Shown here: piece by piece, positions 1-64,000 of the stretch | Layout of the letters: every line of letters starts with the position of its first letter | How positions within the stretch are numbered: the first letter of the stretch is position 1 | Origin: an uncultured Bdellovibrionales bacterium | GTDB lineage: Bacteria > Bdellovibrionota_C > UBA2361 > SZUA-149 | DNA length: 64,000 nt | Direction of reading: 5' to 3' | NCBI GenBank assembly: GCA_965366815.1 | Contig: CBDUGV010000001.1 | Location: forward strand, 10,916 to 74,915 | The notes under the pieces: generated by a model | The model's database searches: none | What the model was told of the DNA's origin: nothing | The model's input: the letters and a program-made list of their open reading frames with translations, nothing else | Translations under genes and position numbers: made by a program

Positions 1-155
1 AGCTAAATGTTTCTACTTTGAGTCCGGAGCTACGCTCGACATTTGAAACAATATCAGAAATTTTTCCAATGCTTGAAGACGATCGAGCACTCGAAGGTGA
101 ATTGCGGGCCGTCATAGACTTAATCCGTGACAAAGCATTCACTTTGTATCAATAG
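1..155 (+). CDS. partial CDS (3' end only); possible acyl-carrier-protein-like C-terminus
   Basis: Open frame from the window edge to TAG at 153-155. Translates ...VSTLSPELRSTFETISEIFPMLEDDRALEGELRAVIDLIRDKAFTLYQ; the helix pattern loosely resembles the ACP DSLD-helix region. Sits directly upstream of KAS/KR genes. Weak. Confidence 0.25.
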   Translation, partial: LNVSTLSPELRSTFETISEIFPMLEDDRALEGELRAVIDLIRDKAFTLYQ

Positions 156-182
156 AACGTCACGCGCGACAGCAAGGTTGTA

Positions 183-1805
183 ATGGATACGACCAAAAAC
201 CTCTCCCCAGATGTTGTCATTCTAGGCGGTGGATTGGCCGGATTAAGCCTTGCGCTCCAGCTCAAGCAGCAATCTCCTTCGATAGATATCTGCGTTTTGG
301 AGCGGCGCTGTTTCCCCATGCCAGAGGCGGCTCATAAAGTCGGAGAATCCACTGTTGAACTCGCGACACATTATTTTGCTGATGTGCTCGGGTTAAAAGA
401 ACATCTCGATACCGCGCAGCTACCGAAGCTTGGCTTGCGATTCTTTTTTAGTGCTGCGGAGAATCAGCAGATCGAGAAACGTTTGGAGGTCGGTGCACGA
501 GCCTTTCCACCCACGGCGAGCTATCAACTCGATCGCGGCATTTTTGAGAATTTCCTCGCCGATCGCTGCAAAGCGATGGGAATCACTTTGCTCGATGGGG
601 CCAAGGTGCGCACTGTGGAACTCGGAGAAACCAAGCACCAGGTATCGCTGCGCTGGGGTTCAGAAGAGCTGGCGATTCCATGCAGCTGGGTAGTCGATGC
701 GACGGGACGTGCCGCGGTGTTAAAACGTCAATTGGGCCTACAACAAAAATCCGATCACAAAGCGAACGCCGCCTGGTTTCGCGTTGATTCTAAAATAGAC
801 GTGCAATCTTGGAGCGATGACGCTGATTGGCAAGCTTTCAGTGAGAGTTCTCGTTGGTATAGCACCAATCATCTAATGGGAGATGGGTATTGGGTTTGGC
901 TTATCCCACTCTCTTCTGGAGCAACCAGTATTGGCATAGTTGCCGACGATCAGCTTCACCCACTCTCTTCATTTAACACCTTGGAGAAAGCACTTGCCTG
1001 GCTCGAAGAACATGAACCGCAGTGTGCTGCCAAGATTGCCGAGGCTGAGGCTGAGGTAATCGATTTTATTGCACTCAAACAGTACTCGCATGACTGCAAG
1101 CAGGTTTTTTCATCCAAGCGCTGGTGCCTTACCGGAGAAGCTGGTGTGTTCCTCGATCCCTTTTATTCGCCCGGAAGCGATTTTATCGCAATGAGTAATA
1201 CCTTTATCTGCGATCTCATTGTTCGAGACATCAGTGGTGAGCCATTTGCAGCCCAGGCAACTTTCTTCAACGATTTGTATCTCTCGCTCTATCGGAATAC
1301 TGCTACGATTTTTCAGGATCAATACAAGCTGTTTGGGCACCCGGAAGTAATGCCCATGAAAATAGTTTGGGATTTCGCAACGTATTGGACTTTTATGGCG
1401 TTCCTCTTTTTCCAGGGTAAGCTTTGCGATTTCAGTGCATTTATCGGAATGAGAAAAGACCTCGACCGAATAGCTGCATTAAACGCCTATATGCAGCGCT
1501 TCTTTCTCCAATGGCATGAGCAGGCACCTAAAGATTCGAACGCTTCTGGCCGCGTCGATCTTTTTTCCGTCGGCTACCTCCACGATCTCAATGTCGGACT
1601 GACGAAAGATGTCCAGCAGGGACTCAGCACCGAAGAAGTGCAACAGCGGCTTGCCGAAAACACCGAGAAACTCGAGCAGCTCGCGGTGGAAATGGTGACT
1701 CGCGCTACTAAAAGTCACCCAGAACTACAATCCGAGGAGTTGCCAGGTAAAGCAGCAACTCCGCATGCACAATTGGATCGATTCTGTGCCGGAATTCGCT
1801 TATAG
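183..1805 (+). CDS. flavin-dependent halogenase (tryptophan-halogenase family FAD enzyme)
   Basis: N-terminal GxGxxG FAD motif (ILGGGLAGLSLA). WxWxIP signature of flavin-dependent halogenases (GYWVWLIPL). Conserved Lys in AHKVGEST. 540 aa. Confidence 0.7.
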   Translation: MDTTKNLSPDVVILGGGLAGLSLALQLKQQSPSIDICVLERRCFPMPEAAHKVGESTVELATHYFADVLGLKEHLDTAQLPKLGLRFFFSAAENQQIEKRLEVGARAFPPTASYQLDRGIFENFLADRCKAMGITLLDGAKVRTVELGETKHQVSLRWGSEELAIPCSWVVDATGRAAVLKRQLGLQQKSDHKANAAWFRVDSKIDVQSWSDDADWQAFSESSRWYSTNHLMGDGYWVWLIPLSSGATSIGIVADDQLHPLSSFNTLEKALAWLEEHEPQCAAKIAEAEAEVIDFIALKQYSHDCKQVFSSKRWCLTGEAGVFLDPFYSPGSDFIAMSNTFICDLIVRDISGEPFAAQATFFNDLYLSLYRNTATIFQDQYKLFGHPEVMPMKIVWDFATYWTFMAFLFFQGKLCDFSAFIGMRKDLDRIAALNAYMQRFFLQWHEQAPKDSNASGRVDLFSVGYLHDLNVGLTKDVQQGLSTEEVQQRLAENTEKLEQLAVEMVTRATKSHPELQSEELPGKAATPHAQLDRFCAGIRL

Positions 1806-1832
1806 AATTTTGGAGCTGAGGTACTGCGTTCG

Positions 1833-3059
1833 ATGAGCAAGGCAACAGAAGCAACTGCAGCGGGAAAGACGGGCTATCGGCTTGCTGCCCTTGGCATGAT
1901 CAATGCTCTCGGACAAAGCGGAGATGAGATCTACGAGCGACTGCTCGACGCAGACACAAGTGTGCTAACGAAGCGAGACGATCTGATTCCCAATCGAGAA
2001 GTCTTGGTTGGCCAGGTACGAGCGCCACTACCGGAGATTCCAGAGGAGTTCAGCGACTACGCCTCGAGAAATTCACAACTAACTGCAGCAGCCTATCAGC
2101 AGATCGCCGCTGAGGTGCAGCTTGCAGCTCAGACCCATGGTGCCCATCGAATCGGAATTGTCCTTGGGTCGAGCACCTCTGGGATTGCCGAAAGTGAACG
2201 AGCGATAGAGCACTTGGTTGAGACCGGTTCCATGCCAAGCGACTATCGGTACTCTCGACAAGAGATCGGCAGCGTTGCAGAGTTTTTGTCGAAATACGCC
2301 GGATTAACTGGACCAAGCTACACGGTATCAACTGCTTGCACCTCGAGTACGAAAGCGTTTCTATCAGCTCGCTCGTTGCTCGAGAACGATCTGTGCGACG
2401 CGGTAGTCGTTGGGGGTGCTGACTCACTTTGCAAGTACACCCTTAATGGATTTAACTCGCTCGGACTTCTTTGTGAGGGAATCAGCAATCCCTTTAGCGT
2501 ACATCGCTCAGGAATCGTGATTGGAGAGGCGGCTAGTTTGTTCCTACTGACAAGAGAGGCTGGAGGAATTCAGTTATTAGGCGTAGGACATTCCGCCGAC
2601 GCATATCATATGTCGACTCCGGATCCTGAAGGCAAAGGTGCTGATAGCTCCATGCGCATGGCATTGCAGGACGCAGATCTCGCCCCGAAGGATATCTGCT
2701 ATATCAATTTACATGGAACGGGTACACCAGCGAATGATTCAGCTGAGGCAAGCGCAGTTCGAAAGATTTTTTCCGAAGATACACCTTGTAGTTCAACTAA
2801 ACCGTTGACCGGTCATACACTTGGAGCAAGTGGAGCGACGGAAATTGGCTTTTGCTGGCTCTGCCTCGAGAGACAACTGCAAGAAGGCATCCCCATACCT
2901 CCTCATAGCTGGGATGCGCAGGTTGACGAGCAGTTTCCGAGTCTGCGATTAGCAACAAAAGGACTGCACCTTCGCGCAGATGCGCCGATGGCGTTCTTGA
3001 GTAACTCATTTGCGTTTGGTGGGAGTAATTGCACAGTAATAATAGGCCGCGAGGGCTGA
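1833..3059 (+). CDS. beta-ketoacyl-ACP synthase (KAS I/II family, FabB/FabF-like)
   Basis: Active-site Cys in GPSYTVSTACTSS. HGTGT and GHTLGASG His motifs. About 410 aa. Confidence 0.85.
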   Translation: MSKATEATAAGKTGYRLAALGMINALGQSGDEIYERLLDADTSVLTKRDDLIPNREVLVGQVRAPLPEIPEEFSDYASRNSQLTAAAYQQIAAEVQLAAQTHGAHRIGIVLGSSTSGIAESERAIEHLVETGSMPSDYRYSRQEIGSVAEFLSKYAGLTGPSYTVSTACTSSTKAFLSARSLLENDLCDAVVVGGADSLCKYTLNGFNSLGLLCEGISNPFSVHRSGIVIGEAASLFLLTREAGGIQLLGVGHSADAYHMSTPDPEGKGADSSMRMALQDADLAPKDICYINLHGTGTPANDSAEASAVRKIFSEDTPCSSTKPLTGHTLGASGATEIGFCWLCLERQLQEGIPIPPHSWDAQVDEQFPSLRLATKGLHLRADAPMAFLSNSFAFGGSNCTVIIGREG

Positions 3060-3505
3060 TGACCGTACCAGAAATCGAAAATAACACGTTTCCGGCGATT
3101 GCTGACTGTCTTCCCCATGCGGGCGAGATGGTGCTACTCGATGAGATCCTCGCCGCCGGTCAAGAGTTCGCTGAATGCAGTGTGGTCGTTGGAGCCGATA
3201 GCTTGTTGCATACGGCAGTGGCGGAAGTACCTGTTTGGGTAGGCATCGAGTACATGGCACAATGCGCGGCGATTTTTGCTGGTTTATCGGCGAGCGACGA
3301 CGGACCGAAAGTCGGATTTCTTCTTGGGTCCCGCAAAGTGACTTGTTCGACCGAAGCATTTTATCCCGGACAAGAGCTCAGGGTACGGGCGGAAATCGCT
3401 GGCACCTTTGGAACTATGTGCTCATTTAATTGCAGTGTTGTTGATCGTAAGACGAATGACGTGCTCATTACAGGTAAGTTGAATGTCTACCTCCTCGAAG
3501 ACTAA
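3059..3505 (+). CDS. hotdog-fold 3-hydroxyacyl-ACP dehydratase-like protein
   Basis: Track ORF 3029-3505. Likely start is the ATG at 3059-3061 overlapping the KAS stop (TGATG). Small (about 148 aa) protein between KAS and ketoreductase, as in aryl-polyene/FAS-like cassettes. Family assignment is from context and size only. Confidence 0.45.
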   Translation: MTVPEIENNTFPAIADCLPHAGEMVLLDEILAAGQEFAECSVVVGADSLLHTAVAEVPVWVGIEYMAQCAAIFAGLSASDDGPKVGFLLGSRKVTCSTEAFYPGQELRVRAEIAGTFGTMCSFNCSVVDRKTNDVLITGKLNVYLLED

Positions 3506-4229
3506 ATTACAGCGTATTCTAGTGACTGGCTCAAGCCGTGGGATCGGTCGTGCCTGTGCCGAGCGCCTCGCTCGCGATGGATTTCATGTTATCCTTCACT
3601 GCGTACGTAATCTCGCAGCAACCCAAGAAGTTGCGGAAAACATTACTTCACTCGGTGGTGAGTGCTCCCTATTGCAATTCGATGTGTCAGACCGAGAGCA
3701 ATGTCGAACTTTAATCGCTGCGGAGATTGAAGAACATGGGCCGCTGTTTGGCCTCGTTTCAAACGCCGGTATTATATCTGATGCTCAGTTTACCGCACTC
3801 GCTGGAGAAGATTGGGATAGCGTCATTCACACCAACCTCGACAGCTTCTACAACGTAGTTCAGCCGATGGTCGGACCGCTCATCGCCTCGCGTATGAAAG
3901 GCCGAGTAGTCTGCATGTCTTCGATATCGGGAATTATCGGCAATAAGGGCCAGGTAAACTATAGCGCTGCAAAAGCGGGAATAATTGGTGCAAGCAAAGC
4001 GCTCTCTCAAGAGGTCGCGCGCCGTGGGATCACGGTAAATTGTGTCGCGCCAGGTTTGATAAAGACCGACATGGTCGCCGACGTTCCGCTTGAACAAGTC
4101 ATGCAACATATTCCGATGCGACGCCTCGGTAAGCCCGAAGAAGTTGCTGGAGTCGTATCCTTTCTTTGCTCGAGTGATGCATCCTATGTGACGGGGCAGG
4201 TTATCTCAGTCAATGGCGGGATGATCTAG
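3483..4229 (+). CDS. 3-oxoacyl-ACP reductase (SDR family, FabG-like)
   Basis: TGSSRGIGRA cofactor motif, NAG, catalytic YSAAK. 248 aa. Confidence 0.85.
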   Translation: MSTSSKTKLQRILVTGSSRGIGRACAERLARDGFHVILHCVRNLAATQEVAENITSLGGECSLLQFDVSDREQCRTLIAAEIEEHGPLFGLVSNAGIISDAQFTALAGEDWDSVIHTNLDSFYNVVQPMVGPLIASRMKGRVVCMSSISGIIGNKGQVNYSAAKAGIIGASKALSQEVARRGITVNCVAPGLIKTDMVADVPLEQVMQHIPMRRLGKPEEVAGVVSFLCSSDASYVTGQVISVNGGMI

Positions 4230-4297
4230 CGATGCAGGGCTATGAGAGCAAACTACTTCTCTGTCACCTAGTTGCTGCCTCAGAGTAGGAGAGACTT

Positions 4298-5086
4298 TTG
4301 ATTCGTCGTCGGTTTCAGTTGTTTGAGTTTGGAGACCAAGCCTATTTACCGGAAGCTGTTCGCCGGGTGTACCACGACTGTCTTGGTTTTGTCTCACGCG
4401 CGTGCGGGTTCTACGATCGGATGTATGTCCCGTTCTCAACTTGGACGAAAGATTCGCACGAACAAGCTGTTTTGGATCTTGCGTCGGGGGCGGCCGGACC
4501 AATTGAAACCATGTTGGGACGGGCAAAAGAAAACAACGTCAAACTGCCAAAAATCGTCCTCTCGGATCTCTATCCAAACGAAGAACAGTTTGAAACCTTA
4601 CGCAACAGATTCGGATCAGAACACGTCGCTTTTATGAAAGCTCCCGTTTCAGTTACCGATGCAAGCACAGAGGGATATCCTCTACTCAGCATTTGTGCGG
4701 CTTTTCATCATTTTCCCCCAGAGGTCGCACAAAGCATTATTGCGCAATCTATCAACAAGGGGCGCGGTATTTTCATTGTCGAACCGTTTGAACGCAAGTT
4801 CAGCACCGTTCTCACCACTGCGCTCATCGGTCCCCTACTTGGATTTGCATCTCCGTTCTTTCGCTTCCCCTGGCGCGCCCGGAATTTCTTACTTTGTAGT
4901 ATCTTCCCAGTTGTTCCACTGATGGTCGCCTTCGATGGGATTATCAGCGTTTTACGGAGCTACTCGAGCGATGAACTACAGGCGATGCTTCCCAAAGAAA
5001 GGCTCGATCAGCTCCGAGTACGTTCGGGGCGACTACCGACTCGTATACGGCAACCCGCAACTTTCTTCTACGCGATTCGTCGCTAG
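4298..5086 (+). CDS. putative class I SAM-dependent methyltransferase-like protein
   Basis: TTG start preceded by AGGAGAG. VLDLASGAAGP resembles MTase motif I, LSDLYP resembles motif II. Weak. Confidence 0.35.
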   Translation: MIRRRFQLFEFGDQAYLPEAVRRVYHDCLGFVSRACGFYDRMYVPFSTWTKDSHEQAVLDLASGAAGPIETMLGRAKENNVKLPKIVLSDLYPNEEQFETLRNRFGSEHVAFMKAPVSVTDASTEGYPLLSICAAFHHFPPEVAQSIIAQSINKGRGIFIVEPFERKFSTVLTTALIGPLLGFASPFFRFPWRARNFLLCSIFPVVPLMVAFDGIISVLRSYSSDELQAMLPKERLDQLRVRSGRLPTRIRQPATFFYAIRR

Positions 5087-5398
5087 AATGTCTGTTCAAG
5101 CAAACTCATGCGAGCCTGCCCTAAGTGTCCCACGATCTTGCCTTTGCTCACGTCGGCGCGGCCAATATTTCTATCTGGCTTACACATCTCCTGTTCTTTT
5201 CAGGGCTTGAGGACCAAGACAAACGAAGGAGTCACCCACAATTAGAATTTAAGGTAATAACTACAGATAGTTACAGATTGTCATAATTGCACTCGGCGTG
5301 TTACCAAATTACTACCTAATAATTTGCTATCCTTTGACATTATTTCCGCATGAATTCGCATAACATATCACGTGTGAGTAAATTGGTGTGAGGATGCA

Positions 5399-5785
5399 AT
5401 GAAGATGAGGGCTACGGCAGTCGCAGCACTCTTATGTATGGGCGTATTGGCAATTACGCCACTGGCCCATGCGGAGGCAGAAAGACATTCATCAGTTGAC
5501 GAAGAGCAGACTTGGCTCGTCAAACGACGACAATGGCTCGCCGATCGATGTTCGCGTAAACCGAAAGACCCGCGGTGTCGCCGTTACCTCCAGCAAAGAG
5601 CGGCGATGCAAGTTGAACGAACAACTGTCATTCTCGATTGTGAATCCGATCCCTATGACAAGCGCTGTATCAATGTTGATCGCATGCAGGAGCGCCAGCT
5701 CAGATGGAAAATGCGTTCAGAGCTTGGCGCCTACTGCCGTGAAAATCCAGATGTGCCTCGCTGTCAAAAAGACAACTCTGAATAA
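5399..5785 (+). CDS. secreted Cys-repeat protein (hypothetical)
   Basis: Signal peptide MKMRATAVAALLCMGVLAITPLAHA. Three tandem C-x8-C units (CSRKPKDPRC, CESDPYDKRC, CRENPDVPRC). Lies downstream of a 310-bp AT-rich intergenic region. Confidence 0.5.
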   Translation: MKMRATAVAALLCMGVLAITPLAHAEAERHSSVDEEQTWLVKRRQWLADRCSRKPKDPRCRRYLQQRAAMQVERTTVILDCESDPYDKRCINVDRMQERQLRWKMRSELGAYCRENPDVPRCQKDNSE

Positions 5786-5893
5786 CTACCCCAAACACCT
5801 ACCCCATTCAGCGCATGAGCGATTCTCGGCCGAGTCTTAAATAGTCCAATCACCTGTTGAACCAGTACTCGAGTCCTCGAAGCGAGGCTTCAG

Positions 5894-7789
5894 CTATACC
5901 GAAGGGGCATCAGGAGTCATTGCTGAGTACGAATGTAGCCTGGCATCCGCTTTGCCATTCTGATGATACGGCAAGGCACCATATCGGCGATTGCGTTTTA
6001 GAAAATCCAGTAAGCAGGAGCGGTAGAGCAGTTCATCAAAATCTGGCCAATACTCAGGTATAAACAGCAATTCGCTATATGCCGCTTGCCAAAGGAGAAA
6101 GTTCGATAGACGTCGCTCCCCACCCGTGCGAATGAGTAGATCGGGATCGGGTACATCCGGTGAATACAGAAAACGACGAATCTCTAAACTGTCGAGTTCC
6201 TCTGGAGTAACTTCACCACGAGCTACCCTATCGGCGACTGTGCGCAGGGCTGAATCTATCTCATGTCTACTACCATAGGAGATAGCCAGGATAGCATCGA
6301 GAGAGTCGCAGTTCTCGGTTAAGGCTTCGCAATCAGCAATGAGCTCTTGCAACACCGGAGAAAGCCGCGAGCGGTCGCCAACTACCCGCAGGCGAATGTT
6401 GTTTTCAACTAATTTCTCCTGCTCTGTTCTTAGATATCGCTCCATTAACCGAAAGAGACCATCAACTTCAGCCTGTGGGCGAGACCAGTTCTCGGTCGAA
6501 AAAGCATAGAGCGTCACATAGCGAACGCCCAATCGCTTCGACCACTCAATAATTTGCTGTACCCTTTGAATACCAGCGGCATGCCCCTGCAAACGTGGCA
6601 ATCCACGAGCCCGGGCCCAACGACCATTGCCATCCATAATGATTGCGACATGCTGAGGAGCTTTCCCTGGGAGCGGCTTCGGCTCAGCACCTTCACGAGC
6701 ATCAGAAAAAAATGCGATCACTACGGTTCCACATAGCCAACCAAAGGGAATATAACCGAGATACCCCAAGAGCGGCATCTCGAACACATGAAACACATCG
6801 ACATAGGAAACGTGATAAACCCATTTCGGGGCACTGTAGAAGTTCCACATCTCCCATAAAAATCCACAGAGGAGACCTCCTCCCGACCAACAAATGAGTG
6901 AACGGCTATCCCCGTGTATCAGATCCGAATACACATGACGCTGTGCGCATATCTGTTGGAATGCGGGGACTGCAAATGCTGGCGCAAGCCAAACCATCGG
7001 GTAGAGCTCTGTCGGATAGTGGACAAGTAGTATCAAGGGTATTAATGACCCGAGAAGCAAACACCACCAAAAGACACGATCTTGCAGCATAGGAATGGCA
7101 CAGCTGGTAGAAATGAGCGTCAGCCGCTCTAACAAAAGTTCACAGAGTTCTTTGCTGACGTGAACCGCTGGGAGCACAGTCGCAAATGAAAAACTCGCAA
7201 GTACTATGTAGCCAAGCGGCGAAATTGTTCCTAGCTCGATATAGGCCCAATTCTCAACCACTCGATTCATGTATTCGAAACTCCACCAAAAGAGAGCGCT
7301 CACCGGGAAAAGCAGTAGATAGGCCATGGGGCGGCGATGGAATGGCGCTGTGCCGGAGAGGCAAATGCAAAGCGCATTGGCGAAAAAAATATAGCCAAAC
7401 CAGATGCCGCTAAAGGTGAAAAAGCGCAGAGTATTCTCTTCCGAGGCAAAACCCCAAGCAGTAACCCAAGAAGCCAGCATGAGAACTAGCGAGAAATACC
7501 CCCAGATTGGGAATGCTGCGACAACTGGTGGAAGGGTACATTGATGATCGAGTGAATCCATCACGCGTTCAAATAACACGATGCAGCAAGTTGCGATGAA
7601 TAACAAACCGAGTACAACTAACCACAGCGACGTGGGCTGGTGGTCAATCCGTGTAGAGACTGGAGGGAATTCAAAAAGGTGTTCATACGGCACCCCGAAC
7701 TGGAGCCCGCTCAGCACAACTAGTACAGTACACACCAGCATTCCAAGGCTCGCGACTGAGGCGTTTTTGTACTTGTTCAGCGCGATCAA
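5894..7789 (-). CDS. fusion protein: N-terminal polytopic membrane domain (about 390 aa, unknown) + C-terminal undecaprenyl-diphosphate synthase (cis-prenyltransferase)
   Basis: C-terminal domain has canonical UppS motifs HVAIIMDGNGRWA, YAFSTENWSRP, RTGGERRLSNFLLWQ. N-terminal part is multiple hydrophobic helices. Confidence 0.8.
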   Translation of the reverse strand: MIALNKYKNASVASLGMLVCTVLVVLSGLQFGVPYEHLFEFPPVSTRIDHQPTSLWLVVLGLLFIATCCIVLFERVMDSLDHQCTLPPVVAAFPIWGYFSLVLMLASWVTAWGFASEENTLRFFTFSGIWFGYIFFANALCICLSGTAPFHRRPMAYLLLFPVSALFWWSFEYMNRVVENWAYIELGTISPLGYIVLASFSFATVLPAVHVSKELCELLLERLTLISTSCAIPMLQDRVFWWCLLLGSLIPLILLVHYPTELYPMVWLAPAFAVPAFQQICAQRHVYSDLIHGDSRSLICWSGGGLLCGFLWEMWNFYSAPKWVYHVSYVDVFHVFEMPLLGYLGYIPFGWLCGTVVIAFFSDAREGAEPKPLPGKAPQHVAIIMDGNGRWARARGLPRLQGHAAGIQRVQQIIEWSKRLGVRYVTLYAFSTENWSRPQAEVDGLFRLMERYLRTEQEKLVENNIRLRVVGDRSRLSPVLQELIADCEALTENCDSLDAILAISYGSRHEIDSALRTVADRVARGEVTPEELDSLEIRRFLYSPDVPDPDLLIRTGGERRLSNFLLWQAAYSELLFIPEYWPDFDELLYRSCLLDFLKRNRRYGALPYHQNGKADARLHSYSAMTPDAPSV

Positions 7790-8151
7790 GACTTCACCGG
7801 CTTGGCCAGAGGCGAAACGGATTCGGTTTTCTCGAGCGCACGGGCTCGTTTTGCCGCCTGCTTCAAGACATTCTCCAATACGCTCAGGTATTCCAGAAAC
7901 TGTTTTCGACCTGATGCAGTCGCAGAGATAGTAGTGCGCGGTTTCGATCCGACAAATCCTTTCTTAATCTTTACAACTCTGGCTTTTTGCAAGGTGGAAA
8001 GATGTCGACTGAGATTTCCGTCGGTTAAACCACAGGCCGACTTTAGATCGTTAAACGCCGCACCCTCCGGCGTACCGCAGAGTTCCGACATAATGGCGAG
8101 CCGATTCGGTTCATGAAACAGTTTCTCAAGTGCATCATACTCGATTGACAT
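7786..8151 (-). CDS. ArsR/SmtB-like winged-helix transcriptional regulator
   Basis: Track ORF extends to 8304 but overlaps the upstream gene. ATG at 8151 (MSIEYD...) sits 1 nt past the upstream stop. HEPNRLAIMSELC ... GNLSRHLSTLQKARVV fits the ArsR HTH pattern. The 3' end overlaps the start of the UppS-fusion gene (ATGA-type overlap). Confidence 0.55.
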   Translation of the reverse strand: MSIEYDALEKLFHEPNRLAIMSELCGTPEGAAFNDLKSACGLTDGNLSRHLSTLQKARVVKIKKGFVGSKPRTTISATASGRKQFLEYLSVLENVLKQAAKRARALEKTESVSPLAKPVKS

Positions 8152-8155
8152 ACTA

Positions 8156-8785
8156 CTCAACTCCCAGTTCAAATGAAGTTCGTCCTCGCTCTTGCCGGCG
8201 AAGAAAATATCCCGCAAACAATTCACCGACAAAGAAAACAATCGCCATTGGCCAAGGGTTGGTAAATGGGATACTCGGATGAAAGATGACGAGGAGTGCC
8301 CCACAGGAAATGTAGTACAAGCCGACGTACCACATCGCTATCGGCAGGGAGCGACGAGAGGAAACATTCACCAGACCGTAGACACACATCCACACTATAA
8401 ACAGCAGATCATAGGCACCATATTTGTAGAGCGCCGCAGTACAGATTCCACCCACCACAAGCGGTGGAAGTGCATCAATCGCTGGACGCAAGAGCAAGAG
8501 TTCTCGCTCGCTTTGTCGCCGATACCAAATACCGAGAGCACCGTAGTTCAAGAGAATACCGATGAGGCAGACAAGTCCCCAGCCAAGAAAATGCATTTCA
8601 ACTTCTTTGGGAAATGTTGGCGTACTCATGATCGCGGCACAGAGAATCGCCGCAGAACCGCCCAAAACTCTCGCAAACCCCGAATAGCCTTGAAATTCCT
8701 GGTTTTCAATTACGCGAGCCCGAAGTTCTCGCACCTGATCAAGAGCGTGATGTATGTGATTAAACACTAAGCCGTCCGAAGTCAT
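8156..8785 (-). CDS. integral membrane protein (hypothetical)
   Basis: Multiple hydrophobic helices. First gene of the minus-strand operon 8785->5894. Confidence 0.5.
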
Positions 8786-10563
8786 GCTACTTTCTTGGTC
8801 CGATATAAACTACATTCATTAATAATATGCCTCATGATGGTATCTGGGTCATACCGATGGAGCGCCTGCTGCTCGGCTGGGCTGGCATGAGAGACGAACG
8901 CATCATTAACTCCGAATCTTCGAAGCGATCCTTGCAGGGGTATTTGCAAGTCGTTCACAAGCTCGAGTACCGCGCTTCCAAACCCCGCCATGAGTGAATG
9001 GTCTTCAATAGTGCAAACCAAAGGATAGTAAGGCAGTTCCTCTGCAAAGAGTGCAGTATCAAGCGGTTTTACGAATCGTGGATTCAGCACTGCCACATTG
9101 ATACCGAAGTTCTCTTGAAGCTGCTGGCGTATGGTCAAGGCGGTATGGACAAGCGGCCCAAGTGCAATGAGCAAAGCATCGTCGCCTTCAGCCACAAGTT
9201 CGCCCCTCCCAATAGGCAACTCTTTTAGCGAATCATCCATTGCAACTCCAACCCCTCGTCCTCGAGGATATCGTATCGCCGACGGGCCTTCTCTCATCAG
9301 CGCAGTAAAGAGCATATGCTGCAATTCGTTCTCGTCTTTTGGCGAGTAGAGGGCCAAATTCGGAATAGATCGGAGATACGCAATATCGAATACACCTTGA
9401 TGCGTTTCGCCGTCATTGCCAACCACACCACTTCGATCTAGGGCAAAGACGACCGGAAGATTCTGGATACAGACATCATGGAGCACTTGGTCAAATCCGC
9501 GCTGTAAGAAGCTTGAATAGATGGCGCAGAATGGTCGAGCACCTTCACAAGCCAAACCGGCAGCAAAGGTTACCGCGTGTTGCTCACTGATCCCGACATC
9601 GAAGAACGAATTCGGAAACTCTTTGGCAAATCGACTCAACCCCGTACCTCCGGGCATCGCAGCAGTCACCGCAATGACTCGAGGATCCTGGCGAGCGAGC
9701 TCACTCATCGTCTGCCCAAACACCTCTGAATATGTCGGAGGAACTAGGAGCTCGCGGACAGTCGCCTGGCAGGGAGGCTTGAGAGCGTGAAATGCCAGAG
9801 GATCAGCTTCGGCTCTCTCAACGCCCTTCCCCTTGACCGTTTTTACATGGAGCACGACTGGGCCTTGCAGCGTTTTCGCATGGTTTAATGCTTCAAGCAG
9901 AGAGGATACGCAGTGACCATCGCTGGGTCCCAGATAGCTAAAACCGAGCGTCTCGAAAAAACCCCTCAGCTCAGATTGCTGCGCGAGCGCTCCGACATTT
10001 TCGGCGATCGACATGCCATTGTCATTGAGCACGACAATAAAGCGTTCGAGTTGGGCGCCGCCAACTTGATTTAAGGCTTCAAAGGCCATACCAGCAGTAA
10101 GCGAACCATCTCCTATCACACTCACGACATAGTTCTCATTGCCGCGACGCCGAAACTCAGACGCAATGCCAGCTGCGGCGGAAATACTGGTCCCGGCGTG
10201 ACCCGCGCCAAAAGTATCGAAGTGGCTCTCGCTTCGCTTGAGGTACCCAGATAGACCACCCCGAGTGCGTATAGTGCCAAGCAGCTCTCTCCTGCCCGTG
10301 AGCATCTTGTGAATGTAGGCTTGGTGACCAACATCCCAAACGAGTCGGTCATCAGGAGTCTCGAAGCAATAATGGAGAGCGAGGGTAAGCTCTACTACTC
10401 CTAAGCTCGGCGCAAAATGACCACCGACGGCGGTAATCACTTCAACCAGCTCCTCTCGAAGCTCAGCGGCAAGTAGTTCCAAGCTTCCCGCATCCATCTG
10501 TCGAAGCTCTGCGATCGGATGTAAGTCTTTCATAAATCCCACTTCTGTTGCTACTACAGCCAA
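8782..10563 (-). CDS. dxs: 1-deoxy-D-xylulose-5-phosphate synthase
   Basis: N-terminal GGHFAPSLGVVELTLALHY, DVGHQAYIHKMLTGRR, TPP-binding GDG...NDN region. 593 aa. Confidence 0.95.
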   Translation of the reverse strand: MAVVATEVGFMKDLHPIAELRQMDAGSLELLAAELREELVEVITAVGGHFAPSLGVVELTLALHYCFETPDDRLVWDVGHQAYIHKMLTGRRELLGTIRTRGGLSGYLKRSESHFDTFGAGHAGTSISAAAGIASEFRRRGNENYVVSVIGDGSLTAGMAFEALNQVGGAQLERFIVVLNDNGMSIAENVGALAQQSELRGFFETLGFSYLGPSDGHCVSSLLEALNHAKTLQGPVVLHVKTVKGKGVERAEADPLAFHALKPPCQATVRELLVPPTYSEVFGQTMSELARQDPRVIAVTAAMPGGTGLSRFAKEFPNSFFDVGISEQHAVTFAAGLACEGARPFCAIYSSFLQRGFDQVLHDVCIQNLPVVFALDRSGVVGNDGETHQGVFDIAYLRSIPNLALYSPKDENELQHMLFTALMREGPSAIRYPRGRGVGVAMDDSLKELPIGRGELVAEGDDALLIALGPLVHTALTIRQQLQENFGINVAVLNPRFVKPLDTALFAEELPYYPLVCTIEDHSLMAGFGSAVLELVNDLQIPLQGSLRRFGVNDAFVSHASPAEQQALHRYDPDTIMRHIINECSLYRTKKVA

Positions 10564-10639
10564 GGTAGCACAAAGTACTTTGCTTCACAAAGTGAATTCG
10601 CGGTGAAGTGCCCTTAAGTAGTTGTAACCGCTGATTAAT

Positions 10640-11620
10640 TTAGCTCTGGGCTTGTTTGCGAAAGCGTGTGAGTTCTTCTGCCATCGACTGGATGTCATCC
10701 CGCTCGAGGTTGCTCGTATGAATTAGAGCTTCTAGTTCGTGAATTCGCTGATCGAGCACACGGGCCACAGCCGAACGAAGGTCTCGGCAATAGCCATTCG
10801 GACCAGCTGAGATAAGCTGCCAAAACACCTCTTGTTCTGTGAGATGATCCGGCACTGTTACACAGATCTCGGGGGGCAGAGAATCGGGATTCTGTTCATA
10901 GAAGCGCATCCAGGTCTCCAGGCCCCGCATTTTGTGTTCTGCTGTTTTCCAATTTGCCCAAAAATGAAACACCGTTGGCTCAGAGACAAAGCGAAAACTC
11001 CCAGCACCACCATATTGAATGATTCGTGCGTAGAGATCCCAATCGCCATTTCGAAGAAGTGCTTCATCCCAGTAACCAACACTTTCTTGGCACCGACGTC
11101 GGTACATAACTGCAGAAGCCGGAATGGCATTGAAATTTCGCTCGAGAAATCCTTTGCAAATGTGGGGATTCTCCAAATTAAACGCGAGGGGAATAACATA
11201 TCCTCTATCGGTAACCCAGAGAGGGCGAGTCTGCACCAGAAGCACATCGGAATGGCCAAACGCCTTCAGGCAAAGCGCTAAGTGATCGGGGAATAAGAGA
11301 TCATCATGTGCGATAAAGCCGACATACTCCCCCTGAGCTTCTCGAAGGGCCACATTTCGGTTGCCATAGCCAAATCCGGGACCTTTCGGCAAATCAAACC
11401 AGCGGATTCGCTCATCGCCGAACGCGGTAACAACGTCAGCGGAATTGTCTGTGCAGCCATCCCCTACTACGAGCAGTTCGAAATCCTCCTGCGTTTGTGC
11501 AAGCACAGAGCGAATAGCAAACTGCAAGACGTCAGCTCGGTTATGGGTGGGCAAAAGAAGTGAAAATCGTGGGGCGGAGCTCAAACTTGTCTTACCTTTA
11601 ATAGCCGAGCGAATAGTCAA
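10640..11620 (-). CDS. family 2 glycosyltransferase
   Basis: LLLPTHNRADVLQFAIRSVLAQT...FELLVVGDGCTDNS GT-A N-terminal motif and DxD. Confidence 0.8.
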   Translation of the reverse strand: MTIRSAIKGKTSLSSAPRFSLLLPTHNRADVLQFAIRSVLAQTQEDFELLVVGDGCTDNSADVVTAFGDERIRWFDLPKGPGFGYGNRNVALREAQGEYVGFIAHDDLLFPDHLALCLKAFGHSDVLLVQTRPLWVTDRGYVIPLAFNLENPHICKGFLERNFNAIPASAVMYRRRCQESVGYWDEALLRNGDWDLYARIIQYGGAGSFRFVSEPTVFHFWANWKTAEHKMRGLETWMRFYEQNPDSLPPEICVTVPDHLTEQEVFWQLISAGPNGYCRDLRSAVARVLDQRIHELEALIHTSNLERDDIQSMAEELTRFRKQAQS

Positions 11621-12137
11621 ACTTATAGGGAATTTGATCGGTATCTAACGGAAGTCGATATTTGTCCGGGTCAGCGTGGTCATAGGGAATTGTCGGAAAA
11701 TTAGTCAGTACCACTTCCTTCTCACTCACGCAGCGCACCGCATGCCAAATCCCGGCTGGTATATTCATTAGGCGGCGATTGAATTCAGTCAGTACTACTT
11801 TTGCGACAAGACCAAAGGTTGCTGACTCGGGTCGAGAGTCGTAGAACACGACCTCCATTTCCCCAAACATTACAAAATAGCGATCTTCGTGACGCTTGTG
11901 CATTGCCCAGCCTTTCACTTTGCCAGGGCGAATAGTGCAGCAATAGCAATAGACAAGTGGATCGGGATGCCAGGCCCACTCTGGATTAAACAACTCAAAC
12001 AAGGAACCTCGCGAGTCAACATGTGTTGGCGTCTCTCGAAAGGTAACCCCAGCAGGAAGCGGATCAACGCTGACTCCTTCAGGAGTTACTGTTTGTCGAT
12101 CTTGAACCTCGCCTTTGGGAATTGGTACTGTTGCCAT
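11598..12137 (-). CDS. cupin-fold sugar-nucleotide epimerase-like protein (dTDP-4-dehydrorhamnose 3,5-epimerase RmlC family?)
   Basis: Probable start MATVPIP at 12137; track start 12221 is further upstream. DSRGSLFELF and IPAGIWHAV resemble RmlC motifs. Confidence 0.45.
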   Translation of the reverse strand: MATVPIPKGEVQDRQTVTPEGVSVDPLPAGVTFRETPTHVDSRGSLFELFNPEWAWHPDPLVYCYCCTIRPGKVKGWAMHKRHEDRYFVMFGEMEVVFYDSRPESATFGLVAKVVLTEFNRRLMNIPAGIWHAVRCVSEKEVVLTNFPTIPYDHADPDKYRLPLDTDQIPYKFDYSLGY

Positions 12138-12322
12138 AGACCTAGTTGATTGTCCGCTACTGGAAAATGGGTTTACATCAGTGGTTGTGTCTACTTTGAA
12201 ACGAAGAACCAAACAAATCAAGTCGGCTCCAATCCAGGAATTTCAGAGAATGCAATTAGCAGTAGTTCGATGTTACAATCCGATCATATTGCTTCTCTGT
12301 CGCCTAGCCAAGTAGTAGCTAC

Positions 12323-14242
12323 TTATGATTTCCGGACAAGAATGCGACCGTCGCCTTTTCGCTTGGTGAGGCCGCGAGAGTCGAAGTGCTCGAGGACATG
12401 TACCGCAACATTGCGGCTTGTTGCCGTTGCGTCGCGAAACTCCTTGAGTTCGACGATTTCTTTGGTAGCAAACAGTTCCAAAAGCTTCTGCTCCAAATAA
12501 TCAACAACAGATCGGGAAACGAGGTTGCTACCGAATACGGCAATTTCTCCTTCGTCAGACAAGAGCTTGATGATACGCCGCCATTCTTTTTCGGCGATTT
12601 TTAGCTCTGCTTGGAGATTTCCCTTTGCAATACTTTGCATACCGGCTTTCTCTAGCGCCCCGAGAATGGCATCACGTAGGGCAATCTCTCTAGCGCTAAT
12701 CGCTGGTTCAAAGTCGCTAAGTGCCAAACAATTGTTCCTGAGCTTTAAATCACTATCACCCTTGAGGTGTTTCCACAGGCCGACAAATCCACTTTTCGGA
12801 ATACGAAGCAAATCGCAGACGTAGCTTTGCTGCATTCCTAAGGATAGAGGGTTTGCCTTATGATAGCCGCGCAATTGCCGTTTTAGTACATCGCGAAACT
12901 CATTTACCCTTGGCACGACCAACCAACTATCATCGCCGATTTCAGCAAGGATTTGTTCTTTGATCAAGGCCGCAATGCTCTGCTTGACCTCGGTTTCATC
13001 GAGCTCAGTGCTCAGTATAGCCTGCTTGAGTTCAACAATTGGCTGCTCATTCCCATAGCAAAGGGCTCGTACAAACTCACCAGCTTCAACCGCAGCAGCA
13101 GCCTCCGTGAGTCGTTGGCAAAAAGCTGGTCCTTGGGTAGTAACTCTCTGGTCGCGCAGGGAGAGTACTCGACCGCCTCCTATCGTCTCCGCCGGGGAAA
13201 GAGTTCTCAAGATGCAGCTGTCGCCAACGCAAAATATCTGTGGGTAGTGAAAAGAAAGCGCCACTAAACCGCTCTCACCAGGCTCTATCGCTTTCTCAGT
13301 CAGCGAATGGGCATCAGCAACTGCCGCAATCGTCCCCAAGTGAAATCGCAGCTTAATGCGCTTGCCCAAAACAGGAGAGGTACCGTGATTGCGAACGGTA
13401 GTCACTGCATGTTTTGTTGTTCGAAACGAACCTGGCGTCACCAGCGCCATTCCACGCTGAAGCTCTCTTGGCTCGATATCGCGCAAGTTTATTGCCGTAC
13501 TTATATGAGCCCGTACAGTCTTCGCCTCATGACGATAGTTCTGTAGAGCTCTTATTCCACAGAGCCTGTCTGGGGGTAACAGCTGGATTCGGTCTCCGCT
13601 TTGACACTCACCACTCTGAGGCACTCCGGTGACCACCGTCCCATAGCCCTTCATGGTAAACGCCTTGCGCACATACATTCGAAACGCTTTTGCTTCCTGT
13701 CGTCGCGGAATTTCAGCAACGAGCGAAGTAATTTTCGAACGAACCTCCTCGATGCCTTGACCAGTTTCATTTGAAACGTGGACGACAGGCACATCTTTGT
13801 ATCCAAGGTCCTCAAGAAACTCTCGCAGATCATCTTCAACGATTGCAATCGTTTCTTCATCCACGAGATCAATCTTAGTCAGTGCAACCATCAACCGAGA
13901 CATGCCCAACATACTGGCAATACGCATATGTTCAGCTGTTTGCGGCATTACAGAATCATCCGCCGCAACAACAAGCATCAAAACATCAATTGAAGATGCC
14001 CCGGCTACCATATTTCGGATAAAATCCCGATGACCCGGCACATCAATGATACCGACCATTCGCTCGTCAGTCAGTCGACAGGGAGCGACTCCAAAATCAA
14101 TCGTCAAACCGCGTTCTCGCTCTTCTTTAAGAGTATCGGTTTCCACTTGGGTGAGGTTTCGCACGAGCGAAGTCTTACCGTGGTCTACATGCCCGGCAGT
14201 ACCAACCATCACTTGAAGAATTTCAGATGCGGTATCGGTCAT
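12323..14242 (-). CDS. selB: selenocysteine-specific elongation factor
   Basis: GTPase G1 [19 protein letters not shown]. 639 aa with long C-terminal winged-helix extension. Directly downstream of selA. Confidence 0.9.
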
Positions 14243-14251
14243 CTATTTGAT

Positions 14252-15655
14252 CTACTCAGCCTCAGAGAAGACGTCGAGCAATACTGCTGAAAGTCGATCG
14301 AGATCATCAGAGAAAAGAGTACGCATATCAAAGACGAGTTGACCTTCATGGATTCGACAAAACACCGGTGGAATCGAAAGACGAAGCATCCGAGCATAGA
14401 CATCAGCATCATCGCCTTGCTTATCCGACTGCGTCGTTCGAATTTCAACTACAATGGTCGGGATCGCCTCAGTCGGTAGAGAACCACCACCAACGTAGGA
14501 GGTATCTTCAGCAATAGTGCAAGAGATGTTTGTAATCGGCTTCAAGCGAGCGACAAGTGTCTGTGCTCGAGAGCGCAACTGTTCCTGGGAAACGGAAAGC
14601 ATCTGATAGAGCGGTAGGTTCTGCTCCTGAGTACCAGCAACAAACTCGGCGATAGTTGCCTCAGTTCCGGCAAGGGTGAGTTTGTCAGTTCGAAACATTC
14701 GCATAAAAGGCGATTTGCGCACGCGCTGCACCAGATCCGCGCGCCCACAAATTATTCCGGCTTGCGGTCCCCCAATCAGCTTGTCTCCACTCGAACAGGT
14801 AATCGCAGCTCCAGCGCTAATCGCGTCAGCAATAGTAATGACTTTCTTCAACCCGTACTGAGCCATCGGCACCAAGGCACCACAGCCCAAATCGGCAATA
14901 ACTGGCACCTTGTGTTTCTGTCCGAGATTGCAAAGTTCTTCCAAAGATGGATACCCGGCAAACCCTTGTACACAGTAGTTCGAAGGCTCAACGTAGATTA
15001 TCGCAGCGGTGTTTTCATTAATTGCCCGCTCGTAGTCATACAGATGCGTTTTATTGGTGGTCCCAACCTCACGCATCACTGCTCCACTCTGCTCCATCAC
15101 GTCGGGCATACGGTAGGAACCGCCGATCTCAACCATCTGACCTCGACTGAGAATAACTTCGCCTCCCGCCGAGATAATATGCAACAGCATAAAAGTGGCT
15201 GCGGCATTATTGTTGACGAGCGTCGCTGCCTCACAACCAGTCAGCTCAATGAGCATTTGTTGAATTTTTTCTTCCCGGAGCGAGCGGCTGTTATCAGCCA
15301 AATTTATCTGCACTACCCCAAATCCGGAGCCCGCCGCGACTGCCTCCAATACGGTGCCACCCAGTGGGGCGCGCCCCAATCCCGTATGGAGTAACACGCC
15401 AGTTGCATTAATCGCATGGCGCGCTTGGGGATTTGTCAAACGTTCGAGGCGCTCAATTACCTCATCGACTAATTCATCGATGTCCGGAACAGCGCTTCGC
15501 TCATTGGATTGAATTTCAGAGCGGATTTCTTCAACCCGCTGACGAACGAAGAACTTAACCAAGCCCTCCCCATAACGACCACAAAGGTCTCTGCCCACCG
15601 AAGATGTGAGCAACTTTGATACTGCAGGCAGTGAACGCAGCAAGTCTTGGCTCAT
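14252..15655 (-). CDS. selA: L-seryl-tRNA(Sec) selenium transferase (selenocysteine synthase)
   Basis: 467 aa. N-terminus LRSLPAVSKLL typical of SelA; PLP-enzyme core. Adjacent to selB and tRNA-Sec. Confidence 0.9.
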   Translation of the reverse strand: MSQDLLRSLPAVSKLLTSSVGRDLCGRYGEGLVKFFVRQRVEEIRSEIQSNERSAVPDIDELVDEVIERLERLTNPQARHAINATGVLLHTGLGRAPLGGTVLEAVAAGSGFGVVQINLADNSRSLREEKIQQMLIELTGCEAATLVNNNAAATFMLLHIISAGGEVILSRGQMVEIGGSYRMPDVMEQSGAVMREVGTTNKTHLYDYERAINENTAAIIYVEPSNYCVQGFAGYPSLEELCNLGQKHKVPVIADLGCGALVPMAQYGLKKVITIADAISAGAAITCSSGDKLIGGPQAGIICGRADLVQRVRKSPFMRMFRTDKLTLAGTEATIAEFVAGTQEQNLPLYQMLSVSQEQLRSRAQTLVARLKPITNISCTIAEDTSYVGGGSLPTEAIPTIVVEIRTTQSDKQGDDADVYARMLRLSIPPVFCRIHEGQLVFDMRTLFSDDLDRLSAVLLDVFSEAE

Positions 15656-15675
15656 GAGCTTACGCCTAACGAGAA

Positions 15676-15769
15676 TGGCGGAGACGTATGGGAATCGAAC
15701 CCACCCAGGACCCTAAAGCCCTACAACGGTTTTGAAGACCGAGAGCACCACCAGGCACCAAACGCCTCC
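15676..15769 (-). tRNA. selC: tRNA-Sec (anticodon UCA)
   Basis: Reverse complement reads GGAGGCGT...CTTCAAA (U33, UCA, A37)...long variable stem-loop...GGGTTCGATTCC T-loop...ACGTCTCC-G-CCA. 8-bp acceptor stem and about 94 nt length, typical of bacterial tRNA-Sec. Genomically encoded CCA. Confidence 0.8.
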
Positions 15770-16017
15770 CCGAAACATAAACGAGAATTATTTCAACTGC
15801 TTGCCCAACAGTCAAAGCTTCTTCCTAGGATGCAGCCAGCATCCACTAGGGTTTTGCTGATGTGAGAACTCTTAGCTACTTCTTTTAGTAATATTGCCTT
15901 GTTTTAAGCAGAAATATCTAGTGAAATCAAACGTCTAAGCAGGAGATGTCTTTTCTAATACCCATCACTTAGATTAGAGTTAATAACAAGGTAGGTACCC
16001 ATAAACAGTCGGGAATA

Positions 16018-16974
16018 ATGAAATACACTTGCCACGTAGTGATGATTGTCTTGCTTCTCTATCCGGCGCTGCTGAGCGCTCAGGTAGAGCTGCCTCCCGG
16101 CACTACGGTCGACAAGAATGCCAAGGGCGATTTTTTCGACAAGCAAAAGAGAGATGCCATTTTTGACGCTTCACCAGGGGAGCTCAAAAGTGATACACAG
16201 CCTCGACCGAGGGCGACTCCTGTCCCGGTTGAAGCAACTCCGACACCGACTCCAGAAGCCGAACCAGAAGAACAGTCTTCACCACGCAGCAACCTCAAGA
16301 ATCAAATTCTCGATCGCGCTCAAAGCGATCGCGGCATGATGGACCTGCTCAATCGCTCTCGACAGATCAAGGAACAGCTCGGTGTAAATGGCTCTGACAA
16401 TAAAACTGCGGCACCAAGTAGATCGGATTTGAGAAAAATCATTGAAGGGGTTAAGGAAACTGCCGACGAAGATCCCAAAAAAAAAAACAAACGAATCGCT
16501 TTTAATGGTCCTGACCTAGGTGGATCAGAATCGAAGGAAAGCTACACGCCGAAAAGTGTTCTCAGTCTAATCGTATCCGGGGCCGATACCGAACACCTCA
16601 GTCGCCACACCCGAAAATTGAGCTGGATGGCAAAACACCGCAACGTGAAAATCGGCAATGTGTTCATTGTCGGAATGAGCACTATTGGTGCGAGTCTTTC
16701 CGATGAGAAGGGGAAAAAGCAACGTTCCCGCCGGTCGTCGAAAAAAGTATTGCCCTCTAAGGTGTGGCTCGAGAAACACTATGCAGAACTATCTGAAGCC
16801 GGGTTAGGCAACTATGAGATGGTCCAAGCCGACCGTTTGTTTGATCGGCTTGATATCAACTTTTCGCCAACCTGGGTCGTGCGGCATCTTGGAAGAGATT
16901 ATCTTTTTGAAGGATACAATGATCCAGTACATTTCTTCACGAAGAAAGGAGAGTTCGTCCGTGCGGACTACTAG
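16018..16974 (+). CDS. secreted hypothetical protein, Pro/Thr/Glu-rich linker
   Basis: Signal peptide MKYTCHVVMIVLLLYPALLSAQ. Low-complexity PTPTPEAEPEE region. C-terminal globular part. Confidence 0.5.
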   Translation: MKYTCHVVMIVLLLYPALLSAQVELPPGTTVDKNAKGDFFDKQKRDAIFDASPGELKSDTQPRPRATPVPVEATPTPTPEAEPEEQSSPRSNLKNQILDRAQSDRGMMDLLNRSRQIKEQLGVNGSDNKTAAPSRSDLRKIIEGVKETADEDPKKKNKRIAFNGPDLGGSESKESYTPKSVLSLIVSGADTEHLSRHTRKLSWMAKHRNVKIGNVFIVGMSTIGASLSDEKGKKQRSRRSSKKVLPSKVWLEKHYAELSEAGLGNYEMVQADRLFDRLDINFSPTWVVRHLGRDYLFEGYNDPVHFFTKKGEFVRADY

Positions 16975-17542
16975 TCGTATATTCGCTTTGATAGCGACGC
17001 CATTGCTGCTTTCGTTCTTCACACCGCAGCAAGTTGCTGCCCAAGACTATCTACTGGATAAAAACGTAAAGATCCATCGACACGACAAGCGAACCACTCC
17101 CTACCGCTTTCCTCGTGGCGAAAAAGCTCCTGCACTGGATGGCTGGGGAATGATGTTCGAGCGCAGTGTCTGGAACCCGGAAACTCCGGAAGAAGCTCGC
17201 TTGATCAATTATGAGAAACTACCAACCTGCGAAAAGAGCGATGTCGCTCTACATGAAGTAGTTCAGTACACCAAAGGAACAGAGAAAACAGACGTTCTGT
17301 ATTACTCAAAGAGCGATCCGCTTCAACGCAAGCGAGCGGCGGAGTATCCTGCCCTCAAGATCGCCTACGAGCCGGCCCTGATGCGAGACAGCTCGACAAA
17401 CCAAGCTGAGTACTGGCAGATGTTTGCCCGTTTTATACAAATAGACTGCCTCCCCACCCGCTTTCGCTTTACCTACGTTGGCAGCCAACGCTACATGGAG
17501 TATCGCTACGGCGACGCCGTATGGGAGCCAACGTCGAAATAG
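16961..17542 (+). CDS. secreted hypothetical protein
   Basis: GTG at 16961 gives signal peptide MRTTSRIFALIATPLLLSFFTPQQVAAQ. Track start 16814 would overlap the previous gene. Start overlaps the upstream stop. Confidence 0.45.
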   Translation: MRTTSRIFALIATPLLLSFFTPQQVAAQDYLLDKNVKIHRHDKRTTPYRFPRGEKAPALDGWGMMFERSVWNPETPEEARLINYEKLPTCEKSDVALHEVVQYTKGTEKTDVLYYSKSDPLQRKRAAEYPALKIAYEPALMRDSSTNQAEYWQMFARFIQIDCLPTRFRFTYVGSQRYMEYRYGDAVWEPTSK

Positions 17543-17555
17543 AGCTAGCCCGTGA

Positions 17556-20009
17556 TCACTTCCCCCGCTTTGCTCGAACGAGCAGAATCACTGAAATCAA
17601 TGTCACTGCGTAGCCAAGCCAGGTTGAAACATGGCTAAACAAAGAATAGCGCAACGTCGCTTCCGTCGTCGTCGGAGCATAGAATATCCGCTCACCGGAG
17701 CCGCGATAGACTCGGCCCTTCTCGGCGGTCCAATAGGGGAAATAGCTATAATTTATGCGATAGAGTTGTCCTGGCGTAAGGTGCTTCAGATCTATTTCTT
17801 GATTTCTTGCTCGCCAACTAAATAGCGGGGTTTTGGCGGCAACCCCTGGTTCTGGACCAACGAGTGGAAATAACTTACTGGCGATACGAACTTCGTGAGC
17901 AAGATATTTCTCGAGACTGTTGTACTCATCCAGCTCAATATTGTGTTGATACCAGACTGAGTAATGATCGATGAGGTATGGATTCTCATAATTAATTGGT
18001 ATGAGCGCCAGTCTCCCATTCGTCGCAAGGCTTGGAAACAAAGTCCGCAATCGCCGCTCTGTGATTGCACCGTTGACCACTATACCCACAGCAGCTTTGG
18101 GCAGATTCATGCCTGGTTTGACTTCCAGCAGTTCGAACCGTGCCCCCAAGCTTTCTCGGGCGTAGAGAAAAAACTCAAAAAAATGAAATGGTACATTTCC
18201 CTTCAAATCCAAGTAGAGGATAACTCGCTTTTGCACCGCCTCAATACGGGGACTGGCCGACTCTGCGATTCTCACAATTGCGTAGGGTCCAATCTCCGTG
18301 ATCGGCTCTAGAGCTAGATCTTTGATTTTTTGCGTGACCTCCTTTTTGCCAATCACCAGATGACTCACGCCAAACTCGCGCAGCTGCTGGGCTTTGTAGC
18401 GGTCGCTCAATTCTGCTCCGTCAACGAACAACAGGGGAATATGGTATCCAGAGACACCAAGCAAACGAGCAGAAGCAACGGGCATTCGATAGGCAAGCGA
18501 GCTTTGAATGAACAAACCATTGAGCGTCTCCTTGCCAAGCTCCTTCTGCAATCTCGACTCCATATAATGAGCTGAGAGAAAGGGAAACTCTTTGTAATCA
18601 GAGAAGTAGCCAAACAATACTCTATCGACATTCTCTTGTTTTCGAAGATAGGCCAATACTGTACGAGCATCTTCGAGATGCTTGCGATCCTTGTGTTCGA
18701 GAATGAGCGGACGCTCGTAATGAGGAAAAAGCACATTCGATGCGATCGAGAGTAGACAAACGAGAACTATAATACTTTCACGAATCTCGCTTCGCTGCCG
18801 ATTGGCAAACCAAACAAGCGGCACGACAGCACAGATCACCGTTCCCAGCAGAAAGAGGTACCCGTAAAATCGATAATAGTGAAATCCAATTGGCAGACTG
18901 GTTGCAACAAATCCGCTCGAGAAAATCAGTAACCCCAGCAGGAGGCTCAGCCCGAGCGTGGAGAACAGACGGCATTTTTGAAGCACTGAACTGCAAATCG
19001 CGGTCGCAATGAGAATCAGTACCAGTAGGTTGGTAATTTCGATGCCCTCGAATCGCCCACCGAGCCAAGCTCGAGCCGTCCTCAACAGACCATAGAGCGG
19101 ATAACGGAAGAATATTTCAAGAAAATCACCAGCGGGTCGGTATATATCCTGCCCCAGATACTGTGGAGAAAACCAAAAGAAAGGAACTATCCAAAAACCC
19201 GCTAGACCAATCGCCAAAAAATGTGATTTCAGGATCAACGCTCGGCGCTCTGGGTAGCGGCAATAGACAACGAGCGCGATAAAAAGCGAGCAGGCCGCGG
19301 TCAAAGAATGCGTAATGAAAAGGAAAAAATACGCCAGGCTAGTCGTCCGTTTGTATCTGGCACCGTATCGCGCCAAACGCAGCAAAGCCCCCACATGCAC
19401 AAGAAGGAAATGCCAGCCGAGCCCCTGAGAAAAAAGACCTACGTTGAACAGTGCAGCACCGCCTATTCCAAACCATTGTCGATCGTGGTTGAGAAACCAA
19501 AAACCCAATGCGCAGACCAAGACGGCCAGAAGCCAATCGTAGCATTCAATCAAGTCCTTCTTTTCCTCAAACAACTCGACAGCCAAAGCCCGGGCAAGGT
19601 AGCGCATTGAAAACGGTAGAAACGCGCAACAACTGAGAAGCACAAGATGAGATGCGAGACGGACCGGTTCCGCCGAACAAAGCGCAAGCGGAAATGCGAG
19701 AATCGCTGTGAGAAGATGTGCGAAAAAAGCATAGAACTGAAAAGCGGGCCAGCCACTAAACCAGGAAGGATCGTAGAATCGCACTCGAAATGAGAGTAAC
19801 TGGTCGACGAGGCGTTCGGTAATCGCAATATGGCCTGGAAGATCTACAGAAGCGACAGGATTCGAAGTGAAATAGGTTCCGTACCAGTAGAAAATACAAA
19901 GGGCAAAACAGGAAATAATGCAGTCACCAGCCCTAAGGATGAAGGTGCGCGTCTCGCTGTAGCGAAGCTCAAATAGCCTAGTTTGAGATATATAGCGAAG
20001 GCTGGACAT
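17556..20009 (-). CDS. large polytopic membrane protein with C-terminal soluble domain (GT-C-like? function unknown)
   Basis: 817 aa. More than 10 hydrophobic helices in the first 450 aa, then a soluble domain. No confident motif. Confidence 0.5.
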   Translation of the reverse strand: MSSLRYISQTRLFELRYSETRTFILRAGDCIISCFALCIFYWYGTYFTSNPVASVDLPGHIAITERLVDQLLSFRVRFYDPSWFSGWPAFQFYAFFAHLLTAILAFPLALCSAEPVRLASHLVLLSCCAFLPFSMRYLARALAVELFEEKKDLIECYDWLLAVLVCALGFWFLNHDRQWFGIGGAALFNVGLFSQGLGWHFLLVHVGALLRLARYGARYKRTTSLAYFFLFITHSLTAACSLFIALVVYCRYPERRALILKSHFLAIGLAGFWIVPFFWFSPQYLGQDIYRPAGDFLEIFFRYPLYGLLRTARAWLGGRFEGIEITNLLVLILIATAICSSVLQKCRLFSTLGLSLLLGLLIFSSGFVATSLPIGFHYYRFYGYLFLLGTVICAVVPLVWFANRQRSEIRESIIVLVCLLSIASNVLFPHYERPLILEHKDRKHLEDARTVLAYLRKQENVDRVLFGYFSDYKEFPFLSAHYMESRLQKELGKETLNGLFIQSSLAYRMPVASARLLGVSGYHIPLLFVDGAELSDRYKAQQLREFGVSHLVIGKKEVTQKIKDLALEPITEIGPYAIVRIAESASPRIEAVQKRVILYLDLKGNVPFHFFEFFLYARESLGARFELLEVKPGMNLPKAAVGIVVNGAITERRLRTLFPSLATNGRLALIPINYENPYLIDHYSVWYQHNIELDEYNSLEKYLAHEVRIASKLFPLVGPEPGVAAKTPLFSWRARNQEIDLKHLTPGQLYRINYSYFPYWTAEKGRVYRGSGERIFYAPTTTEATLRYSLFSHVSTWLGYAVTLISVILLVRAKRGK

Positions 20010-20132
20010 CGGCTATTTCTGGTTCAAACACTGCGTAAATACAAGACCAGCATACGGCACAACCAGGTGTACATTGGTCATAACAGAAATAGCATAGGAA
20101 GGAACAAACTTCCATAACTTACTGATATTACT

Positions 20133-20570
20133 ATGAAATTAAGTACTGACGCCCCGGAACAGCATTTGGCAATCCTCTGTGTTGCAGGATTTTGCGTATT
20201 TGTAAGTGTGATTAGCGCTTTCACCTCTGGAGACGAGGCCGATCAGGATGTTGCCAATCAGCAAGCGAGCTACTTGGAAAGCGGTGTTACCAAGTACGAC
20301 AACCCCCAACTTACCTGGTGGGAAAAACTGTTTTGTCGGGGATATCAACGTTCTCAGGGCTGCGGCTATCGCTTTATGCATCCACTCAAACAGAAGTTTG
20401 AAGACTTGGGAATTGAAGTACAAGAAGCTCCGGCAAACAAAGTCAATGCCGTAGATTACAACGGCTCACTTCCGACGAATCGTGCCTTTTCAGGACGTAT
20501 CAAGGTTGAGCACCGACATTGGGAACAGCCCGCCTGGGTTAAGAGAAACTCTACTGCACAAGAGCGCTAG
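20133..20570 (+). CDS. hypothetical protein with N-terminal membrane anchor
   Basis: ORF only; one hydrophobic helix. Confidence 0.3.
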   Translation: MKLSTDAPEQHLAILCVAGFCVFVSVISAFTSGDEADQDVANQQASYLESGVTKYDNPQLTWWEKLFCRGYQRSQGCGYRFMHPLKQKFEDLGIEVQEAPANKVNAVDYNGSLPTNRAFSGRIKVEHRHWEQPAWVKRNSTAQER

Positions 20571-20959
20571 AGACGCTTTTTGGCAAACCAAGCAGTCCAA
20601 GAAATAGAAATAAGAAAGCATAGAGCGGTTAATCCCTTAAGCGGGATACTCTCTGCAGCCACACCAATCACTGCAAGGGGCAAGGCCAAGGCTAAACACA
20701 TTCCGAAATCAAACAGCTCATAGCCAAAACGAGAGAGAACCATCGCAACTACTCCGAGAAAAAAAATCACGAACGTCAGCGGGGTAAGGATACTCACGCG
20801 CAACATCCCTCCAAAATTGTAGTAGCTCGGCAATGGGAGGAAGAGAAAAACAAACCAGAGTGCAACCAATGCAAACCCGAGCGCCAAGACAACGCGGCCC
20901 CAATTGAGTCTCTCTAGAGCAAGATTATTTCCTAGTAATTTCAAAGACATACCTTCCAA
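20567..20959 (-). CDS. small integral membrane protein (hypothetical)
   Basis: Four hydrophobic helices in 130 aa. Confidence 0.4.
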   Translation of the reverse strand: MEGMSLKLLGNNLALERLNWGRVVLALGFALVALWFVFLFLPLPSYYNFGGMLRVSILTPLTFVIFFLGVVAMVLSRFGYELFDFGMCLALALPLAVIGVAAESIPLKGLTALCFLISISWTAWFAKKRL

Positions 20960-21093
20960 ACTAGAAGCCTTTTAAGCCCCTCCCTTAGTAAGTCGACTAT
21001 AGAACTGTAATTCTTCAATTATTTATCGAGCACTGCTGCCATTGGATGGCCTGTCTGTAGCACAGTGTCTTTGACAAGAGGTTCTAACAAAAA

Positions 21094-22917
21094 TTGCGTT
21101 TTTCGAGCGGAACACGAATTGCAGAGCGCTATGAAGTAGTAAAATTGCTCGGGAGCGGGACCGTTGGAACAGTCGTGCATGTACTCGATCGAAGCCTCGA
21201 TCAACAATCGCTCGCCTTAAAGATTCTACACGCTGATTTGATAGGGAACGATACTATCTTACAAAGGTTCCAAAGTGAGGTGATGTTCGCTCGTCAGCTC
21301 GCGCACCCGCACATCGTGCGAGTCTACGATTTTGAGCAGAAAGACAACTATTACTTCCTTTCCATGGAGTATGTGGTGGGCTGTGACCTCGATGTAATCA
21401 TCCGAAGTTATCAAAGCCGCAAATTGCCGCTCCAGGAGGCGCTCTTCTTGCTCAGTCAAATTGCCGAAGGGCTTAGTTTTGCGCATCAGAAAAACATCGT
21501 TCATCGAGATCTCAAACCGCACAATATCTTGATCGATAGCACGGGCTTAGCAAAGCTCACAGATTTCGGACTCGCTCACAGTCTTGAGTCCTCGCTCGGG
21601 CTCACTCGTACGGGACAAATGCCAGGTACGCCCCTCTACATGGCTCCGGAACAGTTTCTCGGTGCACCTCCAACCCCAAAGGTCGATATATACGCCTTTG
21701 GAATACTCGCCTTTGAACTCCTTACCGGCAGCCCCCCTTTTGTAAGCGAGAATTTCATCGCTATCGGTGAACAGCACAGGAGCGAGCCACTGCCAATTGA
21801 GCTGCTGCGACAGAATGCAGTTCCGGATTGGCTTGAGCAGCTGATTGTTGATTGCACCAAGAAAGATCCGGCGGACCGCGTGCAATCGATGAGGCATGTG
21901 TTAGGCAGGCTCAGTGACCGAGCCACTATCGACGTTGGACAAAGCAAGACGATATTGCGGACGGTGGTTCGGCGGCGCCAGCGCAGCTACAATTTGCTGA
22001 GTACAAGAAACTTGAAAGTATTGCGGCTTGGCTGGTGCTTGTTTGTGCTCTCCCTCTTCTGCCAACTCACCCTTTTCGAAAAGAATGCGAATCTTCGATT
22101 GGCATCGTACCTATATCAAATTGAACAGCAGCTCGGATACGATATGTCCATTCTCCGCAAGGGCATCGGTTTTGGGAAATTTTCCATAGGATCGGATGCA
22201 GATCTCTTCGCTGCTGCACAGTTTGGAATTTTTGAAGAACTGGAGGCCCTCATTCGAGCTGGTATGAACCCGAACATCAGAGACAAAGAAGGCAATACCT
22301 TACTCCACCACGCAGCTCGACTCCCCGCTAGAGTTCCGCAATATCTAATCAGCGATGAGGGCGTGGCCGATCCGAATCTGCAGAACAAAAACGGAGAGAC
22401 ACCACTGCTCGTTGCAGTAAAGGCTGGAAACAAACGAATCGTTGATGAGTTTCTAATGAACAATGCGTCTCCTACGATAGCGGATAAAGAGGGCAACACC
22501 CCTTTGCTTTGGGCAGTGTCTGTTGGCGATTTGGCAATTGTAGAATCGCTCGTCAAACCGATGATGAGATATCGACCGCTGAGAGGAACCAAAATATACA
22601 CACCTACACAAAGAACCAGAGAGGGGCTTACTGCGCTACACCTCGCTGTTGAAGCCGGTCGAGTCGCAATTCTCAAAATTTTGATCAACGAATTCGCTGA
22701 TGTGAATGAAAGAGATTCTCAGGGTCAAACTGCGATCATGCGGCTTGTGCAACAAGCACCTACGGACAATACCATTCAAACACTCGAATTGCTTTTGCAG
22801 CACAATGCCAGTCTAAGTGCGCGAGATGATGAGGGGCTCACTGCATTTCAGTATGCCGATGCCAATTCAAACCAATATTGGGCCGATAGATTGCGCCAAC
22901 ACCGAGCAGATTCCTGA
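21094..22917 (+). CDS. Ser/Thr protein kinase with predicted TM helix and C-terminal ankyrin repeats
   Basis: Hanks motifs LGSGTVGTV, HRDLKPHNILID, DFGLA, APE. Hydrophobic segment LGWCLFVLSLFCQLTLF. At least 5 ankyrin repeats (GNTLLHHAARL, GETPLLVAVKAGN, GNTPLLWAVSVGD, GLTALHLAVEAG...). TTG start. Confidence 0.85.
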   Translation: MRFSSGTRIAERYEVVKLLGSGTVGTVVHVLDRSLDQQSLALKILHADLIGNDTILQRFQSEVMFARQLAHPHIVRVYDFEQKDNYYFLSMEYVVGCDLDVIIRSYQSRKLPLQEALFLLSQIAEGLSFAHQKNIVHRDLKPHNILIDSTGLAKLTDFGLAHSLESSLGLTRTGQMPGTPLYMAPEQFLGAPPTPKVDIYAFGILAFELLTGSPPFVSENFIAIGEQHRSEPLPIELLRQNAVPDWLEQLIVDCTKKDPADRVQSMRHVLGRLSDRATIDVGQSKTILRTVVRRRQRSYNLLSTRNLKVLRLGWCLFVLSLFCQLTLFEKNANLRLASYLYQIEQQLGYDMSILRKGIGFGKFSIGSDADLFAAAQFGIFEELEALIRAGMNPNIRDKEGNTLLHHAARLPARVPQYLISDEGVADPNLQNKNGETPLLVAVKAGNKRIVDEFLMNNASPTIADKEGNTPLLWAVSVGDLAIVESLVKPMMRYRPLRGTKIYTPTQRTREGLTALHLAVEAGRVAILKILINEFADVNERDSQGQTAIMRLVQQAPTDNTIQTLELLLQHNASLSARDDEGLTAFQYADANSNQYWADRLRQHRADS

Positions 22918-22925
22918 GCGAGCTA

Positions 22926-24671
22926 ATGGAAGGAGCATACCAACAGTTTCTCAAACCAAATACGCTCCTCGACGGGAGGTATCAACTGGTCTCTGCCTTG
23001 GGCTCTGGAGCAACGGGAACTGTGTTTCTCGCAGAGGATCAGAATCTCAACTCCGAAGCGCTCGCAATAAAGATTCTTCACCCGCACTTGTTGCTGAGTG
23101 ACGAGAGCTACAGTCGATTCCGTGCGGAAACGCGAATCACCATGCGCTTGTCTCACCCCAATATACTCACTTGTTTCGGAATGGGACAGCACGGCAATCA
23201 GATCAGTTTCTTAAAAATGGAGTACTGTGATGGAACTTCCTTGGCTGATTTGATCGATAGGAAACCTCAGCATCGAAAGCTAACAGAGCTCATTTGCATC
23301 CTACGAGATATCGCTTCAGCGTTAGAGTATGCACATTTGCAAGGAGTAATTCACCGAGATTTGAAGCCGGAAAATATTCTGATCGGCGAAGATAGAGAAG
23401 TGCGAGTCGCGGACTTCGGTATTGCTCAGATAGTCCGGCAAGAGGCGCGTTTGACGGGCCAGGGCGATATACTTGGAACTCCTTATTATATGTCACCAGA
23501 GCAGTTGCGCTCGGAACTCATTGACGGCAGGTCAGACATGTACTCGTTTGGCATCATGGCCTACGAGGTTATTACCGGACAACTGCCCTTTACTGCCGAT
23601 TCCTTCTGGGAACTTGCCGAATTACATATCTCGGCCCCATTGCCAGTTGAGCCTCTAGAAAGGGTGCATACCCCGCCCTGGTTAATCGACTTAGTAGCCG
23701 GCTGCGTGGAAAAGGATCGTCACAAGCGTTTGAACTCCATGTCGGAAATCTACAATATTCTAGAACAACACTGTCCCCTCGAGCAGAGCCCGGATCGGGA
23801 TCGAAAGCGAAGCCCTAGTTTTTTAGAGCAGCCAAGCCAGGAAGAGAGTTCCAAATTCGTTTTTACTTTTCAGAAAAATTACGATCGAGTGGTGAGGTAC
23901 GCCTTTTCCGTTTTCATCCTATTGGTTTTATTTCTGGCACCTCGCATCAACAGCTCGGTCGATTGGCGCTACAATATCGTAGCGTTTCGAATAGAGCGGA
24001 TTTTCGGAGTGAAGCTGCCATGGGTTCGAAAACTGATGCACGTACCTGCCCACATTTCCTATCCGGAAAGCATGTTTGGATCTGGACCCGAGTTTAAGCA
24101 CGAAACGCTATCTCTCTTAAAAGCCGGATACGAAGTCAATGTCTACAGTGAATCACGCGGTGAATACCCGATTCATTATGTAGTGTACAGGTTCGCAGAT
24201 TGTCAGATAGTACGGTATCTCGTCGAATACGGCGCTCTGGTAAACGTAAGCAATCGAGCCGGGCAAACTCCCCTCTTCATCGCTGTTTTGAGGGGTGAAC
24301 CCGAAACCGTTGAATTCTTGCTCTCAGAAAAAGCCGACCCGAATATCGCGACACTAGAAGGATTAGTCCCCCTCAGCCAGGCCGCAAAGAGTTCTCGGTA
24401 CGATATTGCTCGCAGTCTGCTAGAGCAAAGTCGAGTTCCAATAGACGTGAATCGAGCGGATCTTCAGAATCAAACTCCACTCCACTTTGCAGTGCCAAGC
24501 GGCCACCGAAAACTGGTCGAGTTGCTTTTAACGCACGGAGCAGACCCTACCTTGGTCAACGATGATGGCGATAGTCCACTGACCCTGGCGAAGAGCCTTC
24601 AGCCGAGAAAACGCTATGCCGCAGTAATTGAACTATTGGAGAAACAGAGTGTACCGGAAGACGCTCGGTAG
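22926..24671 (+). CDS. Ser/Thr protein kinase with predicted TM helix and C-terminal ankyrin repeats (paralog)
   Basis: HRDLKPENILIG, DFGIA, SPEQ. Hydrophobic FSVFILLVLFLAP. Ankyrin repeats (GQTPLFIAVLRGE, NQTPLHFAVPSGH...). 8 bp after the previous kinase gene. Confidence 0.85.
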   Translation: MEGAYQQFLKPNTLLDGRYQLVSALGSGATGTVFLAEDQNLNSEALAIKILHPHLLLSDESYSRFRAETRITMRLSHPNILTCFGMGQHGNQISFLKMEYCDGTSLADLIDRKPQHRKLTELICILRDIASALEYAHLQGVIHRDLKPENILIGEDREVRVADFGIAQIVRQEARLTGQGDILGTPYYMSPEQLRSELIDGRSDMYSFGIMAYEVITGQLPFTADSFWELAELHISAPLPVEPLERVHTPPWLIDLVAGCVEKDRHKRLNSMSEIYNILEQHCPLEQSPDRDRKRSPSFLEQPSQEESSKFVFTFQKNYDRVVRYAFSVFILLVLFLAPRINSSVDWRYNIVAFRIERIFGVKLPWVRKLMHVPAHISYPESMFGSGPEFKHETLSLLKAGYEVNVYSESRGEYPIHYVVYRFADCQIVRYLVEYGALVNVSNRAGQTPLFIAVLRGEPETVEFLLSEKADPNIATLEGLVPLSQAAKSSRYDIARSLLEQSRVPIDVNRADLQNQTPLHFAVPSGHRKLVELLLTHGADPTLVNDDGDSPLTLAKSLQPRKRYAAVIELLEKQSVPEDAR

Positions 24672-24672
24672 A

Positions 24673-25182
24673 TTAGAAATTTCCGATATCAAAAGGATCT
24701 GGCGGTCCAGCCAGGTTGTCATCAAAAGGTACTGCACCCCCACCACCGGCTCCCGCACCACCAGCTTGGGCTCCAGCACCCTGGGCTTGTTGCGCACCTG
24801 CCTGCTGAGTTCCACAACCGAAATCCCCAAAGTAGAGGCTCACGCCAACTGCAACCGTGCCAGCTCCGCAAGCAGTCATCACCGCAGCCTTGGCGTTCTT
24901 GAAATCACCTAAGGCAGCAGAACAGATCGCCATAAAGCCGCTTGCGGCCAAAATAAGCGCTCCAAGCTCTCCTTCCATTAAGAAATAGATATCGCAGATA
25001 ACCGAGCGAATAGCTCCGTTGGCAAATTGCGGCGCGTTGTAGGCGTATTGCCAAGGTGCCTGCGCTTGCGCGTGGGCAGAATCTGGAAAGCCGAAACCAA
25101 GCAGCAAGGCGCAGACTATGAGCTGCGCTCCCAATACGGGCGTGCTCTGAAGATGCAGAGTTCGAGAGTGCTGGTAGTTCAT
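24673..25182 (-). CDS. VirB2/TrbC-like pilin-like protein with Gly/Ala/Gln-rich linker and conserved C-terminal tail (paralog 5)
   Basis: Core ICDIYFLMEGELGALILAASGFMAICSAALGDFKNAK. Linker QQAGAQQAQGAGAQAGGAGAGGGG. Tail AVPFDDNLAGPPDPFDIGNF nearly identical to paralog 4 at DNA level. Confidence 0.6.
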   Translation of the reverse strand: MNYQHSRTLHLQSTPVLGAQLIVCALLLGFGFPDSAHAQAQAPWQYAYNAPQFANGAIRSVICDIYFLMEGELGALILAASGFMAICSAALGDFKNAKAAVMTACGAGTVAVGVSLYFGDFGCGTQQAGAQQAQGAGAQAGGAGAGGGGAVPFDDNLAGPPDPFDIGNF

Positions 25183-25188
25183 AACGCC

Positions 25189-25695
25189 TTAGAAATTCCC
25201 GATATCGAAGGGATCTGGCGGTCCAGCCAAATTGTCATCAAAAGGCACCGGGCCACCACCGCCCGCACCAGCACCGCCAGCACCGCCAGCACCACCGGCA
25301 CCACCGGCACCACCGGCACCACCACCGCCATTTCCGGTAGCACCACCGTTGGCCGCGCCTTGGGAACAGGTAGCAGCAGCATCTTCGAAATAAAGACTCA
25401 TCATTGCTGAAATCGAAAATGCGCCGATTCCAACGATCACAAAACTATAACTGGCTCGGAAATTTCCCATTGCCGCAGAAACGACGGCACCGACTCCGGC
25501 TGCCGACATCAAGAGAGCTCCAAGACTACCTTCCATATGGGCGCAAAGCTCTTGGATTGCCCATTCGGCACTCGCAAAGGCAAAAGCCACTTCTGGAAGT
25601 GACAGACCCAGCATTAACAGTCCGAAACAGAACACGGTAACGCGATGTATGCGCCCGATTGTTCTATCTAGTTCGGCAATTCGTTTTGATTTCAT
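25189..25695 (-). CDS. VirB2/TrbC-like pilin-like protein with Gly/Ala-rich linker and conserved C-terminal tail (paralog 4)
   Basis: GAGGAGG SD. Pilin-like core GALLMSAAGVGAVVSAAMGNFRASY...LYF. Then (GGA)n-type linker and tail PVPFDDNLAGPPDPFDIGNF. Confidence 0.6.
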   Translation of the reverse strand: MKSKRIAELDRTIGRIHRVTVFCFGLLMLGLSLPEVAFAFASAEWAIQELCAHMEGSLGALLMSAAGVGAVVSAAMGNFRASYSFVIVGIGAFSISAMMSLYFEDAAATCSQGAANGGATGNGGGGAGGAGGAGGAGGAGGAGAGGGGPVPFDDNLAGPPDPFDIGNF

Positions 25696-25729
25696 TTAGA
25701 GAAAACCTCCTCACTTTGGTTCGTGCCAG

Positions 25730-26128
25730 CTAACAAGCCAACGAAGGAAACAACATTGCAACCATGTCGGGAAAGATAAACGAACCAACTGAGACGAATA
25801 TCAAAGCCCATGCTCCCTTAAAGGAACCAGCCGCAGCCGCAACAAGCGCGAGAATACCAGTAAGCGCTGTTACCATTGCACCAAAATCTTTCTTGAGAAC
25901 GTCTTCGAGAATATTACAAGCTGCGGTTTGGAAGATGCCGCCGCCTTGTTGAGCCAACGCCGGTTCGATCAATGCTGAACAAATAAGCACTGCACCAATT
26001 GCGTATAAGCCAAGCGAGAGGTTCACCTGCTGTGAACAATCGCGAACAAAACTGAAAATCTTAGAAAACCCTTTGCCCATCATGCACCACCAGTTTGCAT
26101 CGAGGAAGCTAAATGCCGTGTTGCTCAT
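25730..26128 (-). CDS. VirB2/TrbC-like pilin-like small protein (paralog 3)
   Basis: Track ORF extends to 26338 and overlaps paralog 2. ATG at 26128 with GGAG SD gives a 133 aa protein. Leader ...IEPALA-QQG. Mature ACNILEDVLKKDFGAMVTALTGILALVAAAAGSFKGAW. Confidence 0.55.
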   Translation of the reverse strand: MSNTAFSFLDANWWCMMGKGFSKIFSFVRDCSQQVNLSLGLYAIGAVLICSALIEPALAQQGGGIFQTAACNILEDVLKKDFGAMVTALTGILALVAAAAGSFKGAWALIFVSVGSFIFPDMVAMLFPSLAC

Positions 26129-26145
26129 CTCTAGCTCCGCTCGAA

Positions 26146-26535
26146 CTAGCCTCCAGAACATTGAGGAAAGAACAATGTCATATAGCCCCGTAAAATAAAC
26201 CCACCGACTGCGACCACCACACAGGCCCAAGCGGCTTTGAATCCACCCATCGCTGAAGCAATAATGGCGCCGATGCCCGCAATTGCGGTAAGCATCGCAC
26301 CAAACGTGCCATCGGCCATATCCAACACGTTGTTGCATATGGTGCCGTACTTCGCGCCGTCATACGCCAGTGCCGGTTCGACACTCACTGCGCATAAGAG
26401 CAGGGCGGCCCCTATTAGCAAGAGCGCTGTTCGCTCATCTTGTATACAGGTACGTAACCCTTTCATTTGCTGTACACCTTCACCCCGTATCTCGGACCGC
26501 CAATGATACCGATTCACCCGTATTGGTATCATCAA
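26146..26535 (-). CDS. VirB2/TrbC-like pilin-like small protein (paralog 2)
   Basis: 129 aa. Leader ...VEPALA-YDG. Mature ICNNVLDMADGTFGAMLTAIAGIGAIIASAMGGFKAAWACVVVAVGGFIL. Confidence 0.6.
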   Translation of the reverse strand: MMIPIRVNRYHWRSEIRGEGVQQMKGLRTCIQDERTALLLIGAALLLCAVSVEPALAYDGAKYGTICNNVLDMADGTFGAMLTAIAGIGAIIASAMGGFKAAWACVVVAVGGFILRGYMTLFFPQCSGG

Positions 26536-26577
26536 CGACCGTCATTGCTCACCAAGCGAAAAGATCCGCTTAGGCGA

Positions 26578-26976
26578 CTAACACGCGGCGAAAAATAGAG
26601 TAATCCACGCACGAAGAATAAATGCGCCAACCGCAACTACCACAAGAGTCCATGCCATTTTGAATCCACCAACCGCAGAAGCGATAATGGCTCCAATACC
26701 AGCACCAACCGTTATCAAGGCACCAAATGGGCCCTCAATAAATCCAAGTAGAAATCCACAAGCAGCCTGATATAGCCCGCCTCCAGTCGTATCCCCCTGC
26801 GCAAAAACTGCACCAGCAGTTCCTACACTCAACAGGAGTACACCAAGAGCAAAAAGCAATGTGTTTGCATTTCGCTCAACTGAAAGACTCAACCCGACAC
26901 AGGAGTTGCGATACAGTTTCGCTATCGCGTTTTCCTTGTAAGAACGCTCAGTCATCGTCCCACCATTCATATCCAT
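26578..26976 (-). CDS. VirB2/TrbC-like type IV secretion pilin-like small protein (paralog 1)
   Basis: 132 aa. Long leader with hydrophobic segment ending AVFA-QG. About 72-aa mature part with two hydrophobic helices. GPFGALITVGAGIGAIIASAVGGFK...VVVAVGAFIL resembles recalled A. tumefaciens VirB2 (ICTFILGPFGQSLAVLGIVAIGIS...). Recalled homology, not searched. Confidence 0.6.
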   Translation of the reverse strand: MDMNGGTMTERSYKENAIAKLYRNSCVGLSLSVERNANTLLFALGVLLLSVGTAGAVFAQGDTTGGGLYQAACGFLLGFIEGPFGALITVGAGIGAIIASAVGGFKMAWTLVVVAVGAFILRAWITLFFAAC

Positions 26977-27173
26977 TTAATAAAACAACCATTATATCTA
27001 ATGAGGTCACTTACATTTGTTATGGGTACCGAATTGGGGGGTGTTACTTAAAAATACTAGAGCAAATCTTTGGAGATTTAGGGCACTTAGTAGCTATTTC
27101 CTAGGTAATTTACTTAGTTATGGGCGGTGGGATTAAATAGTGCGGTTCAGATGACAATCGACTTAACTAGCTG

Positions 27174-27809
27174 CTATTGCTTGCTTTTTACCGGAAATAC
27201 CTCAACAATTTCGAGTAAGTCTCCGGCATAGCCAATCTCGCCAAGGACGATTTTTTCGCACGAAGTGCCCATTCCCAAGGCGGGTTGAATCGAGTCTAGC
27301 CGCTCAAATAGGGAATTTTTCTTCAATTTTGCCAACGTTATATGTGGAAAATAGTTCTCGCCGACGAAGCGAATACCATAGCGGCTCACCAACTCTCTCT
27401 CCTGCTCCGAGGTATCGGGACTCTTTAACTTGTCCTCATACCGAAGCATCAGCAAGCCAGAACGCAGTTGATTTACCGCGGTAACAACCCGCATGTGAAA
27501 ACTCACGAGCTCTGGCGCGATGACCACATTCCAGAAGACATTTCTCGACACCACCGACAAATACAGCTCATTCACAAACTCAATCCCCGGCACTTCGCCC
27601 CGAGCAAGCACTCCAGCAACTGCCTGCTTCAATTCATCGAGCACCGCGACAGGAAATCTCCCTTGAAACAAGGTGACATGGGGCAAATTATCCAGCGAGT
27701 AGAGCGGATCTATCTCAACCGTCTCAGCAATTGCCGAACGCAGACGACAAGCCTCGGCTTCAACCGCACCTTCGACGAGAATTGCAATTCCAAGATCTAT
27801 AGTTTCCAT
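27174..27809 (-). CDS. 2H phosphoesterase superfamily protein (LigT / 2'-5' RNA ligase-like)
   Basis: Two H-x-T-x motifs (PHVTLFQG and FPHITLAKL) about 100 aa apart. Confidence 0.6.
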   Translation of the reverse strand: METIDLGIAILVEGAVEAEACRLRSAIAETVEIDPLYSLDNLPHVTLFQGRFPVAVLDELKQAVAGVLARGEVPGIEFVNELYLSVVSRNVFWNVVIAPELVSFHMRVVTAVNQLRSGLLMLRYEDKLKSPDTSEQERELVSRYGIRFVGENYFPHITLAKLKKNSLFERLDSIQPALGMGTSCEKIVLGEIGYAGDLLEIVEVFPVKSKQ

Positions 27810-27855
27810 AGTGCAGTTAGAAGTTCAGAGTTGCATCACAGAGAGGGAACACGGG

Positions 27856-30800
27856 TCAGCGAATCCCTAGCGCTCTAAGCCAAAAGGCCGGAGCATCCGA
27901 GGTGCGACAGCGTTCTGCTTTTGCTGAGTCACTGAGCTCTGCCAGCTCTTTTTGTTCCGCCTCGAACTTTCCTCCCTCGCGAAGACTGAGTAAGAGATAG
28001 TGCTTTGCCCTCGTACAGGCAACGTAGAATACCCGGCGTTCTTCGCTGTAGTACATCGCTTGTTGGTTCTCTTCGAGCAACTGCATAGTCAGCGTTTTCT
28101 TTCGGCGGTAGTCATCCGTCGGATCTTCGATCCTTACTCCAAGCATGCTGCGCCCGGAGCCATCGGGGATTTCTGATTTGATGAAATCGTGCTCCCTTCG
28201 CTGGCGACCGGCAAGAAAGGGAAGTACCACCATCGGATACTCCAAGCCCTTTGACCCGTGAATGGTGCTTAACACAATCGGATGAGAGACACTATTTGCC
28301 GTTGGCGCATCCGAACCAGCAACGCGCTCGTTGATCAGCCAATTCAGGGCATCCTGTGGATTTACACCACATTCGTTCTTTCTCTCCGCCGATGCGAGTC
28401 GGTCAATAAAGCGCTCAATATTGCCAAATGCTTCACCCTTCCCCACTGCAACATATGCTTCCCGCAATCCGGAGGTCCTCGCAATATGCTCAAGTAAGTT
28501 GGAACATGGAACCATGCGACTCAAGCGCTGCCAATCGGCCAATCTCCCTTGGACAAAGCTTAGAAGCTCGCTCGGTGAAGTGTGTTCACCTTCGAGAGTA
28601 ATCCAAGCCCCGTTTAACTCGGCGTAGAGGTCTACAATGTGCCGATCGCTGAGGCCCATTAAAGGAGAGCGCAAAACTCCAACTAAGGCAATCGCATCGT
28701 CGGGGTGAACGAGGAGTCGCAACACATGCTCGAGCTGGGCAATCTCCGCTAGTTCATAGAAGCCACTACTGTGCGAAATACTAAACTCCAGTTTCTCCGC
28801 CTCCAGAGCATTCGCAACTCGCGAAAGCTGCCGCACAGTCCGAGTAAGAACTGCAATTTGCGGAGAACCACTGTGGAGCGAAAGCTCCGGGTACTGTGAA
28901 GAGCGACCATCTGTATCGAAAGAAGACAACAGCTGCTTGAGGTGCGCAGCGAGGAATTTCGCTTCACCCGTATCGCTATTTTCTTGGCGACCAGCCCCCT
29001 TTTCGTAAGGTTTCCACAACTGTTGAACCTTCGGCTCACCTGCAGTATTCACTGGTGTTTTCGCGTGCATCTGCTGGGCCCGAAGCGCAGTTGGAGAGAG
29101 CGCTTTTGGAACCTTGCACGCTTCGTCTGTAGCAAAATCTACCGCAAAAAGCTTCTCAAACAAGTCGTTCACGAAATCGACGATCTCAGGCTGCGAACGG
29201 TAATTATCGTCCAGGCTCAGCGAAATTCCGCCAACCCGCTCAAGCTGCTCTCGAGCCAAGTCAAACACTCGGCTATCCCCGCCGCGAAAACCGTAGATCG
29301 ACTGCTGGGCATCGCCGACGAGAAAGAGTGTATCTGCCGCGAGCTCCGTGCCGCAGAGGCCAGCGATCTTCGATAGAAGCTCCCATTGCTGGCGATCGGT
29401 ATCCTGAAACTCATCGACCATGATGTGATGAAATTGCTGCTGGAGGCGTTGGCAAACTGCTGCCTGCCGGGCTCGATACCGGGGCTCCACCTCTTGGCAC
29501 AGCATCCGATGGGCCCCAGAAATCAGATCGTCGAAATCTACTAGCTGTTTGCCGGCCTTAAGCCGCTGGTAGCGTTGGCGCACCATAGCTGCAAGCTGCG
29601 CAACACCTTGGACGAGCTGCCAAGCCTGTCGCTCTGCTACATCTGAAAGCGTGAATACTGCGCGCTGCTCCTGTAATGTCCCGAGTGTATCTCGTACATC
29701 GTTCATAAAATTGCGAGGCGTGTGCTTACTTTTACGCTTCGCAAATCCTTGATTCTCCTGAATATAAAGCCGAAGCGATGCTATCTGCGAGAGCCAGTCG
29801 GTATCGTCGGCTTTCAGTAGCTTCTCAACTTCCGCCTCGAGGTATCGATGTGCAGCCAGCTGATCTGCTGGCATCTCCCCACCCTTCCCCGCCAACCATT
29901 CTGCAAGGTCTTGAAGCCAAAGGGCGAAGTATGCAGCGTGCTCTTGTTGGAGTTCGCCGCGTTTTCGCTTTTGATACTCGGAGACTAGCTCAGTTAGGTA
30001 GCTGCGTTTAGACTCATCGAGTACCTCATTGAGATCGTCTAGGAGTTGTGGACTCAAGGCAAGCCGTGCGAGTTGTTGTTGCAACGTTCGGGCATGCACG
30101 CCGAAATCCAATACGCGCTCGGCAGTTTCGCGCCCATCTTCTGAACGCACCACTGCTCTCACCGCTGCGCCAAGTTGAGTCTGCTGCTCGCTAGAGGTAA
30201 GAATTCGATTAAAGTGCTCGAGTCCGGAAAGCCGTAAATCCATTGCAACAATCCTCGTGGCCAACCCGTGGATTGTGCTTATCTGGGCCTGGGAAACAGC
30301 GGCTTTTGCCTGAGTAAACCGACCTCGCTCAACATCGCTCAGCACCGATCCCCGATAGCTATTGCTTGCAAGGACCCCGCTCAAGGCCTGCTCAACTCGT
30401 TGGCGAATCTCCTCGGCTGCCTTTTCGGTAAAAGTGACGGCCAACAAGGACTCAATTGACTCGCCGCGGTGAATCAGCTCAAGCACGCGGGCTCGCAGCA
30501 CTGCGGTTTTCCCTGAACCAGCACCAGCGCTAAGACATATCGGCTGCTCCAATCGACATGCCGCTTGCTGCTCCGCTGAGAGCCGAAGCTCACGAGAAGA
30601 ATGCTGGTTCTGAAGAAAGTCCCTCGGCACAAGAGATCCAGCACGGATTTCAGCCAAAGGCTCCTTGCTAGTCGCTTCTTCGCTGGTCGCTTCTTCTCTG
30701 GATTTCCACTTCTTTTCAAGCAGCACTTCATCACGGCAATGAAGCGCTGCATGCTGCGAATAGCGATCGATATCGGCCTCAAGCGGCTGCAGGAACGAGC

Positions 30801-33800
30801 CTTCGGCCAGCATCCAAAGAAGCGATCGCACATGGGCCAGAGTTTGTTCTACGCGACGCTCAACCGCCTCGCTCGAAAATGAACTTCCCCGTGCCTCAAG
30901 TGCTAAAAGCTCCCGACAGACTCCTTTTCGCGGCGATGGCATATCGAGATCGCTGCGGTTGGGCTGCGACAAATCTATGATCCCCCCTCTCGCGGGCAGT
31001 GTCTCAAAGCATTGGCGTAGGGCAGCTGCATAGAGAGGCAACTGCAAGCTCTTTTGCGAATCTATATCTCGCAAAGTAGCTGCCCCCCCGGTCTTATAGT
31101 CCCATATCGCCAGGGGCGTACCGCTGCCTTGATCTACGACAATGTGCCGATCGATACGGTCAATGCATCCAGTCACTTCAAGGCTAAGCCCAATGTCAGC
31201 CTCTGGCTGAACGAGCAACGCTGGTGCATCTTCGCTGAGCCCAAATCGGTATTCGACCCGTTCTGGAACAGTTTGGAGAAAGTCGCGCTGGTAAATCAGG
31301 GCGGCAAACAACGGCCCTTGTCTCCCCTGAACTGCCGATGGTCGCTTGTTCGACTGCAGACCCGCTAAGAGCCAATTCTTTCGGCTGCGGAGCAAGGGGT
31401 GAGAATCCCAATCGAGAGGATGATCGGCAAACGCAGCCATGGCTATTGCGATCATCCTCTTGCAGGCCTGCTCGAGGTCTCCTTGCAAGGACTCGGGCGA
31501 AAAGCCTTGGCCTGGATCAAAGAATCGCTCAAGGCAGCGATGGACAATCGTTCCAACATACAGAGGTATCTCCGACTCAAAGCCGCTGGAGCGTGGTTGG
31601 AGACCTAAGAGTTCTTGGAATAAAAACTGGAGGGGATTCTCGGAAAGCAATTCTAGCGATGAAACAGAAAGCCGAAGCGAAAGAGCTCCCTCTTGCTGTT
31701 CTAGCCCGGCATTCTTCGCCCTAATTCGACAGAGCCGCATCGAACTTTCAGGCCCTAATTGGCCGTCATATTCGGTAAAATGGGGCGAAAGGCGTCCGCG
31801 CAGTAGCGCCAGGGCCCGCGGACAGGGTTCTACCGGAGCAAGACTTCCATCAGTGGCGATCACCTCGCTATCCGCATCTGCGAGTAACCTGAGTTCATTT
31901 CTTGCGAGCTGATCTGGAAATAATGAGGCGAGATCCGTGAGAAAGGTCATCGGTAAGACCTCATTCTGCTCATCGCGATCTGGCACGCTAAAGACGAGCT
32001 CTTTCGCATTCCGGCATAGCTGCGCTAGGAGCCAATGACTCTCTTGGACGCGGGAGACAGCCCGACCCCGTCTATTCAACTGGTTGGTCACCACATCGAG
32101 CTCGCCATTCTCCGGGGCTGAGCCGCCTTGGATCCAAGCGTTGAGTTCGCGGGCACTGCATCCCAAAAGTACAACCGCAGGGCTAAAGATCGTCCGCCCA
32201 TCGAGAAACTCAGTTAGGCGCACCGCATCGGGCTGGAAATCTACCTGCAGCTGAATCCGATCAACATACTCTAGAAGATGGCTGACAAAACGAGCTAAAC
32301 TCACCCGTTCGAAATCAGCAGCGGCATAGCGAAAGACCTGTTGCACTTGGCGTGTTGCTCGAACCAGTTGCTGGAGGGGCGCTTGCGGATTTGAGGAAGA
32401 GCTACGCAAAGTCGATAGACGAAGGCGTATTCGATTGTAGTACTGCCGAATAGCAGCAGCATACTGCGGTGCCGTTTCATTTGCTGACTGTAATTTCGCG
32501 GCATACTCAGCTTCCTGCTCGAAAATCGCCAAACTAGCTATACCGCTGAGCAGAAGCTCTACTTCTCGGCGAACAGAGTCTCGCAGCTCGCGGCCGCCAC
32601 GAGTTTCTTGATATGAACGCGGACTGTCGCAGCAGTACCGCAATCGACCGACCAATTGCTGGAGCAGATGCTCGCTCCCAGCGCTTTCTTCCGATGGAAG
32701 GAGTTCGAGCGCGACTATGCCCTGCTCTATACAAGAAAATAACGGTCGAACGCCGGCAACCTGGGCTACTAAGAAGTCCTCAACACTGCGATTTCCTCGC
32801 TGTTTCTGTAGCTGCGGATGCTCGAGTATCGGATGAACTACCTCACGATGCCGCTTTAAGAAGCGCTTGGTCGACGCAGTAGCAAGCTTTGGCGAAGCAG
32901 CAAACGGGTGGCTAAAAAGAGCCTCGGCGCTCGCAAGATTCTGCTCTTGGAGCCAAGAAATCAGTTTTCGAAGGAAATCAGCCGGTAGCGTGCCAGCTAA
33001 GGCGGTGCCCTTGGTAATTTGCAACGGGATATTGAGACGATCAAACTCAGCTTCCATTAAGGAGCGATATGGTTCAACGTCAAACGCCAAGATGTGATAC
33101 TCAGCTGGTTGCGCCCTGCCTGCGGTTCGAGCTGCGGCTATCGCCTCAGCCAAGCGGCGGGCTTCGTCACGGCGCTCAGCAGAACGCCAAATAGCAACGC
33201 CGTCCAAGGACGCCCCCAGGTCAGTTTCCCCCAATAGCTTAGAGTCGATCAATTGATCGACAAGCAGGGCTCGATCGGGAACGGTACTGGGGTGTTGCTC
33301 GACTGCCGCGATTTTAGCGCTTGAAGTGCTAAGGAAATACCGCAGCGATTGGAGATAGGCTTCCGAAGGCTTTGGAAATTGTACGCTATCGCTCGCAGTG
33401 CTTTGATCGACTTTTTGCGATCCCCTCGCTGGTTCTGCCTCAAAAAGTGATGTTTGAACCGCTGTGGATGAAGAGCTGCGATTGGCTGTTTCAGTGGTCT
33501 TCGTATCAGAATTTCTCGTATGATCACGATACTCGTTTTGGCAAACGACTGCATCGACAGAGACTCGGAACTCGCAAAGATGAGAGAGTCTATCATAGAC
33601 ACTTTGCTCTAGCGGAAACACCTGCATTGGCCGAAACAAGAGTATGGTGTCTACGTCAATCGTCTCTACACGGTTGAGCGCGACGAGCAACTGTTCGAGC
33701 ACGGCTGGCCCATCGTAGGCGCCGACGAACGATTGTACTTCCTGATAGGCAGCTATCAGCGAAATGAGTTCTTCTCGACGGTCGAGAATAACATTGCCGT

Positions 33801-34188
33801 GCTCATCAATTGCACTTCGAATCAGCTGATCTTCGGTCTGGTGGAGGCGAACCGAATCGAGAAACCGCAAAAGCCGGTCTATCTCCTTCGGAATGCCGTG
33901 AATGGCGCTCGATAGCTCCTGACGAAGCAAGGGGAACTGGCTCTGCTCAGTAATGAGCCGCCACAGCGCAGTTCTTCGAGCCGGATGATGCAGGCGTCTG
34001 ACGGACTGCTCGGGTCTAAGCTCTCGTAGCAAACGCACTGCGGCATCAGCAGTCGTTAAGACAGTAGGCTCTAGCCCAGCATTTCGACGAAGCGATTCAA
34101 CTACGAATCGAGTCTCGCATAAAATCCAGGAATCGGAGGAAAGACTCTCAAACAGCTTCATCACTCCGCGACTAAAATTCTTCGGCAA
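27856..34188 (-). CDS. 2110-aa fused AddB-like (RecB-family PD-(D/E)xK nuclease) + AddA/UvrD-like SF1 helicase
   Basis: RecB nuclease motifs GCIDRIDRH...DYKTGG...QLPLY at about aa 1000. Then UvrD motifs: AGAGSGKT (I), TFTEKAAEE (Ia), VDEFQDTD (II), GDAQQSIYGFRG (III), YRSQ (IV), IHGSKGLE (V), VACTRAK (VI). No second nuclease domain at the C-terminus. Confidence 0.8.
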   Translation of the reverse strand: MPKNFSRGVMKLFESLSSDSWILCETRFVVESLRRNAGLEPTVLTTADAAVRLLRELRPEQSVRRLHHPARRTALWRLITEQSQFPLLRQELSSAIHGIPKEIDRLLRFLDSVRLHQTEDQLIRSAIDEHGNVILDRREELISLIAAYQEVQSFVGAYDGPAVLEQLLVALNRVETIDVDTILLFRPMQVFPLEQSVYDRLSHLCEFRVSVDAVVCQNEYRDHTRNSDTKTTETANRSSSSTAVQTSLFEAEPARGSQKVDQSTASDSVQFPKPSEAYLQSLRYFLSTSSAKIAAVEQHPSTVPDRALLVDQLIDSKLLGETDLGASLDGVAIWRSAERRDEARRLAEAIAAARTAGRAQPAEYHILAFDVEPYRSLMEAEFDRLNIPLQITKGTALAGTLPADFLRKLISWLQEQNLASAEALFSHPFAASPKLATASTKRFLKRHREVVHPILEHPQLQKQRGNRSVEDFLVAQVAGVRPLFSCIEQGIVALELLPSEESAGSEHLLQQLVGRLRYCCDSPRSYQETRGGRELRDSVRREVELLLSGIASLAIFEQEAEYAAKLQSANETAPQYAAAIRQYYNRIRLRLSTLRSSSSNPQAPLQQLVRATRQVQQVFRYAAADFERVSLARFVSHLLEYVDRIQLQVDFQPDAVRLTEFLDGRTIFSPAVVLLGCSARELNAWIQGGSAPENGELDVVTNQLNRRGRAVSRVQESHWLLAQLCRNAKELVFSVPDRDEQNEVLPMTFLTDLASLFPDQLARNELRLLADADSEVIATDGSLAPVEPCPRALALLRGRLSPHFTEYDGQLGPESSMRLCRIRAKNAGLEQQEGALSLRLSVSSLELLSENPLQFLFQELLGLQPRSSGFESEIPLYVGTIVHRCLERFFDPGQGFSPESLQGDLEQACKRMIAIAMAAFADHPLDWDSHPLLRSRKNWLLAGLQSNKRPSAVQGRQGPLFAALIYQRDFLQTVPERVEYRFGLSEDAPALLVQPEADIGLSLEVTGCIDRIDRHIVVDQGSGTPLAIWDYKTGGAATLRDIDSQKSLQLPLYAAALRQCFETLPARGGIIDLSQPNRSDLDMPSPRKGVCRELLALEARGSSFSSEAVERRVEQTLAHVRSLLWMLAEGSFLQPLEADIDRYSQHAALHCRDEVLLEKKWKSREEATSEEATSKEPLAEIRAGSLVPRDFLQNQHSSRELRLSAEQQAACRLEQPICLSAGAGSGKTAVLRARVLELIHRGESIESLLAVTFTEKAAEEIRQRVEQALSGVLASNSYRGSVLSDVERGRFTQAKAAVSQAQISTIHGLATRIVAMDLRLSGLEHFNRILTSSEQQTQLGAAVRAVVRSEDGRETAERVLDFGVHARTLQQQLARLALSPQLLDDLNEVLDESKRSYLTELVSEYQKRKRGELQQEHAAYFALWLQDLAEWLAGKGGEMPADQLAAHRYLEAEVEKLLKADDTDWLSQIASLRLYIQENQGFAKRKSKHTPRNFMNDVRDTLGTLQEQRAVFTLSDVAERQAWQLVQGVAQLAAMVRQRYQRLKAGKQLVDFDDLISGAHRMLCQEVEPRYRARQAAVCQRLQQQFHHIMVDEFQDTDRQQWELLSKIAGLCGTELAADTLFLVGDAQQSIYGFRGGDSRVFDLAREQLERVGGISLSLDDNYRSQPEIVDFVNDLFEKLFAVDFATDEACKVPKALSPTALRAQQMHAKTPVNTAGEPKVQQLWKPYEKGAGRQENSDTGEAKFLAAHLKQLLSSFDTDGRSSQYPELSLHSGSPQIAVLTRTVRQLSRVANALEAEKLEFSISHSSGFYELAEIAQLEHVLRLLVHPDDAIALVGVLRSPLMGLSDRHIVDLYAELNGAWITLEGEHTSPSELLSFVQGRLADWQRLSRMVPCSNLLEHIARTSGLREAYVAVGKGEAFGNIERFIDRLASAERKNECGVNPQDALNWLINERVAGSDAPTANSVSHPIVLSTIHGSKGLEYPMVVLPFLAGRQRREHDFIKSEIPDGSGRSMLGVRIEDPTDDYRRKKTLTMQLLEENQQAMYYSEERRVFYVACTRAKHYLLLSLREGGKFEAEQKELAELSDSAKAERCRTSDAPAFWLRALGIR

Positions 34189-34205
34189 AGCGGTTTTCGA
34201 GAACC

Positions 34206-35075
34206 CTACTGGTTCTCAATAATGTCCCGCATATACGCTTTTAATCGGGGAGCAATATCGCGCCGCTTCAACCCGTAGGCAATATTCGCCTGTAGGAAAC
34301 CGAATTTATCACCAGCATCGTAGCGGTCTCCGGTAAATTCGTAGCCCATGAAACCCTCAACTTTCATCATACGCTCCATGGCGTCAGTAAGTTGAACCTC
34401 TCCACCTGCACCAGTGTCGGTCTCTTCCAGATACTTGAAAATCGACGGCTTGAGGATATAGCGGCCGACAATAGAGAGATTCGATGGGGCCGCTTCCAGA
34501 GATGGCTTTTCAACCATGGTATCTAAGTTATAGACGCGGTCTTCGGCCGGATGCCCACCGACTATCCCAAATCGCGGCACATCCTCTTCCGGTACACGCA
34601 ACAAGGCGACGACTGATTTGTCGTATTTATCGTACACATCGATCATTTGCCGAGTACAGGGCACTGAAGAATCGACTAAGTCATCGCCGAGCAATACGAT
34701 AAAAGGCTCGTCGCCAACCAGATCTTTCGCACAAAGCACAGCATCACCAAGACCACGGGGTTTTTGCTGACGAGTTGTAATGATCTTAGCCATATTGCTG
34801 GCTTGTCTCAGAGCATTGAGCAAATCGATCTTGCCCTCGCGCTCGAGTTTATCTTCCAACTCAGGATATAAATCGAAGTGATCGACAATCGAACTCTTGC
34901 CGCGCGCTGTCACAAAGATGATATCTTCTATGCCGGAATCGACTGCTTCTTTGACAATGTACTGAATCGTCGGAATATCGACGATAGGCAATAGCTCCTT
35001 GGGAACAGATTTTGTCGCCGGAAGAAACCTGGTGCCTAGACCTGCTGCTGGAATGACTGCTCGCTTAATTGACAT
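34206..35075 (-). CDS. galU: UTP--glucose-1-phosphate uridylyltransferase
   Basis: N-terminus KAVIPAAGLGTRFLPATKSVPKELLPIVD, typical GalU; 289 aa. Confidence 0.9.
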   Translation of the reverse strand: MSIKRAVIPAAGLGTRFLPATKSVPKELLPIVDIPTIQYIVKEAVDSGIEDIIFVTARGKSSIVDHFDLYPELEDKLEREGKIDLLNALRQASNMAKIITTRQQKPRGLGDAVLCAKDLVGDEPFIVLLGDDLVDSSVPCTRQMIDVYDKYDKSVVALLRVPEEDVPRFGIVGGHPAEDRVYNLDTMVEKPSLEAAPSNLSIVGRYILKPSIFKYLEETDTGAGGEVQLTDAMERMMKVEGFMGYEFTGDRYDAGDKFGFLQANIAYGLKRRDIAPRLKAYMRDIIENQ

Positions 35076-35136
35076 AATTTGTCCTTAAATCGCTAGAAAC
35101 TCGGTGGTTTTCGATGCTCATGGTATATTATAGTTC

Positions 35137-35619
35137 TTGCTAGAATGCCATCCAAACCACATCTGCCTTATGCTTCTTTGCCTCGAAAGTAACATCGATG
35201 ACCTAAATCCAGAGCTCTACCCCTACATAATCCGCCGTATACTCGAGGCTGGGGCAAAAGATGCCTGGCTCACCCCGATAATAATGAAACATGGCCGGCC
35301 GGCGGTAACACTCTCTGTTTTGCTAGACTCCAGCTTGTTAGAGCCGGTATCGGACCTGGTTTTCTCTGAGACAAGCACCTTTGGAATTCGTTGGTACGAA
35401 GTTGCGCGAAAAGAGCTGGCACGCTCTATCGCCCGTGTCAGTACTCCCCATGGTGAGGTTGCGGTAAAGATAGCCCTCGACGCTGATGGCCGAGAATTAC
35501 ATGCGGCCCCGGAGTTTCAGGACTGCCAGAGCATAGCTGAAAACAGCTCTACTTCACTAAAATCGGTATATAGGGAGGCCCTAATAGCCTACGAAAAGCA
35601 CAAAAACACTATGAAATAA
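35137..35619 (+). CDS. LarC C-terminal domain (DUF111) stand-alone fragment
   Basis: LESNIDDLNPELYPYIIRRILEAGAKDAWLTPIIMKHGRPAVTLSVL matches the LarC ...LETNIDD...GALDV..TPI.MKKGRPG..LSVL region. No upstream N-terminal half and no other lar genes in the window. Confidence 0.45.
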   Translation: MLECHPNHICLMLLCLESNIDDLNPELYPYIIRRILEAGAKDAWLTPIIMKHGRPAVTLSVLLDSSLLEPVSDLVFSETSTFGIRWYEVARKELARSIARVSTPHGEVAVKIALDADGRELHAAPEFQDCQSIAENSSTSLKSVYREALIAYEKHKNTMK

Positions 35620-35830
35620 CTATCCTGTTGCGAACACTTTTGCCCATTTTTGTCGCGGATCGACGCAAATCGCTAATGACCGAGACCCATCCAATCAGGA
35701 AAGCCCTTTTCTTCCCCGGCAGCAAGCATTGCAATTAACTAGCTGATTTTACTACAAAAACCCTCACCTCCGCAGAGCTCAAGCCAAAGGGTTTCACGAG
35801 AAACCGTTTCCGACCTACGGTTGCGGTTAT

Positions 35831-35846
35831 TGGCATTGAAATTGCA
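35831..35846 (+). promoter_or_regulatory. sigma-54 (-24/-12) promoter-like element TGGCAT-N5-TTGCA
   Basis: TGGCATTGAAATTGCA with GG and GC at canonical 10-nt spacing, about 60 nt upstream of the NtrC-family gene start. Confidence 0.45.
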
Positions 35847-35906
35847 CCTCCCTATTTGGGAATACTCCCTTCGAAATGGCTCTTTCAACATTGGTGTCTA
35901 GGTGAA

Positions 35907-37262
35907 ATGGAAAACGTACTTGTCGTAGAAGATACAGATTCGCTAAGGGATGTACTCTGCTCCGTGCTGAGTAATGAAGGGTACAAGGTTACTGCGGCGG
36001 CAACTGCTGAAGAGGGCCTCAATCTCTTTCGAGAAAACGACTTCAACGTCGTGCTCACCGATCTAAAGTTGCCGAATAAGAGTGGTTTGGACTTTATTGA
36101 AGAGTCGACGGCGATAGACAAAACGGTGCCGGTAGTGGTGATGACCGCATACGGCAGTATTGAAATTGCCGTCCAAGCCATGCGACTTGGCGCAACGAAT
36201 TTCATCACGAAACCCTTTGACCCATCCTCACTCTGTGACCTCCTAGAACAGGTCAGCAAATCTCGAGCTCTCCTGGATAGAGGACTGGGTCGAACAAAAC
36301 GACCAAAAGGTAAAATCATTACGCAGTGTCCCTCCATGGAGAATGTGATGGAAGAGGCTCGAAAAGTAGCTCCGCTGAGCACTCCGGTGCTCATTCTCGG
36401 TGAAAGTGGTACGGGAAAAGAACTCCTTGCTCAGTACCTCCACCAACAAGGACCGCGAATCGACGAGCCATTTGTCGCAGTCAACTGTGGCTCAATGCCA
36501 AGCCAGTTGCTCGAAAGCGAGTTTTTTGGTCATGAGGCTGGAGCCTTTACCGGTGCCACCGATAGTCGCGAAGGCCTATTCGAAGTCGCCGACGGTGGAA
36601 CGATTTTTCTCGATGAAATCGGCAATATGCCCTACGAACTGCAAGTGAAACTGCTGCGCACACTACAGGAATCAGAGGTCAAACGCATTGGAAGCACTAA
36701 AGTCAACAAAGTAAATGTGCGAGTCGTTTCCGCGACAAATTGCGATATCCAGGATGCCGTTCGACGCGGGCAATTTCGAGACGACCTCTATTATCGACTG
36801 GGCGTTTTTGTGATTGAGCTCCCGCCCCTTCGCGAACGACGCGGTGACATTCGACTATTGGCAAACTTCTACGTGAAGACACTTTCACTAGAGCTCGGCG
36901 ATAAGATTAGAACGATAACTCCCCGCGCGTTAAAACTTCTTGAAACCTACCATTGGCCTGGCAACGTTCGAGAGCTTGAGAACGTGATCGAACGAGCTTT
37001 GATTTTTTCTCAAGGCCCGCTCGACGCCGATTGCTTTGAACTGGGACCAGCACTACCGAGCTCGGATTCCGGCACCCGAAGAACCCTGCCGGAGATTACC
37101 GCGAGTGCCACCAAAGACGCAGAAATAGAGGCTATCGTAGGGACTCTCCGCAGAACCCGTGGCAACAAATCGAAGGCATCGAGGATCTTGGGGGTGAGCT
37201 ACAAGACGCTACTCAACAAGATCAAGCTATACGATTTGAAGGACGTGCCACTCGGAAACTAA
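35907..37262 (+). CDS. sigma-54-dependent response regulator (NtrC family: receiver + AAA+ + Fis-type HTH)
   Basis: Receiver domain (VLVVEDTDS...D in VVLTDLKLP). Sigma-54 interaction Walker A GESGTGKE, GAFTGA, ESELFGH-like FFGHEAGAF. C-terminal HTH. Track ORF begins at TTG 35856; ATG 35907 with AGGTGA SD is preferred. Confidence 0.85.
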   Translation: MENVLVVEDTDSLRDVLCSVLSNEGYKVTAAATAEEGLNLFRENDFNVVLTDLKLPNKSGLDFIEESTAIDKTVPVVVMTAYGSIEIAVQAMRLGATNFITKPFDPSSLCDLLEQVSKSRALLDRGLGRTKRPKGKIITQCPSMENVMEEARKVAPLSTPVLILGESGTGKELLAQYLHQQGPRIDEPFVAVNCGSMPSQLLESEFFGHEAGAFTGATDSREGLFEVADGGTIFLDEIGNMPYELQVKLLRTLQESEVKRIGSTKVNKVNVRVVSATNCDIQDAVRRGQFRDDLYYRLGVFVIELPPLRERRGDIRLLANFYVKTLSLELGDKIRTITPRALKLLETYHWPGNVRELENVIERALIFSQGPLDADCFELGPALPSSDSGTRRTLPEITASATKDAEIEAIVGTLRRTRGNKSKASRILGVSYKTLLNKIKLYDLKDVPLGN

Positions 37263-37293
37263 GTCGCTGCTGCATGAGATGCGGCTATTTGGC

Positions 37294-38190
37294 CTATTTC
37301 TGGCGATCGAGGACGAACTGAATCATCCAGTGGAGGAAGTCTGCCGATCTGCCAAATGGAGCTAGACTGGCCTCTGCTTTCCGGGAGACTTCAGTTGCGA
37401 GCTTTTGCGCCTCAGCCAATCCGAAAACTGAAACATAGGTTGGCGTACCCTGGCGGGCGTCAGCGCCCACTTCTTTCCCCAGTTGCTCGCTACTCGACGT
37501 CGCGTCTAGCAAGTCGTCAGTAATCTGAAATAACAGTCCTAAGTGGGTGCCATAATCGTAGAGCAATCTAGTCGGCTCCTGCGCATCCTCCTTTGGTAGG
37601 AACTGTACCGCTGAGAGTACCGCTGCCCTGATGAGTGCTGCGGTTTTGCGATCGTGTCTGCTGACCAACTCCTCCCCCAGTAAGCTTTTTTGCCCGGAAA
37701 AAGCGGCTTTTTTCGCCGTTGCCTGTAAATCGAGCAGCTGCCCGTCGCATACAGCCGCTGTCGCTTGAGCAAGGAGTACGGCCTGGCGATTTCGCACAAC
37801 TGGGTCAACCGATTCTGCAGCCGCCAAAACCTCAAAGGCAGCAGCAAAGAGCCTATCTCCCACTAAAATGGCTGTTGCTTCGTCGAATTTCTTGTGACAG
37901 CTCGGCTGACCACGCCGCAAATCGTCGTCGTCCATTGCCGGGAGATCGTCATGCACCAAGGTCGAGGCGTGAATTAGTTCAATTGCTACTGCAAATGCTT
38001 CTTGCTGGGAATGCGGGATGCCGAGTAACTCGCCTGCGCTCAGCGATAACACGGCACGAACGCATTTGCCTCCAGAGAGTACCGCATATCTCGATGCTGC
38101 CTCTAGCTCAGTGTCACTGAACAGCTCATCGGCGTATGCATCGAGGGACAGCAATGCCGAATCGCGTAACTCATTGTATTTATTGAGCAA
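37294..38190 (-). CDS. (E)-isoprenyl diphosphate synthase (FPP/GGPP synthase family)
   Basis: First DDxxD in LVHDDLPAMDDDDLRRG, second in FQITDDLLD. 298 aa. Confidence 0.85.
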   Translation of the reverse strand: MLNKYNELRDSALLSLDAYADELFSDTELEAASRYAVLSGGKCVRAVLSLSAGELLGIPHSQQEAFAVAIELIHASTLVHDDLPAMDDDDLRRGQPSCHKKFDEATAILVGDRLFAAAFEVLAAAESVDPVVRNRQAVLLAQATAAVCDGQLLDLQATAKKAAFSGQKSLLGEELVSRHDRKTAALIRAAVLSAVQFLPKEDAQEPTRLLYDYGTHLGLLFQITDDLLDATSSSEQLGKEVGADARQGTPTYVSVFGLAEAQKLATEVSRKAEASLAPFGRSADFLHWMIQFVLDRQK

Positions 38191-38250
38191 TTCTACTTCT
38201 CTTTCCTATGCGTCGCTTAGCGAGGTTTTGTGTCCCACCGTGGTACACCC

Positions 38251-39135
38251 CTATCTCGTGGTTAGGCGCTCGTATAACTCAGTGAGATCTTCGTCACTGT
38301 AGAATTCGAGGGTCAGGCGACCAGCAGCCTTATTCCCAGCCTTTCGCACAAGATGAACCTTGGTTCCAAGCGCCTTCTGGAGATCTCCGACGATTCTTTG
38401 ATCTTCAACGCTGAGCTTCTTTGCGGGTGATTTCCTAGCTGTACCACCGTGGGACACCACCTCTAATTGGGACGCACCGCTGATGATGTCCTCCAATTGA
38501 GACCTAGTGATATCTGCCAGCTGGGGAATGATTTTCTTGCGTTCTGCTTTATCCTCGAGCTGTGCGAGTAACAGCACCTTGCTTTCAGAAGCACCAGCAA
38601 TCAAAGCAGCCTGCAGATCGTCGGGTAAAGACAGCACATCGAGACTGCGCTGAACCACTGACTTAGAGATACCCAGCTTCTTAGAAATATCGCGAATGCT
38701 CAAACTGAACTTTTCTCGCAGATGCCCTATCGCTAGAGCCCGTTCCATCGGAGCCAGATTCTCTCGTTGGATGTTCTCTACAAGCTGCTTACCGAGGACA
38801 GTCGCATCATCTCCTACTTCCGAATCGATGATCGCGGGAATTGTCGACAGACCAAGAGCTCGGGACGCTCTCAACCTTCGCTCACCGGCGATAAGGCGAT
38901 AGGTCCCACCAGGAGTGACCTGAACGAGCACTGGGCTGAGTACACCGTATTCTTTAATAGAATTGGCAAGTTCAGCTAAGGACTCATCGCTAAATACTCG
39001 CCGGGGCTGATCCGGGTCTACATCGATGTCTACGACTGAAAGATAACGAAACGGACTTCCAGACCGAGCCCGTTCCGCCAAGCTAGGGCCACCAAACAAA
39101 GGGTTGTTATCCAGAGTTACAGGCTTACGACTCAT
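38251..39135 (-). CDS. parB: ParB/Spo0J partition protein
   Basis: ParB box GERRLRASRALGL, HTH region; 294 aa. Overlaps parA stop. Confidence 0.85.
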   Translation of the reverse strand: MSRKPVTLDNNPLFGGPSLAERARSGSPFRYLSVVDIDVDPDQPRRVFSDESLAELANSIKEYGVLSPVLVQVTPGGTYRLIAGERRLRASRALGLSTIPAIIDSEVGDDATVLGKQLVENIQRENLAPMERALAIGHLREKFSLSIRDISKKLGISKSVVQRSLDVLSLPDDLQAALIAGASESKVLLLAQLEDKAERKKIIPQLADITRSQLEDIISGASQLEVVSHGGTARKSPAKKLSVEDQRIVGDLQKALGTKVHLVRKAGNKAAGRLTLEFYSDEDLTELYERLTTR

Positions 39136-39892
39136 TATTCAGCACCTCATCAGCTAGCTTCCGATAGTCTTCAGCTCCCGGACTACGAGTATCGTATTTA
39201 AAAATAGAAGTGCCGCGTGCGGGTGCTTCTGCTAAGGCCACGTTCGTCCGTATTATTGTATCGAACACTAAATCCCCAAAGTATTCCCGAACTGTGTCGG
39301 CAACGGTTTTAGAGAGTCGACGGCGGGCGTCGTGGAGGCAAAGCAACACTCCCCCAACTTCTAAGCTGGGGTTATAGGCTGTTCTCACTTGGTCGATGGT
39401 GTCGAGAAGTTGTCGCACTCCGTGCAAAGCCAGAAACTCACTTTGCACCGGAACAATAACCTTGGACGCAGCGACCAAGCCGTTTAAAGATAGGAGGCCA
39501 AGAGATGGTGGGCAGTCCACCATTATATAGTCGAACTTATCCTGGACATCCGCCAGCGCTTGCCGAAGTAGTAGCTCTCGACCAATCACTCCACCAAGGT
39601 CTAAGTCGGCCGCACTGAGCAATAGACTAGCTGGGGCAAGAAAGAGATTCTCGTCTATCGTAACAATGATGTCCTCTATCTTACTCCCGTGTCGAAGGAC
39701 ATCATACATGCTGCCCTCACTACCGTCGTCGTCGGCAGAGTATCCGAGGTGGGCGGAGAGATTAGCCTGGGCATCGATATCAACGGCCAACACTCGCTTC
39801 CCTCGCTCGGCAAGCCCGGCGGCGAGATTCGCTGTGGTCGTAGTCTTACCAACGCCACCCTTCTGATTTACAATTGCATACGTACTTTGCAC
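39125..39892 (-). CDS. parA: ParA/Soj partition ATPase
   Basis: Deviant Walker A AIVNQKGGVGKTTT; 255 aa. Confidence 0.9.
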   Translation of the reverse strand: MQSTYAIVNQKGGVGKTTTTANLAAGLAERGKRVLAVDIDAQANLSAHLGYSADDDGSEGSMYDVLRHGSKIEDIIVTIDENLFLAPASLLLSAADLDLGGVIGRELLLRQALADVQDKFDYIMVDCPPSLGLLSLNGLVAASKVIVPVQSEFLALHGVRQLLDTIDQVRTAYNPSLEVGGVLLCLHDARRRLSKTVADTVREYFGDLVFDTIIRTNVALAEAPARGTSIFKYDTRSPGAEDYRKLADEVLNNES

Positions 39893-40197
39893 TGGAGGGT
39901 CACCATATAGAATTCTGGCTTGATAGGGTTCCGAGTCTTATGTCGGTACACGTGCTCTGACATAAGTAAACCAGCATACCGCAATTATCAAGGATTGAGC
40001 GCGAAGCTTTGGATTTTGGGAAAATCTAAGAAAATTGGTGGCTTGTACGACTTACTCCCAGGCCCGATAGAGGGGATGAAAGCTCTCTCAATCATCGATC
40101 TTAGCTTGGAAACACCCCCTACCCCGCGATCGCAAACCCGATTTTAATTAATCTTTTTAACTACTTAGCCAAATTCCTGGCTTAGTACCGAACGCGC

Positions 40198-40466
40198 CTC
40201 GTGTATTCAACTAAGTACATTTCCAAAAAAAGCTCGTGTATTGAAGTAAGGCTCGTGCTTTCGACTAAGTATTTTGCAAAAAAATCTTATCCACAGCTCA
40301 TGTCGAATACACTATCGAGCTTTCAACCCAAGTCCATCGTGTTTTGGACCAAAGAATCTCGCTTTCGAACTATAGTTCTATCGAGTTTTGGGCTAAGTCA
40401 TATCGTGTTTCGAACCCAAGTAGTATCGTGTTTCAGCCGAAGGATCCTCGTGTTTCGAAATAAAAA
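40198..40466. repeat. iteron array: about 11 direct copies of a 13-bp core (A/C)TCGTGTTTCGAAC spaced about 21-23 bp
   Basis: Copies begin near 40198, 40233, 40252, 40294 (weak), 40315, 40336, 40358, 40379, 40402, 40425, 40447. Flanked by AT-rich DNA, between divergent parAB and the RepA-like gene. Confidence 0.7.
40287..40295 (+). promoter_or_regulatory. consensus DnaA box TTATCCACA within the iteron region
   Basis: Exact 9-mer match to the DnaA box consensus. A single copy, as typical for iteron-plasmid origins. Confidence 0.5.
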
Positions 40467-40647
40467 TGCGCAGGTAAGGCTCTAGAATTACTTACTTATT
40501 TCCGGCTGTACTACAGTACTTAGATCAAAAAAGTACCTTGTAAAAACTAACAGTACTCTGTTAGGTATCCCAACATAACTTAAAGCAACTTAAAGTTGTT
40601 GTTGAATGATTTTGATTTAGAAAAAAGAAGCCCGATAGAAGCAGGAT

Positions 40648-42054
40648 ATGAACTTACCTCAGTTTGCAGAGGACAGCAGTATTTCTGAAGATCATCAGAG
40701 TTCCGAGAGTCGAAAGGCCAGGGGTCGTGATGGGGGATCGAATCAGAGCGCCAGTGTTGCATGGTCACGAGATGAGATGAATCTGGCGGAATTCCCGCTA
40801 GCGGTGCTCTCCACTCGAGTGAATCACAACATTAAGACGCTTGAGTTCACTGATACGCATAGAGCCCCTTCTGGTGAGCTAGTAGAGCGCCGCTGGATAA
40901 TCACCGGTGCTGACAAATTTGGACTTCCAACTTCGACTGACGACGACGTCGTGCTCGGATTGATGCGGCTCTCTATGTCCAAGGGATTTCGCGAGCGAAA
41001 AGTCTACTTTACTCGCTATGAATTGCTCAAGACACTGCGATGGAGCACTGAAGGGCGGAGTTATCAGCGACTGATCAAGTCGCTCGATCGTCTCAGCGGA
41101 GTGCGAATTCGTTCATCGAACTCGTTTTACGACAATTCCTCAAAGGCCTATCAGACCTGCAACTTTGGTATCATCGATGCTTATGAAATCAACGATGGTC
41201 GAAAGCATCCAGGCGGGGAAGGGGAGTTACCGAAGTCCTACTTCATTTGGAGCGAGCGAATTTTTGACTCCTTTAAGGCGGGCTACATCAAGAAGCTCAA
41301 TCTCGATCTCTATTTTCAACTAAATAGCGCAGTTGCACGGCGGCTCTACCGCTATCTCGACAAGCATTTTTACTATAAATCCAGTATCGAGCGTGTGTTA
41401 ATGCCATTTGCCTTCGAGAAAGTCGGGCTTTCTCGAAGCTATAAGTACGTCTCTAGTATTAAGCAGCAGCTCGAACCGGGTCTGGAAGAGCTCAAGAATG
41501 TCGGCTTTTTGCGAGGGTATGAATTCACGGGTCGTGGGAGTGCCGCGAAGATTCGCTTTTTCGCCGGGAATGGGAATGGGGCAGCTGCCGCGACCAGTAC
41601 GGGCAGTAGTGTTGCGCCAACTCCTGGACCAACACCACAGCCAGCTCAGCAGGTGGACGCCGCTTTGACTCCCGCTGCCTCCAGAGAGCAGAGTTTTGGT
41701 AATATTGCATCAGCTCGTAATCGCTTTGTAACTGGAGAGCATGCGACGAGCCATCCCTTGGTCCAGAAACTCGTTGAACGAGGTATGGCGTCACCACAAG
41801 CACATCGCTTGATAGCGAAGCAACCTACTGCACGCTATTCGCAAATCGAAAGAATTATTTGCTACTACGATCATCTCGTAGCCCAGCAGGACTACAAAGT
41901 ATCGAAAAACAAAGTTGGATTTCTCTACCGGGCAGTAGAGCGCTCTGATGAGTTTGTCCTACCAAAGGAGTTTTCGGGAGATGTCGCGACTCCGCGAAAA
42001 CGGTCGAATCGCCCTGAATTGAAGTTATTTAAGTCGAGTCGCCGAGGGGAGTAG
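40648..42054 (+). CDS. putative plasmid-type replication initiator (RepA-like)
   Basis: Immediately downstream of the iteron array and divergent from parAB. N-terminal domain with NLAEFPLAVLS, Pro/Thr-rich linker, basic C-terminal domain. Family not verified. Confidence 0.45.
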   Translation: MNLPQFAEDSSISEDHQSSESRKARGRDGGSNQSASVAWSRDEMNLAEFPLAVLSTRVNHNIKTLEFTDTHRAPSGELVERRWIITGADKFGLPTSTDDDVVLGLMRLSMSKGFRERKVYFTRYELLKTLRWSTEGRSYQRLIKSLDRLSGVRIRSSNSFYDNSSKAYQTCNFGIIDAYEINDGRKHPGGEGELPKSYFIWSERIFDSFKAGYIKKLNLDLYFQLNSAVARRLYRYLDKHFYYKSSIERVLMPFAFEKVGLSRSYKYVSSIKQQLEPGLEELKNVGFLRGYEFTGRGSAAKIRFFAGNGNGAAAATSTGSSVAPTPGPTPQPAQQVDAALTPAASREQSFGNIASARNRFVTGEHATSHPLVQKLVERGMASPQAHRLIAKQPTARYSQIERIICYYDHLVAQQDYKVSKNKVGFLYRAVERSDEFVLPKEFSGDVATPRKRSNRPELKLFKSSRRGE

Positions 42055-42058
42055 GCTA

Positions 42059-42547
42059 CTAGCTCTTAAAGGCATTTCTGTCTGCAGCCCAGTCGGCAAC
42101 GAGTAACTTCTTGCCAAATAGATTGTCTTTTGTGACAAGCCAGCCACTACCTGACCAAATCATTTCGATTTTGATCATCGGATATTTCTTGTTTTTGGAC
42201 GCTTTTCGCAGATACACGGTGGCTTCATCGCCATACCATTTCAGTTCTTCAACCTTAAGTCCGAGCAGCGGGTGCTCCTCTGCTGTCCAACGGTTCTGTA
42301 GACTTCGCACTTGTCGCAGGTACTCTTGCTTATCGATGTCGGCCTGTTTGAGAAAATCGGTCCAGAGAATCGATCCTCCAATCCTCGCTTCATCGGCATT
42401 CACTACATGTTTGACGTAATCGGCTGATACACGGATCAGCAGGGCACCGAGTTCTGGCCCTGGCGATTTGCCGGCAATGCTCGAACAAGCGGTTGTTGAA
42501 AATAACAACAAAGCTAGGAGAAGACGTATTACTGAAACTCTATTCAT
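42059..42547 (-). CDS. putative lipoprotein / secreted protein (hypothetical)
   Basis: Start at MNRVSVIRLLLALLLFSTTACSS (signal peptide with Cys). Track ORF starts further upstream. Confidence 0.45.
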   Translation of the reverse strand: MNRVSVIRLLLALLLFSTTACSSIAGKSPGPELGALLIRVSADYVKHVVNADEARIGGSILWTDFLKQADIDKQEYLRQVRSLQNRWTAEEHPLLGLKVEELKWYGDEATVYLRKASKNKKYPMIKIEMIWSGSGWLVTKDNLFGKKLLVADWAADRNAFKS

Positions 42548-43535
42548 TGACCTTTCGCTTTTGTGGGAGTGTATGGGGGACGTTCGAAGACTCGAGAATT
42601 TCAAGAGATCGAACGCGTTCTAACAGGTCTTCCATGAGGCTGCGGTTTACCGAAAGCAGTTCTCCTAAAATACCAAGAACTACCAGCAATACGGAGATTA
42701 CCAACATTGCACCAGCAATCACCAGTGATTGAATATGGCCCGCTCCGTCTCCAGTTACATAAAAGTAGATAAAGCGACTAAGCACTGCCAGGGCTGGAAC
42801 TGCAAATACCGCGCTCAATAAGGCAAAAGTCTTAAAAGGGGCATAGACCGCAGTCAATCGAAGTATAGTCGTCCCAGACTTTCCAACTTTGGCAAAAATG
42901 CTGGTAATTAGCCTGGAATCACGGGTTTTGTCGTTAACAGCAATTGGAACCCAGGCGATATCTAAACCTTTTTTGTGCGCCTGCATCAATGTGTCGACCG
43001 TGTAGGTATAGTTGGTCATTACATGAATCTTTAGTAAGGCACGGCGTGAATAAGCCCGAAAGCCACTCACTGCATCTCGCACCTGCTCTCCACAGAGCTG
43101 CGCGACGACACCGCTTCCAAAGCGCTGCAAAAAGCGCTTGAGCGGTGAAAATTCATCGATACAACCGGGATCGCGATCACCGATAGCCACATCAACCTCA
43201 CCATTGAGAATCGGCTGTAGCAAAGCGGGAATGGCCTCAGAGGGATATTGATTGTCGCCGTCGGTGTTGACCACAATATCCGCACCCTGTTGAAGAGCAT
43301 GATCGATGCCCGCCTTAAAGGCTCGTCCTAGCCATCGACGATTACGTCCTGGAATGCGTACTATATGATGAACTCCGAGCGAGCGGGCAATTTCTATAGT
43401 TCTGTCAGTTGAGCCATCATCGATAATTTGAAACTCAAGGATATCAACGCCGGGAATTGATCTGGGCATATTGGCGAAGACAAGTGGTAGCGTCTCAGCT
43501 TCGTTAAAACAGGGAATTTGAACTATTACTTTCAC
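42540..43535 (-). CDS. GT2 polyprenyl-phosphate glycosyltransferase (DPM1/ArnC/GtrB-like) with C-terminal TM helices
   Basis: IPCFNEAETLPLVFANM...IIDDGSTDRT...DGDNQ motifs. Two C-terminal hydrophobic helices. Confidence 0.8.
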   Translation of the reverse strand: MKVIVQIPCFNEAETLPLVFANMPRSIPGVDILEFQIIDDGSTDRTIEIARSLGVHHIVRIPGRNRRWLGRAFKAGIDHALQQGADIVVNTDGDNQYPSEAIPALLQPILNGEVDVAIGDRDPGCIDEFSPLKRFLQRFGSGVVAQLCGEQVRDAVSGFRAYSRRALLKIHVMTNYTYTVDTLMQAHKKGLDIAWVPIAVNDKTRDSRLITSIFAKVGKSGTTILRLTAVYAPFKTFALLSAVFAVPALAVLSRFIYFYVTGDGAGHIQSLVIAGAMLVISVLLVVLGILGELLSVNRSLMEDLLERVRSLEILESSNVPHTLPQKRKVNE

Positions 43536-43704
43536 TGCGTGGCTCGTTTGGGCTTGGGCAGAAAGGCCCCATGTTTTCCAGCAGGTAAATTAACGAGTTT
43601 AACGGTCAATTACAATAGAATCCGCCAGCAGGGTGCCGGTAGCATCGCTACCGGACCATGCAAGCGTATGAAATTAAAAGGATATCTTCGCTTTTATCTA
43701 GCTT

Positions 43705-43890
43705 TTATCTGAAGGAGGTCCAAACTATCACGAAGGTGAAAATCAGTGATAAGCCGACGACGAATCCGTTCGGACCAGCCAAAGCACTCATCCCATCCAT
43801 CAGGATTCCTACAGTGCTAGTAAGCGAAGTTATAATAGACTCCAATTCGCTGAGAAAATTGGAGATAAAGCTACTGAGAGTGTTCGACAT
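43705..43890 (-). CDS. small (61 aa) membrane protein, hypothetical
   Basis: Strong SD (GGAGG 7 nt upstream of ATG). Amphipathic N-terminus plus C-terminal TM FVVGLSLIFTFVIVWTSF. Confidence 0.4.
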   Translation of the reverse strand: MSNTLSSFISNFLSELESIITSLTSTVGILMDGMSALAGPNGFVVGLSLIFTFVIVWTSFR

Positions 43891-44043
43891 GACATTTCCT
43901 CCAATATTGCTCTAAGCCAACCATTTCAAAAGTGTGTATCTATAGTTCTATTGTACACATAAGTGTGTATAAGGGTCAAGGTGCGCTTCCTCCCCTCTGG
44001 CTCAAAACCCTAGATTTGGTATGGAATGTTAGAGCCTTAGCTC

Positions 44044-44667
44044 TTATTGGTCTTCATCGAACAGTTTGAGGAATTCAGCATATCCCTCTTTCTCAAGCTG
44101 TTCTTTGGGGATGAAGCGCAGGGCAGCGGAGTTGATACAATACCGCTGTCCGCTCGGTTTCGGACCGTCAGGGAATACATGTCCTAGGTGTGAATCAGAT
44201 TTCTTGCTGCGAACTTCGATGCGCGTCATGCCGTAACTCTTGTCTTTCACTTCGACAATGCTCTCTGCATCGAGTGGCGCAAAGAAGCTTGGCCAGCCAG
44301 TGCCTGAAACAAATTTCGTGGTCGAACTAAACAGAGGTTCCCCGGAAATAACATCAACATAAATTCCTGGCTTTTTGTTATCCCAGTACTCGTTAGAGAA
44401 TGGTCGCTCGGTGCCGTTTTCCCGAGTGATATGATACTGATCTGGGGTCAGGCGCTTCTTCAGTTCGTCATCACTTTCCATCACATACTCCTTGTAATGC
44501 GGTCTTTCTCTAGATTCCTTGGACGTCTCCAATCGAGATTGGTTCTCCGACTCAACCGATTTCGCCACACTTTGAGCTTTAGTACCGGCGTCATCTTCTC
44601 TAGAAGTGCAAGAAAGTGGAGCCGCTAAATAAAGCGAAGCAATAAGGGTACAGGCTATCGTTTTCAT
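44044..44667 (-). CDS. msrB: peptide methionine-(R)-S-oxide reductase, secreted/lipoprotein form
   Basis: MsrB motifs [44 protein letters not shown]-terminal signal peptide. Confidence 0.85.
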
Positions 44668-44702
44668 ATCTCACTTACCTCCACTAAAAAAGTTTCTGCT
44701 AC

Positions 44703-46109
44703 TTAGGCCTGTCGTACTGCGGAGAGGAACTTCAACAAAGACTGTATTTTACGCCCTAACCAGAGCTTTTGCACGTTGCGGTTGAGGAAAGTAACCGTCC
44801 GATGGCCGAAAGACGTCATTGCATAGGCTTGACCCCAGAGCATTTCTGCCTGTTGTCGGGCAACCAGCAGAGTTGGTCCGAGCCGATGCTGCCCCAATTT
44901 CCGCCACTCGATAAGCTCGGCAAGCGCCGTTTGGGAGTCCGGAGCAACCTTCTGTAGTTGATCGCGCAAACTCAGCAATTCCTCTCGCTCTGAACCAGCT
45001 TGCTCCGCCGCGGCCAAGAGTTTCTTGATCTTTGCAGCTTGAAGAGAAATCGTTTGTTCATAAGCAGCCGTATTATTCGAGTCGGCGTTCCTTCCTTGTT
45101 TGAGATCCTTTTTGAGTAGATCAATCTCTTCAAATCGCTTTCGATCCAGGGCTTGATAGTGGGTGAGCTCCGCTTGCAAATGCTGCAATTCCCGGGCGGC
45201 CTGACCCATGCGCTCAATCTCGAGACGTTCGTTCGTGTCGAGCAGCACGCTGTGCGTTTGCCGATTCGGAATTTCGCTCGGTGAGGCAATTGCATAGAGA
45301 AAGGTGCCCTCCGCCGAGGATGAATCACTCAATGAAGCGACGAGCCCAACTGGGTTCAGCCAATTAACAAACTTAGCATGCGTAAGTGATGGTGCCTCGG
45401 AATCTGTCTCAATTGGAAATATGCAGTTTGCCGATGCTCCAATCTGAGAATAGAGCTGCACATGGGCAAAACTCTGGCGAAGCAGGGAGCGGAACTCGTT
45501 TTTTGTGAGCTCATGTTCGTGAAACTCATTCGGCTCAGTTCTATGCTCTGCATAGATTTCTTTTTCCGGCGTACTGACAAGAAAAAGAGTTTTTTCGTGA
45601 AACGGGGACTCAGCAGAGGCAATTATCTTACAAAGTTGAGCTTGAGTCTCTGAGGGTACATGCTCAATGAACTCATGACACACCACTACGTCAATGCGCC
45701 TGTCTTTGATTGCCGATATCTGTGCAAGCTGCGTAGCATCGCCGCACACACATTGGATGTTATCGATGCCCGTTGTAGAAACACAGTCCTCCAACGCAGC
45801 TATGCATGTTTCACTGCGGTCGAGCGAGATCACCTGTTTGGCTCGCTCTGAGAGCAACACACTGCCATAGCCAATACCACACCCCAAATCGAGTACCGTG
45901 GTCGTGGAATCAATGAACTGCAATGCGAATGCATAGCGACTGTAGTGCTCATAACAGATCTCAACACCGGCTCCAGGGATATACTGCTCTCCGGTGAATG
46001 CCATTTTCCCCGAAAGCGCAGATATCGCCTTATCAAAACGAGTGGTCAACGGCGTGGTTCCTTCTGTCGTCGGCATGCTTCGTTGAGTATTGTCTTTACT
46101 CATAGCCAA
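44703..46109 (-). CDS. class I SAM-dependent methyltransferase with C-terminal coiled-coil domain
   Basis: Motif I VLDLGCGIGYGS. C-terminal 180 aa Ala/Glu/Leu/Gln-rich coiled coil. Overlaps upstream GT gene end. Confidence 0.7.
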   Translation of the reverse strand: MAMSKDNTQRSMPTTEGTTPLTTRFDKAISALSGKMAFTGEQYIPGAGVEICYEHYSRYAFALQFIDSTTTVLDLGCGIGYGSVLLSERAKQVISLDRSETCIAALEDCVSTTGIDNIQCVCGDATQLAQISAIKDRRIDVVVCHEFIEHVPSETQAQLCKIIASAESPFHEKTLFLVSTPEKEIYAEHRTEPNEFHEHELTKNEFRSLLRQSFAHVQLYSQIGASANCIFPIETDSEAPSLTHAKFVNWLNPVGLVASLSDSSSAEGTFLYAIASPSEIPNRQTHSVLLDTNERLEIERMGQAARELQHLQAELTHYQALDRKRFEEIDLLKKDLKQGRNADSNNTAAYEQTISLQAAKIKKLLAAAEQAGSEREELLSLRDQLQKVAPDSQTALAELIEWRKLGQHRLGPTLLVARQQAEMLWGQAYAMTSFGHRTVTFLNRNVQKLWLGRKIQSLLKFLSAVRQA

Positions 46110-47947
46110 GCTCTCTCTGTCATGCGGTTGTTCTTTTTCGCTGCGAGCATTCCCTGCCGCAGTTGATTCTCAATCGAATCCTTAAACGCTGGAAAAGAAT
46201 GTGCATCGGCTTGCTGTAGGCAGTTTACAAACAATCGTTGATGGAAGGCTTTTCCAAACTGAGAACTAAGCAAAGACATAACGTCTTTCAGTTCATCACT
46301 ATCAGCAAAGCAATACCCGCTCGAACCATGGTCGACGATGTGGGTCATACCGCCGCGATGATAGACAACTGGAATAACCCCGTAACAATAACAATCGAGT
46401 GCGACGAGGCCGAGGTGTTCACAGCGTTCTGGCTGCTTTCCGAAACCCAACTGAATTCCTGTAAATTGCCAAAGACAGGAGGCGCGCCGATAGAGCGATT
46501 GTAAAGAATCGAGCGTTGCATTGGTGCGTATTTCAACATTTGAGTCCTGAGCCGCAGCCCGGCATTGGTCGACGTAGGCATTGTTTTCGGGACTTTCATT
46601 GACGTAGCCAGCGACAACCATTCTCCATTCGGAGTCAAGTACACCCTGTTTGCTGAGTTTCACAAATTCCTGGATAGCTTCCAGTTGGCATTTGTTGTGC
46701 CCCTTGACGTTAAAGCGTCCCAAAGTGAGGATCAACTTTTCCTTCTCCCAAAGTGAGACTGGATTCCTACTGATATGTGTCTCAGAGATCGGAGGAGCGA
46801 GCACCGCGGTTGGTAAGTTCGCGGCCCAACGAGTGTGTACATACTCCCTGGTGAAGTGAGAATTACAAGCTATCAGCTGGTAACTACCCAAGCGCTGTAA
46901 CTCATCGGCGGTATTAGGGTAGGGGAACATAACCATGTACCAGCCCAGTGGCGCTGGGTTAGCCATATAAGAGCAAAAAGTGTGATTTACAAAAAGTTCT
47001 ATGTTCTCGGTGCGCACAGCTTCGGCGAGTTCTACTTCACTAAGGTACTGCTTCAAGGGCCAGTTGTACGACTTTGGAATTCCGAAAGAAGCTTTGAGCT
47101 TCTCCATACAGACGTCGGTGAGCTGAGCCGTGGCAAGGGTAACGTCGAATCCAAGATTGTCGAGTGCCAGTGCAAGGTCAAGCGTTGAACGCTCACCCCC
47201 TCCAGCGGTGTGAAAATAATTGTTGTATATCAGCGCACGCGGTCGATATCCGACTCTGCTACGAAACGCTGCCGTCGTGCGGTGAGTGACCCGTCGAGCT
47301 GCGAGTGCGACTGGTTTCTGCAGTTTGGCTCTAATTCTAATCGCGGAGCTGTGCTCAGAGGTTTGCAATCCAAGCACCTCGAATAGATGCTGGAAGGCTT
47401 GCAGTGTGTTGTTTTCAGCGTAGATAGTGCCGAAAAAACCACTTGGTATCAGTTGATCGAGAAAGGTTCTAAACGGATTCTTTGATAGGGGTGTGGATAG
47501 CGTTTGAGGCGTCAAATTCGCTTCATTCTGCAACTGACAGAGAAAGACTCCGTTCTTGAGAAGATTGAAATAGGCGCTGTGCAGTAGTGCGAGTAGACCA
47601 TTTTTTTCCGAAAGTCTACTTTCGAACAGATCTGATCCAAGCACTACCACAAAATCAAGCCAAGGTTCAGCATTTTCCAGCTGCGCAATTGCATCTGTTG
47701 AATCGTCAAATTGAATGACCGCAAGGTCTGCGATACGACCCAACTGCTCCCGAAGTGTTCTCTTCAAGGGAGAGTGAGTCAACAAGGCTACCTGCGGTCG
47801 CATCGTCGGATTACGATCAATCCACTCAGACAACAGCTGACACAAAACGCTCAGGAGATAAGGATCGGCAATACCTTTAAGAAGCTCCCAGTCAACTAGA
47901 GAAGCGGCCGCACTTGAATCGTTCCTGAAATTGAGCACCTGACTCAT
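46100..47947 (-). CDS. glycosyltransferase, GT-B fold (GT4-like) with N-terminal extra domain
   Basis: C-terminal region with E...G GT4-type motif EHLGLVALDCYCYGVIPVV; 615 aa. Confidence 0.55.
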   Translation of the reverse strand: MSQVLNFRNDSSAAASLVDWELLKGIADPYLLSVLCQLLSEWIDRNPTMRPQVALLTHSPLKRTLREQLGRIADLAVIQFDDSTDAIAQLENAEPWLDFVVVLGSDLFESRLSEKNGLLALLHSAYFNLLKNGVFLCQLQNEANLTPQTLSTPLSKNPFRTFLDQLIPSGFFGTIYAENNTLQAFQHLFEVLGLQTSEHSSAIRIRAKLQKPVALAARRVTHRTTAAFRSRVGYRPRALIYNNYFHTAGGGERSTLDLALALDNLGFDVTLATAQLTDVCMEKLKASFGIPKSYNWPLKQYLSEVELAEAVRTENIELFVNHTFCSYMANPAPLGWYMVMFPYPNTADELQRLGSYQLIACNSHFTREYVHTRWAANLPTAVLAPPISETHISRNPVSLWEKEKLILTLGRFNVKGHNKCQLEAIQEFVKLSKQGVLDSEWRMVVAGYVNESPENNAYVDQCRAAAQDSNVEIRTNATLDSLQSLYRRASCLWQFTGIQLGFGKQPERCEHLGLVALDCYCYGVIPVVYHRGGMTHIVDHGSSGYCFADSDELKDVMSLLSSQFGKAFHQRLFVNCLQQADAHSFPAFKDSIENQLRQGMLAAKKNNRMTERAWL

Positions 47948-49326
47948 CCTTTATCCGGTAGATGGTGAGGAAACGCTTTGAGACGTTTTCCGGGCTGGAT
48001 AAAGAGGTTCTGGAGACGATTTTTCGCAAAATAAGGGAATCGCTTGATGTATCGACAATAGGCGGTCAAATGAGGCTTATAGGACAGCGTCCCATCAATT
48101 TTGAAAGTTTGAAACTCTTGGAAGGCGAGCTTCTTACATTCTTGTTTCTTTGCCTGCCAGCCCTTCTGACTCATCATTTTGCTCGCAAAGATCAAATGCG
48201 AGCAGGCAACGTTCTTATTAAAGTAGTCAGAGAATTCAACTCCACTGCCACAGTGTATATGTCGAAGAACCGACCGTGGAGCGTAGACGCATTTCCAGCC
48301 GGCAATGCGAGCGCGCAAGCAGAGGTCCGTATCTTCGTAATAGGCAAAATACTTCTCGTCGAATCCGCCAGTCTCCGTCCAAACCGCATCACGGACAAAC
48401 ATAGAAACACCGCAGATAGAGGCACATTCTTCCTCCTGATCGAAGCGTCCGTCGTCAGGCTGTAGAAATCCACGATCTCCCCCGTGCCAGCTCGGCGTAA
48501 CGAAGGAGCCGGCGTTTTGTACGAGACTTTGATATTGCTCTGGGAGTAGTTCGATTCGAACGGTTTCCGAATGGTGTCCGCTCACCGTTACCTCTAGAAT
48601 CTTCTCTTGCTTCGGAGCGCCAATGCGCACGCGCAGCTGATCTTCTGTCGGGTGGCGGTTTTCGAGTTGAAAGGAAATTGACGCCTTCTTGCTTGGGTCA
48701 ACAATCGGAACATAGAATATACTTTCTTGCGCGAGTGGGCAGCCGGCTTCTTCCTTAGAGTATGCATTCACCAACTTGCAGCGCTTCATTTCAGTTCGCA
48801 CATTTTGACCTTCAAAGGTCGAATGGAGAAATACACCGAATTCTCGATCATCGGGGAAGCCAAGCTCCGAGGGTCGATAGCAGTCATAGGTGCTTATAGT
48901 GAGCGGTACAAAATGGTCGTAGAACAGCGCTTTACTGCCAACGATGCCGACATCCGCATCGCGTTCCAGCACTTCGGCAGCACCGAGCAACCAGTTGTGC
49001 TCTACTTTCGTGTCGTTATTGAGCAACACATGCACATCTGCCTGGCGACCTTCCAGTGCGAGCTGCTTTTTTCTGGCAATCACACCGAGATTATTCCCCT
49101 TGGAAAAGCCGTAGTTGTTGCCAAGCGGGATATAGTTCACTTCGGGAAAATCCTTTGCCACAAGAGCTTGGGACCGGTCAGTTGACCCATTGTCGACTAC
49201 ATTGACGTTGAGAGAATTCGAGCCCAGCTCTACGCTGCGAAGACTCTTCAAACACTCAGGCAAAAAGACTGAGCCGTTGTAATTAAGTATATAAACCTCG
49301 AAGTGTGCCACCAGTTGCCTTTCCAT
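47944..49326 (-). CDS. family 2 glycosyltransferase with C-terminal extension
   Basis: VYILNYNGSVFL...VVDNGSTDRS and DxD. 460 aa. ATGA overlap with downstream gene. Confidence 0.8.
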   Translation of the reverse strand: MERQLVAHFEVYILNYNGSVFLPECLKSLRSVELGSNSLNVNVVDNGSTDRSQALVAKDFPEVNYIPLGNNYGFSKGNNLGVIARKKQLALEGRQADVHVLLNNDTKVEHNWLLGAAEVLERDADVGIVGSKALFYDHFVPLTISTYDCYRPSELGFPDDREFGVFLHSTFEGQNVRTEMKRCKLVNAYSKEEAGCPLAQESIFYVPIVDPSKKASISFQLENRHPTEDQLRVRIGAPKQEKILEVTVSGHHSETVRIELLPEQYQSLVQNAGSFVTPSWHGGDRGFLQPDDGRFDQEEECASICGVSMFVRDAVWTETGGFDEKYFAYYEDTDLCLRARIAGWKCVYAPRSVLRHIHCGSGVEFSDYFNKNVACSHLIFASKMMSQKGWQAKKQECKKLAFQEFQTFKIDGTLSYKPHLTAYCRYIKRFPYFAKNRLQNLFIQPGKRLKAFPHHLPDKG

Positions 49327-50173
49327 TGTACGGTGCTAAGGTAATCCATAGCTTAATTATCTTTTTTTTTAGAAAGCGTCCAACTTATGAATGCGGCAAT
49401 TCTAAAAGCAGTAGCCTGTCCACTGTTGCTCTCGCGACCAGTGCTACTAATCGAAAAGTTCAATCTTCAAATGCAGTTACAAGGGTGGTGGTTGCCAGTC
49501 AATAGTGCAGATACGGGCTCGTACCTTATGGGCCAACAGAGCAAAGTAGTTATTTCAAGCGGTTCTGACGTGCTTCTCAAAGTCGAATTTGTCGTCGATG
49601 CCTTCCAGGGAGAGCCCCAGGGTCTCAAAGTGCACCAAGGAGATAGGGAGATATTTTCAAGATCTGAGCAAGACATGGCCATGGAACTGGGACTTAGACA
49701 ACAAATGTACTGCTCAGCGGCACAAGGGCCAAATGAGCTAATATTCTCAACTTCCTCGACCTCTCGGGCCGTTTCTACCGTATTTTGCACTTTTGTCGAC
49801 ATGCTCCCGTTGTCGACGAGGCGGAATAATTTCTAATGTTCCAGTAATATCAGGGACTTATTAGATTTATGCCTATTTTCCCACGAAAGGGCACGGTTTT
49901 TTCTGAAGCAAAACTCGTTCCAACTTTGATTAGCTTACAAGAGCTGAGTTACTAAGCTTGATGCTGAAGCCTTTATTGGCGGAAGCTGTGCTGGTGGTGT
50001 GGTGGTTGCTTCTTAGTGATTTCAGTTTGGTTCAGTAATCCCCTTCGCGACCTGCTATTAATGTAATCCCGTTAAATGAAGGTCGTTGGAGGGGTTCTTT
50101 TTTGCTTTCGCTACTAGATTCCGTCGATCGACGAGAGCCTTTCTAGTCTTACCGTTTAATTTTATGATAGAAG

Positions 50174-50536
50174 ATGCAAGCCATGCAAGCTGGCTTTCTG
50201 AGAAGCGTACAGATTTGGAGTGATAGCACTATGTCGAAGGGATTTGATGAAATGCGTAGAGCCAAAGAAGGCTCCTATTTCGAGAAGAAGAATCGCGAGG
50301 CACTCGAGCGACTAGCTAAGAAGCAAGAGGAAACGGCTCCACGAATGAGCCCAATTACTGGCGAGCCGATGGTCCAGGAAGTACTTAATGGCGTGGTCAT
50401 TGATCGCTGTGAAAAGTCCGGTGGTATTTGGCTCGATGCTGGTGAGTTGGAAGAATTGATCGAGGCCGCACTTTCCGATGAAGAGGAAAAGAAAGCGGGG
50501 ATTACGGGATTTCTTCGGGCGCTGTCGGGCAAGTAG
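50174..50536 (+). CDS. zinc-ribbon (zf-TFIIB-like) domain protein
   Basis: [19 protein letters not shown] matches the C..C..G.WLD.GEL zinc-ribbon pattern. 6 bp upstream of queF. Confidence 0.45.
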
Positions 50537-50541
50537 GTTTC

Positions 50542-50898
50542 GTGACGACTCAAGCATCAAAAGATTTACAGACGTTTCCCAATCCCTGTCCAGAGCGCGA
50601 TTACGATATCCACTTTCGTATTCCAGAGTTCAGCTGTCTTTGTCCTGTTACGGGGCAGCCGGACTTTGCCTGCTTTGACATTACCTATATCCCAGATCAA
50701 CTCTGTGTAGAGCTGAAGTCGCTTAAGCTTTATTTCTGGTCGTTTCGCGATGAGGGACATTTTCACGAGGCGGTGACCAATCGCATATTAGATGATCTTG
50801 TCAAGCTGTTACAGCCGCGGCGAATTGAGGTCCTTGGTGATTTTAATGTTCGCGGTGGGATCTACACGAAAGTACGAGTGCAGTACGTCAAAGAGTAA
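50542..50898 (+). CDS. queF: NADPH-dependent 7-cyano-7-deazaguanine (preQ0) reductase, unimodular type
   Basis: Catalytic Cys in [13 protein letters not shown]. QueF motif [15 protein letters not shown]-terminal GDFNVRGG. Confidence 0.85.
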
Positions 50899-50909
50899 TC
50901 ACTTTCGAA

Positions 50910-52379
50910 TTAAGAGCTAGCAGCAGCTTTTTTCTTAGCGGCCAACTCCTTTAGTATTTTTGCGTGTCGTTCTGCGGTCAGCGGATACTTGATCGAGAGT
51001 ATCGCTGCTGCGATGAGCAGCATCGCCGGGGCAGGTCCGATCAAAAAGCGAATCGCTGCACCTGCCATCGGTGATTGTGCGACGTTGGCAGTGTAGCCGG
51101 CAAGCCAGAGAATAAAAGCCGAAATCAAAAAAGCGATTCCAGTAGCAGCTTTGTAGGCAAACGTAGTTCCACCGTAGAAAAGACCTTCTCTTCGAAGTCC
51201 GGTCTTTAATTGATCGTATTCGACTACATCCGGAACGATTGCCCAGGGTAAGGTTAAAGCTGCGGCATAGGCAAAGCCAAGAATTGCCGAGATGAGATAG
51301 ATCCAATTGCCGACACCAGGGCCGACAAAGGGCATGCCGCAAAGCACATATACATAAAACAGCATCGCAAAACGATAACACTCGGTTTTTCCGAAGCGTT
51401 TTGCGAGCCCCACCCAGATAGGGACCGAAAGTATAGCCGCAGAAAAAATCGTCAGCAGAATCCGTGGGCGGGCCTCCGACATTTCCAGTACATACTCAAT
51501 GTAGTAGGCCAGATTCGCTGCTTGAAGAGTTGCGGCACAATTGCTCAGTAGGAGAATCAGGACTGAGATAAGAAAAGGGCGGTTGCCCATGAGTTCTTCG
51601 AGAATTGATGAAGCATAGCTGAGCGGTGTCTTATTATTCGTTCCATCATCTGGCTTCTCATCAACGTCACGCTCGGTTGTGCCGAAGAACGTTATCAAGA
51701 TCGAGATAACCATTACCAGGCCAAAGAGCGCTGCGACAATCATATGCCCTTGTCGCGCGGTCCCAGCCCAAGTTCCAAAGTATTGATTAAACGAATGGGA
51801 CGCTTCAGATTGCTCGACTCGATCAATGAGCCACGGAGTAAGGGAGGCTCCAAAGAGAAAAGCAATCTGCGAACAAAACATTCGATACCCAGTGAGCGAC
51901 GTGCGCTCATTGTAGTCGTTGGAAATCGCGGCGGTCAGGGAGGTATAGGGGACAAAGATAACAGTCAGGCAGGTGTTGAACACGATAAGCGCGATCGTCA
52001 CATAGACAAAAGTCTGCTTCTGGCTGGAAAATTCGGGCACTGCCCAGAGCATAAAGTAGGCAACAGCGTAAGGTACCGAGCCGTAGAGGAGATAGGGAAG
52101 GCGTTTTCCCCAGCGAGACTTCGTGTGGTCAGTTATCCAACCCATAATTGGGTCGGTGAGCGCATCCCAGAGTCGGCCGATCATTACCGCCGCTCCGGCG
52201 AGCAATACGAGAAGCCCCACAACATCGGTCAGGTAATACTGATACCAGACGGAAACTGAGGAAACGGCCAGTCCATTGCTTATGTCCCCCAGGCCGTATG
52301 CAACCTTTTCTTTGAACGTCAGTTTACTGGAAGTCGTCTTTTTTTCGGACATAACCACTTGATAAGACAATAGAAACAA
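50910..52379 (-). CDS. MFS transporter, glycoside-pentoside-hexuronide:cation symporter (MelB-like) family
   Basis: 489 aa, 12 predicted TM helices, GPH-like N-terminal GLGDISNG...W motif region. Confidence 0.65.
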   Translation of the reverse strand: MFLLSYQVVMSEKKTTSSKLTFKEKVAYGLGDISNGLAVSSVSVWYQYYLTDVVGLLVLLAGAAVMIGRLWDALTDPIMGWITDHTKSRWGKRLPYLLYGSVPYAVAYFMLWAVPEFSSQKQTFVYVTIALIVFNTCLTVIFVPYTSLTAAISNDYNERTSLTGYRMFCSQIAFLFGASLTPWLIDRVEQSEASHSFNQYFGTWAGTARQGHMIVAALFGLVMVISILITFFGTTERDVDEKPDDGTNNKTPLSYASSILEELMGNRPFLISVLILLLSNCAATLQAANLAYYIEYVLEMSEARPRILLTIFSAAILSVPIWVGLAKRFGKTECYRFAMLFYVYVLCGMPFVGPGVGNWIYLISAILGFAYAAALTLPWAIVPDVVEYDQLKTGLRREGLFYGGTTFAYKAATGIAFLISAFILWLAGYTANVAQSPMAGAAIRFLIGPAPAMLLIAAAILSIKYPLTAERHAKILKELAAKKKAAASS

Positions 52380-52625
52380 TTCCGGCTCAAATTGCCTAGG
52401 GATTATTGCTAGTTATTTAGAGTACTTAGCCCCTACCTGTACGCCAATCCCCTAAACCTGACAAGTATGGTTGACAAAAAGGCGTAAATTCACTACTCAT
52501 TTGCTGAGGATTGAAGCATAACTATGAAGAATCAAGACTATAGAATATCCAAGTGCTCAATAATGAACGAAGTGGTGGTGGAAATGCGTGGTGTGTCTCG
52601 GCACTTTATACTCGGCAAACGCTTG

Positions 52626-53420
52626 ATGCGTAGTGCAGCTTTTATTTGCCTATTTTTCTGTGGGTTGTTGGTTGGAGTCCTGTTCGGACTAACTTCAACA
52701 GCGAATGCAGTCACATTGGATAATGCAGGACAGGTGCGAGATGGCGTAAGTGTCGCCAGCCTCCTAGGCACGAGCTACGATGGCCCGGACTTCGATGCAT
52801 TCAAACCATTCCAAGGCTTTTCTGGCTCAGATATTCTCTCCTTAAGTTCGTTCACCGGACAAGCGAACGGTTCTCAACTTTCAGCAATTCTTCTTTCGGA
52901 AGCAGCGTGTTTCGACGGTAGAAACCCGAACTTGGCGAACAACTTTGGTGTCGTCGATGCTGCAGGAAATTTTATGTCGATTCTCGATACTGCAAATGTA
53001 GACCCAGGTGGAACGGGACTGATTGCCCAGGGTGCTGACGACGAGTTTACCTTTGCTTTGCAGAGCCCTGAAGCCTTGTTTAGTGCTGATGATAAGGCCA
53101 ATGCTGATGGCCGCGCCCATTTGATAGCGATGCAGGTCGATAAAGATACTACTATTACAATTGACCGACCGACGACTCGAGGCACCCCAGCAGTTAGCTT
53201 CGAGCTCTTTGCCGGCGATATCATTATTTTCATCGAAGATATGCTTGCCAGTGGCAATACCACGACAAGTCTAGTTCCTGGTCTTGGTGACTTTGATTAC
53301 AACGATATGGTCGTCGTAGTTCGCCAAACTGAAGTTCCCGAACCAAGCACATTGGCCTTGATGGGAATGGCGCTGTTGGGCCTCGGCAAGAAGCGACGAC
53401 GACGCAGTTTGCCAAGCTAA
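52626..53420 (+). CDS. PEP-CTERM sorting-signal protein (exosortase substrate)
   Basis: C-terminus VPEPSTLALMGMALLGLGKKRRRRSLPS (PEP motif + TM + basic tail). Signal peptide from M at 52626; upstream in-frame ATGs at 52524/52563/52584 are possible. Confidence 0.75.
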   Translation: MRSAAFICLFFCGLLVGVLFGLTSTANAVTLDNAGQVRDGVSVASLLGTSYDGPDFDAFKPFQGFSGSDILSLSSFTGQANGSQLSAILLSEAACFDGRNPNLANNFGVVDAAGNFMSILDTANVDPGGTGLIAQGADDEFTFALQSPEALFSADDKANADGRAHLIAMQVDKDTTITIDRPTTRGTPAVSFELFAGDIIIFIEDMLASGNTTTSLVPGLGDFDYNDMVVVVRQTEVPEPSTLALMGMALLGLGKKRRRRSLPS

Positions 53421-53428
53421 AGGTAACT

Positions 53429-53457
53429 GGCAGAGACACATCTGCGAAAGGCGTCTC
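53429..53457 (+). terminator. hairpin CAGAGAC-N15-GTCTCTG after the PEP-CTERM gene (possible intrinsic terminator)
   Basis: 7-bp perfect stem 9 nt after the stop; weak T-tract. Confidence 0.3.
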
Positions 53458-53591
53458 TGGAATAAATTTAGCTCACAACTCGGGTTAGGTCTTTGCCACC
53501 TAACTCGAACCAGCCTCAAACTTTATTTACTTTAAAATCGTGATATTGCCGCCTTCTTGAGGTATACTCTACGGTAACAGCAGCGGGAGAA

Positions 53592-54248
53592 TTGCCGCAG
53601 CATTTTTGTCACAAACTAGCAGCATCGATTTGTATGTCTAACGGCGCGACTTTAAATTCACGATTGCGAGTATTGGTTGCTAAAACCTTTCGGGCTGAGA
53701 AACTCTACAGCTCTATTCGCAACAAGAAACAAAGCGATACGATTTCCGTCTCAGCGCTGTCTGATCTCGCAAACGAGGTTCGTGCAAAGGAGTGGCAGAA
53801 TGCCCATTACCAACTTCGGACTGCGCTCAACGATGTGTTGTCCCAAGGTGGCAGTTCGCAGCAAAGCAAGGATTTGTTGCTGCTCCGTGAGCAGTTTGCC
53901 AAGCGTGCGAAAGAGGCCGCTGTTGCGGTAGAGAACGGAGTTCGAACGCTCAATGAGACTGCAAAGCGGCAAGAATTTGCCCATGTGTTTAAGCTTTCTT
54001 TAGAGCTTGTTCAACACAAAGCACGTGCCCAAGCGAGCAAGGTAATTTCTGAAGAACTTACTTCTCTGCTGAATAAGGCTGGCCGCTCGACTGATGCGAG
54101 TGGACTGGAAGACATTTCAAGCGATCATTTTGGGCTCGAAGCTGTCGCGATGCAGGAATCTGCAGAAGACGTCTTAGAAGAAGAACTACCTTCGAATGTG
54201 GTTTCTCTACTCAGTCGACGCGCTGCGGGGAGTCGACGAAACCGCTAA
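53592..54248 (+). CDS. hypothetical alpha-helical protein
   Basis: ORF only. Confidence 0.35.
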   Translation: MPQHFCHKLAASICMSNGATLNSRLRVLVAKTFRAEKLYSSIRNKKQSDTISVSALSDLANEVRAKEWQNAHYQLRTALNDVLSQGGSSQQSKDLLLLREQFAKRAKEAAVAVENGVRTLNETAKRQEFAHVFKLSLELVQHKARAQASKVISEELTSLLNKAGRSTDASGLEDISSDHFGLEAVAMQESAEDVLEEELPSNVVSLLSRRAAGSRRNR

Positions 54249-54314
54249 ATAGAGGTCTGTTTCTTCCCCCCTTTGCTTTTGCCCTTCTTGGTGTATCGCG
54301 CTAAAGAATAATTC

Positions 54315-55706
54315 ATGAACCATAACTCAATCAAAGAAGTCCTACAGGACTCGGCGGTAGATTCTGAGGTGCAGGTAGCCGGCTGGGTGCGCACCCGGAG
54401 AGATTCCAAAGGCTTTTCCTTTCTCGAGCTCAATGACGGCAGTTGTTTTTCCAGCGTGCAGATTGTGGCCGATGCCGATCTCGAAGGATATGCCGAGAAC
54501 GTGCTTCAAGCCCAGACTGGTGCGGCAATTGAGGTGCATGGCTTAGTAGTAGAGTCACCGGGGAAAGGTCAGCGAGTCGAGATAAAAGCCAAATCAGTAA
54601 AGCTAGTTGGTGCTTCCGCTTCTGAATATCCGCTTCAGAAAAAGCGACACACAAACGAATACTTGCGAACAATCGCCCATCTGCGACCGCGCACCAACAC
54701 GTTTGGGGCGGTGTTTCGCCTGCGGAGTGCGGTTGCCTTTGCGATTCATCAATTTTATCGTGAACGCGGCTTTCACTACGTGCATACGCCAATTATCACG
54801 ACGTCTGATTGCGAGGGCGCTGGCGAGCTTTTTGCCGTTTCAACACTGGATTTGAACAATGTTCCTAAGACGCAGGATGGAAAAGAAGTAGATTTCTCTG
54901 AAGATTTCTTTGCTGCCAAAGCGGGTTTGACCGTATCGGGACAGCTTGAGGCCGAAGCTTTCGCCTGTGCCCTTTCAAAAGTGTACACCTTCGGCCCTAC
55001 CTTTCGCGCTGAGAATTCAAACACTCCACGCCATTTAGCTGAGTTTTGGATGATAGAGCCGGAGATGGCTTTTTGCGATCTGCAAGGGAATATGCAGCTT
55101 GCCGAGGACTTTCTGAAGTACATTATCCGCTATGTCTTCGAGCACTGCCAAGAAGACATGGAGTTCTTCAATACATGGATCGAGAAAGGCATAGTTGACT
55201 CGCTTGAAAAAGTACTCAATGCGGATTTTGAACGAATTACCTACACCGATGCTATTGCCGCCTTGGAAAAGAGTGGCAAGAAATTCGAATTCCCTGTGAG
55301 TTGGGGAATGGATATTCAAACCGAGCATGAACGCTATTTGACGGAAGAGTTCATCGGGAAACCGGTGTTTGTAACCAATTACCCCAAGACCATTAAACCC
55401 TTCTATATGCGAGTCGATGAAGGTGAGAAGACTGTCTCGGCAATGGATCTCCTCGTGCCCCGGTTGGGTGAGATAATCGGCGGATCACAGAGGGAAGAGC
55501 GCGAAGATCTATTGAAGCTCCGCATGAAAGAATGCGATGTTCCACCCGATGATCTCTGGTGGTATGCGGAGCTACGTCGCTACGGCACGGTACCACATGC
55601 TGGTTTCGGTCTTGGATTTGAGCGAGTGTTGATGTACATCAGTGGCATCGCCAACATTCGCGATATAGTGCCATTTCCAAGGACACCGGGGAACGCGCAG
55701 TTTTAG
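54315..55706 (+). CDS. asnS: asparagine--tRNA ligase
   Basis: Class IIb aaRS. N-terminal OB fold; [38 protein letters not shown]; GGSQREER; C-terminal GFGLGFERV. Confidence 0.9.
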
Positions 55707-55819
55707 TTTTTACTTCCTTCATTTCTCGCGCTCCATTTTTCTCGAGTTCCAATCCCGCGCAATCTGATCCCAAAGAGGGTACTCGAATTGTTCATGTATT
55801 CGAGCCAAACTGCCAGATT

Positions 55820-58243
55820 TCAACTCGGTAGTTTGAACCCGTCAGCATGTTCGACAGTATCGATTCGGACTTCTTTAACGTGAAGCGGAGCGTTCCCGAG
55901 CCATTCAATCCTCACTGGCGCCTGTATCGGTGTATCGAATAGGCAATCCAATTCGATATCAGAAAAAGAGTCTTTCGGAAGTTCTCCCGCTAACAGCGGT
56001 CGACGGCATGTATCGCCGATTTGCAGCAGTGCAACTGGCGTGTCGGCCCGATCTGGCAGCAGCGATCGGTCAGAACCAGCGGAGACTATAAAATGTCCTT
56101 GATACAGACCCGGCGGAAGTCGAGCGGAATCGCCGTCGAGCAGCACTCCAGGTTTGTCGCGCCTGGGAAGCGCTGAAAGCAAGGGCCCCTGCGTAGCTGT
56201 TTCCGCCTCAAGGACAGTGCCGGTGGCATGATACATTTCAGCTATCTCAAAAATAATTGGCTGGGCTGGCTTGGGCACGGGAGGTTCATAAATCGAATAA
56301 ATCGGAATGCCTTCGACTTTGTATTGAAAGATCGGTTCACCGAATTTTGCCGGAATGTGATAGCGGCTCAAATGGGTAAAATGATCGTAGACTAGCAAGA
56401 ACATACCGTTGCTTCTCGGCCACCAAGGGTAGAAGCGAACCGACTGATCTCGGTCCTCAAGTACGCCATAAAGTCGTTTGTATTCGTAATTTAAAAGGCC
56501 AAACTCTTCGGTCGAGCTGACATACACCGGAGAGCCCTCCCGCCTGGCGCGCGCACGAAGAAAGCTGATTCCAGCTTCCTGTCCGTCGACGGAAATGGGA
56601 ACTCCGTGATCCAGCGCCGCTCGCAGCCCGCCGCTGAGTCGGTTAAAATACAGGGAATAGTCGGGGGCGACTCGCCAAAGCAGTAGCGCCTGCGTAGTGG
56701 TAGCGCCGATCAGGAAAGCCGTTGTGGCTACCCTGCGACGATCTACGGGGAGTAACCGCCGGAGCAGGGCTGCGGCTGAGAGCAAACCGAGGCTGGCAAG
56801 CAGGTAGAGCAGCGGCACGATGGGCATAGTGTAGCGAAATGTTTGTTTGGGTGAGATGTTTAGAACGAGCTCCCAGAGCAAGACGACTCCCAACAGCAGT
56901 GCCGCGGGTCGGGCTGCGGTGGGCGCCAATCTGTTTTTGCGGAAAAGGATAATATACAGTGCTGCGACAGCGAAACAGGCAAGTCCCAGCAGTGGAACGT
57001 CCGGTAACTTCCGGGCAAAGAGTTCGAAATACCCAAATGCTACAGGCTCCCAGGTTTCTCCATAGGCCTTGTGAGTCATCTCTCGCAGACCGAATACCCA
57101 ATTCGCGTATCCAACTAAGTTCTTAGGCAAGGCTGGTCGTAGCAGCGCGCTGACCGGAACCAGGCTCGATACGAGCAGCAGTCCCGCGATATGCCGCCCC
57201 GGATGCCTCGGTTCCCTCCGGCATCGGAGAAAGAGGGCAGCCGCAACGCTACACAGCAGTAGACAAATACCCCAGCTGGCAAGCGGGTGGCGATTCAGCC
57301 AATGGATCGTCTCATCGAATGCTCGAATGCGCCCCACCCCGATGTTCAAATGGCGGGAGAACTGATTGAGCGGATGCCAGAGCCGTTGCCAGAGCAGTAT
57401 GAACACAGCGATCCCCAGCGCGAAGGACCAGAATTCCGGCCAAGGGAGTGTGCGCAGCAAGGAATCAGAGCTAGAGCGGCGGCGCTGAAAAAGCCCAAAC
57501 AGCAGCACCACCGGTACGATGAACATTGCAGTCGGCTTCGTTGTAAAGGCGAGGCCCCACAATAGGCCGGCGAATAGAATGCCGCCGAGCGAACCGCGCA
57601 ATATCGAGTTTGCGTAGAGCAGTACCGAGGCAACTGAGAAAAGGATCAACACAGCGTCAATGTGAGCAAGCCGAGAAAGCCAGATGTGATTCGGATCAAA
57701 AGCCAGCAACAGGCCAGCGGTACAGGCGGTCGGTGCACCGAACAGCGCAGAGCCGCCGAGTATGAGAATCGGAATTACCAGTGAGGAGACAATTGCATTG
57801 CTCATGCGAGCGGCCGTAAGCCGGGTGCGGTATCCGGCCATGCCGAGGACAAGCGAGCGGCGCTCCATCAAGCGATCATTTAGCCATTGGCCGACCGCGA
57901 GTACGGCCGCCGCCGGTACGCCCGGATGGGCCATTCCGATACTAATCGAGCTGTAGCGGCCGTTCTGCACGGCTTCGACCATTTCCCAACTACGCTGCTG
58001 CCACAGGGGTTCGTCCGGCTGCGGAGTCGGTTGTTCAATACCGTAGAGCCGAATGGCCAGAGCCAAGATATAGACGCAGAAAGCCCAAACCACAGGGCGA
58101 AATAGTGTCAGCACCGCACCAGGGGGGGAAGAATCTTCCATCAAAAGAATCCCATTCAGAATAAGGGAAAATATATCCGATGGGCCAAAATGAGAAAAGC
58201 GATGCGAACATTGCCCCAAAATGAGAATTCTCACTGAGAGCAC
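55820..58243 (-). CDS. ArnT/PMT-like GT-C family glycosyltransferase (large polytopic membrane protein)
   Basis: 807 aa. More than 10 TM helices. Early periplasmic-loop motif QPDEPLWQQRSWEM resembles the DE...REM loop of ArnT-family enzymes. True start may be MEDSSPPG (about 58138). Confidence 0.45.
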   Translation of the reverse strand: MLSVRILILGQCSHRFSHFGPSDIFSLILNGILLMEDSSPPGAVLTLFRPVVWAFCVYILALAIRLYGIEQPTPQPDEPLWQQRSWEMVEAVQNGRYSSISIGMAHPGVPAAAVLAVGQWLNDRLMERRSLVLGMAGYRTRLTAARMSNAIVSSLVIPILILGGSALFGAPTACTAGLLLAFDPNHIWLSRLAHIDAVLILFSVASVLLYANSILRGSLGGILFAGLLWGLAFTTKPTAMFIVPVVLLFGLFQRRRSSSDSLLRTLPWPEFWSFALGIAVFILLWQRLWHPLNQFSRHLNIGVGRIRAFDETIHWLNRHPLASWGICLLLCSVAAALFLRCRREPRHPGRHIAGLLLVSSLVPVSALLRPALPKNLVGYANWVFGLREMTHKAYGETWEPVAFGYFELFARKLPDVPLLGLACFAVAALYIILFRKNRLAPTAARPAALLLGVVLLWELVLNISPKQTFRYTMPIVPLLYLLASLGLLSAAALLRRLLPVDRRRVATTAFLIGATTTQALLLWRVAPDYSLYFNRLSGGLRAALDHGVPISVDGQEAGISFLRARARREGSPVYVSSTEEFGLLNYEYKRLYGVLEDRDQSVRFYPWWPRSNGMFLLVYDHFTHLSRYHIPAKFGEPIFQYKVEGIPIYSIYEPPVPKPAQPIIFEIAEMYHATGTVLEAETATQGPLLSALPRRDKPGVLLDGDSARLPPGLYQGHFIVSAGSDRSLLPDRADTPVALLQIGDTCRRPLLAGELPKDSFSDIELDCLFDTPIQAPVRIEWLGNAPLHVKEVRIDTVEHADGFKLPS

Positions 58244-58355
58244 ACAATCGAATCATTTTCCCCTATTTCCACTCGGCCGAATCGACAAGCCAAGCAAGTT
58301 TTAACATAACCGCAGTAAGGGCAGAGGATCTTTTACACTAACAGAAAGATGAGAA

Positions 58356-58766
58356 ATGACTACCTGGTTGCGCAACCCTGTCGATGTAGATTGCGGGCGA
58401 ATTCAGCTCGAAGTCGAGACAGCAGTAGAAAATGCACTTGGACGCCCATTGGGAAAGCACTGGACCTTTCGAGGCCATCCCCAACAGGGACGAGAGTGGA
58501 TTTTCGGATTTCGCGCGAGCTCAGCGGCACGCGCAGAGATCTTCATCAAACTCACTTACGAGAACACCTTTGTGGTGGACTCGTTAGAAGTTGGAAACAA
58601 CCGCCTTCGTAAGCGTGCGCTACAAGCCGAACCCCGGCTTGTACAAAAGGTGAACCTGCACACTCATATCGAGCTTTCCTTTGGCGCGGTGCCGATGGAA
58701 GCCCAGATCCAGTGTGCGATCGACGTAATCGCCGAACTCGGGAAGGTGTTCACCGCCCCCAAATAG
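58356..58766 (+). CDS. hypothetical protein
   Basis: ORF only. Confidence 0.3.
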   Translation: MTTWLRNPVDVDCGRIQLEVETAVENALGRPLGKHWTFRGHPQQGREWIFGFRASSAARAEIFIKLTYENTFVVDSLEVGNNRLRKRALQAEPRLVQKVNLHTHIELSFGAVPMEAQIQCAIDVIAELGKVFTAPK

Positions 58767-59420
58767 CCTTTGGTGTTAGAGCACATCGGTGAATCCATGG
58801 AGGGCAGGGGAAGGTACATAATTTCTCCTTTTTTTATAAAGGTTGTGTCTCTTCCTCTGCCCTCGTCTAAAGTTCCTCTCTATATACTAGCCGTTTTGCC
58901 TGAACCCGCAAAATCTCCAACTCAAAGCGCAACGCCTTTCAGCCTACCTGTAACCGCCAGACAGAGTCATGTTCATCAAAGCTGAGCTTAGAAAAAACAA
59001 TCTCCGCTCAAACTCTCCACATAGGAGCCTTTGCTAGGCTCCGTTCAAGCAGATCCTTTAAAGGCTGAACTGGGTAGTGGTGGTTCAGCTGCTGTCTTGC
59101 GCTGCATGGGGATTCCCTGCAGCTATCAGAACAGCAGCTATTTGCATGCCTTCTGCTTCTATAAAGCTATATGCTGAAGCTTTTTAGAGACATAAGCAGC
59201 GCTATTGCATGGTTTTCAATCTTCACCTTCCTTCCGAGCTATTCTAGTCAGAAGCTCCATCTCATTGGTAAAGCTTTGTAGCTTCTATGGAGGTAAGAAA
59301 GCTTTACCACTTGGGGTGGTGGCATTGGAGTTCGCCGTAACGCGAACAAATCGAACCGGCTCTGTATTAACTAAAGCCGGTTTCCAGAATTCCTCTTGCT
59401 CTTTCCCTGAAGGAGAGAAC

Positions 59421-59972
59421 ATGAAAACGTGGACGTTCCACAACGGAACCCTCTACCAGGGGATGTCACTGGAGAGGAACGAGGAAAACAGGCGTATCAT
59501 TAAGCTGGGGGATCCGAACTCCCCGGACCGCAGCTGCTGGGTGCTAGTGAACGCAGAGTTGCCGCCGGAGATCGGCAATCACTGCGTCTGTTGGGAGGGG
59601 ATTCTCCGAAAGATAAAGTCGGAGAATCAAGCTGAGGGGCACCGCTGGGAGATCGTCCGCTCTCAGCACCCGGGTCTGGGGGACGAGTCCCCAGAAGACA
59701 ACCCCCTGCACCATCTGGTCCGGGTGCACACCATGAGCCCATCCGGTCGGCATGTGTCGGGTGGTGAATGGGGGCCATTCGAGGACGCTCCGATGCCGGA
59801 TGTGCTGGTTGTCGGACAGGGCAGATGCGACTCGCAGGTTCTCTGGTGGGACGGCATCGTAAAGATGGTACCGGGGAGCGTCTTGCGAGTCACCGAGGCC
59901 GGGGGGAAGAGTTGGTTGCTCTGCAGCAATAAGCGGACCGGCAACGTCTACGTGGTTCCCGCGCCGCAGTGA
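59421..59972 (+). CDS. hypothetical protein encoded in a GC-rich (about 65%) segment
   Basis: ATG at 59421 preceded by AGGAGA SD. Track ORF starts at 59205, but GC content and SD support 59421. Local GC is clearly above the roughly 50% window background (counted by eye). Confidence 0.5.
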   Translation: MKTWTFHNGTLYQGMSLERNEENRRIIKLGDPNSPDRSCWVLVNAELPPEIGNHCVCWEGILRKIKSENQAEGHRWEIVRSQHPGLGDESPEDNPLHHLVRVHTMSPSGRHVSGGEWGPFEDAPMPDVLVVGQGRCDSQVLWWDGIVKMVPGSVLRVTEAGGKSWLLCSNKRTGNVYVVPAPQ

Positions 59973-60021
59973 GGACCGAGAGCATCCTATCCTCTGCTCA
60001 GAAGCACCAGAGACTAGATCG

Positions 60022-60057
60022 CTGAGTAAGGGAGAAGATAGGTCTCCCTTTACTCAG
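60022..60057. terminator. 14-bp near-perfect hairpin (CTGAGTAAGGGAGA-N7-TCTCCCTTTACTCAG) between convergent genes
   Basis: Inverted repeat read directly; lies between the 59421-59972 (+) and 60153-61517 (-) gene ends. Confidence 0.4.
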
Positions 60058-60152
60058 CAAGTCCTAAGGTTTGTACCAAGGTGGTGACTTGGTGCTGTTA
60101 TGTCTCGTCTTAGTTTGCTTAGAAAGCGCCGGGCCAGAATCAATAGCTCCGA

Positions 60153-61517
60153 CTATTGTGGGGCGGCTCCATTCTTTTGGGGAGCAGCAGCGCCTAGTGC
60201 TTTCTCTAGAAGTTCGACGCGTTGCTTGTTTCCATTTCCTTCTTCCTCAGACAGCCTGTTCGTTAGCACTGTGGTCAGTCTACTCTCGAACGTCAAACCA
60301 GTAGGCCTTGTTTCTACAGGAAGGGCTTCAGGATACCTCGCTTCTGCTACCGCTTCATGTAGGAAATCATGATCTTCAAGTTCGCCACTATCTATACAGC
60401 TACGCATTTGCTTTAGAGTGTTAGTGAAACTGCTATCAGCTGTAAGTTCCGCATCGAGGTCAAGCCGGAGAATGTCTATCTGAGCGTACAACCCATAGTA
60501 GCGGTCAGAGCGTTCCAATGCATTTTGAATAGCTGTTGCGTCATGCACTTTGAGAGCATCATCGATTGCTGTTTCGACCCGAGTAAATCTGTCGCCTATG
60601 AACTTACGTGCACGCGGAGACATATGCTCCCGATCAGCGGTAACGATTCTCAAAGCCTGTCGGGCAAGTTTCTCCGTCGGTCTCTCCTCAAGCCAATTTA
60701 ACTGCGCTTCCCAGATTGGACGCGCAGTTTTAGCTGCTAATAAATCCTCGAGGCCAACTTCTTCGACTATGGAGAGTATCTTCTCGACTCTTGCCAACGA
60801 TTGAGGCGTCCCATTCAGCAGTTCTTTTTGATACCTCGACATTACCATTAAGCCTGCGCTCGGGTACGTACGATCTGACCAATCGTCAATCGCCGAACTC
60901 AGAACTGAGCTAGAATACTCTCGTATCTCTAGATCGGCTTCGACTAGCCTTTCTGCAAAGGCTCCAATTTTTTGCCGCATAGCCTCAATTTCTGTTTTCT
61001 TTGCGGCTATAGTTTGGAAAAGCGTTGTTGCCGCTTCGCTGCGACCACCTGTAACCGCGGTTTGAAGCTGCTTTTGCAAGGTAGTTTTCTGTTCGTCGCT
61101 AAACGGAGTGATGAGAAAATCTTTCTCAACGTTGAAGTCAGCTATTTGAATCTGAGCTTCTCGATCGAGCACTGCCCAGATTCTTTCTCTCTGTTCTCCA
61201 TCTACCCTAGGAATAGCGGACAGGAGTTCAGCATGAGCTTCGGGTCGATCAAATAACTCCTTCATGGCTCGATCTCGGACCTCATACGAACCATGGCCCA
61301 GTGCTTCAACTAACTCCTTATCTGTGCGTGTATCCTTCTTAGCAATAGCTGGAAGCTTCGCTTGTTCTCCGTCGACAGCGGTATCGGCAAGTACTTCGTC
61401 TAACGATTTTGTTTCCAACTTCTCAACTTGAGATTCCAACCCTGCATCCTGCTCTGGGTTGTCCTGGTCCTGCGTGGACCTATCTCTCGTTGTTATTTGG
61501 TTTAGACCGACTCGCAT
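60153..61517 (-). CDS. hypothetical all-alpha protein
   Basis: 454 aa ORF, Glu/Leu/Ala-rich, no recognised motif. Confidence 0.4.
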   Translation of the reverse strand: MRVGLNQITTRDRSTQDQDNPEQDAGLESQVEKLETKSLDEVLADTAVDGEQAKLPAIAKKDTRTDKELVEALGHGSYEVRDRAMKELFDRPEAHAELLSAIPRVDGEQRERIWAVLDREAQIQIADFNVEKDFLITPFSDEQKTTLQKQLQTAVTGGRSEAATTLFQTIAAKKTEIEAMRQKIGAFAERLVEADLEIREYSSSVLSSAIDDWSDRTYPSAGLMVMSRYQKELLNGTPQSLARVEKILSIVEEVGLEDLLAAKTARPIWEAQLNWLEERPTEKLARQALRIVTADREHMSPRARKFIGDRFTRVETAIDDALKVHDATAIQNALERSDRYYGLYAQIDILRLDLDAELTADSSFTNTLKQMRSCIDSGELEDHDFLHEAVAEARYPEALPVETRPTGLTFESRLTTVLTNRLSEEEGNGNKQRVELLEKALGAAAPQKNGAAPQ

Positions 61518-61937
61518 CTTTCGCTACTATTCGTATGTTAATCGCAGAATGCTGGTGAAGCTGTTCCAAACTGTGCGAGCGAATTTATTCGCTCGCAACA
61601 GTGCTACACTCTCCTTATGCCGTTCGTGTCCATTTCTATTGCCGATTCAACCACTCAAACATTGCAACTGTTCAAGATGTGACCCAACGATGTTCTACCT
61701 ATGATTTTCGGCCGCTTTTTCCCTAAAATAAGGCAAATGAAACGAGGAAATGGAGTAAAGAGACAAGGGGTAACTTGCAAAACTACATATTACTGATAGG
61801 ATTACTGAAGATCTATGAGAACTAGATTTCGAGTTGTTTTATTTACTTCGTGTCCGTTAAGCAGATTGCTTTGTTTTGTGGACACGAGGGCTATCCAGTA
61901 AAGAGGTTCTCATTCTCGTTCGCTTCGGAGTCGTGCT

Positions 61938-62735
61938 ATGCACTTCGATCCTTCGCTACCCGTAGAACATGATGTTCACGGCTATCATGCGCTTCACCTT
62001 GAGCAAGTGGCGCAGATGAGTGGCTGTGTGATCGGTGAAGTGGCTGACTTCCGTCACCGCCTTCAAACGATCCAAGCCGTTTCGCTTAACGAGTTCGGTC
62101 TGACCTTCATTGAAGGTTCGCATTCCTCTCAGTACGAAATGATTCCCGTTGGCGGAATCATCGGAACTTCCTCGGAAGACGATCGTAACTGGGATTTTTG
62201 TGATCAAGGCCTACCCACGGTGGAGCGTGAGCGCTACGTTTGGGACTACGCGAAGAAGATCCAACAGGGTCTTTTCTTGCTCAACACAGAGGCTCCCGAG
62301 CTCTATGTCCAAGAGTTTTGCGGCCTGTATTTTGTCACCTCGAACGGTCGACATCGTACTGCTGCGCTCAAAGGCATGGTTGGCTCGGAGCTTCACGTGA
62401 AAGCACGTGTGTCACGATGTACGTCCATTGATACGGTCATAGCCCGCGCTCCGTTGGGAACGGTTGAGTATCATGATGATACCATCCACTTTTCCGACGA
62501 GGCACTTGCTTCGCCTCTTACGTTTGAGAACTCTATTCCGGTTCTTGAGCAACGGCGTCGCGATGGGTTGTGGAGTGGTACACTCGTTGAGCTTGCTCAG
62601 GTTCCTCATCCATTCGGCGGTCCGGATCACATTCGAGCGGTTTGGCATTCGCCTACGCTCAATGTCCTCTGGGCTTTCGCAAAGGATTTGGAATTGGCTC
62701 AATCGGTGGTCAACGCAAGTGCTGCAGCTTCTTAG
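61938..62735 (+). CDS. hypothetical protein with possible ParB/sulfiredoxin-like nuclease (ParBc) motif
   Basis: FVTSNGRHRTAALKG resembles the DGxHR..A core of ParB-like nuclease domains. Weak. Confidence 0.3.
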   Translation: MHFDPSLPVEHDVHGYHALHLEQVAQMSGCVIGEVADFRHRLQTIQAVSLNEFGLTFIEGSHSSQYEMIPVGGIIGTSSEDDRNWDFCDQGLPTVERERYVWDYAKKIQQGLFLLNTEAPELYVQEFCGLYFVTSNGRHRTAALKGMVGSELHVKARVSRCTSIDTVIARAPLGTVEYHDDTIHFSDEALASPLTFENSIPVLEQRRRDGLWSGTLVELAQVPHPFGGPDHIRAVWHSPTLNVLWAFAKDLELAQSVVNASAAAS

Positions 62736-62869
62736 TGTCCACGACACTGAGAGGCTCTTGCGAGTCCATCTTCCTCTAACATTCGATCATAAGGTTCACT
62801 ATTGCGGCTTAGCCCTTGTGTCGAAATCTCTTTATAAGCGGTCAGCGAGACGCATTCTCTCTCGCTCTC

Positions 62870-63697
62870 TTAATAGGATTCGTCGTCACTGGGGAAGTCT
62901 GATGATCGCACATCCGCAATATACTTAGATACGGCTCCTGTAATTTCTTCGCCGAGATTGAGATATCTCCGCAGAAATCGCGGGCTAAAATCAGTGGTAA
63001 TTCCCAGCATGTCGTGGAGGACTAGCACCTGACCATCAACCTCACTGCCAGCACCGATACCAATAACTGGGATTTTGACTTTCGCTGACACGGCTGCGGC
63101 GAGTTTTGCTGGAATCTTTTCTAAGACGAGCGAGAAACAGCCTGCATCAGCCAAGGCGATCGCATCTGTAAGCACCTTTTCCGCTTCTTCTTCCTCTTTC
63201 GCTCGCACTACATAGGAGCCGAACTTGTAAATCGACTGCGGGGTTAAGCCGAGGTGGCCCATTACTGGAATTCCCGCTGTGAGAATCCGCTCGACTGATT
63301 CGAGTACCTCGACACCTCCTTCAAGCTTCACTGCGTGTGCGCCTGACTCTTTCATGATGCGAATTGCTGAATCCAGCGCCTTCTCGGAGTTGCCTTGGTA
63401 GGAGCCGAAGGGTAAGTCGACCACACAAAGTGCGCGCTCGAGACCACGCACTACAGATGAGGCGTGGTAAATCATTTGATCGAGAGTAATTGGCAGGGTC
63501 GTCTCATGACCGGCAATGACATTTGAGGCAGAATCGCCAACCAAAATTACGTCAATTCCCGCCGCATCTAGAAGTTTTGCCAAAGAGTAATCGTAGGCAG
63601 TGAGCATGGCGATTTTCTCGCCTTGTTGCTTCATCTCCTGGAGTACTCGGGTCGTGATTCGCGATCGTGTATCAGTCATGACAGAAGATTGTAGCAC
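62870..63697 (-). CDS. panB: 3-methyl-2-oxobutanoate hydroxymethyltransferase
   Basis: [24 protein letters not shown]...LPFGSY...KLEGG PanB motifs; 275 aa. Confidence 0.9.
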
Positions 63698-63731
63698 AAA
63701 CGCCTCTCTGTCACTTAGATATGTCTAACGA

Positions 63732-64000
63732 CTAGTGGATTGCGTCTGGGTCGATATACATCAGTTCGAAGCGCGGAATCTCCGCATCAAAGAACTCCCC
63801 ACTTTCGGAGTAGAAGGTATAGATCCCATACATTGAGCCGCTGGCGTCTACAATAGTGGTATAGCTGGTGTATTCGAACTCTTCACCGGGTTCGAGAACG
63901 GGTTGCTCGCCAACTACCCCTTCACCTTTTACGTCGGCAATCTGAATGCCGTCAGAGAGTACAATCCAGTGGCGATTGATCAGTTGGATTGCCTCATCGC
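63732..64000 (-). CDS. apaG: ApaG (DUF525) protein, 5'-truncated by window edge
   Basis: Open minus-strand frame to TAG at 63732-63734. Translation ...GEGVVGEQPVLEPGEEFEYTSYTT...YGIYTF...EIPRFEL...AIH closely matches recalled E. coli ApaG ([22 protein letters not shown]...LIH). Confidence 0.8.
   Translation of the reverse strand, partial: DEAIQLINRHWIVLSDGIQIADVKGEGVVGEQPVLEPGEEFEYTSYTTIVDASGSMYGIYTFYSESGEFFDAEIPRFELMYIDPDAIH

Follow-up and report, generated by a model that had tools for sequence, protein, structure and literature searches.

Chromosome 2 (Chr2) of Vibrio cholerae carries a module (parB2-parA2, ori2 iterons, rctB) in which the partition genes and the initiator gene diverge around phased direct repeats and an AT-rich region. 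Tandem winged helices form the core of the initiator, and the replicon is of megabase scale, carries essential genes, is conserved throughout its lineage and sits beside a DnaA-dependent chromosome. Initiator sites also occur beyond the minimal Chr2 origin, and iteron chromids are listed mainly in beta- and gammaproteobacteria (PMC6090056). Plasmids of planctomycetes, Deinococcus and Thermus use RPA proteins as initiators and have iteron-like repeats and low GC beside the rep gene (bioRxiv 10.1101/2024.01.22.576637). Examples of RPA plasmids are the planctomycete pOJF2_1, pBTK445 of Tetrathiobacter kashmirensis and the Deinococcus/Thermus megaplasmids; they measure 20-700 kb and are dispensable or accessory. 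In PLSDB, RPA-type initiators also occur in plasmid records of Deinococcus, and the repeats of Deinococcus radiodurans chromosome II and megaplasmid are reported to interact with both DnaA and ParB. In the classical iteron plasmids (F with RepE, pPS10 with RepA, P1 with RepA and incA, R6K with pi), the iterons are bipartite and ~19-22 bp long. These plasmids also have further iteron clusters or single iterons at a distance, such as P1 incA and the R6K alpha and beta origins.

The locus described here belongs to the phylum Bdellovibrionota and lies in a 64-kb window, the whole stretch of DNA that was analysed. It resembles Chr2 in its divergent layout, in the predicted initiator core, in its conservation, in the size and essential genes of the replicon and in candidate extra initiator sites; a DnaA chromosome beside it, present in V. 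cholerae, is here presumed. The gene order in the window annotation is ispA<-parB<-parA<-iterons->repA, with parAB and repA both facing a 755-bp spacer. The original prediction placed a minus-strand parA-parB pair, an AT-rich repeat region and a gene for a RepA-like protein correctly, and its reading of the locus as a basic replicon of the iteron type, with partition genes, among housekeeping genes was borne out by a PF10134 match, iterons and parAB. The features are as follows.

37294..38190, minus strand: ispA, polyprenyl synthase, a housekeeping gene (tblastn synteny with parB over 75 genome loci and metagenome loci)
38251..39135, minus strand: parB, with ParB_N, HTH_ParB and a weak ParB_C match (Pfam), and a match to NCBIfam TIGR00180
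39125..39892, minus strand: parA, small Soj-type Walker ATPase of 255 aa (AAA_31/CbiA)
39936..39967, no strand assigned: inverted pair of iteron-like half-sites (repeat search and weight-matrix hits on both strands)
40196..40270, plus strand: putative iteron cluster A, three direct copies (weight-matrix scores 16-20; repeat families D2 and D3)
40287..40295, plus strand: consensus DnaA-box 9-mer TTATCCACA, between the two iteron clusters
40312..40465, plus strand: putative iteron cluster B, seven tandem copies at 22-23-bp spacing (weight matrix and repeat search)
40466..40647, plus strand: AT-rich region, candidate unwinding element and putative repA promoter/leader (composition profile, TRF and conservation)
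40648..42054, plus strand: repA, RPA-family (PF10134) initiator of 468 aa (Pfam)
52970..52990, minus strand: lone iteron GTATCGAGAATCGACATAAAA in the ORF at 52524-53420 (weight-matrix score 22)

An HMM search of the 468-aa protein, proposed as a check in the original prediction, returned an initiator family, PF10134 RPA (Pfam; E=2e-18, bit score 67 with a cut-off of 27); the match to TrfA was weak. In the protein, a tandem winged-helix core at the N terminus (~aa 41-306) is followed by a low-complexity linker and by a helical domain at the C terminus (~aa 370-445) that is conserved. When the AF2 model, with a mean pLDDT of only 65.9 but above 85 in the WH2 region, was compared to the PDB with Foldseek, the best match was RctB domains 2-3 (E=1.3e-4), and RepE54 was found at E ~0.01-0.03, with probabilities of 0.99-1.0. 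The C-terminal domain, modelled with a pLDDT above 90, gave no significant fold match. On this model, RepA is an RPA-family replication initiator with tandem winged helices of the RctB/RepE fold. In contrast to the shared fold, RepA has no sequence similarity to RctB. More than 900 homologs were found, and the core was near-invariant, with ~100 invariant positions among 26 sequences. Outside the clade, the nearest relatives were plasmid initiators at 31-38% identity, a range found for Isosphaeraceae plasmid RepA; Deinococcus-Thermus proteins were at ~29%.

A weight matrix trained on relatives only, with the window left out, gave 10 matches at a score of at least 12 in the 64 kb, and 9 of the 10 were inside the 755-bp spacer. 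The strong iterons are nine in number, all on the plus strand, with 21-nt frames starting at 40196, 40231, 40250, 40312, 40334, 40378, 40400, 40423 and 40445, and a degenerate copy is present at ~40356 within cluster B. The direct, phased array that had been foreseen stands, and the count of about 11 was close. Cluster A has A-tract spacers. Throughout the clade, 22 bp was the dominant distance between successive TCGTG cores (132 cases), ATCGTG was 15-fold enriched in the spacers, and at least four direct copies were present at 60 of 73 relatives' loci. In independent JGI loci, iteron matches occurred at 5.3/kb upstream of repA and at 0.21/kb elsewhere. The motif was absent at loci with an outgroup RepA (at most 45% identity), which also lacked the synteny with ParB and ispA. 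The 22-bp length of the repeats also sets the array apart from the 11/12-mers with GATC of Chr2.

We take these direct repeats to be putative RepA iterons. Alternatively, they could form a centromere bound by ParB, with RepA acting at another conserved element beside repA, an arrangement that would be compatible with any view of the replicon but that we consider improbable. ParB co-occurs with the 22-bp repeats just as RepA does, and in the relatives parA, parB and the sequence downstream of them are ~70-fold enriched in the motif, which occurs there inside coding sequence and on either strand, as parS often does. In addition, no other parS candidate was found, and a second element, between the repeats and repA, is very conserved. 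Assignment of the repeats to ParB is, however, difficult to reconcile with sites that are asymmetric and bipartite (TCGTG and GAAATAAG, separated by one helical turn), with their head-to-tail arrangement at a period of exactly two turns beside the rep gene and an AT-rich region, and with the absence of the motif where RepA is of the outgroup type. Such phased direct arrays are a signature of monomeric winged-helix initiators, whereas dimeric helix-turn-helix ParB proteins bind palindromes.

The DnaA box between the clusters had been described as perfect, and it is the sole perfect box in the window, where ~0.5 would be expected by chance. The origin does not conserve it: of 75 homologous spacers, 73 lacked a perfect box and 2 had one, with one-mismatch boxes at chance frequency. 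The box is therefore probably fortuitous. The lack of a conserved DnaA box distinguishes the locus from V. cholerae Chr2, from D. radiodurans and from the classical iteron plasmids. A further difference from D. radiodurans is that the repeats described here are phased at two turns and adjoin a rep gene. No DnaA-box cluster was found in the window or in the relatives' spacers. A canonical DnaA-type oriC was rejected on the lack of such a cluster and of dnaA or dnaN nearby; only the GC-skew switch described below would fit it. The region at 40466-40647 has 28-38% GC (28-35% at 40500-40650, compared to ~50% for the window). It contains a GTAC-rich block at ~40508-40556 and a tandem 10-mer, ACTTAAAGCA/ACTTAAAGTT, at 40577-40595 (TRF); near relatives keep the GTAC block and (A/G)ACTTAAAGTTAGTTAAAGTAA.

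The inverted pair of half-sites shares a central CACGTG (CTTATGTCGGTACACGTGCTCTGACATAAG) and lies 45-75 bp upstream of parA, ~700 bp from repA. It is a perfect palindrome at two relatives' loci (L006 and L023); in distant relatives, an iteron and an inverted iteron lie on either side of the parA promoter. The pair is a candidate RepA-dimer operator of the parAB promoter. Together with the direct arrays, it suggests the same logic as in the classical iteron plasmids, in which monomers occupy iterons and dimers occupy an operator, and the match to RepE54 is a further likeness. In contrast to those plasmids, the pair is on the parA promoter and not on the rep promoter, iteron-like sites are found inside par and neighbouring coding sequence, and the replicon exceeds them in size by two to three orders of magnitude.

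ParA (AAA_31, E=7e-56) shares 49% identity with B. subtilis Soj across the full length, 56-79% with clade orthologs and 35% with a planctomycete RPA-plasmid ParA. Such closeness to Soj is typical of chromosomal orthologs, although some plasmids are equally close. ParB shares 32.5% identity with B. subtilis Spo0J and at most ~36% with ParB proteins in PLSDB. A small Soj-type ParA with a ParB that has N-terminal, HTH and C-terminal dimerisation domains is the protein make-up of chromosomal ParABS systems and is seen here, and both the Chr2 ParA and the par genes of the RPA plasmids, which are also differently arranged, are of another type. The canonical ParB recognition helix is SRxxVANxLRLL, but in our protein it reads SKSVVQRSLDVL. 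The canonical parS (TGTTNCACGTGAAACA) was not found in the window, where one site with three mismatches was at chance level, or in 1.37 Mb around the relatives' loci, where there was one site with two mismatches.

To follow the module through the clade, 186 matched species-level Bdellovibrionota MAGs and 156 metagenome stretches were used, with flanks of up to 10 kb compared. The ispA-parB-parA-spacer-repA block was present at all 75 genome loci with upstream sequence and at all in-clade metagenome loci, and the module and its left flank were syntenic in all relatives examined, down to 46% RepA identity. The conserved neighbours on the parB side are ispA (PF00348 in relative L001), a FolC-like ligase, galU and an addA-like gene, and in relatives the FolC-like ligase and IDH adjoin the module. 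Contigs with the locus reach 1.87 Mb, and there the synteny spans addA-galU-sigma54 regulator. The distribution indicates that the module is inherited vertically throughout a large uncultured Bdellovibrionota clade. In the window itself, the housekeeping genes named beforehand, dxs, asnS, selAB/selC, galU, panB and an FPP/GGPP synthase (ispA), were all confirmed (dxs, selB, selA, tRNA-Sec, galU, ispA, asnS and panB), and the essential cargo comprises dxs, uppS, ispA, asnS, galU and panB. Toxin-antitoxin genes are close to the locus in one relative.

GC skew in the window is -0.052 to the left of the locus and +0.026 to +0.036 to the right, and the polarity switch that the original prediction had proposed to look for was also seen in relatives. 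The left flank was negative at 50 of 50 loci, the right flank was positive at 80% of 56 loci, and the right flank remained positive where gene strands were balanced. The sign switch at the spacer gave p=4e-18 (Mann-Whitney), a value that overstates independence because the loci are phylogenetically related. The cumulative minimum in the window is at ~44-46 kb and not exactly at 40.3 kb. The conserved synteny, the iterons and the skew switch together argue that the locus is a long-used origin, of an essential megabase-scale replicon, rather than a recently integrated plasmid.

The original prediction had also offered a plasmid replicon integrated in the chromosome, and a plasmid or integrative element with a silent or occasionally used replicon would agree with the plasmid affinity of the nearest RepA proteins outside the clade and with the toxin-antitoxin genes in one relative. 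This explanation is largely refuted, and we give it almost no credence: the module has the same position in every relative, iterons and RepA are strongly conserved, Pfam annotation found no integrase or transfer genes among the housekeeping and ordinary genes of the flanks, there is no GC island besides the AT-rich spacer, and the clade-wide skew switch reflects long-term origin use. A recent integration was rejected on the same grounds. Two origins on one replicon, a DnaA-oriC and the RepA origin, could have arisen, for example, by fusion of a chromosome with a chromid, and the large contig with housekeeping genes on both sides would allow it. Natural chromosome fusions are known in Vibrio. 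However, stable two-origin bacterial chromosomes are rare, the clean skew switch kept throughout the clade argues for one dominant origin, and no dnaA lies within 10 kb, so that we consider two origins very unlikely.

We lean towards the replicon being a domesticated, clade-wide secondary chromosome (chromid), like Vibrio Chr2. It has a plasmid-type replication and partition system, carries core genes and is conserved at the genus level or above. None of dnaA, dnaN, gidA, rpmH and gyrB was found within 10 kb at any of ~150 loci, and tblastn with approximate sequences of DnaA (E. coli, B. subtilis) and DnaN (E. coli) found no match in the window or at ~160 loci. The non-canonical ParB helix and the lack of canonical parS also favour a chromid, and a plasmid-type system beside an intact DnaA chromosome would mean that no universal system was lost. 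On the other hand, iteron replicons that coexist with DnaA usually retain a DnaA box, and the size of at least 1.87 Mb, the chromosome-like density of essential genes in the window and the similarity of ParA to Soj are features of a chromosome. RPA plasmids are not of such a size, and the present module is fixed among housekeeping genes.

These chromosome-like features also suit a second explanation, in which the clade's only, primary chromosome starts here and a plasmid-derived RepA/iteron/ParAB system displaced DnaA-oriC and the canonical parS specificity, which would be lost or irrelevant to initiation. Further points for it are the unconserved DnaA box in 75 origins, the position of the locus 0.58 Mb from one end of the 1.87-Mb contig, the conserved housekeeping genes that abut parB and a RepA core conserved like that of an essential protein. 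Without canonical parS, ParAB may be the cell's sole partition system, and we found no literature on chromids in Bdellovibrionota. We nevertheless regard a primary chromosome as rather unlikely, although it deserves consideration: two near-universal systems would have to be lost, and the usual origin-proximal dnaN, gyrB, gidA and rpmH are not nearby. Moreover, some cyanobacteria are the only free-living bacteria reported without dnaA or DnaA dependence (PMC7198777). These cyanobacteria have an irregular skew, multiple or undefined origins and no identified initiator, in contrast to the defined origin, candidate initiator and regular skew switch found here, a comparison that is relevant if the replicon is the primary chromosome.

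For the favoured chromid, we propose that RepA monomers fill the 9-10 in-phase iterons, with a spacing of two helical turns that would place all copies on one face of the DNA. RepA loading would melt the adjoining AT-rich region, the host helicase would be loaded there, and forks would depart bidirectionally. RepA dimers would probably bind the inverted pair over the parAB promoter, an autoregulation that would tie partition-gene expression to the initiator level, and ParA and ParB would segregate the replicon via a non-canonical centromere. Most likely, an RPA-type plasmid replicon was captured once, at the base of the clade, and gave rise to the present replicon, which would coexist with a separate chromosome replicated by DnaA.

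We found no literature describing this origin or replicon. The locus would be either the first secondary chromosome known in Bdellovibrionota or a main chromosome without DnaA-started replication. If the latter were true, it would be the first main chromosome of a bacterium for which an origin and an initiator other than DnaA are defined, and DnaA-oriC and the universal parS would have been displaced in a free-living lineage of at least 186 species.

Finally, the lone iteron GTATCGAGAATCGACATAAAA, 12.3 kb to the right of the origin, had the top score in the window. Shuffled sequences gave an expectation of 0.025 matches at a score of at least 18 outside the origin; this site may be part of the origin system.

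The 468-aa ORF predicted to encode a RepA-like protein matched the Pfam family PF10134, 'Replication initiator protein A' (RPA), with E=2e-18 and 67 bits at a cut-off of 27. Pfam also gave a weak match to TrfA, and no NCBIfam model was found for the ORF. An AlphaFold2 model of the protein had a mean pLDDT of 65.9, with values above 85 in the second winged-helix region and above 90 in the C-terminal domain. The best matches of the model in the PDB were RctB domains 2-3 (E=1.3e-4, probability 1.0) and, from plasmid F, RepE54 (E about 0.01-0.03); a sequence search of the PDB with the RepA profile gave no match. Because the sequence family and the fold agree, the RepA-like call was correct. The module consists of the following features:

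38251-39135, minus strand: parB, with ParB_N, HTH_ParB and weak ParB_C matches
39125-39892, minus strand: parA, 255 aa, with AAA_31/CbiA matches
39936-39967: inverted iteron-like halves with a shared CACGTG centre, upstream of parA, found by repeat search and weight matrix
40648-42054, plus strand: repA, 468 aa, PF10134 RPA, running in the opposite direction to parAB beyond the spacer

The two par genes form one operon that is transcribed away from the 755-bp spacer (39893-40647). At the other end of the module, RepA residues of about 370-445 (41746-41982) make up a conserved five-helix C-terminal domain with an invariant GFLYRAV motif and pLDDT above 90, for which a fold search of the PDB returned nothing significant (top match a DnaD domain, E=3.4). 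The protein stops directly after an RPELKLF motif and is without the conserved C-terminal extension (…VE.KM..LK.VL…EA..GCVR.EL…), about 90 aa long, of most homologs. As the next gene begins 5 bp past the repA stop codon, the shorter form seems to be a natural truncation.

The iterons were mapped with a weight matrix whose sites, anchored on TCG[TA]G, came from homologous spacers in relatives and not from the window. In the window the matrix placed nine strong plus-strand iterons, whose 21-nt frames begin at 40196, 40231, 40250, 40312, 40334, 40378, 40400, 40423 and 40445, and a degenerate tenth copy at about 40356. Across the 64 kb, nine of the ten matches scoring at least 12 fell within the spacer; generic repeat finders recovered only fragments of the array. 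Three copies are loosely clustered with A-tract spacers between them, and seven stand in tandem every 22-23 bp, which corresponds to two helical turns. The unit itself is asymmetric and bipartite: one helical turn separates its TCGTG block from a block resembling (G)AAATAAG. From RepE and pPS10, a bipartite asymmetric unit is the expected contact of a monomeric initiator with WH1 and WH2 domains. Downstream of the array the GC content falls to 28-38%, and this AT-rich stretch holds a GTAC-rich block as well as a 10-mer in tandem (40577-40595). A scan of the spacer for promoters and terminators stayed at background level.

Homologs of RepA numbered more than 900 in the protein database searched. 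Identities among the best 120 were 46-67% over about 90% of the length, and all named homologs in that set came from Bdellovibrionota, Bdellovibrionales or Oligoflexia MAGs. The N-terminal 260 residues were almost invariant (for example SRDEMNLAEFPL, GADKFGLPT.TDDDV and RRLYRYLDKHFY). When one genome per GTDB species was scanned, 186 species had relatives, and the 80 loci listed were all from uncultured organisms, on contigs of up to 1,866,914 bp. In 75 of 75 loci with upstream sequence, parA and parB lay immediately upstream of repA and divergent from it, with ispA beyond them in most and a FolC-like Mur ligase gene between parB and ispA in relatives. On the 1.87-Mb contig the synteny reached the addA-like gene, galU and a sigma-54 regulator, exactly matching the window. 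The replicon has a size of at least 1.87 Mb. JGI metagenome contigs with RepA identity of at least 45% had the same parA-parB-ispA synteny; no relative was found on viral contigs.

The iterons were conserved together with the genes. In 73 spacers ATCGTG was enriched 15-fold (4.46/kb vs 0.29/kb in the flanks), successive TCGTG cores were 22 bp apart in 132 cases and, as the next most frequent distance, 23 bp apart in 28, and 60 of the 73 loci had at least four direct copies. The JGI loci, which had no part in building the matrix, showed 5.3 matrix matches/kb in the 900 bp upstream of repA vs 0.21/kb elsewhere. Loci with an outgroup RepA gave zero matches; the occurrence of the motif is therefore tied to this RepA clade, and just as much to the ParB of the clade. 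Binding of the 22-bp repeats by ParB rather than RepA would fit the latter association, but asymmetric sites in head-to-tail arrays make it less likely. The outgroup RPA initiators themselves (loci L133-L168, which are JGI contigs, RepA 31-45% identical) lacked the ParB and ispA synteny, and some were on large contigs (182 kb for L165, 76 kb for L154). They may mark the plasmid pool that supplied the module of the clade.

A second strongly conserved non-coding element was seen in the stretch that separates the iterons from repA, at a distance of 40-300 bp from the gene (L024-L083; 40500-40600 in the window). About 30 distant loci carried the 20-mer GATTGTTTAACTAACTAAAA with zero mismatches, 3' of CCGCTCAC and an TAACATGTTA-type palindrome; the window and its near relatives had the GTAC-rich block and (A/G)ACTTAAAGTTAGTTAAAGTAA in its place. 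This element could be the site of unwinding, the promoter, a target of methylation or the parS that the other searches did not find.

The perfect DnaA box of the original prediction, TTATCCACA, was present in a single copy in the window (40287-40295), but it did not hold up as a conserved part of the origin. One perfect 9-mer per 64 kb is close to chance expectation. Among the homologous spacers only 2 of 75 had a perfect box, two cases on which the frequency rests, and one-mismatch boxes occurred at about the chance rate (16 observed vs about 10 expected). The box was thus rejected as an origin component and is treated as probably fortuitous.

To see whether the locus is used as an origin, GC skew was considered. 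The skew of the window was -0.052 over 5.0-39.9 kb and +0.026 to +0.036 right of the origin, with a cumulative minimum at about 40-46 kb. In relatives, the flank from -10 to -4 kb was negative in 50 of 50 loci and the flank from +2.5 to +10 kb was positive in 80% of 56 loci; the left-right difference (Mann-Whitney p=4e-18) is stated generously, as the loci are mutually related, and the pattern was nonetheless uniform. At 5-10 kb the right flank of relatives held a skew of +0.03 to +0.04 where coding strands balance, and therefore the switch is not only an effect of gene orientation. Thus the polarity switch looked for at this position exists both in the window and across the clade. The universal synteny, the skew switch and the annotated flanks, in which no integrase or transfer genes were found, exclude a recent integration of a plasmid into the chromosome; an integrated plasmid replicon had been one of the readings offered at the outset.

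The locus is probably the origin of a secondary chromosome (chromid). ParB shared only 32.5% identity with Spo0J and no more than about 36% with any PLSDB entry, its recognition helix differed from the canonical one, and neither the window nor 1.37 Mb around the loci of relatives showed a canonical parS. Secondary replicons require a distinct parS specificity, and we counted these observations in favor of a chromid. A de novo search for parS covered perfect 14/16-bp palindromes that loci have in common and near-palindromes repeated within a locus. Nothing convincing emerged apart from the CACGTG palindrome, which derives from the iterons, and, in some relatives, a single AGATAACATGTTATCT. Also counted for a chromid was that dnaA, dnaN, gidA/mnmG, rpmH and gyrB were not found within 10 kb at any locus by tblastn. 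Within the same distance, tblastn found no recA, dnaB or rpsL, and regular-expression searches found no rRNA. Finally, a chromid needs no loss of universal systems.

Alternatively, the primary chromosome itself could start from the RepA/iteron origin and dispense with initiation by DnaA. The absence of a conserved DnaA box speaks for this, as do the housekeeping genes that directly adjoin the module and the lack of any report of chromids in Bdellovibrionota in the literature found. On the same side, ParA was 49% identical to Soj, though true plasmids reach 46-48%, as close as chromosomal Soj, and ParA type was uninformative as a discriminator. So was tRNA density, with six tRNAs in 1.1 Mb of partly syntenic flanks. 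A primary chromosome of this kind would be categorically new, and we regard it as unlikely overall, yet as a substantial minority reading. If these genomes lack dnaA, the assumption that bacterial main chromosomes with regular skew are DnaA-initiated would be overturned, and completeness markers for MAGs and tools that predict origins would be affected as well. The probability left by the chromid and the primary chromosome is divided between a chromosome with two origins and a silent element.

The palindrome upstream of parA was common to near relatives and perfect in two of them (L006 and L023). In more distant relatives the ribosome-binding site of parA had an iteron, and a second one in inverted orientation lay about 55 bp from it. 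We infer that RepA dimers regulate parAB.

Iteron-like sites were also seen elsewhere. A lone iteron, GTATCGAGAATCGACATAAAA, is located at 52970-52990 on the minus strand, 12.3 kb right of the origin and inside an ORF for a PEP-CTERM protein (52524-53420). Its score of 22 exceeded that of every origin copy, and shuffles gave an expectation of 0.025 such matches. Some relatives had isolated or paired iterons 5-10 kb to the right, and L060 and L066 shared a pair 426 bp apart. On the left, iteron-like sites in relatives were enriched about 70-fold between -3000 and -1500 from the parA start (L030 6387-7596 and about 50 other loci), with 107 sites between -3 and -1.5 kb vs 8 across the entire right side. 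These sites had both orientations and were within coding sequence, in the FolC-like Mur-ligase gene, at the stop of parB and in parA, where their position is fixed and coincides with the LxCLHD codons. The window genome has no second cluster on the left because parB and ispA are merely 60 bp apart.

From these elements a mechanism can be proposed. RepA monomers would bind along the phased array, with bending or wrapping of the DNA, after which the AT-rich region with its conserved 10-mers would open. The replicative helicase would then be recruited, probably without DnaA boxes, with the helical C-terminal domain of RepA as a candidate contact. RepA dimers would occupy the inverted pair at the parAB promoter. 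In P1 incA and Vibrio ori2-inc, additional sites titrate or handcuff the initiator, and by analogy the extra sites in parA, the parB end and the neighboring gene of relatives, and at 52970 in the window, may act on RepA in the same manner.

What is understood of iteron-driven secondary chromosomes comes almost entirely from Vibrio. The clade locus is laid out like Vibrio cholerae ori2 (parAB2, iterons, rctB), and its logic follows that of classical iteron plasmids (PMC6090056). It differs in initiator family, repeat type, phylum and scale, in the lack of a conserved DnaA box and in the candidate operator on parA. Three features go beyond the textbook layout, namely the lack of a conserved box, the iteron palindrome on the parAB promoter and the iteron-like sites in the coding sequence of par and neighboring genes. 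Judged from sequence, they suggest helicase loading independent of DnaA and a direct coupling of replication with segregation. The nearest plasmid-borne relatives of RepA were from Isosphaeraceae (Planctomycetota), at 31-38% identity, followed by Rubrobacter, Deinococcus and Thermus replicons; the one planctomycete plasmid inspected had a par arrangement unlike that of the clade. According to a preprint (10.1101/2024.01.22.576637), RPA is the main initiator family on planctomycete plasmids, where it adjoins putative iteron origins, and the family was identified by function on a plasmid called pBTK45. Iteron-driven secondary chromosomes have been described mainly in beta- and gammaproteobacteria (review PMC6090056), and the literature searched gave no description of the present system or of dnaA loss in Bdellovibrionota. 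The locus is an independent, ancient domestication of the RPA family in another phylum, with hundreds of natural variants of origin, initiator and partition genes open to comparison.

The housekeeping genes reported for the window were confirmed for dxs, ispA, asnS, galU and panB, with uppS in addition; all six are genes of the essential type. In the protein encoded at 5894-7789 (minus strand), the undecaprenyl-diphosphate synthase domain (aa 384-604) is preceded by a fused N-terminal region, about 380 aa long and without a Pfam match. At 27856-34188 (minus strand) a 2110-aa protein combines a PD-(D/E)XK nuclease with a UvrD-type helicase, as an AddA/AddB-like fusion, and synteny of its gene with the origin module was seen in several relatives, the 1.87-Mb contig among them. 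A 160-aa ORF at 35137-35619 (plus strand) covers only the C-terminal third of Ni_insertion (LarC-like; profile positions 246-375 of 375) so that either the gene has been truncated or the fragment stands alone; two relatives (L019 and L054) had a homolog with 45-49% identity. Two tandem Ser/Thr protein kinase genes at 21094-24671 (plus strand) both encode C-terminal ankyrin repeats. A small cluster at 183-4229 (plus strand), with a halogenase-like flavoprotein, a ketosynthase, an ApeP-like dehydratase and a FabG-like reductase, is similar to biosynthetic cassettes of the aryl-polyene or lipid type. The expected selAB/selC genes were also present, as a complete selenocysteine set of selB, selA and tRNA-Sec at 12323-15769 (minus strand) on the same replicon, and tRNA-Sec was the sole tRNA within the 64 kb.

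Follow-up and report, generated by a model that had tools for sequence, protein, structure and literature searches.

What does an array of short direct repeats do between parA and a gene for a RepA-like protein, and what kind of replicon carries it? We addressed these questions for positions 40198 to 40466 of a 64,000-nucleotide stretch of DNA from an uncultured Bdellovibrionales bacterium (the whole stretch is called the window here). An earlier note on this DNA had proposed an iteron origin with a RepA-like protein and, by implication, a plasmid. The origin is supported by a PF10134 rep gene, by a conserved 22-bp phasing, and by a switch in strand composition. The implied plasmid gave way to a chromosome-like replicon, since the window carries housekeeping genes and a relative of the locus lies, with conserved synteny, on a contig of at least 1.87 Mb. 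We conclude that the array is very probably where the initiator binds in an iteron-type (theta, bidirectional) origin with divergent parAB, on a large, vertically inherited, chromosome-like Bdellovibrionota replicon and not on an accessory plasmid.

The array lies within a 755-bp intergenic region, with parA to its left and rep to its right. The features of the locus are as follows.

38251 to 39135, minus strand: parB, with ParB_N, HTH_ParB, and ParB_C domains and a GERRLRA motif (Pfam; TIGR00180, 150.6 bits against a cut-off of 58)
39125 to 39892, minus strand: parA, a 255-aa Walker ATPase of the short Soj type, with transcription directed away from the origin (Pfam AAA_31, 189 bits)
39937 to 39966, no strand assigned: 30-bp imperfect palindrome with the centre CACGTG, some 50 bp before the start of parA (repeat search)
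40062 to 40071, minus strand: GCCCGATAGA, an inverted iteron half-site, the reverse complement of TCTATCGGGC (family half-site enrichment)
40198 to 40270, plus strand: left iteron triplet, with units at 40198, 40233, and 40252 and spacings of 35 and 19 bp (19.7 to 22.4 bits, leave-one-out position weight matrix [PWM])
40287 to 40295, plus strand: perfect DnaA box TTATCCACA
40297 to 40313, plus strand: degenerate iteron-like unit CTCATGTCGAATACACT, recognized by eye only
40314 to 40465, plus strand: phased array of seven iterons at 22 to 23 bp, starting at 40314 to 40447 (direct reading, repeat search, and PWM)
40466 to 40647, no strand assigned: AT-rich conserved non-coding block, putative unwinding element and rep promoter/leader (GC content; conservation in 66 loci)
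40630 to 40639, minus strand: inverted half-site GCCCGATAGA, second copy, 9 nt before the start codon of rep (repeat search)
40648 to 42054, plus strand: rep, a 468-aa initiator (Pfam PF10134, "replication initiator protein A")

The repeat array and its intergenic region

Positions 40198 to 40466 hold nine statistically solid and two degenerate copies of a 19-nt unit, (A/C)TCGTGyTTyGAAcyAAG, which agrees with the "about 11 copies" counted by the earlier note. All lie on the plus strand and start at 40198, 40233, 40252, 40297, 40314, 40336, 40358, 40380, 40402, 40425, and 40447, with start-to-start distances of 35, 19, 45, 17, 22, 22, 22, 22, 23, and 22 bp. The spacing of 21 to 23 bp that had been claimed for the whole array describes the right seven units (22 to 23 bp) and not the left ones (35, 19, 45, and 17 bp). 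An iteron origin is expected to contain at least three direct repeats of 17 to 22 bp in one orientation at about two helical turns, and here seven such units and the triplet were found.

Each unit was scored with a 19-nt PWM in a leave-one-out test against 127,342 outside positions (both strands, 64 kb). The nine solid units spanned 12.5 to 25.3 bits; eight of them exceeded every outside position, and the ninth, at 40425, was exceeded by only three. The units at 40297 and 40358 failed an ungapped PWM match, the latter through a 1-nt deletion that leaves TTTCGAAC and the 22-bp register in place. When the PWM was run over the 64 kb, the array scored 19.5 to 25.6 bits and the best outside position 15.5 bits; the motif is therefore local and not dispersed. 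This disposes of a dispersed repeat family, against which the earlier note had asked for a check, as the motif was found nowhere else in the 64 kb on either strand.

Stock repeat finders under-call the array because its copies have diverged: TRF called only 40401 to 40459 (2.6 copies), and a 12-mer search allowing up to two mismatches matched only four array units. A general repeat finder returned one family with five array copies and several smaller families, above the limit of four copies that the earlier note had set for such a program, and the PWM gives nine solid units. A CRISPR array, which that note had discounted, is also at odds with units that abut at a 22-bp period without unique spacers; an Rfam scan of the window gave no CRISPR match, and no cas gene stood among the annotated neighbors. 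A 94-aa open reading frame (ORF) on the plus strand (40201 to 40485) spans the array; the repeats themselves almost certainly account for it, as an artefact.

To the right of the array the DNA is clearly AT-rich (GC 0.28 to 0.35 at 40500 to 40650, against about 0.50 for the window), to the left only to a modest degree (GC 0.37 at 40140 to 40199), so that the AT-rich stretches first described on both sides hold in full for the right side alone. An AT-rich element next to the iterons, as is usual at such origins, is present here by composition and by conservation: about 120 nt of non-coding DNA between the last iteron and rep are conserved in 66 loci. In the window, the AT-rich block has two 13-mers, GTACyyTGTWArr, at 40533 to 40545 and 40553 to 40565, and a doubled AACTTAAAG at 40577 to 40595; the conserved block of the window's clade has two GTACyyTGTWA 13-mers and a doubled ACTTAAAG. 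We infer from these features that the block may serve as unwinding element and rep control region. A search of the DNA from the array to rep gave no sigma-70-like promoter for rep. A structured RNA was also considered for the conserved block and rejected, with a consensus energy of just -0.69 kcal/mol in the window's clade and no matching Rfam family.

The palindrome upstream of parA holds a lone iteron-like unit (39949 to 39967; PWM, 11.0 bits), and a lone iteron stands at the equivalent position in four related loci (L010, L013, L002, and L012). Its place near the parA start suggests a par or rep operator or a looping site. In the family, the inverted half-site CACGATA is 14-fold enriched, and 51 of its 52 copies lie upstream of the phased array. 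The inverted sites of the window are only the two weaker GCCCGATAGA copies and the lone palindromic unit; the GCCCGATAGA copy at 40630 to 40639 may have an autoregulatory role.

The DnaA box reported by the earlier note at 40287 to 40295 was confirmed as an exact TTATCCACA and as the sole perfect copy in 64 kb. It has no counterpart in the three closest relatives (63 to 67% Rep identity), and among 74 family origins a perfect box occurs in just one further locus. Boxes with at most one mismatch were not enriched in these 74 origins (15 observed versus 16.6 in shuffled sequence), and the window contains seven of them in 64 kb versus 9.6 expected, with no cluster. Conservation of the box was rejected on account of its absence from the closest relatives and the lack of family enrichment. 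Since the box is neither conserved nor enriched, its role in the origin is unproven, and it may be a lineage-specific addition or a chance occurrence. A cyanobacterial source of the DNA, raised by a GCGATCGC in the intergenic region, was rejected, since HIP1 is not enriched (4 copies versus 1.9 expected). GATC occurs in the intergenic region only four times.

The initiator and its relatives

Rep matches PF10134 over residues 41 to 246 with 67.3 bits (gathering threshold, 27); a Pfam match to TrfA was sub-threshold (E value of 0.007). Proteins of the PF10134 family are plasmid initiators encoded beside iteron origins, and PF10134 origins with iterons and inverted remote boxes occur in Planctomycetes and Azospirillum (10.1101/2024.01.22.576637; 10.64898/2026.09.14.751567). 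After the PF10134 domain, the window protein has a linker that is disordered and then a helical C-terminal domain (about residues 366 to 431), which is conserved, contains an invariant GFLYRA motif, and gave no informative relative in structure comparison. The best structural matches of a Rep model of moderate quality (mean pLDDT, 68.9) were RctB, which ranked first, pi, RepE, and RepA, all of them winged-helix iteron initiators with a WH1-WH2 fold. On this model, the gene adjoining the array is predicted to encode a WH1-WH2 Rep initiator, as is expected beside an iteron origin. The protein database contained 911 Rep homologues at an E value of ≤1e-10. Those in PLSDB were distant (about 27 to 38% identical, mostly from planctomycete plasmids), and no DNA near-identical to the window was found there.

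Relatives of the locus were sought by tblastn in one-genome-per-species GTDB contigs; 225 were found, and the best 80 were taken. These best 80 Reps are 45 to 74% identical to that of the window, come from 80 different assemblies, and belong nearly all to metagenome-assembled genomes (MAGs) labelled Bdellovibrionota, Bdellovibrionales, or Oligoflexia. Wherever a locus extends upstream of rep, the order is parB, parA, an intergenic region of 450 to 1500 bp, and rep. The whole layout, with parB beside parA, 22-bp-phased TCGTG-core repeats, the AT-rich block, and rep, recurs in about 70 related genomes, and ParA, which is 57 to 80% identical across related loci, is always divergent from rep.

In 74 intergenic regions, TCGTG was found on the rep strand 454 times versus about 56 expected (8-fold). 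It was spaced at 22 bp in 130 cases, at 23 bp in 30, and at 21 bp in 11, with multiples at 44 to 45 and 66 to 67 bp, and 50 of the 74 loci had at least two successive spacings of 21 to 23 bp. The logo of 253 phased units is bipartite, TCGTG-N4-GA-N3-AAA, a shape that would fit a two-domain reader. An independent set of loci from JGI metagenomes, the longest on a 149-kb contig, again gave a spacing peak at 22 to 23 bp, and the layout there was limited to Reps at least 44% identical to that of the window. The spacing of the left triplet (35/36 plus 19/20 bp) is kept in the three closest relatives (63 to 67% Rep identity), and L085 and L086 have it. Iterons within one locus are quite diverged. 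Variable blocks specific to a locus were considered and rejected: the block differs as much within loci (3.18 of 6 positions) as between them (3.30), with no specificity signal.

Similar repeats accompany more distant rep genes. On the Isosphaeraceae plasmid pEP7_04, four 22-bp CCGTGGTTTGA repeats (AAAyCACCGTGGTTTGAGGGAT) lie 130 to 245 bp upstream of the PF10134 gene and no parAB is adjacent, which places the iterons with rep and not with parAB. Plasmid pOJF2_1 has nine repeats, the reverse complement of which contains ATCGTG.

In many assemblies a contig ends within the origin region or shortly before it (L003, L004, L010, L027, L029, L030, L035, L036, L039, L043, L044, L050, and L064), and the L081 contig starts 268 nt upstream of rep. 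The Rep protein of the window is also encoded on contigs of 10.4 and 1.8 kb, both of which end at the origin region. The origin module may partly explain these breaks.

By analogy with RK2, pPS10, R6K, and Vibrio ori2, winged-helix Rep monomers (from 40648 to 42054) would bind the bipartite 17- to 19-bp iterons, TCGTG-N4-GA-N3-AAG, and with seven units phased at 22 bp the bound Rep monomers would all lie on the same face of the helix. The nucleoprotein complex so formed would melt the AT-rich block at 40466 to 40647, which would also be the loading site of the host helicase. Regulation, by autorepression, looping, or handcuffing, is the probable role of the left triplet, of the inverted half-sites, and of the lone iteron at the parA promoter.

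The replicon that carries the origin

For GC skew at third codon positions (GC3), genes were sorted into four classes by strand and by their place left or right of the array. The window gave -0.073 (left, plus strand), +0.051 (left, minus strand), +0.029 (right, plus strand), and -0.022 (right, minus strand), with the sign that is predicted for the leading strand in all four classes. The cumulative G-C curve of the window is V-shaped, with a descent that ends at about 40 kb and a depth that none of 5,000 block shuffles reached. Its minimum is broad and flat over 40 to 50 kb, so the skew alone places the origin no better than to within about 5 to 10 kb. Pooled over about 85 loci, with parA, parB, and rep left out, the same four classes gave -0.078, +0.035, +0.047, and -0.054 (per-gene Mann-Whitney P value of 1.3e-6). 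The skew switch is the signature of an origin, not of a terminus, and is a property of the family. It reflects long-term use as a bidirectional origin and is common to any bidirectional origin, DnaA-dependent oriC included. The window genes just right of rep lie on the minus strand, head-on to the fork.

The housekeeping genes of the window are dxs (DXP synthase), uppS (undecaprenyl-diphosphate synthase), a polyprenyl synthase gene (ispA), a class II aminoacyl-tRNA synthetase gene, panB (ketopantoate hydroxymethyltransferase), selA and selB (SelA and SelB), and tRNA-Sec. Its genes combine two marks of a chromid, plasmid-type replication/partition and core or housekeeping functions. In the relative L083, rep lies at 584 to 591 kb of a 1.87-Mb contig, JAXLVP010000002.1 of assembly GCA_046328905.1, and the order to its left is that of the window: nuclease-helicase, nucleotidyl transferase, sigma-54 response regulator, polyprenyl synthase, parB, parA, and rep. 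Genes for MsrB, a zinc-ribbon protein, and the tRNA synthetase are common to the right-hand side of the window and its closer relatives. Further contigs that bear the module reach 709 kb in assembly JBMNIF01, 336 kb in JBIIHQ01, and 322 kb.

Several neighboring genes were noted in passing. The nuclease-helicase (27856 to 34188, minus strand) is a 2,110-aa ORF with PD-(D/E)XK nuclease and UvrD-type helicase domains, an AddAB-like fusion that L083 has at the same position (2,056 aa). A tandem pair of Ser/Thr protein kinases whose C-terminal parts are ankyrin repeats (21094 to 24671, plus strand) lies about 16 kb left of the origin, and a similar pair stands immediately right of rep in L085 (7618 to 11282), which suggests rearrangement around the origin or paralogues. 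A complete selenocysteine cluster of selB, selA, and tRNA-Sec (ARAGORN; Rfam, 75.4 bits) occupies 12323 to 15769 on the minus strand. The undecaprenyl-diphosphate synthase domain forms residues 384 to 604 of a 631-aa ORF (5894 to 7789, minus strand) whose N-terminal 380 or so residues have no Pfam match; this ORF may have a mis-called start or be a fusion. A block of glycosyltransferase and methyltransferase genes (42540 to 49326, minus strand) directly right of rep is missing from L086, where MsrB follows rep almost directly, and this points to a variable island adjoining the origin. A CACCACCAG-type tandem repeat of period 9/18/21 (25254 to 25348) lies inside small minus-strand ORFs that have no Pfam match, and its coding strand would give a low-complexity Trp/Gly-rich stretch.

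Which large replicon the module drives can be read in two main ways. The stronger, to which we give an even chance, is a conserved secondary chromosome (chromid) beside a primary chromosome with DnaA/oriC, of the kind found in Vibrio (Chr2), Azospirillum, and Deinococcus. The characterized large replicons with winged-helix or PF10134 initiators are all secondary, RctB is the best structural match of Rep, and parAB and rep flank the iteron origin in an arrangement that resembles Vibrio ori2. Nearly all free-living bacteria have DnaA, which also counts for this reading. However, cultured Bdellovibrionota genomes measure about 3 to 4 Mb, and a second replicon with a contig of 1.87 Mb or more would be large in such a phylum. 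Conserved DnaA boxes, which most chromid and iteron origins have, are lacking in this family, and our literature search found no report of multipartite Bdellovibrionota.

Possible, if doubtful, is that the module serves as origin for a sole, primary chromosome, where a plasmid-derived winged-helix Rep-iteron module took over from DnaA/oriC in free-living (or predatory) bacteria and DnaA was lost or became auxiliary. Housekeeping genes with deep flanking synteny, one locus per genome in 80 assemblies (the best 80 of the 225 relatives), and contigs of up to 1.87 Mb argue for it, although its prior is low. With an approximate E. coli DnaA query, tblastn detected no DnaA-like ORF in the window or within 3 to 10 kb of rep in 84 loci, and Pfam scans of the larger window ORFs gave no DnaA. 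Neither the DnaA-box cluster nor the linked dnaA/dnaN of a DnaA-dependent oriC was found in the window (84 loci were covered for DnaA), and DnaA boxes are not conserved in the family.

The partition genes bear on the same reading. ParA is of the short Soj type, and ParB fits a chromosomal-type model. However, the best PLSDB matches of ParA and ParB (46 to 48%) mix mislabelled chromosomes (Bacillus soj) with true plasmids; ParA is 48% identical to Bacillus soj, and true plasmid ParAs are equally similar, so ParA similarity does not tell chromosomal from plasmid ancestry. Within 3 kb of rep, none of 80 loci has a canonical parS at up to two mismatches, and no recurrent palindrome was found near parAB in the family. 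The window contains three parS-like sites where about 0.2 would be expected in 64 kb, none of them more than 27 kb from the origin: the palindrome GGTTTCACGAGAAACC at 35790 to 35805, with one mismatch in the 14-bp core, and sites at 13764 to 13777 and 62390 to 62403, with two mismatches each. They give a weak hint of a chromosomal-type partition zone; against this, the 22-kb L083 locus has no parS-like site.

A plasmid integrated into the chromosome, with its origin silent or occasionally used, is improbable. The Rep family is plasmid-derived, and two-origin integrated replicons are reported in Vibrio fusion strains, but the same housekeeping synteny is found in genomes whose Reps are just 53 to 67% identical, and the origin-type GC3 skew switch is family-wide. 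Synteny and skew together disfavor a silent integrated plasmid, and no integrase or mobile-element genes flank the module. The least probable reading, that the repeats are a ParB-bound centromere or a pure copy-control/incompatibility array and not an initiation site, can appeal to the place of the array immediately upstream of parAB, to plasmid centromeres that are direct-repeat arrays, and to the regulatory look of the left triplet and lone iteron, but an HTH/CTP-motif ParB such as this one binds palindromic parS, whereas the iteron logo lacks dyad symmetry and so the form of a 16-bp palindromic parS, in pEP7_04 the rep gene has 22-bp CGTG-core repeats and no parAB beside them, and the array here adjoins a conserved AT-rich block and the skew switch.

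The preferred reading is that of an iteron origin on a large chromosome-like replicon. Its mechanism would be an ordinary one for iteron origins; unusual is the setting of the module, which is found once per genome, in a conserved housekeeping neighborhood, in species-level Bdellovibrionota genomes that number at least 80 (225 by tblastn). Our literature search found no description of Bdellovibrionota chromids, of dnaA loss, or of such a replicon. If the replicon is a chromid, it would be an ancient and unnoticed secondary chromosome in a phylum for which we found no earlier multipartite genome; if it is the primary chromosome, it would be one of the rare natural chromosomes whose replication is not driven by DnaA/oriC. 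The motif TCGTG-N4-GA-N3-AAR at 22-bp phasing, with rep as a marker gene, could be used to locate origins in these MAGs.

Comparison with known systems

The closest functional analogue of the window origin is Vibrio cholerae ori2, with RctB and parAB2. RctB has no sequence homology to the window Rep, which belongs to PF10134, and the 11/12-mers and 39-mers of ori2 differ from 17- to 19-bp iterons at 22-bp phasing. The window, from a different phylum, also has no sign of Dam/GATC dependence, with four GATC in the intergenic region.

RK2/RP4 oriV, with TrfA, resembles the window origin in its one-orientation direct iterons, spaced at 22 to 23 bp and split into groups, in the order of DnaA box, iterons, and AT-rich region with repeated 13-mers, and in the weak, below-cut-off Pfam match of the window Rep to TrfA (E value of 0.007). 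RK2, a broad-host-range accessory plasmid, differs from the window in its four DnaA boxes, in the unrelated sequence of its 17-bp iterons, and in a trfA gene that is not adjacent to oriV. The iteron origins of the small plasmids pPS10 (RepA), F (RepE), and R6K (pi) have an inverted repeat that overlaps the rep promoter, whereas the inverted half-sites of the window family lie mostly upstream of the array, and the window Rep has an extra conserved C-terminal helical domain.

The replicons of the PF10134 (RPA) type, namely planctomycete plasmids, Azospirillum secondary replicons, and Thermus/Deinococcus megaplasmids, have initiators of the same Pfam family as the window Rep. They share with the window iterons upstream of rep and linked ParAB, their remote inverted Rep boxes may have counterparts in the inverted half-sites of the window family, and a CGTG core is common to the iterons of the window, pEP7_04, and pOJF2_1. 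In Azospirillum, every group has at least one DnaA box (10.64898/2026.09.14.751567), whereas the boxes of the window family are not conserved. The window Rep is about 27 to 38% identical to any plasmid Rep in PLSDB, and the module of the window type, unlike other PF10134 replicons, occupies a conserved housekeeping neighborhood in at least 80 species-level genomes. Judged by its sequence, the window origin would belong mechanistically to the class of iteron origins that includes RK2, pPS10, F, R6K, and P1, and to the PF10134 family.
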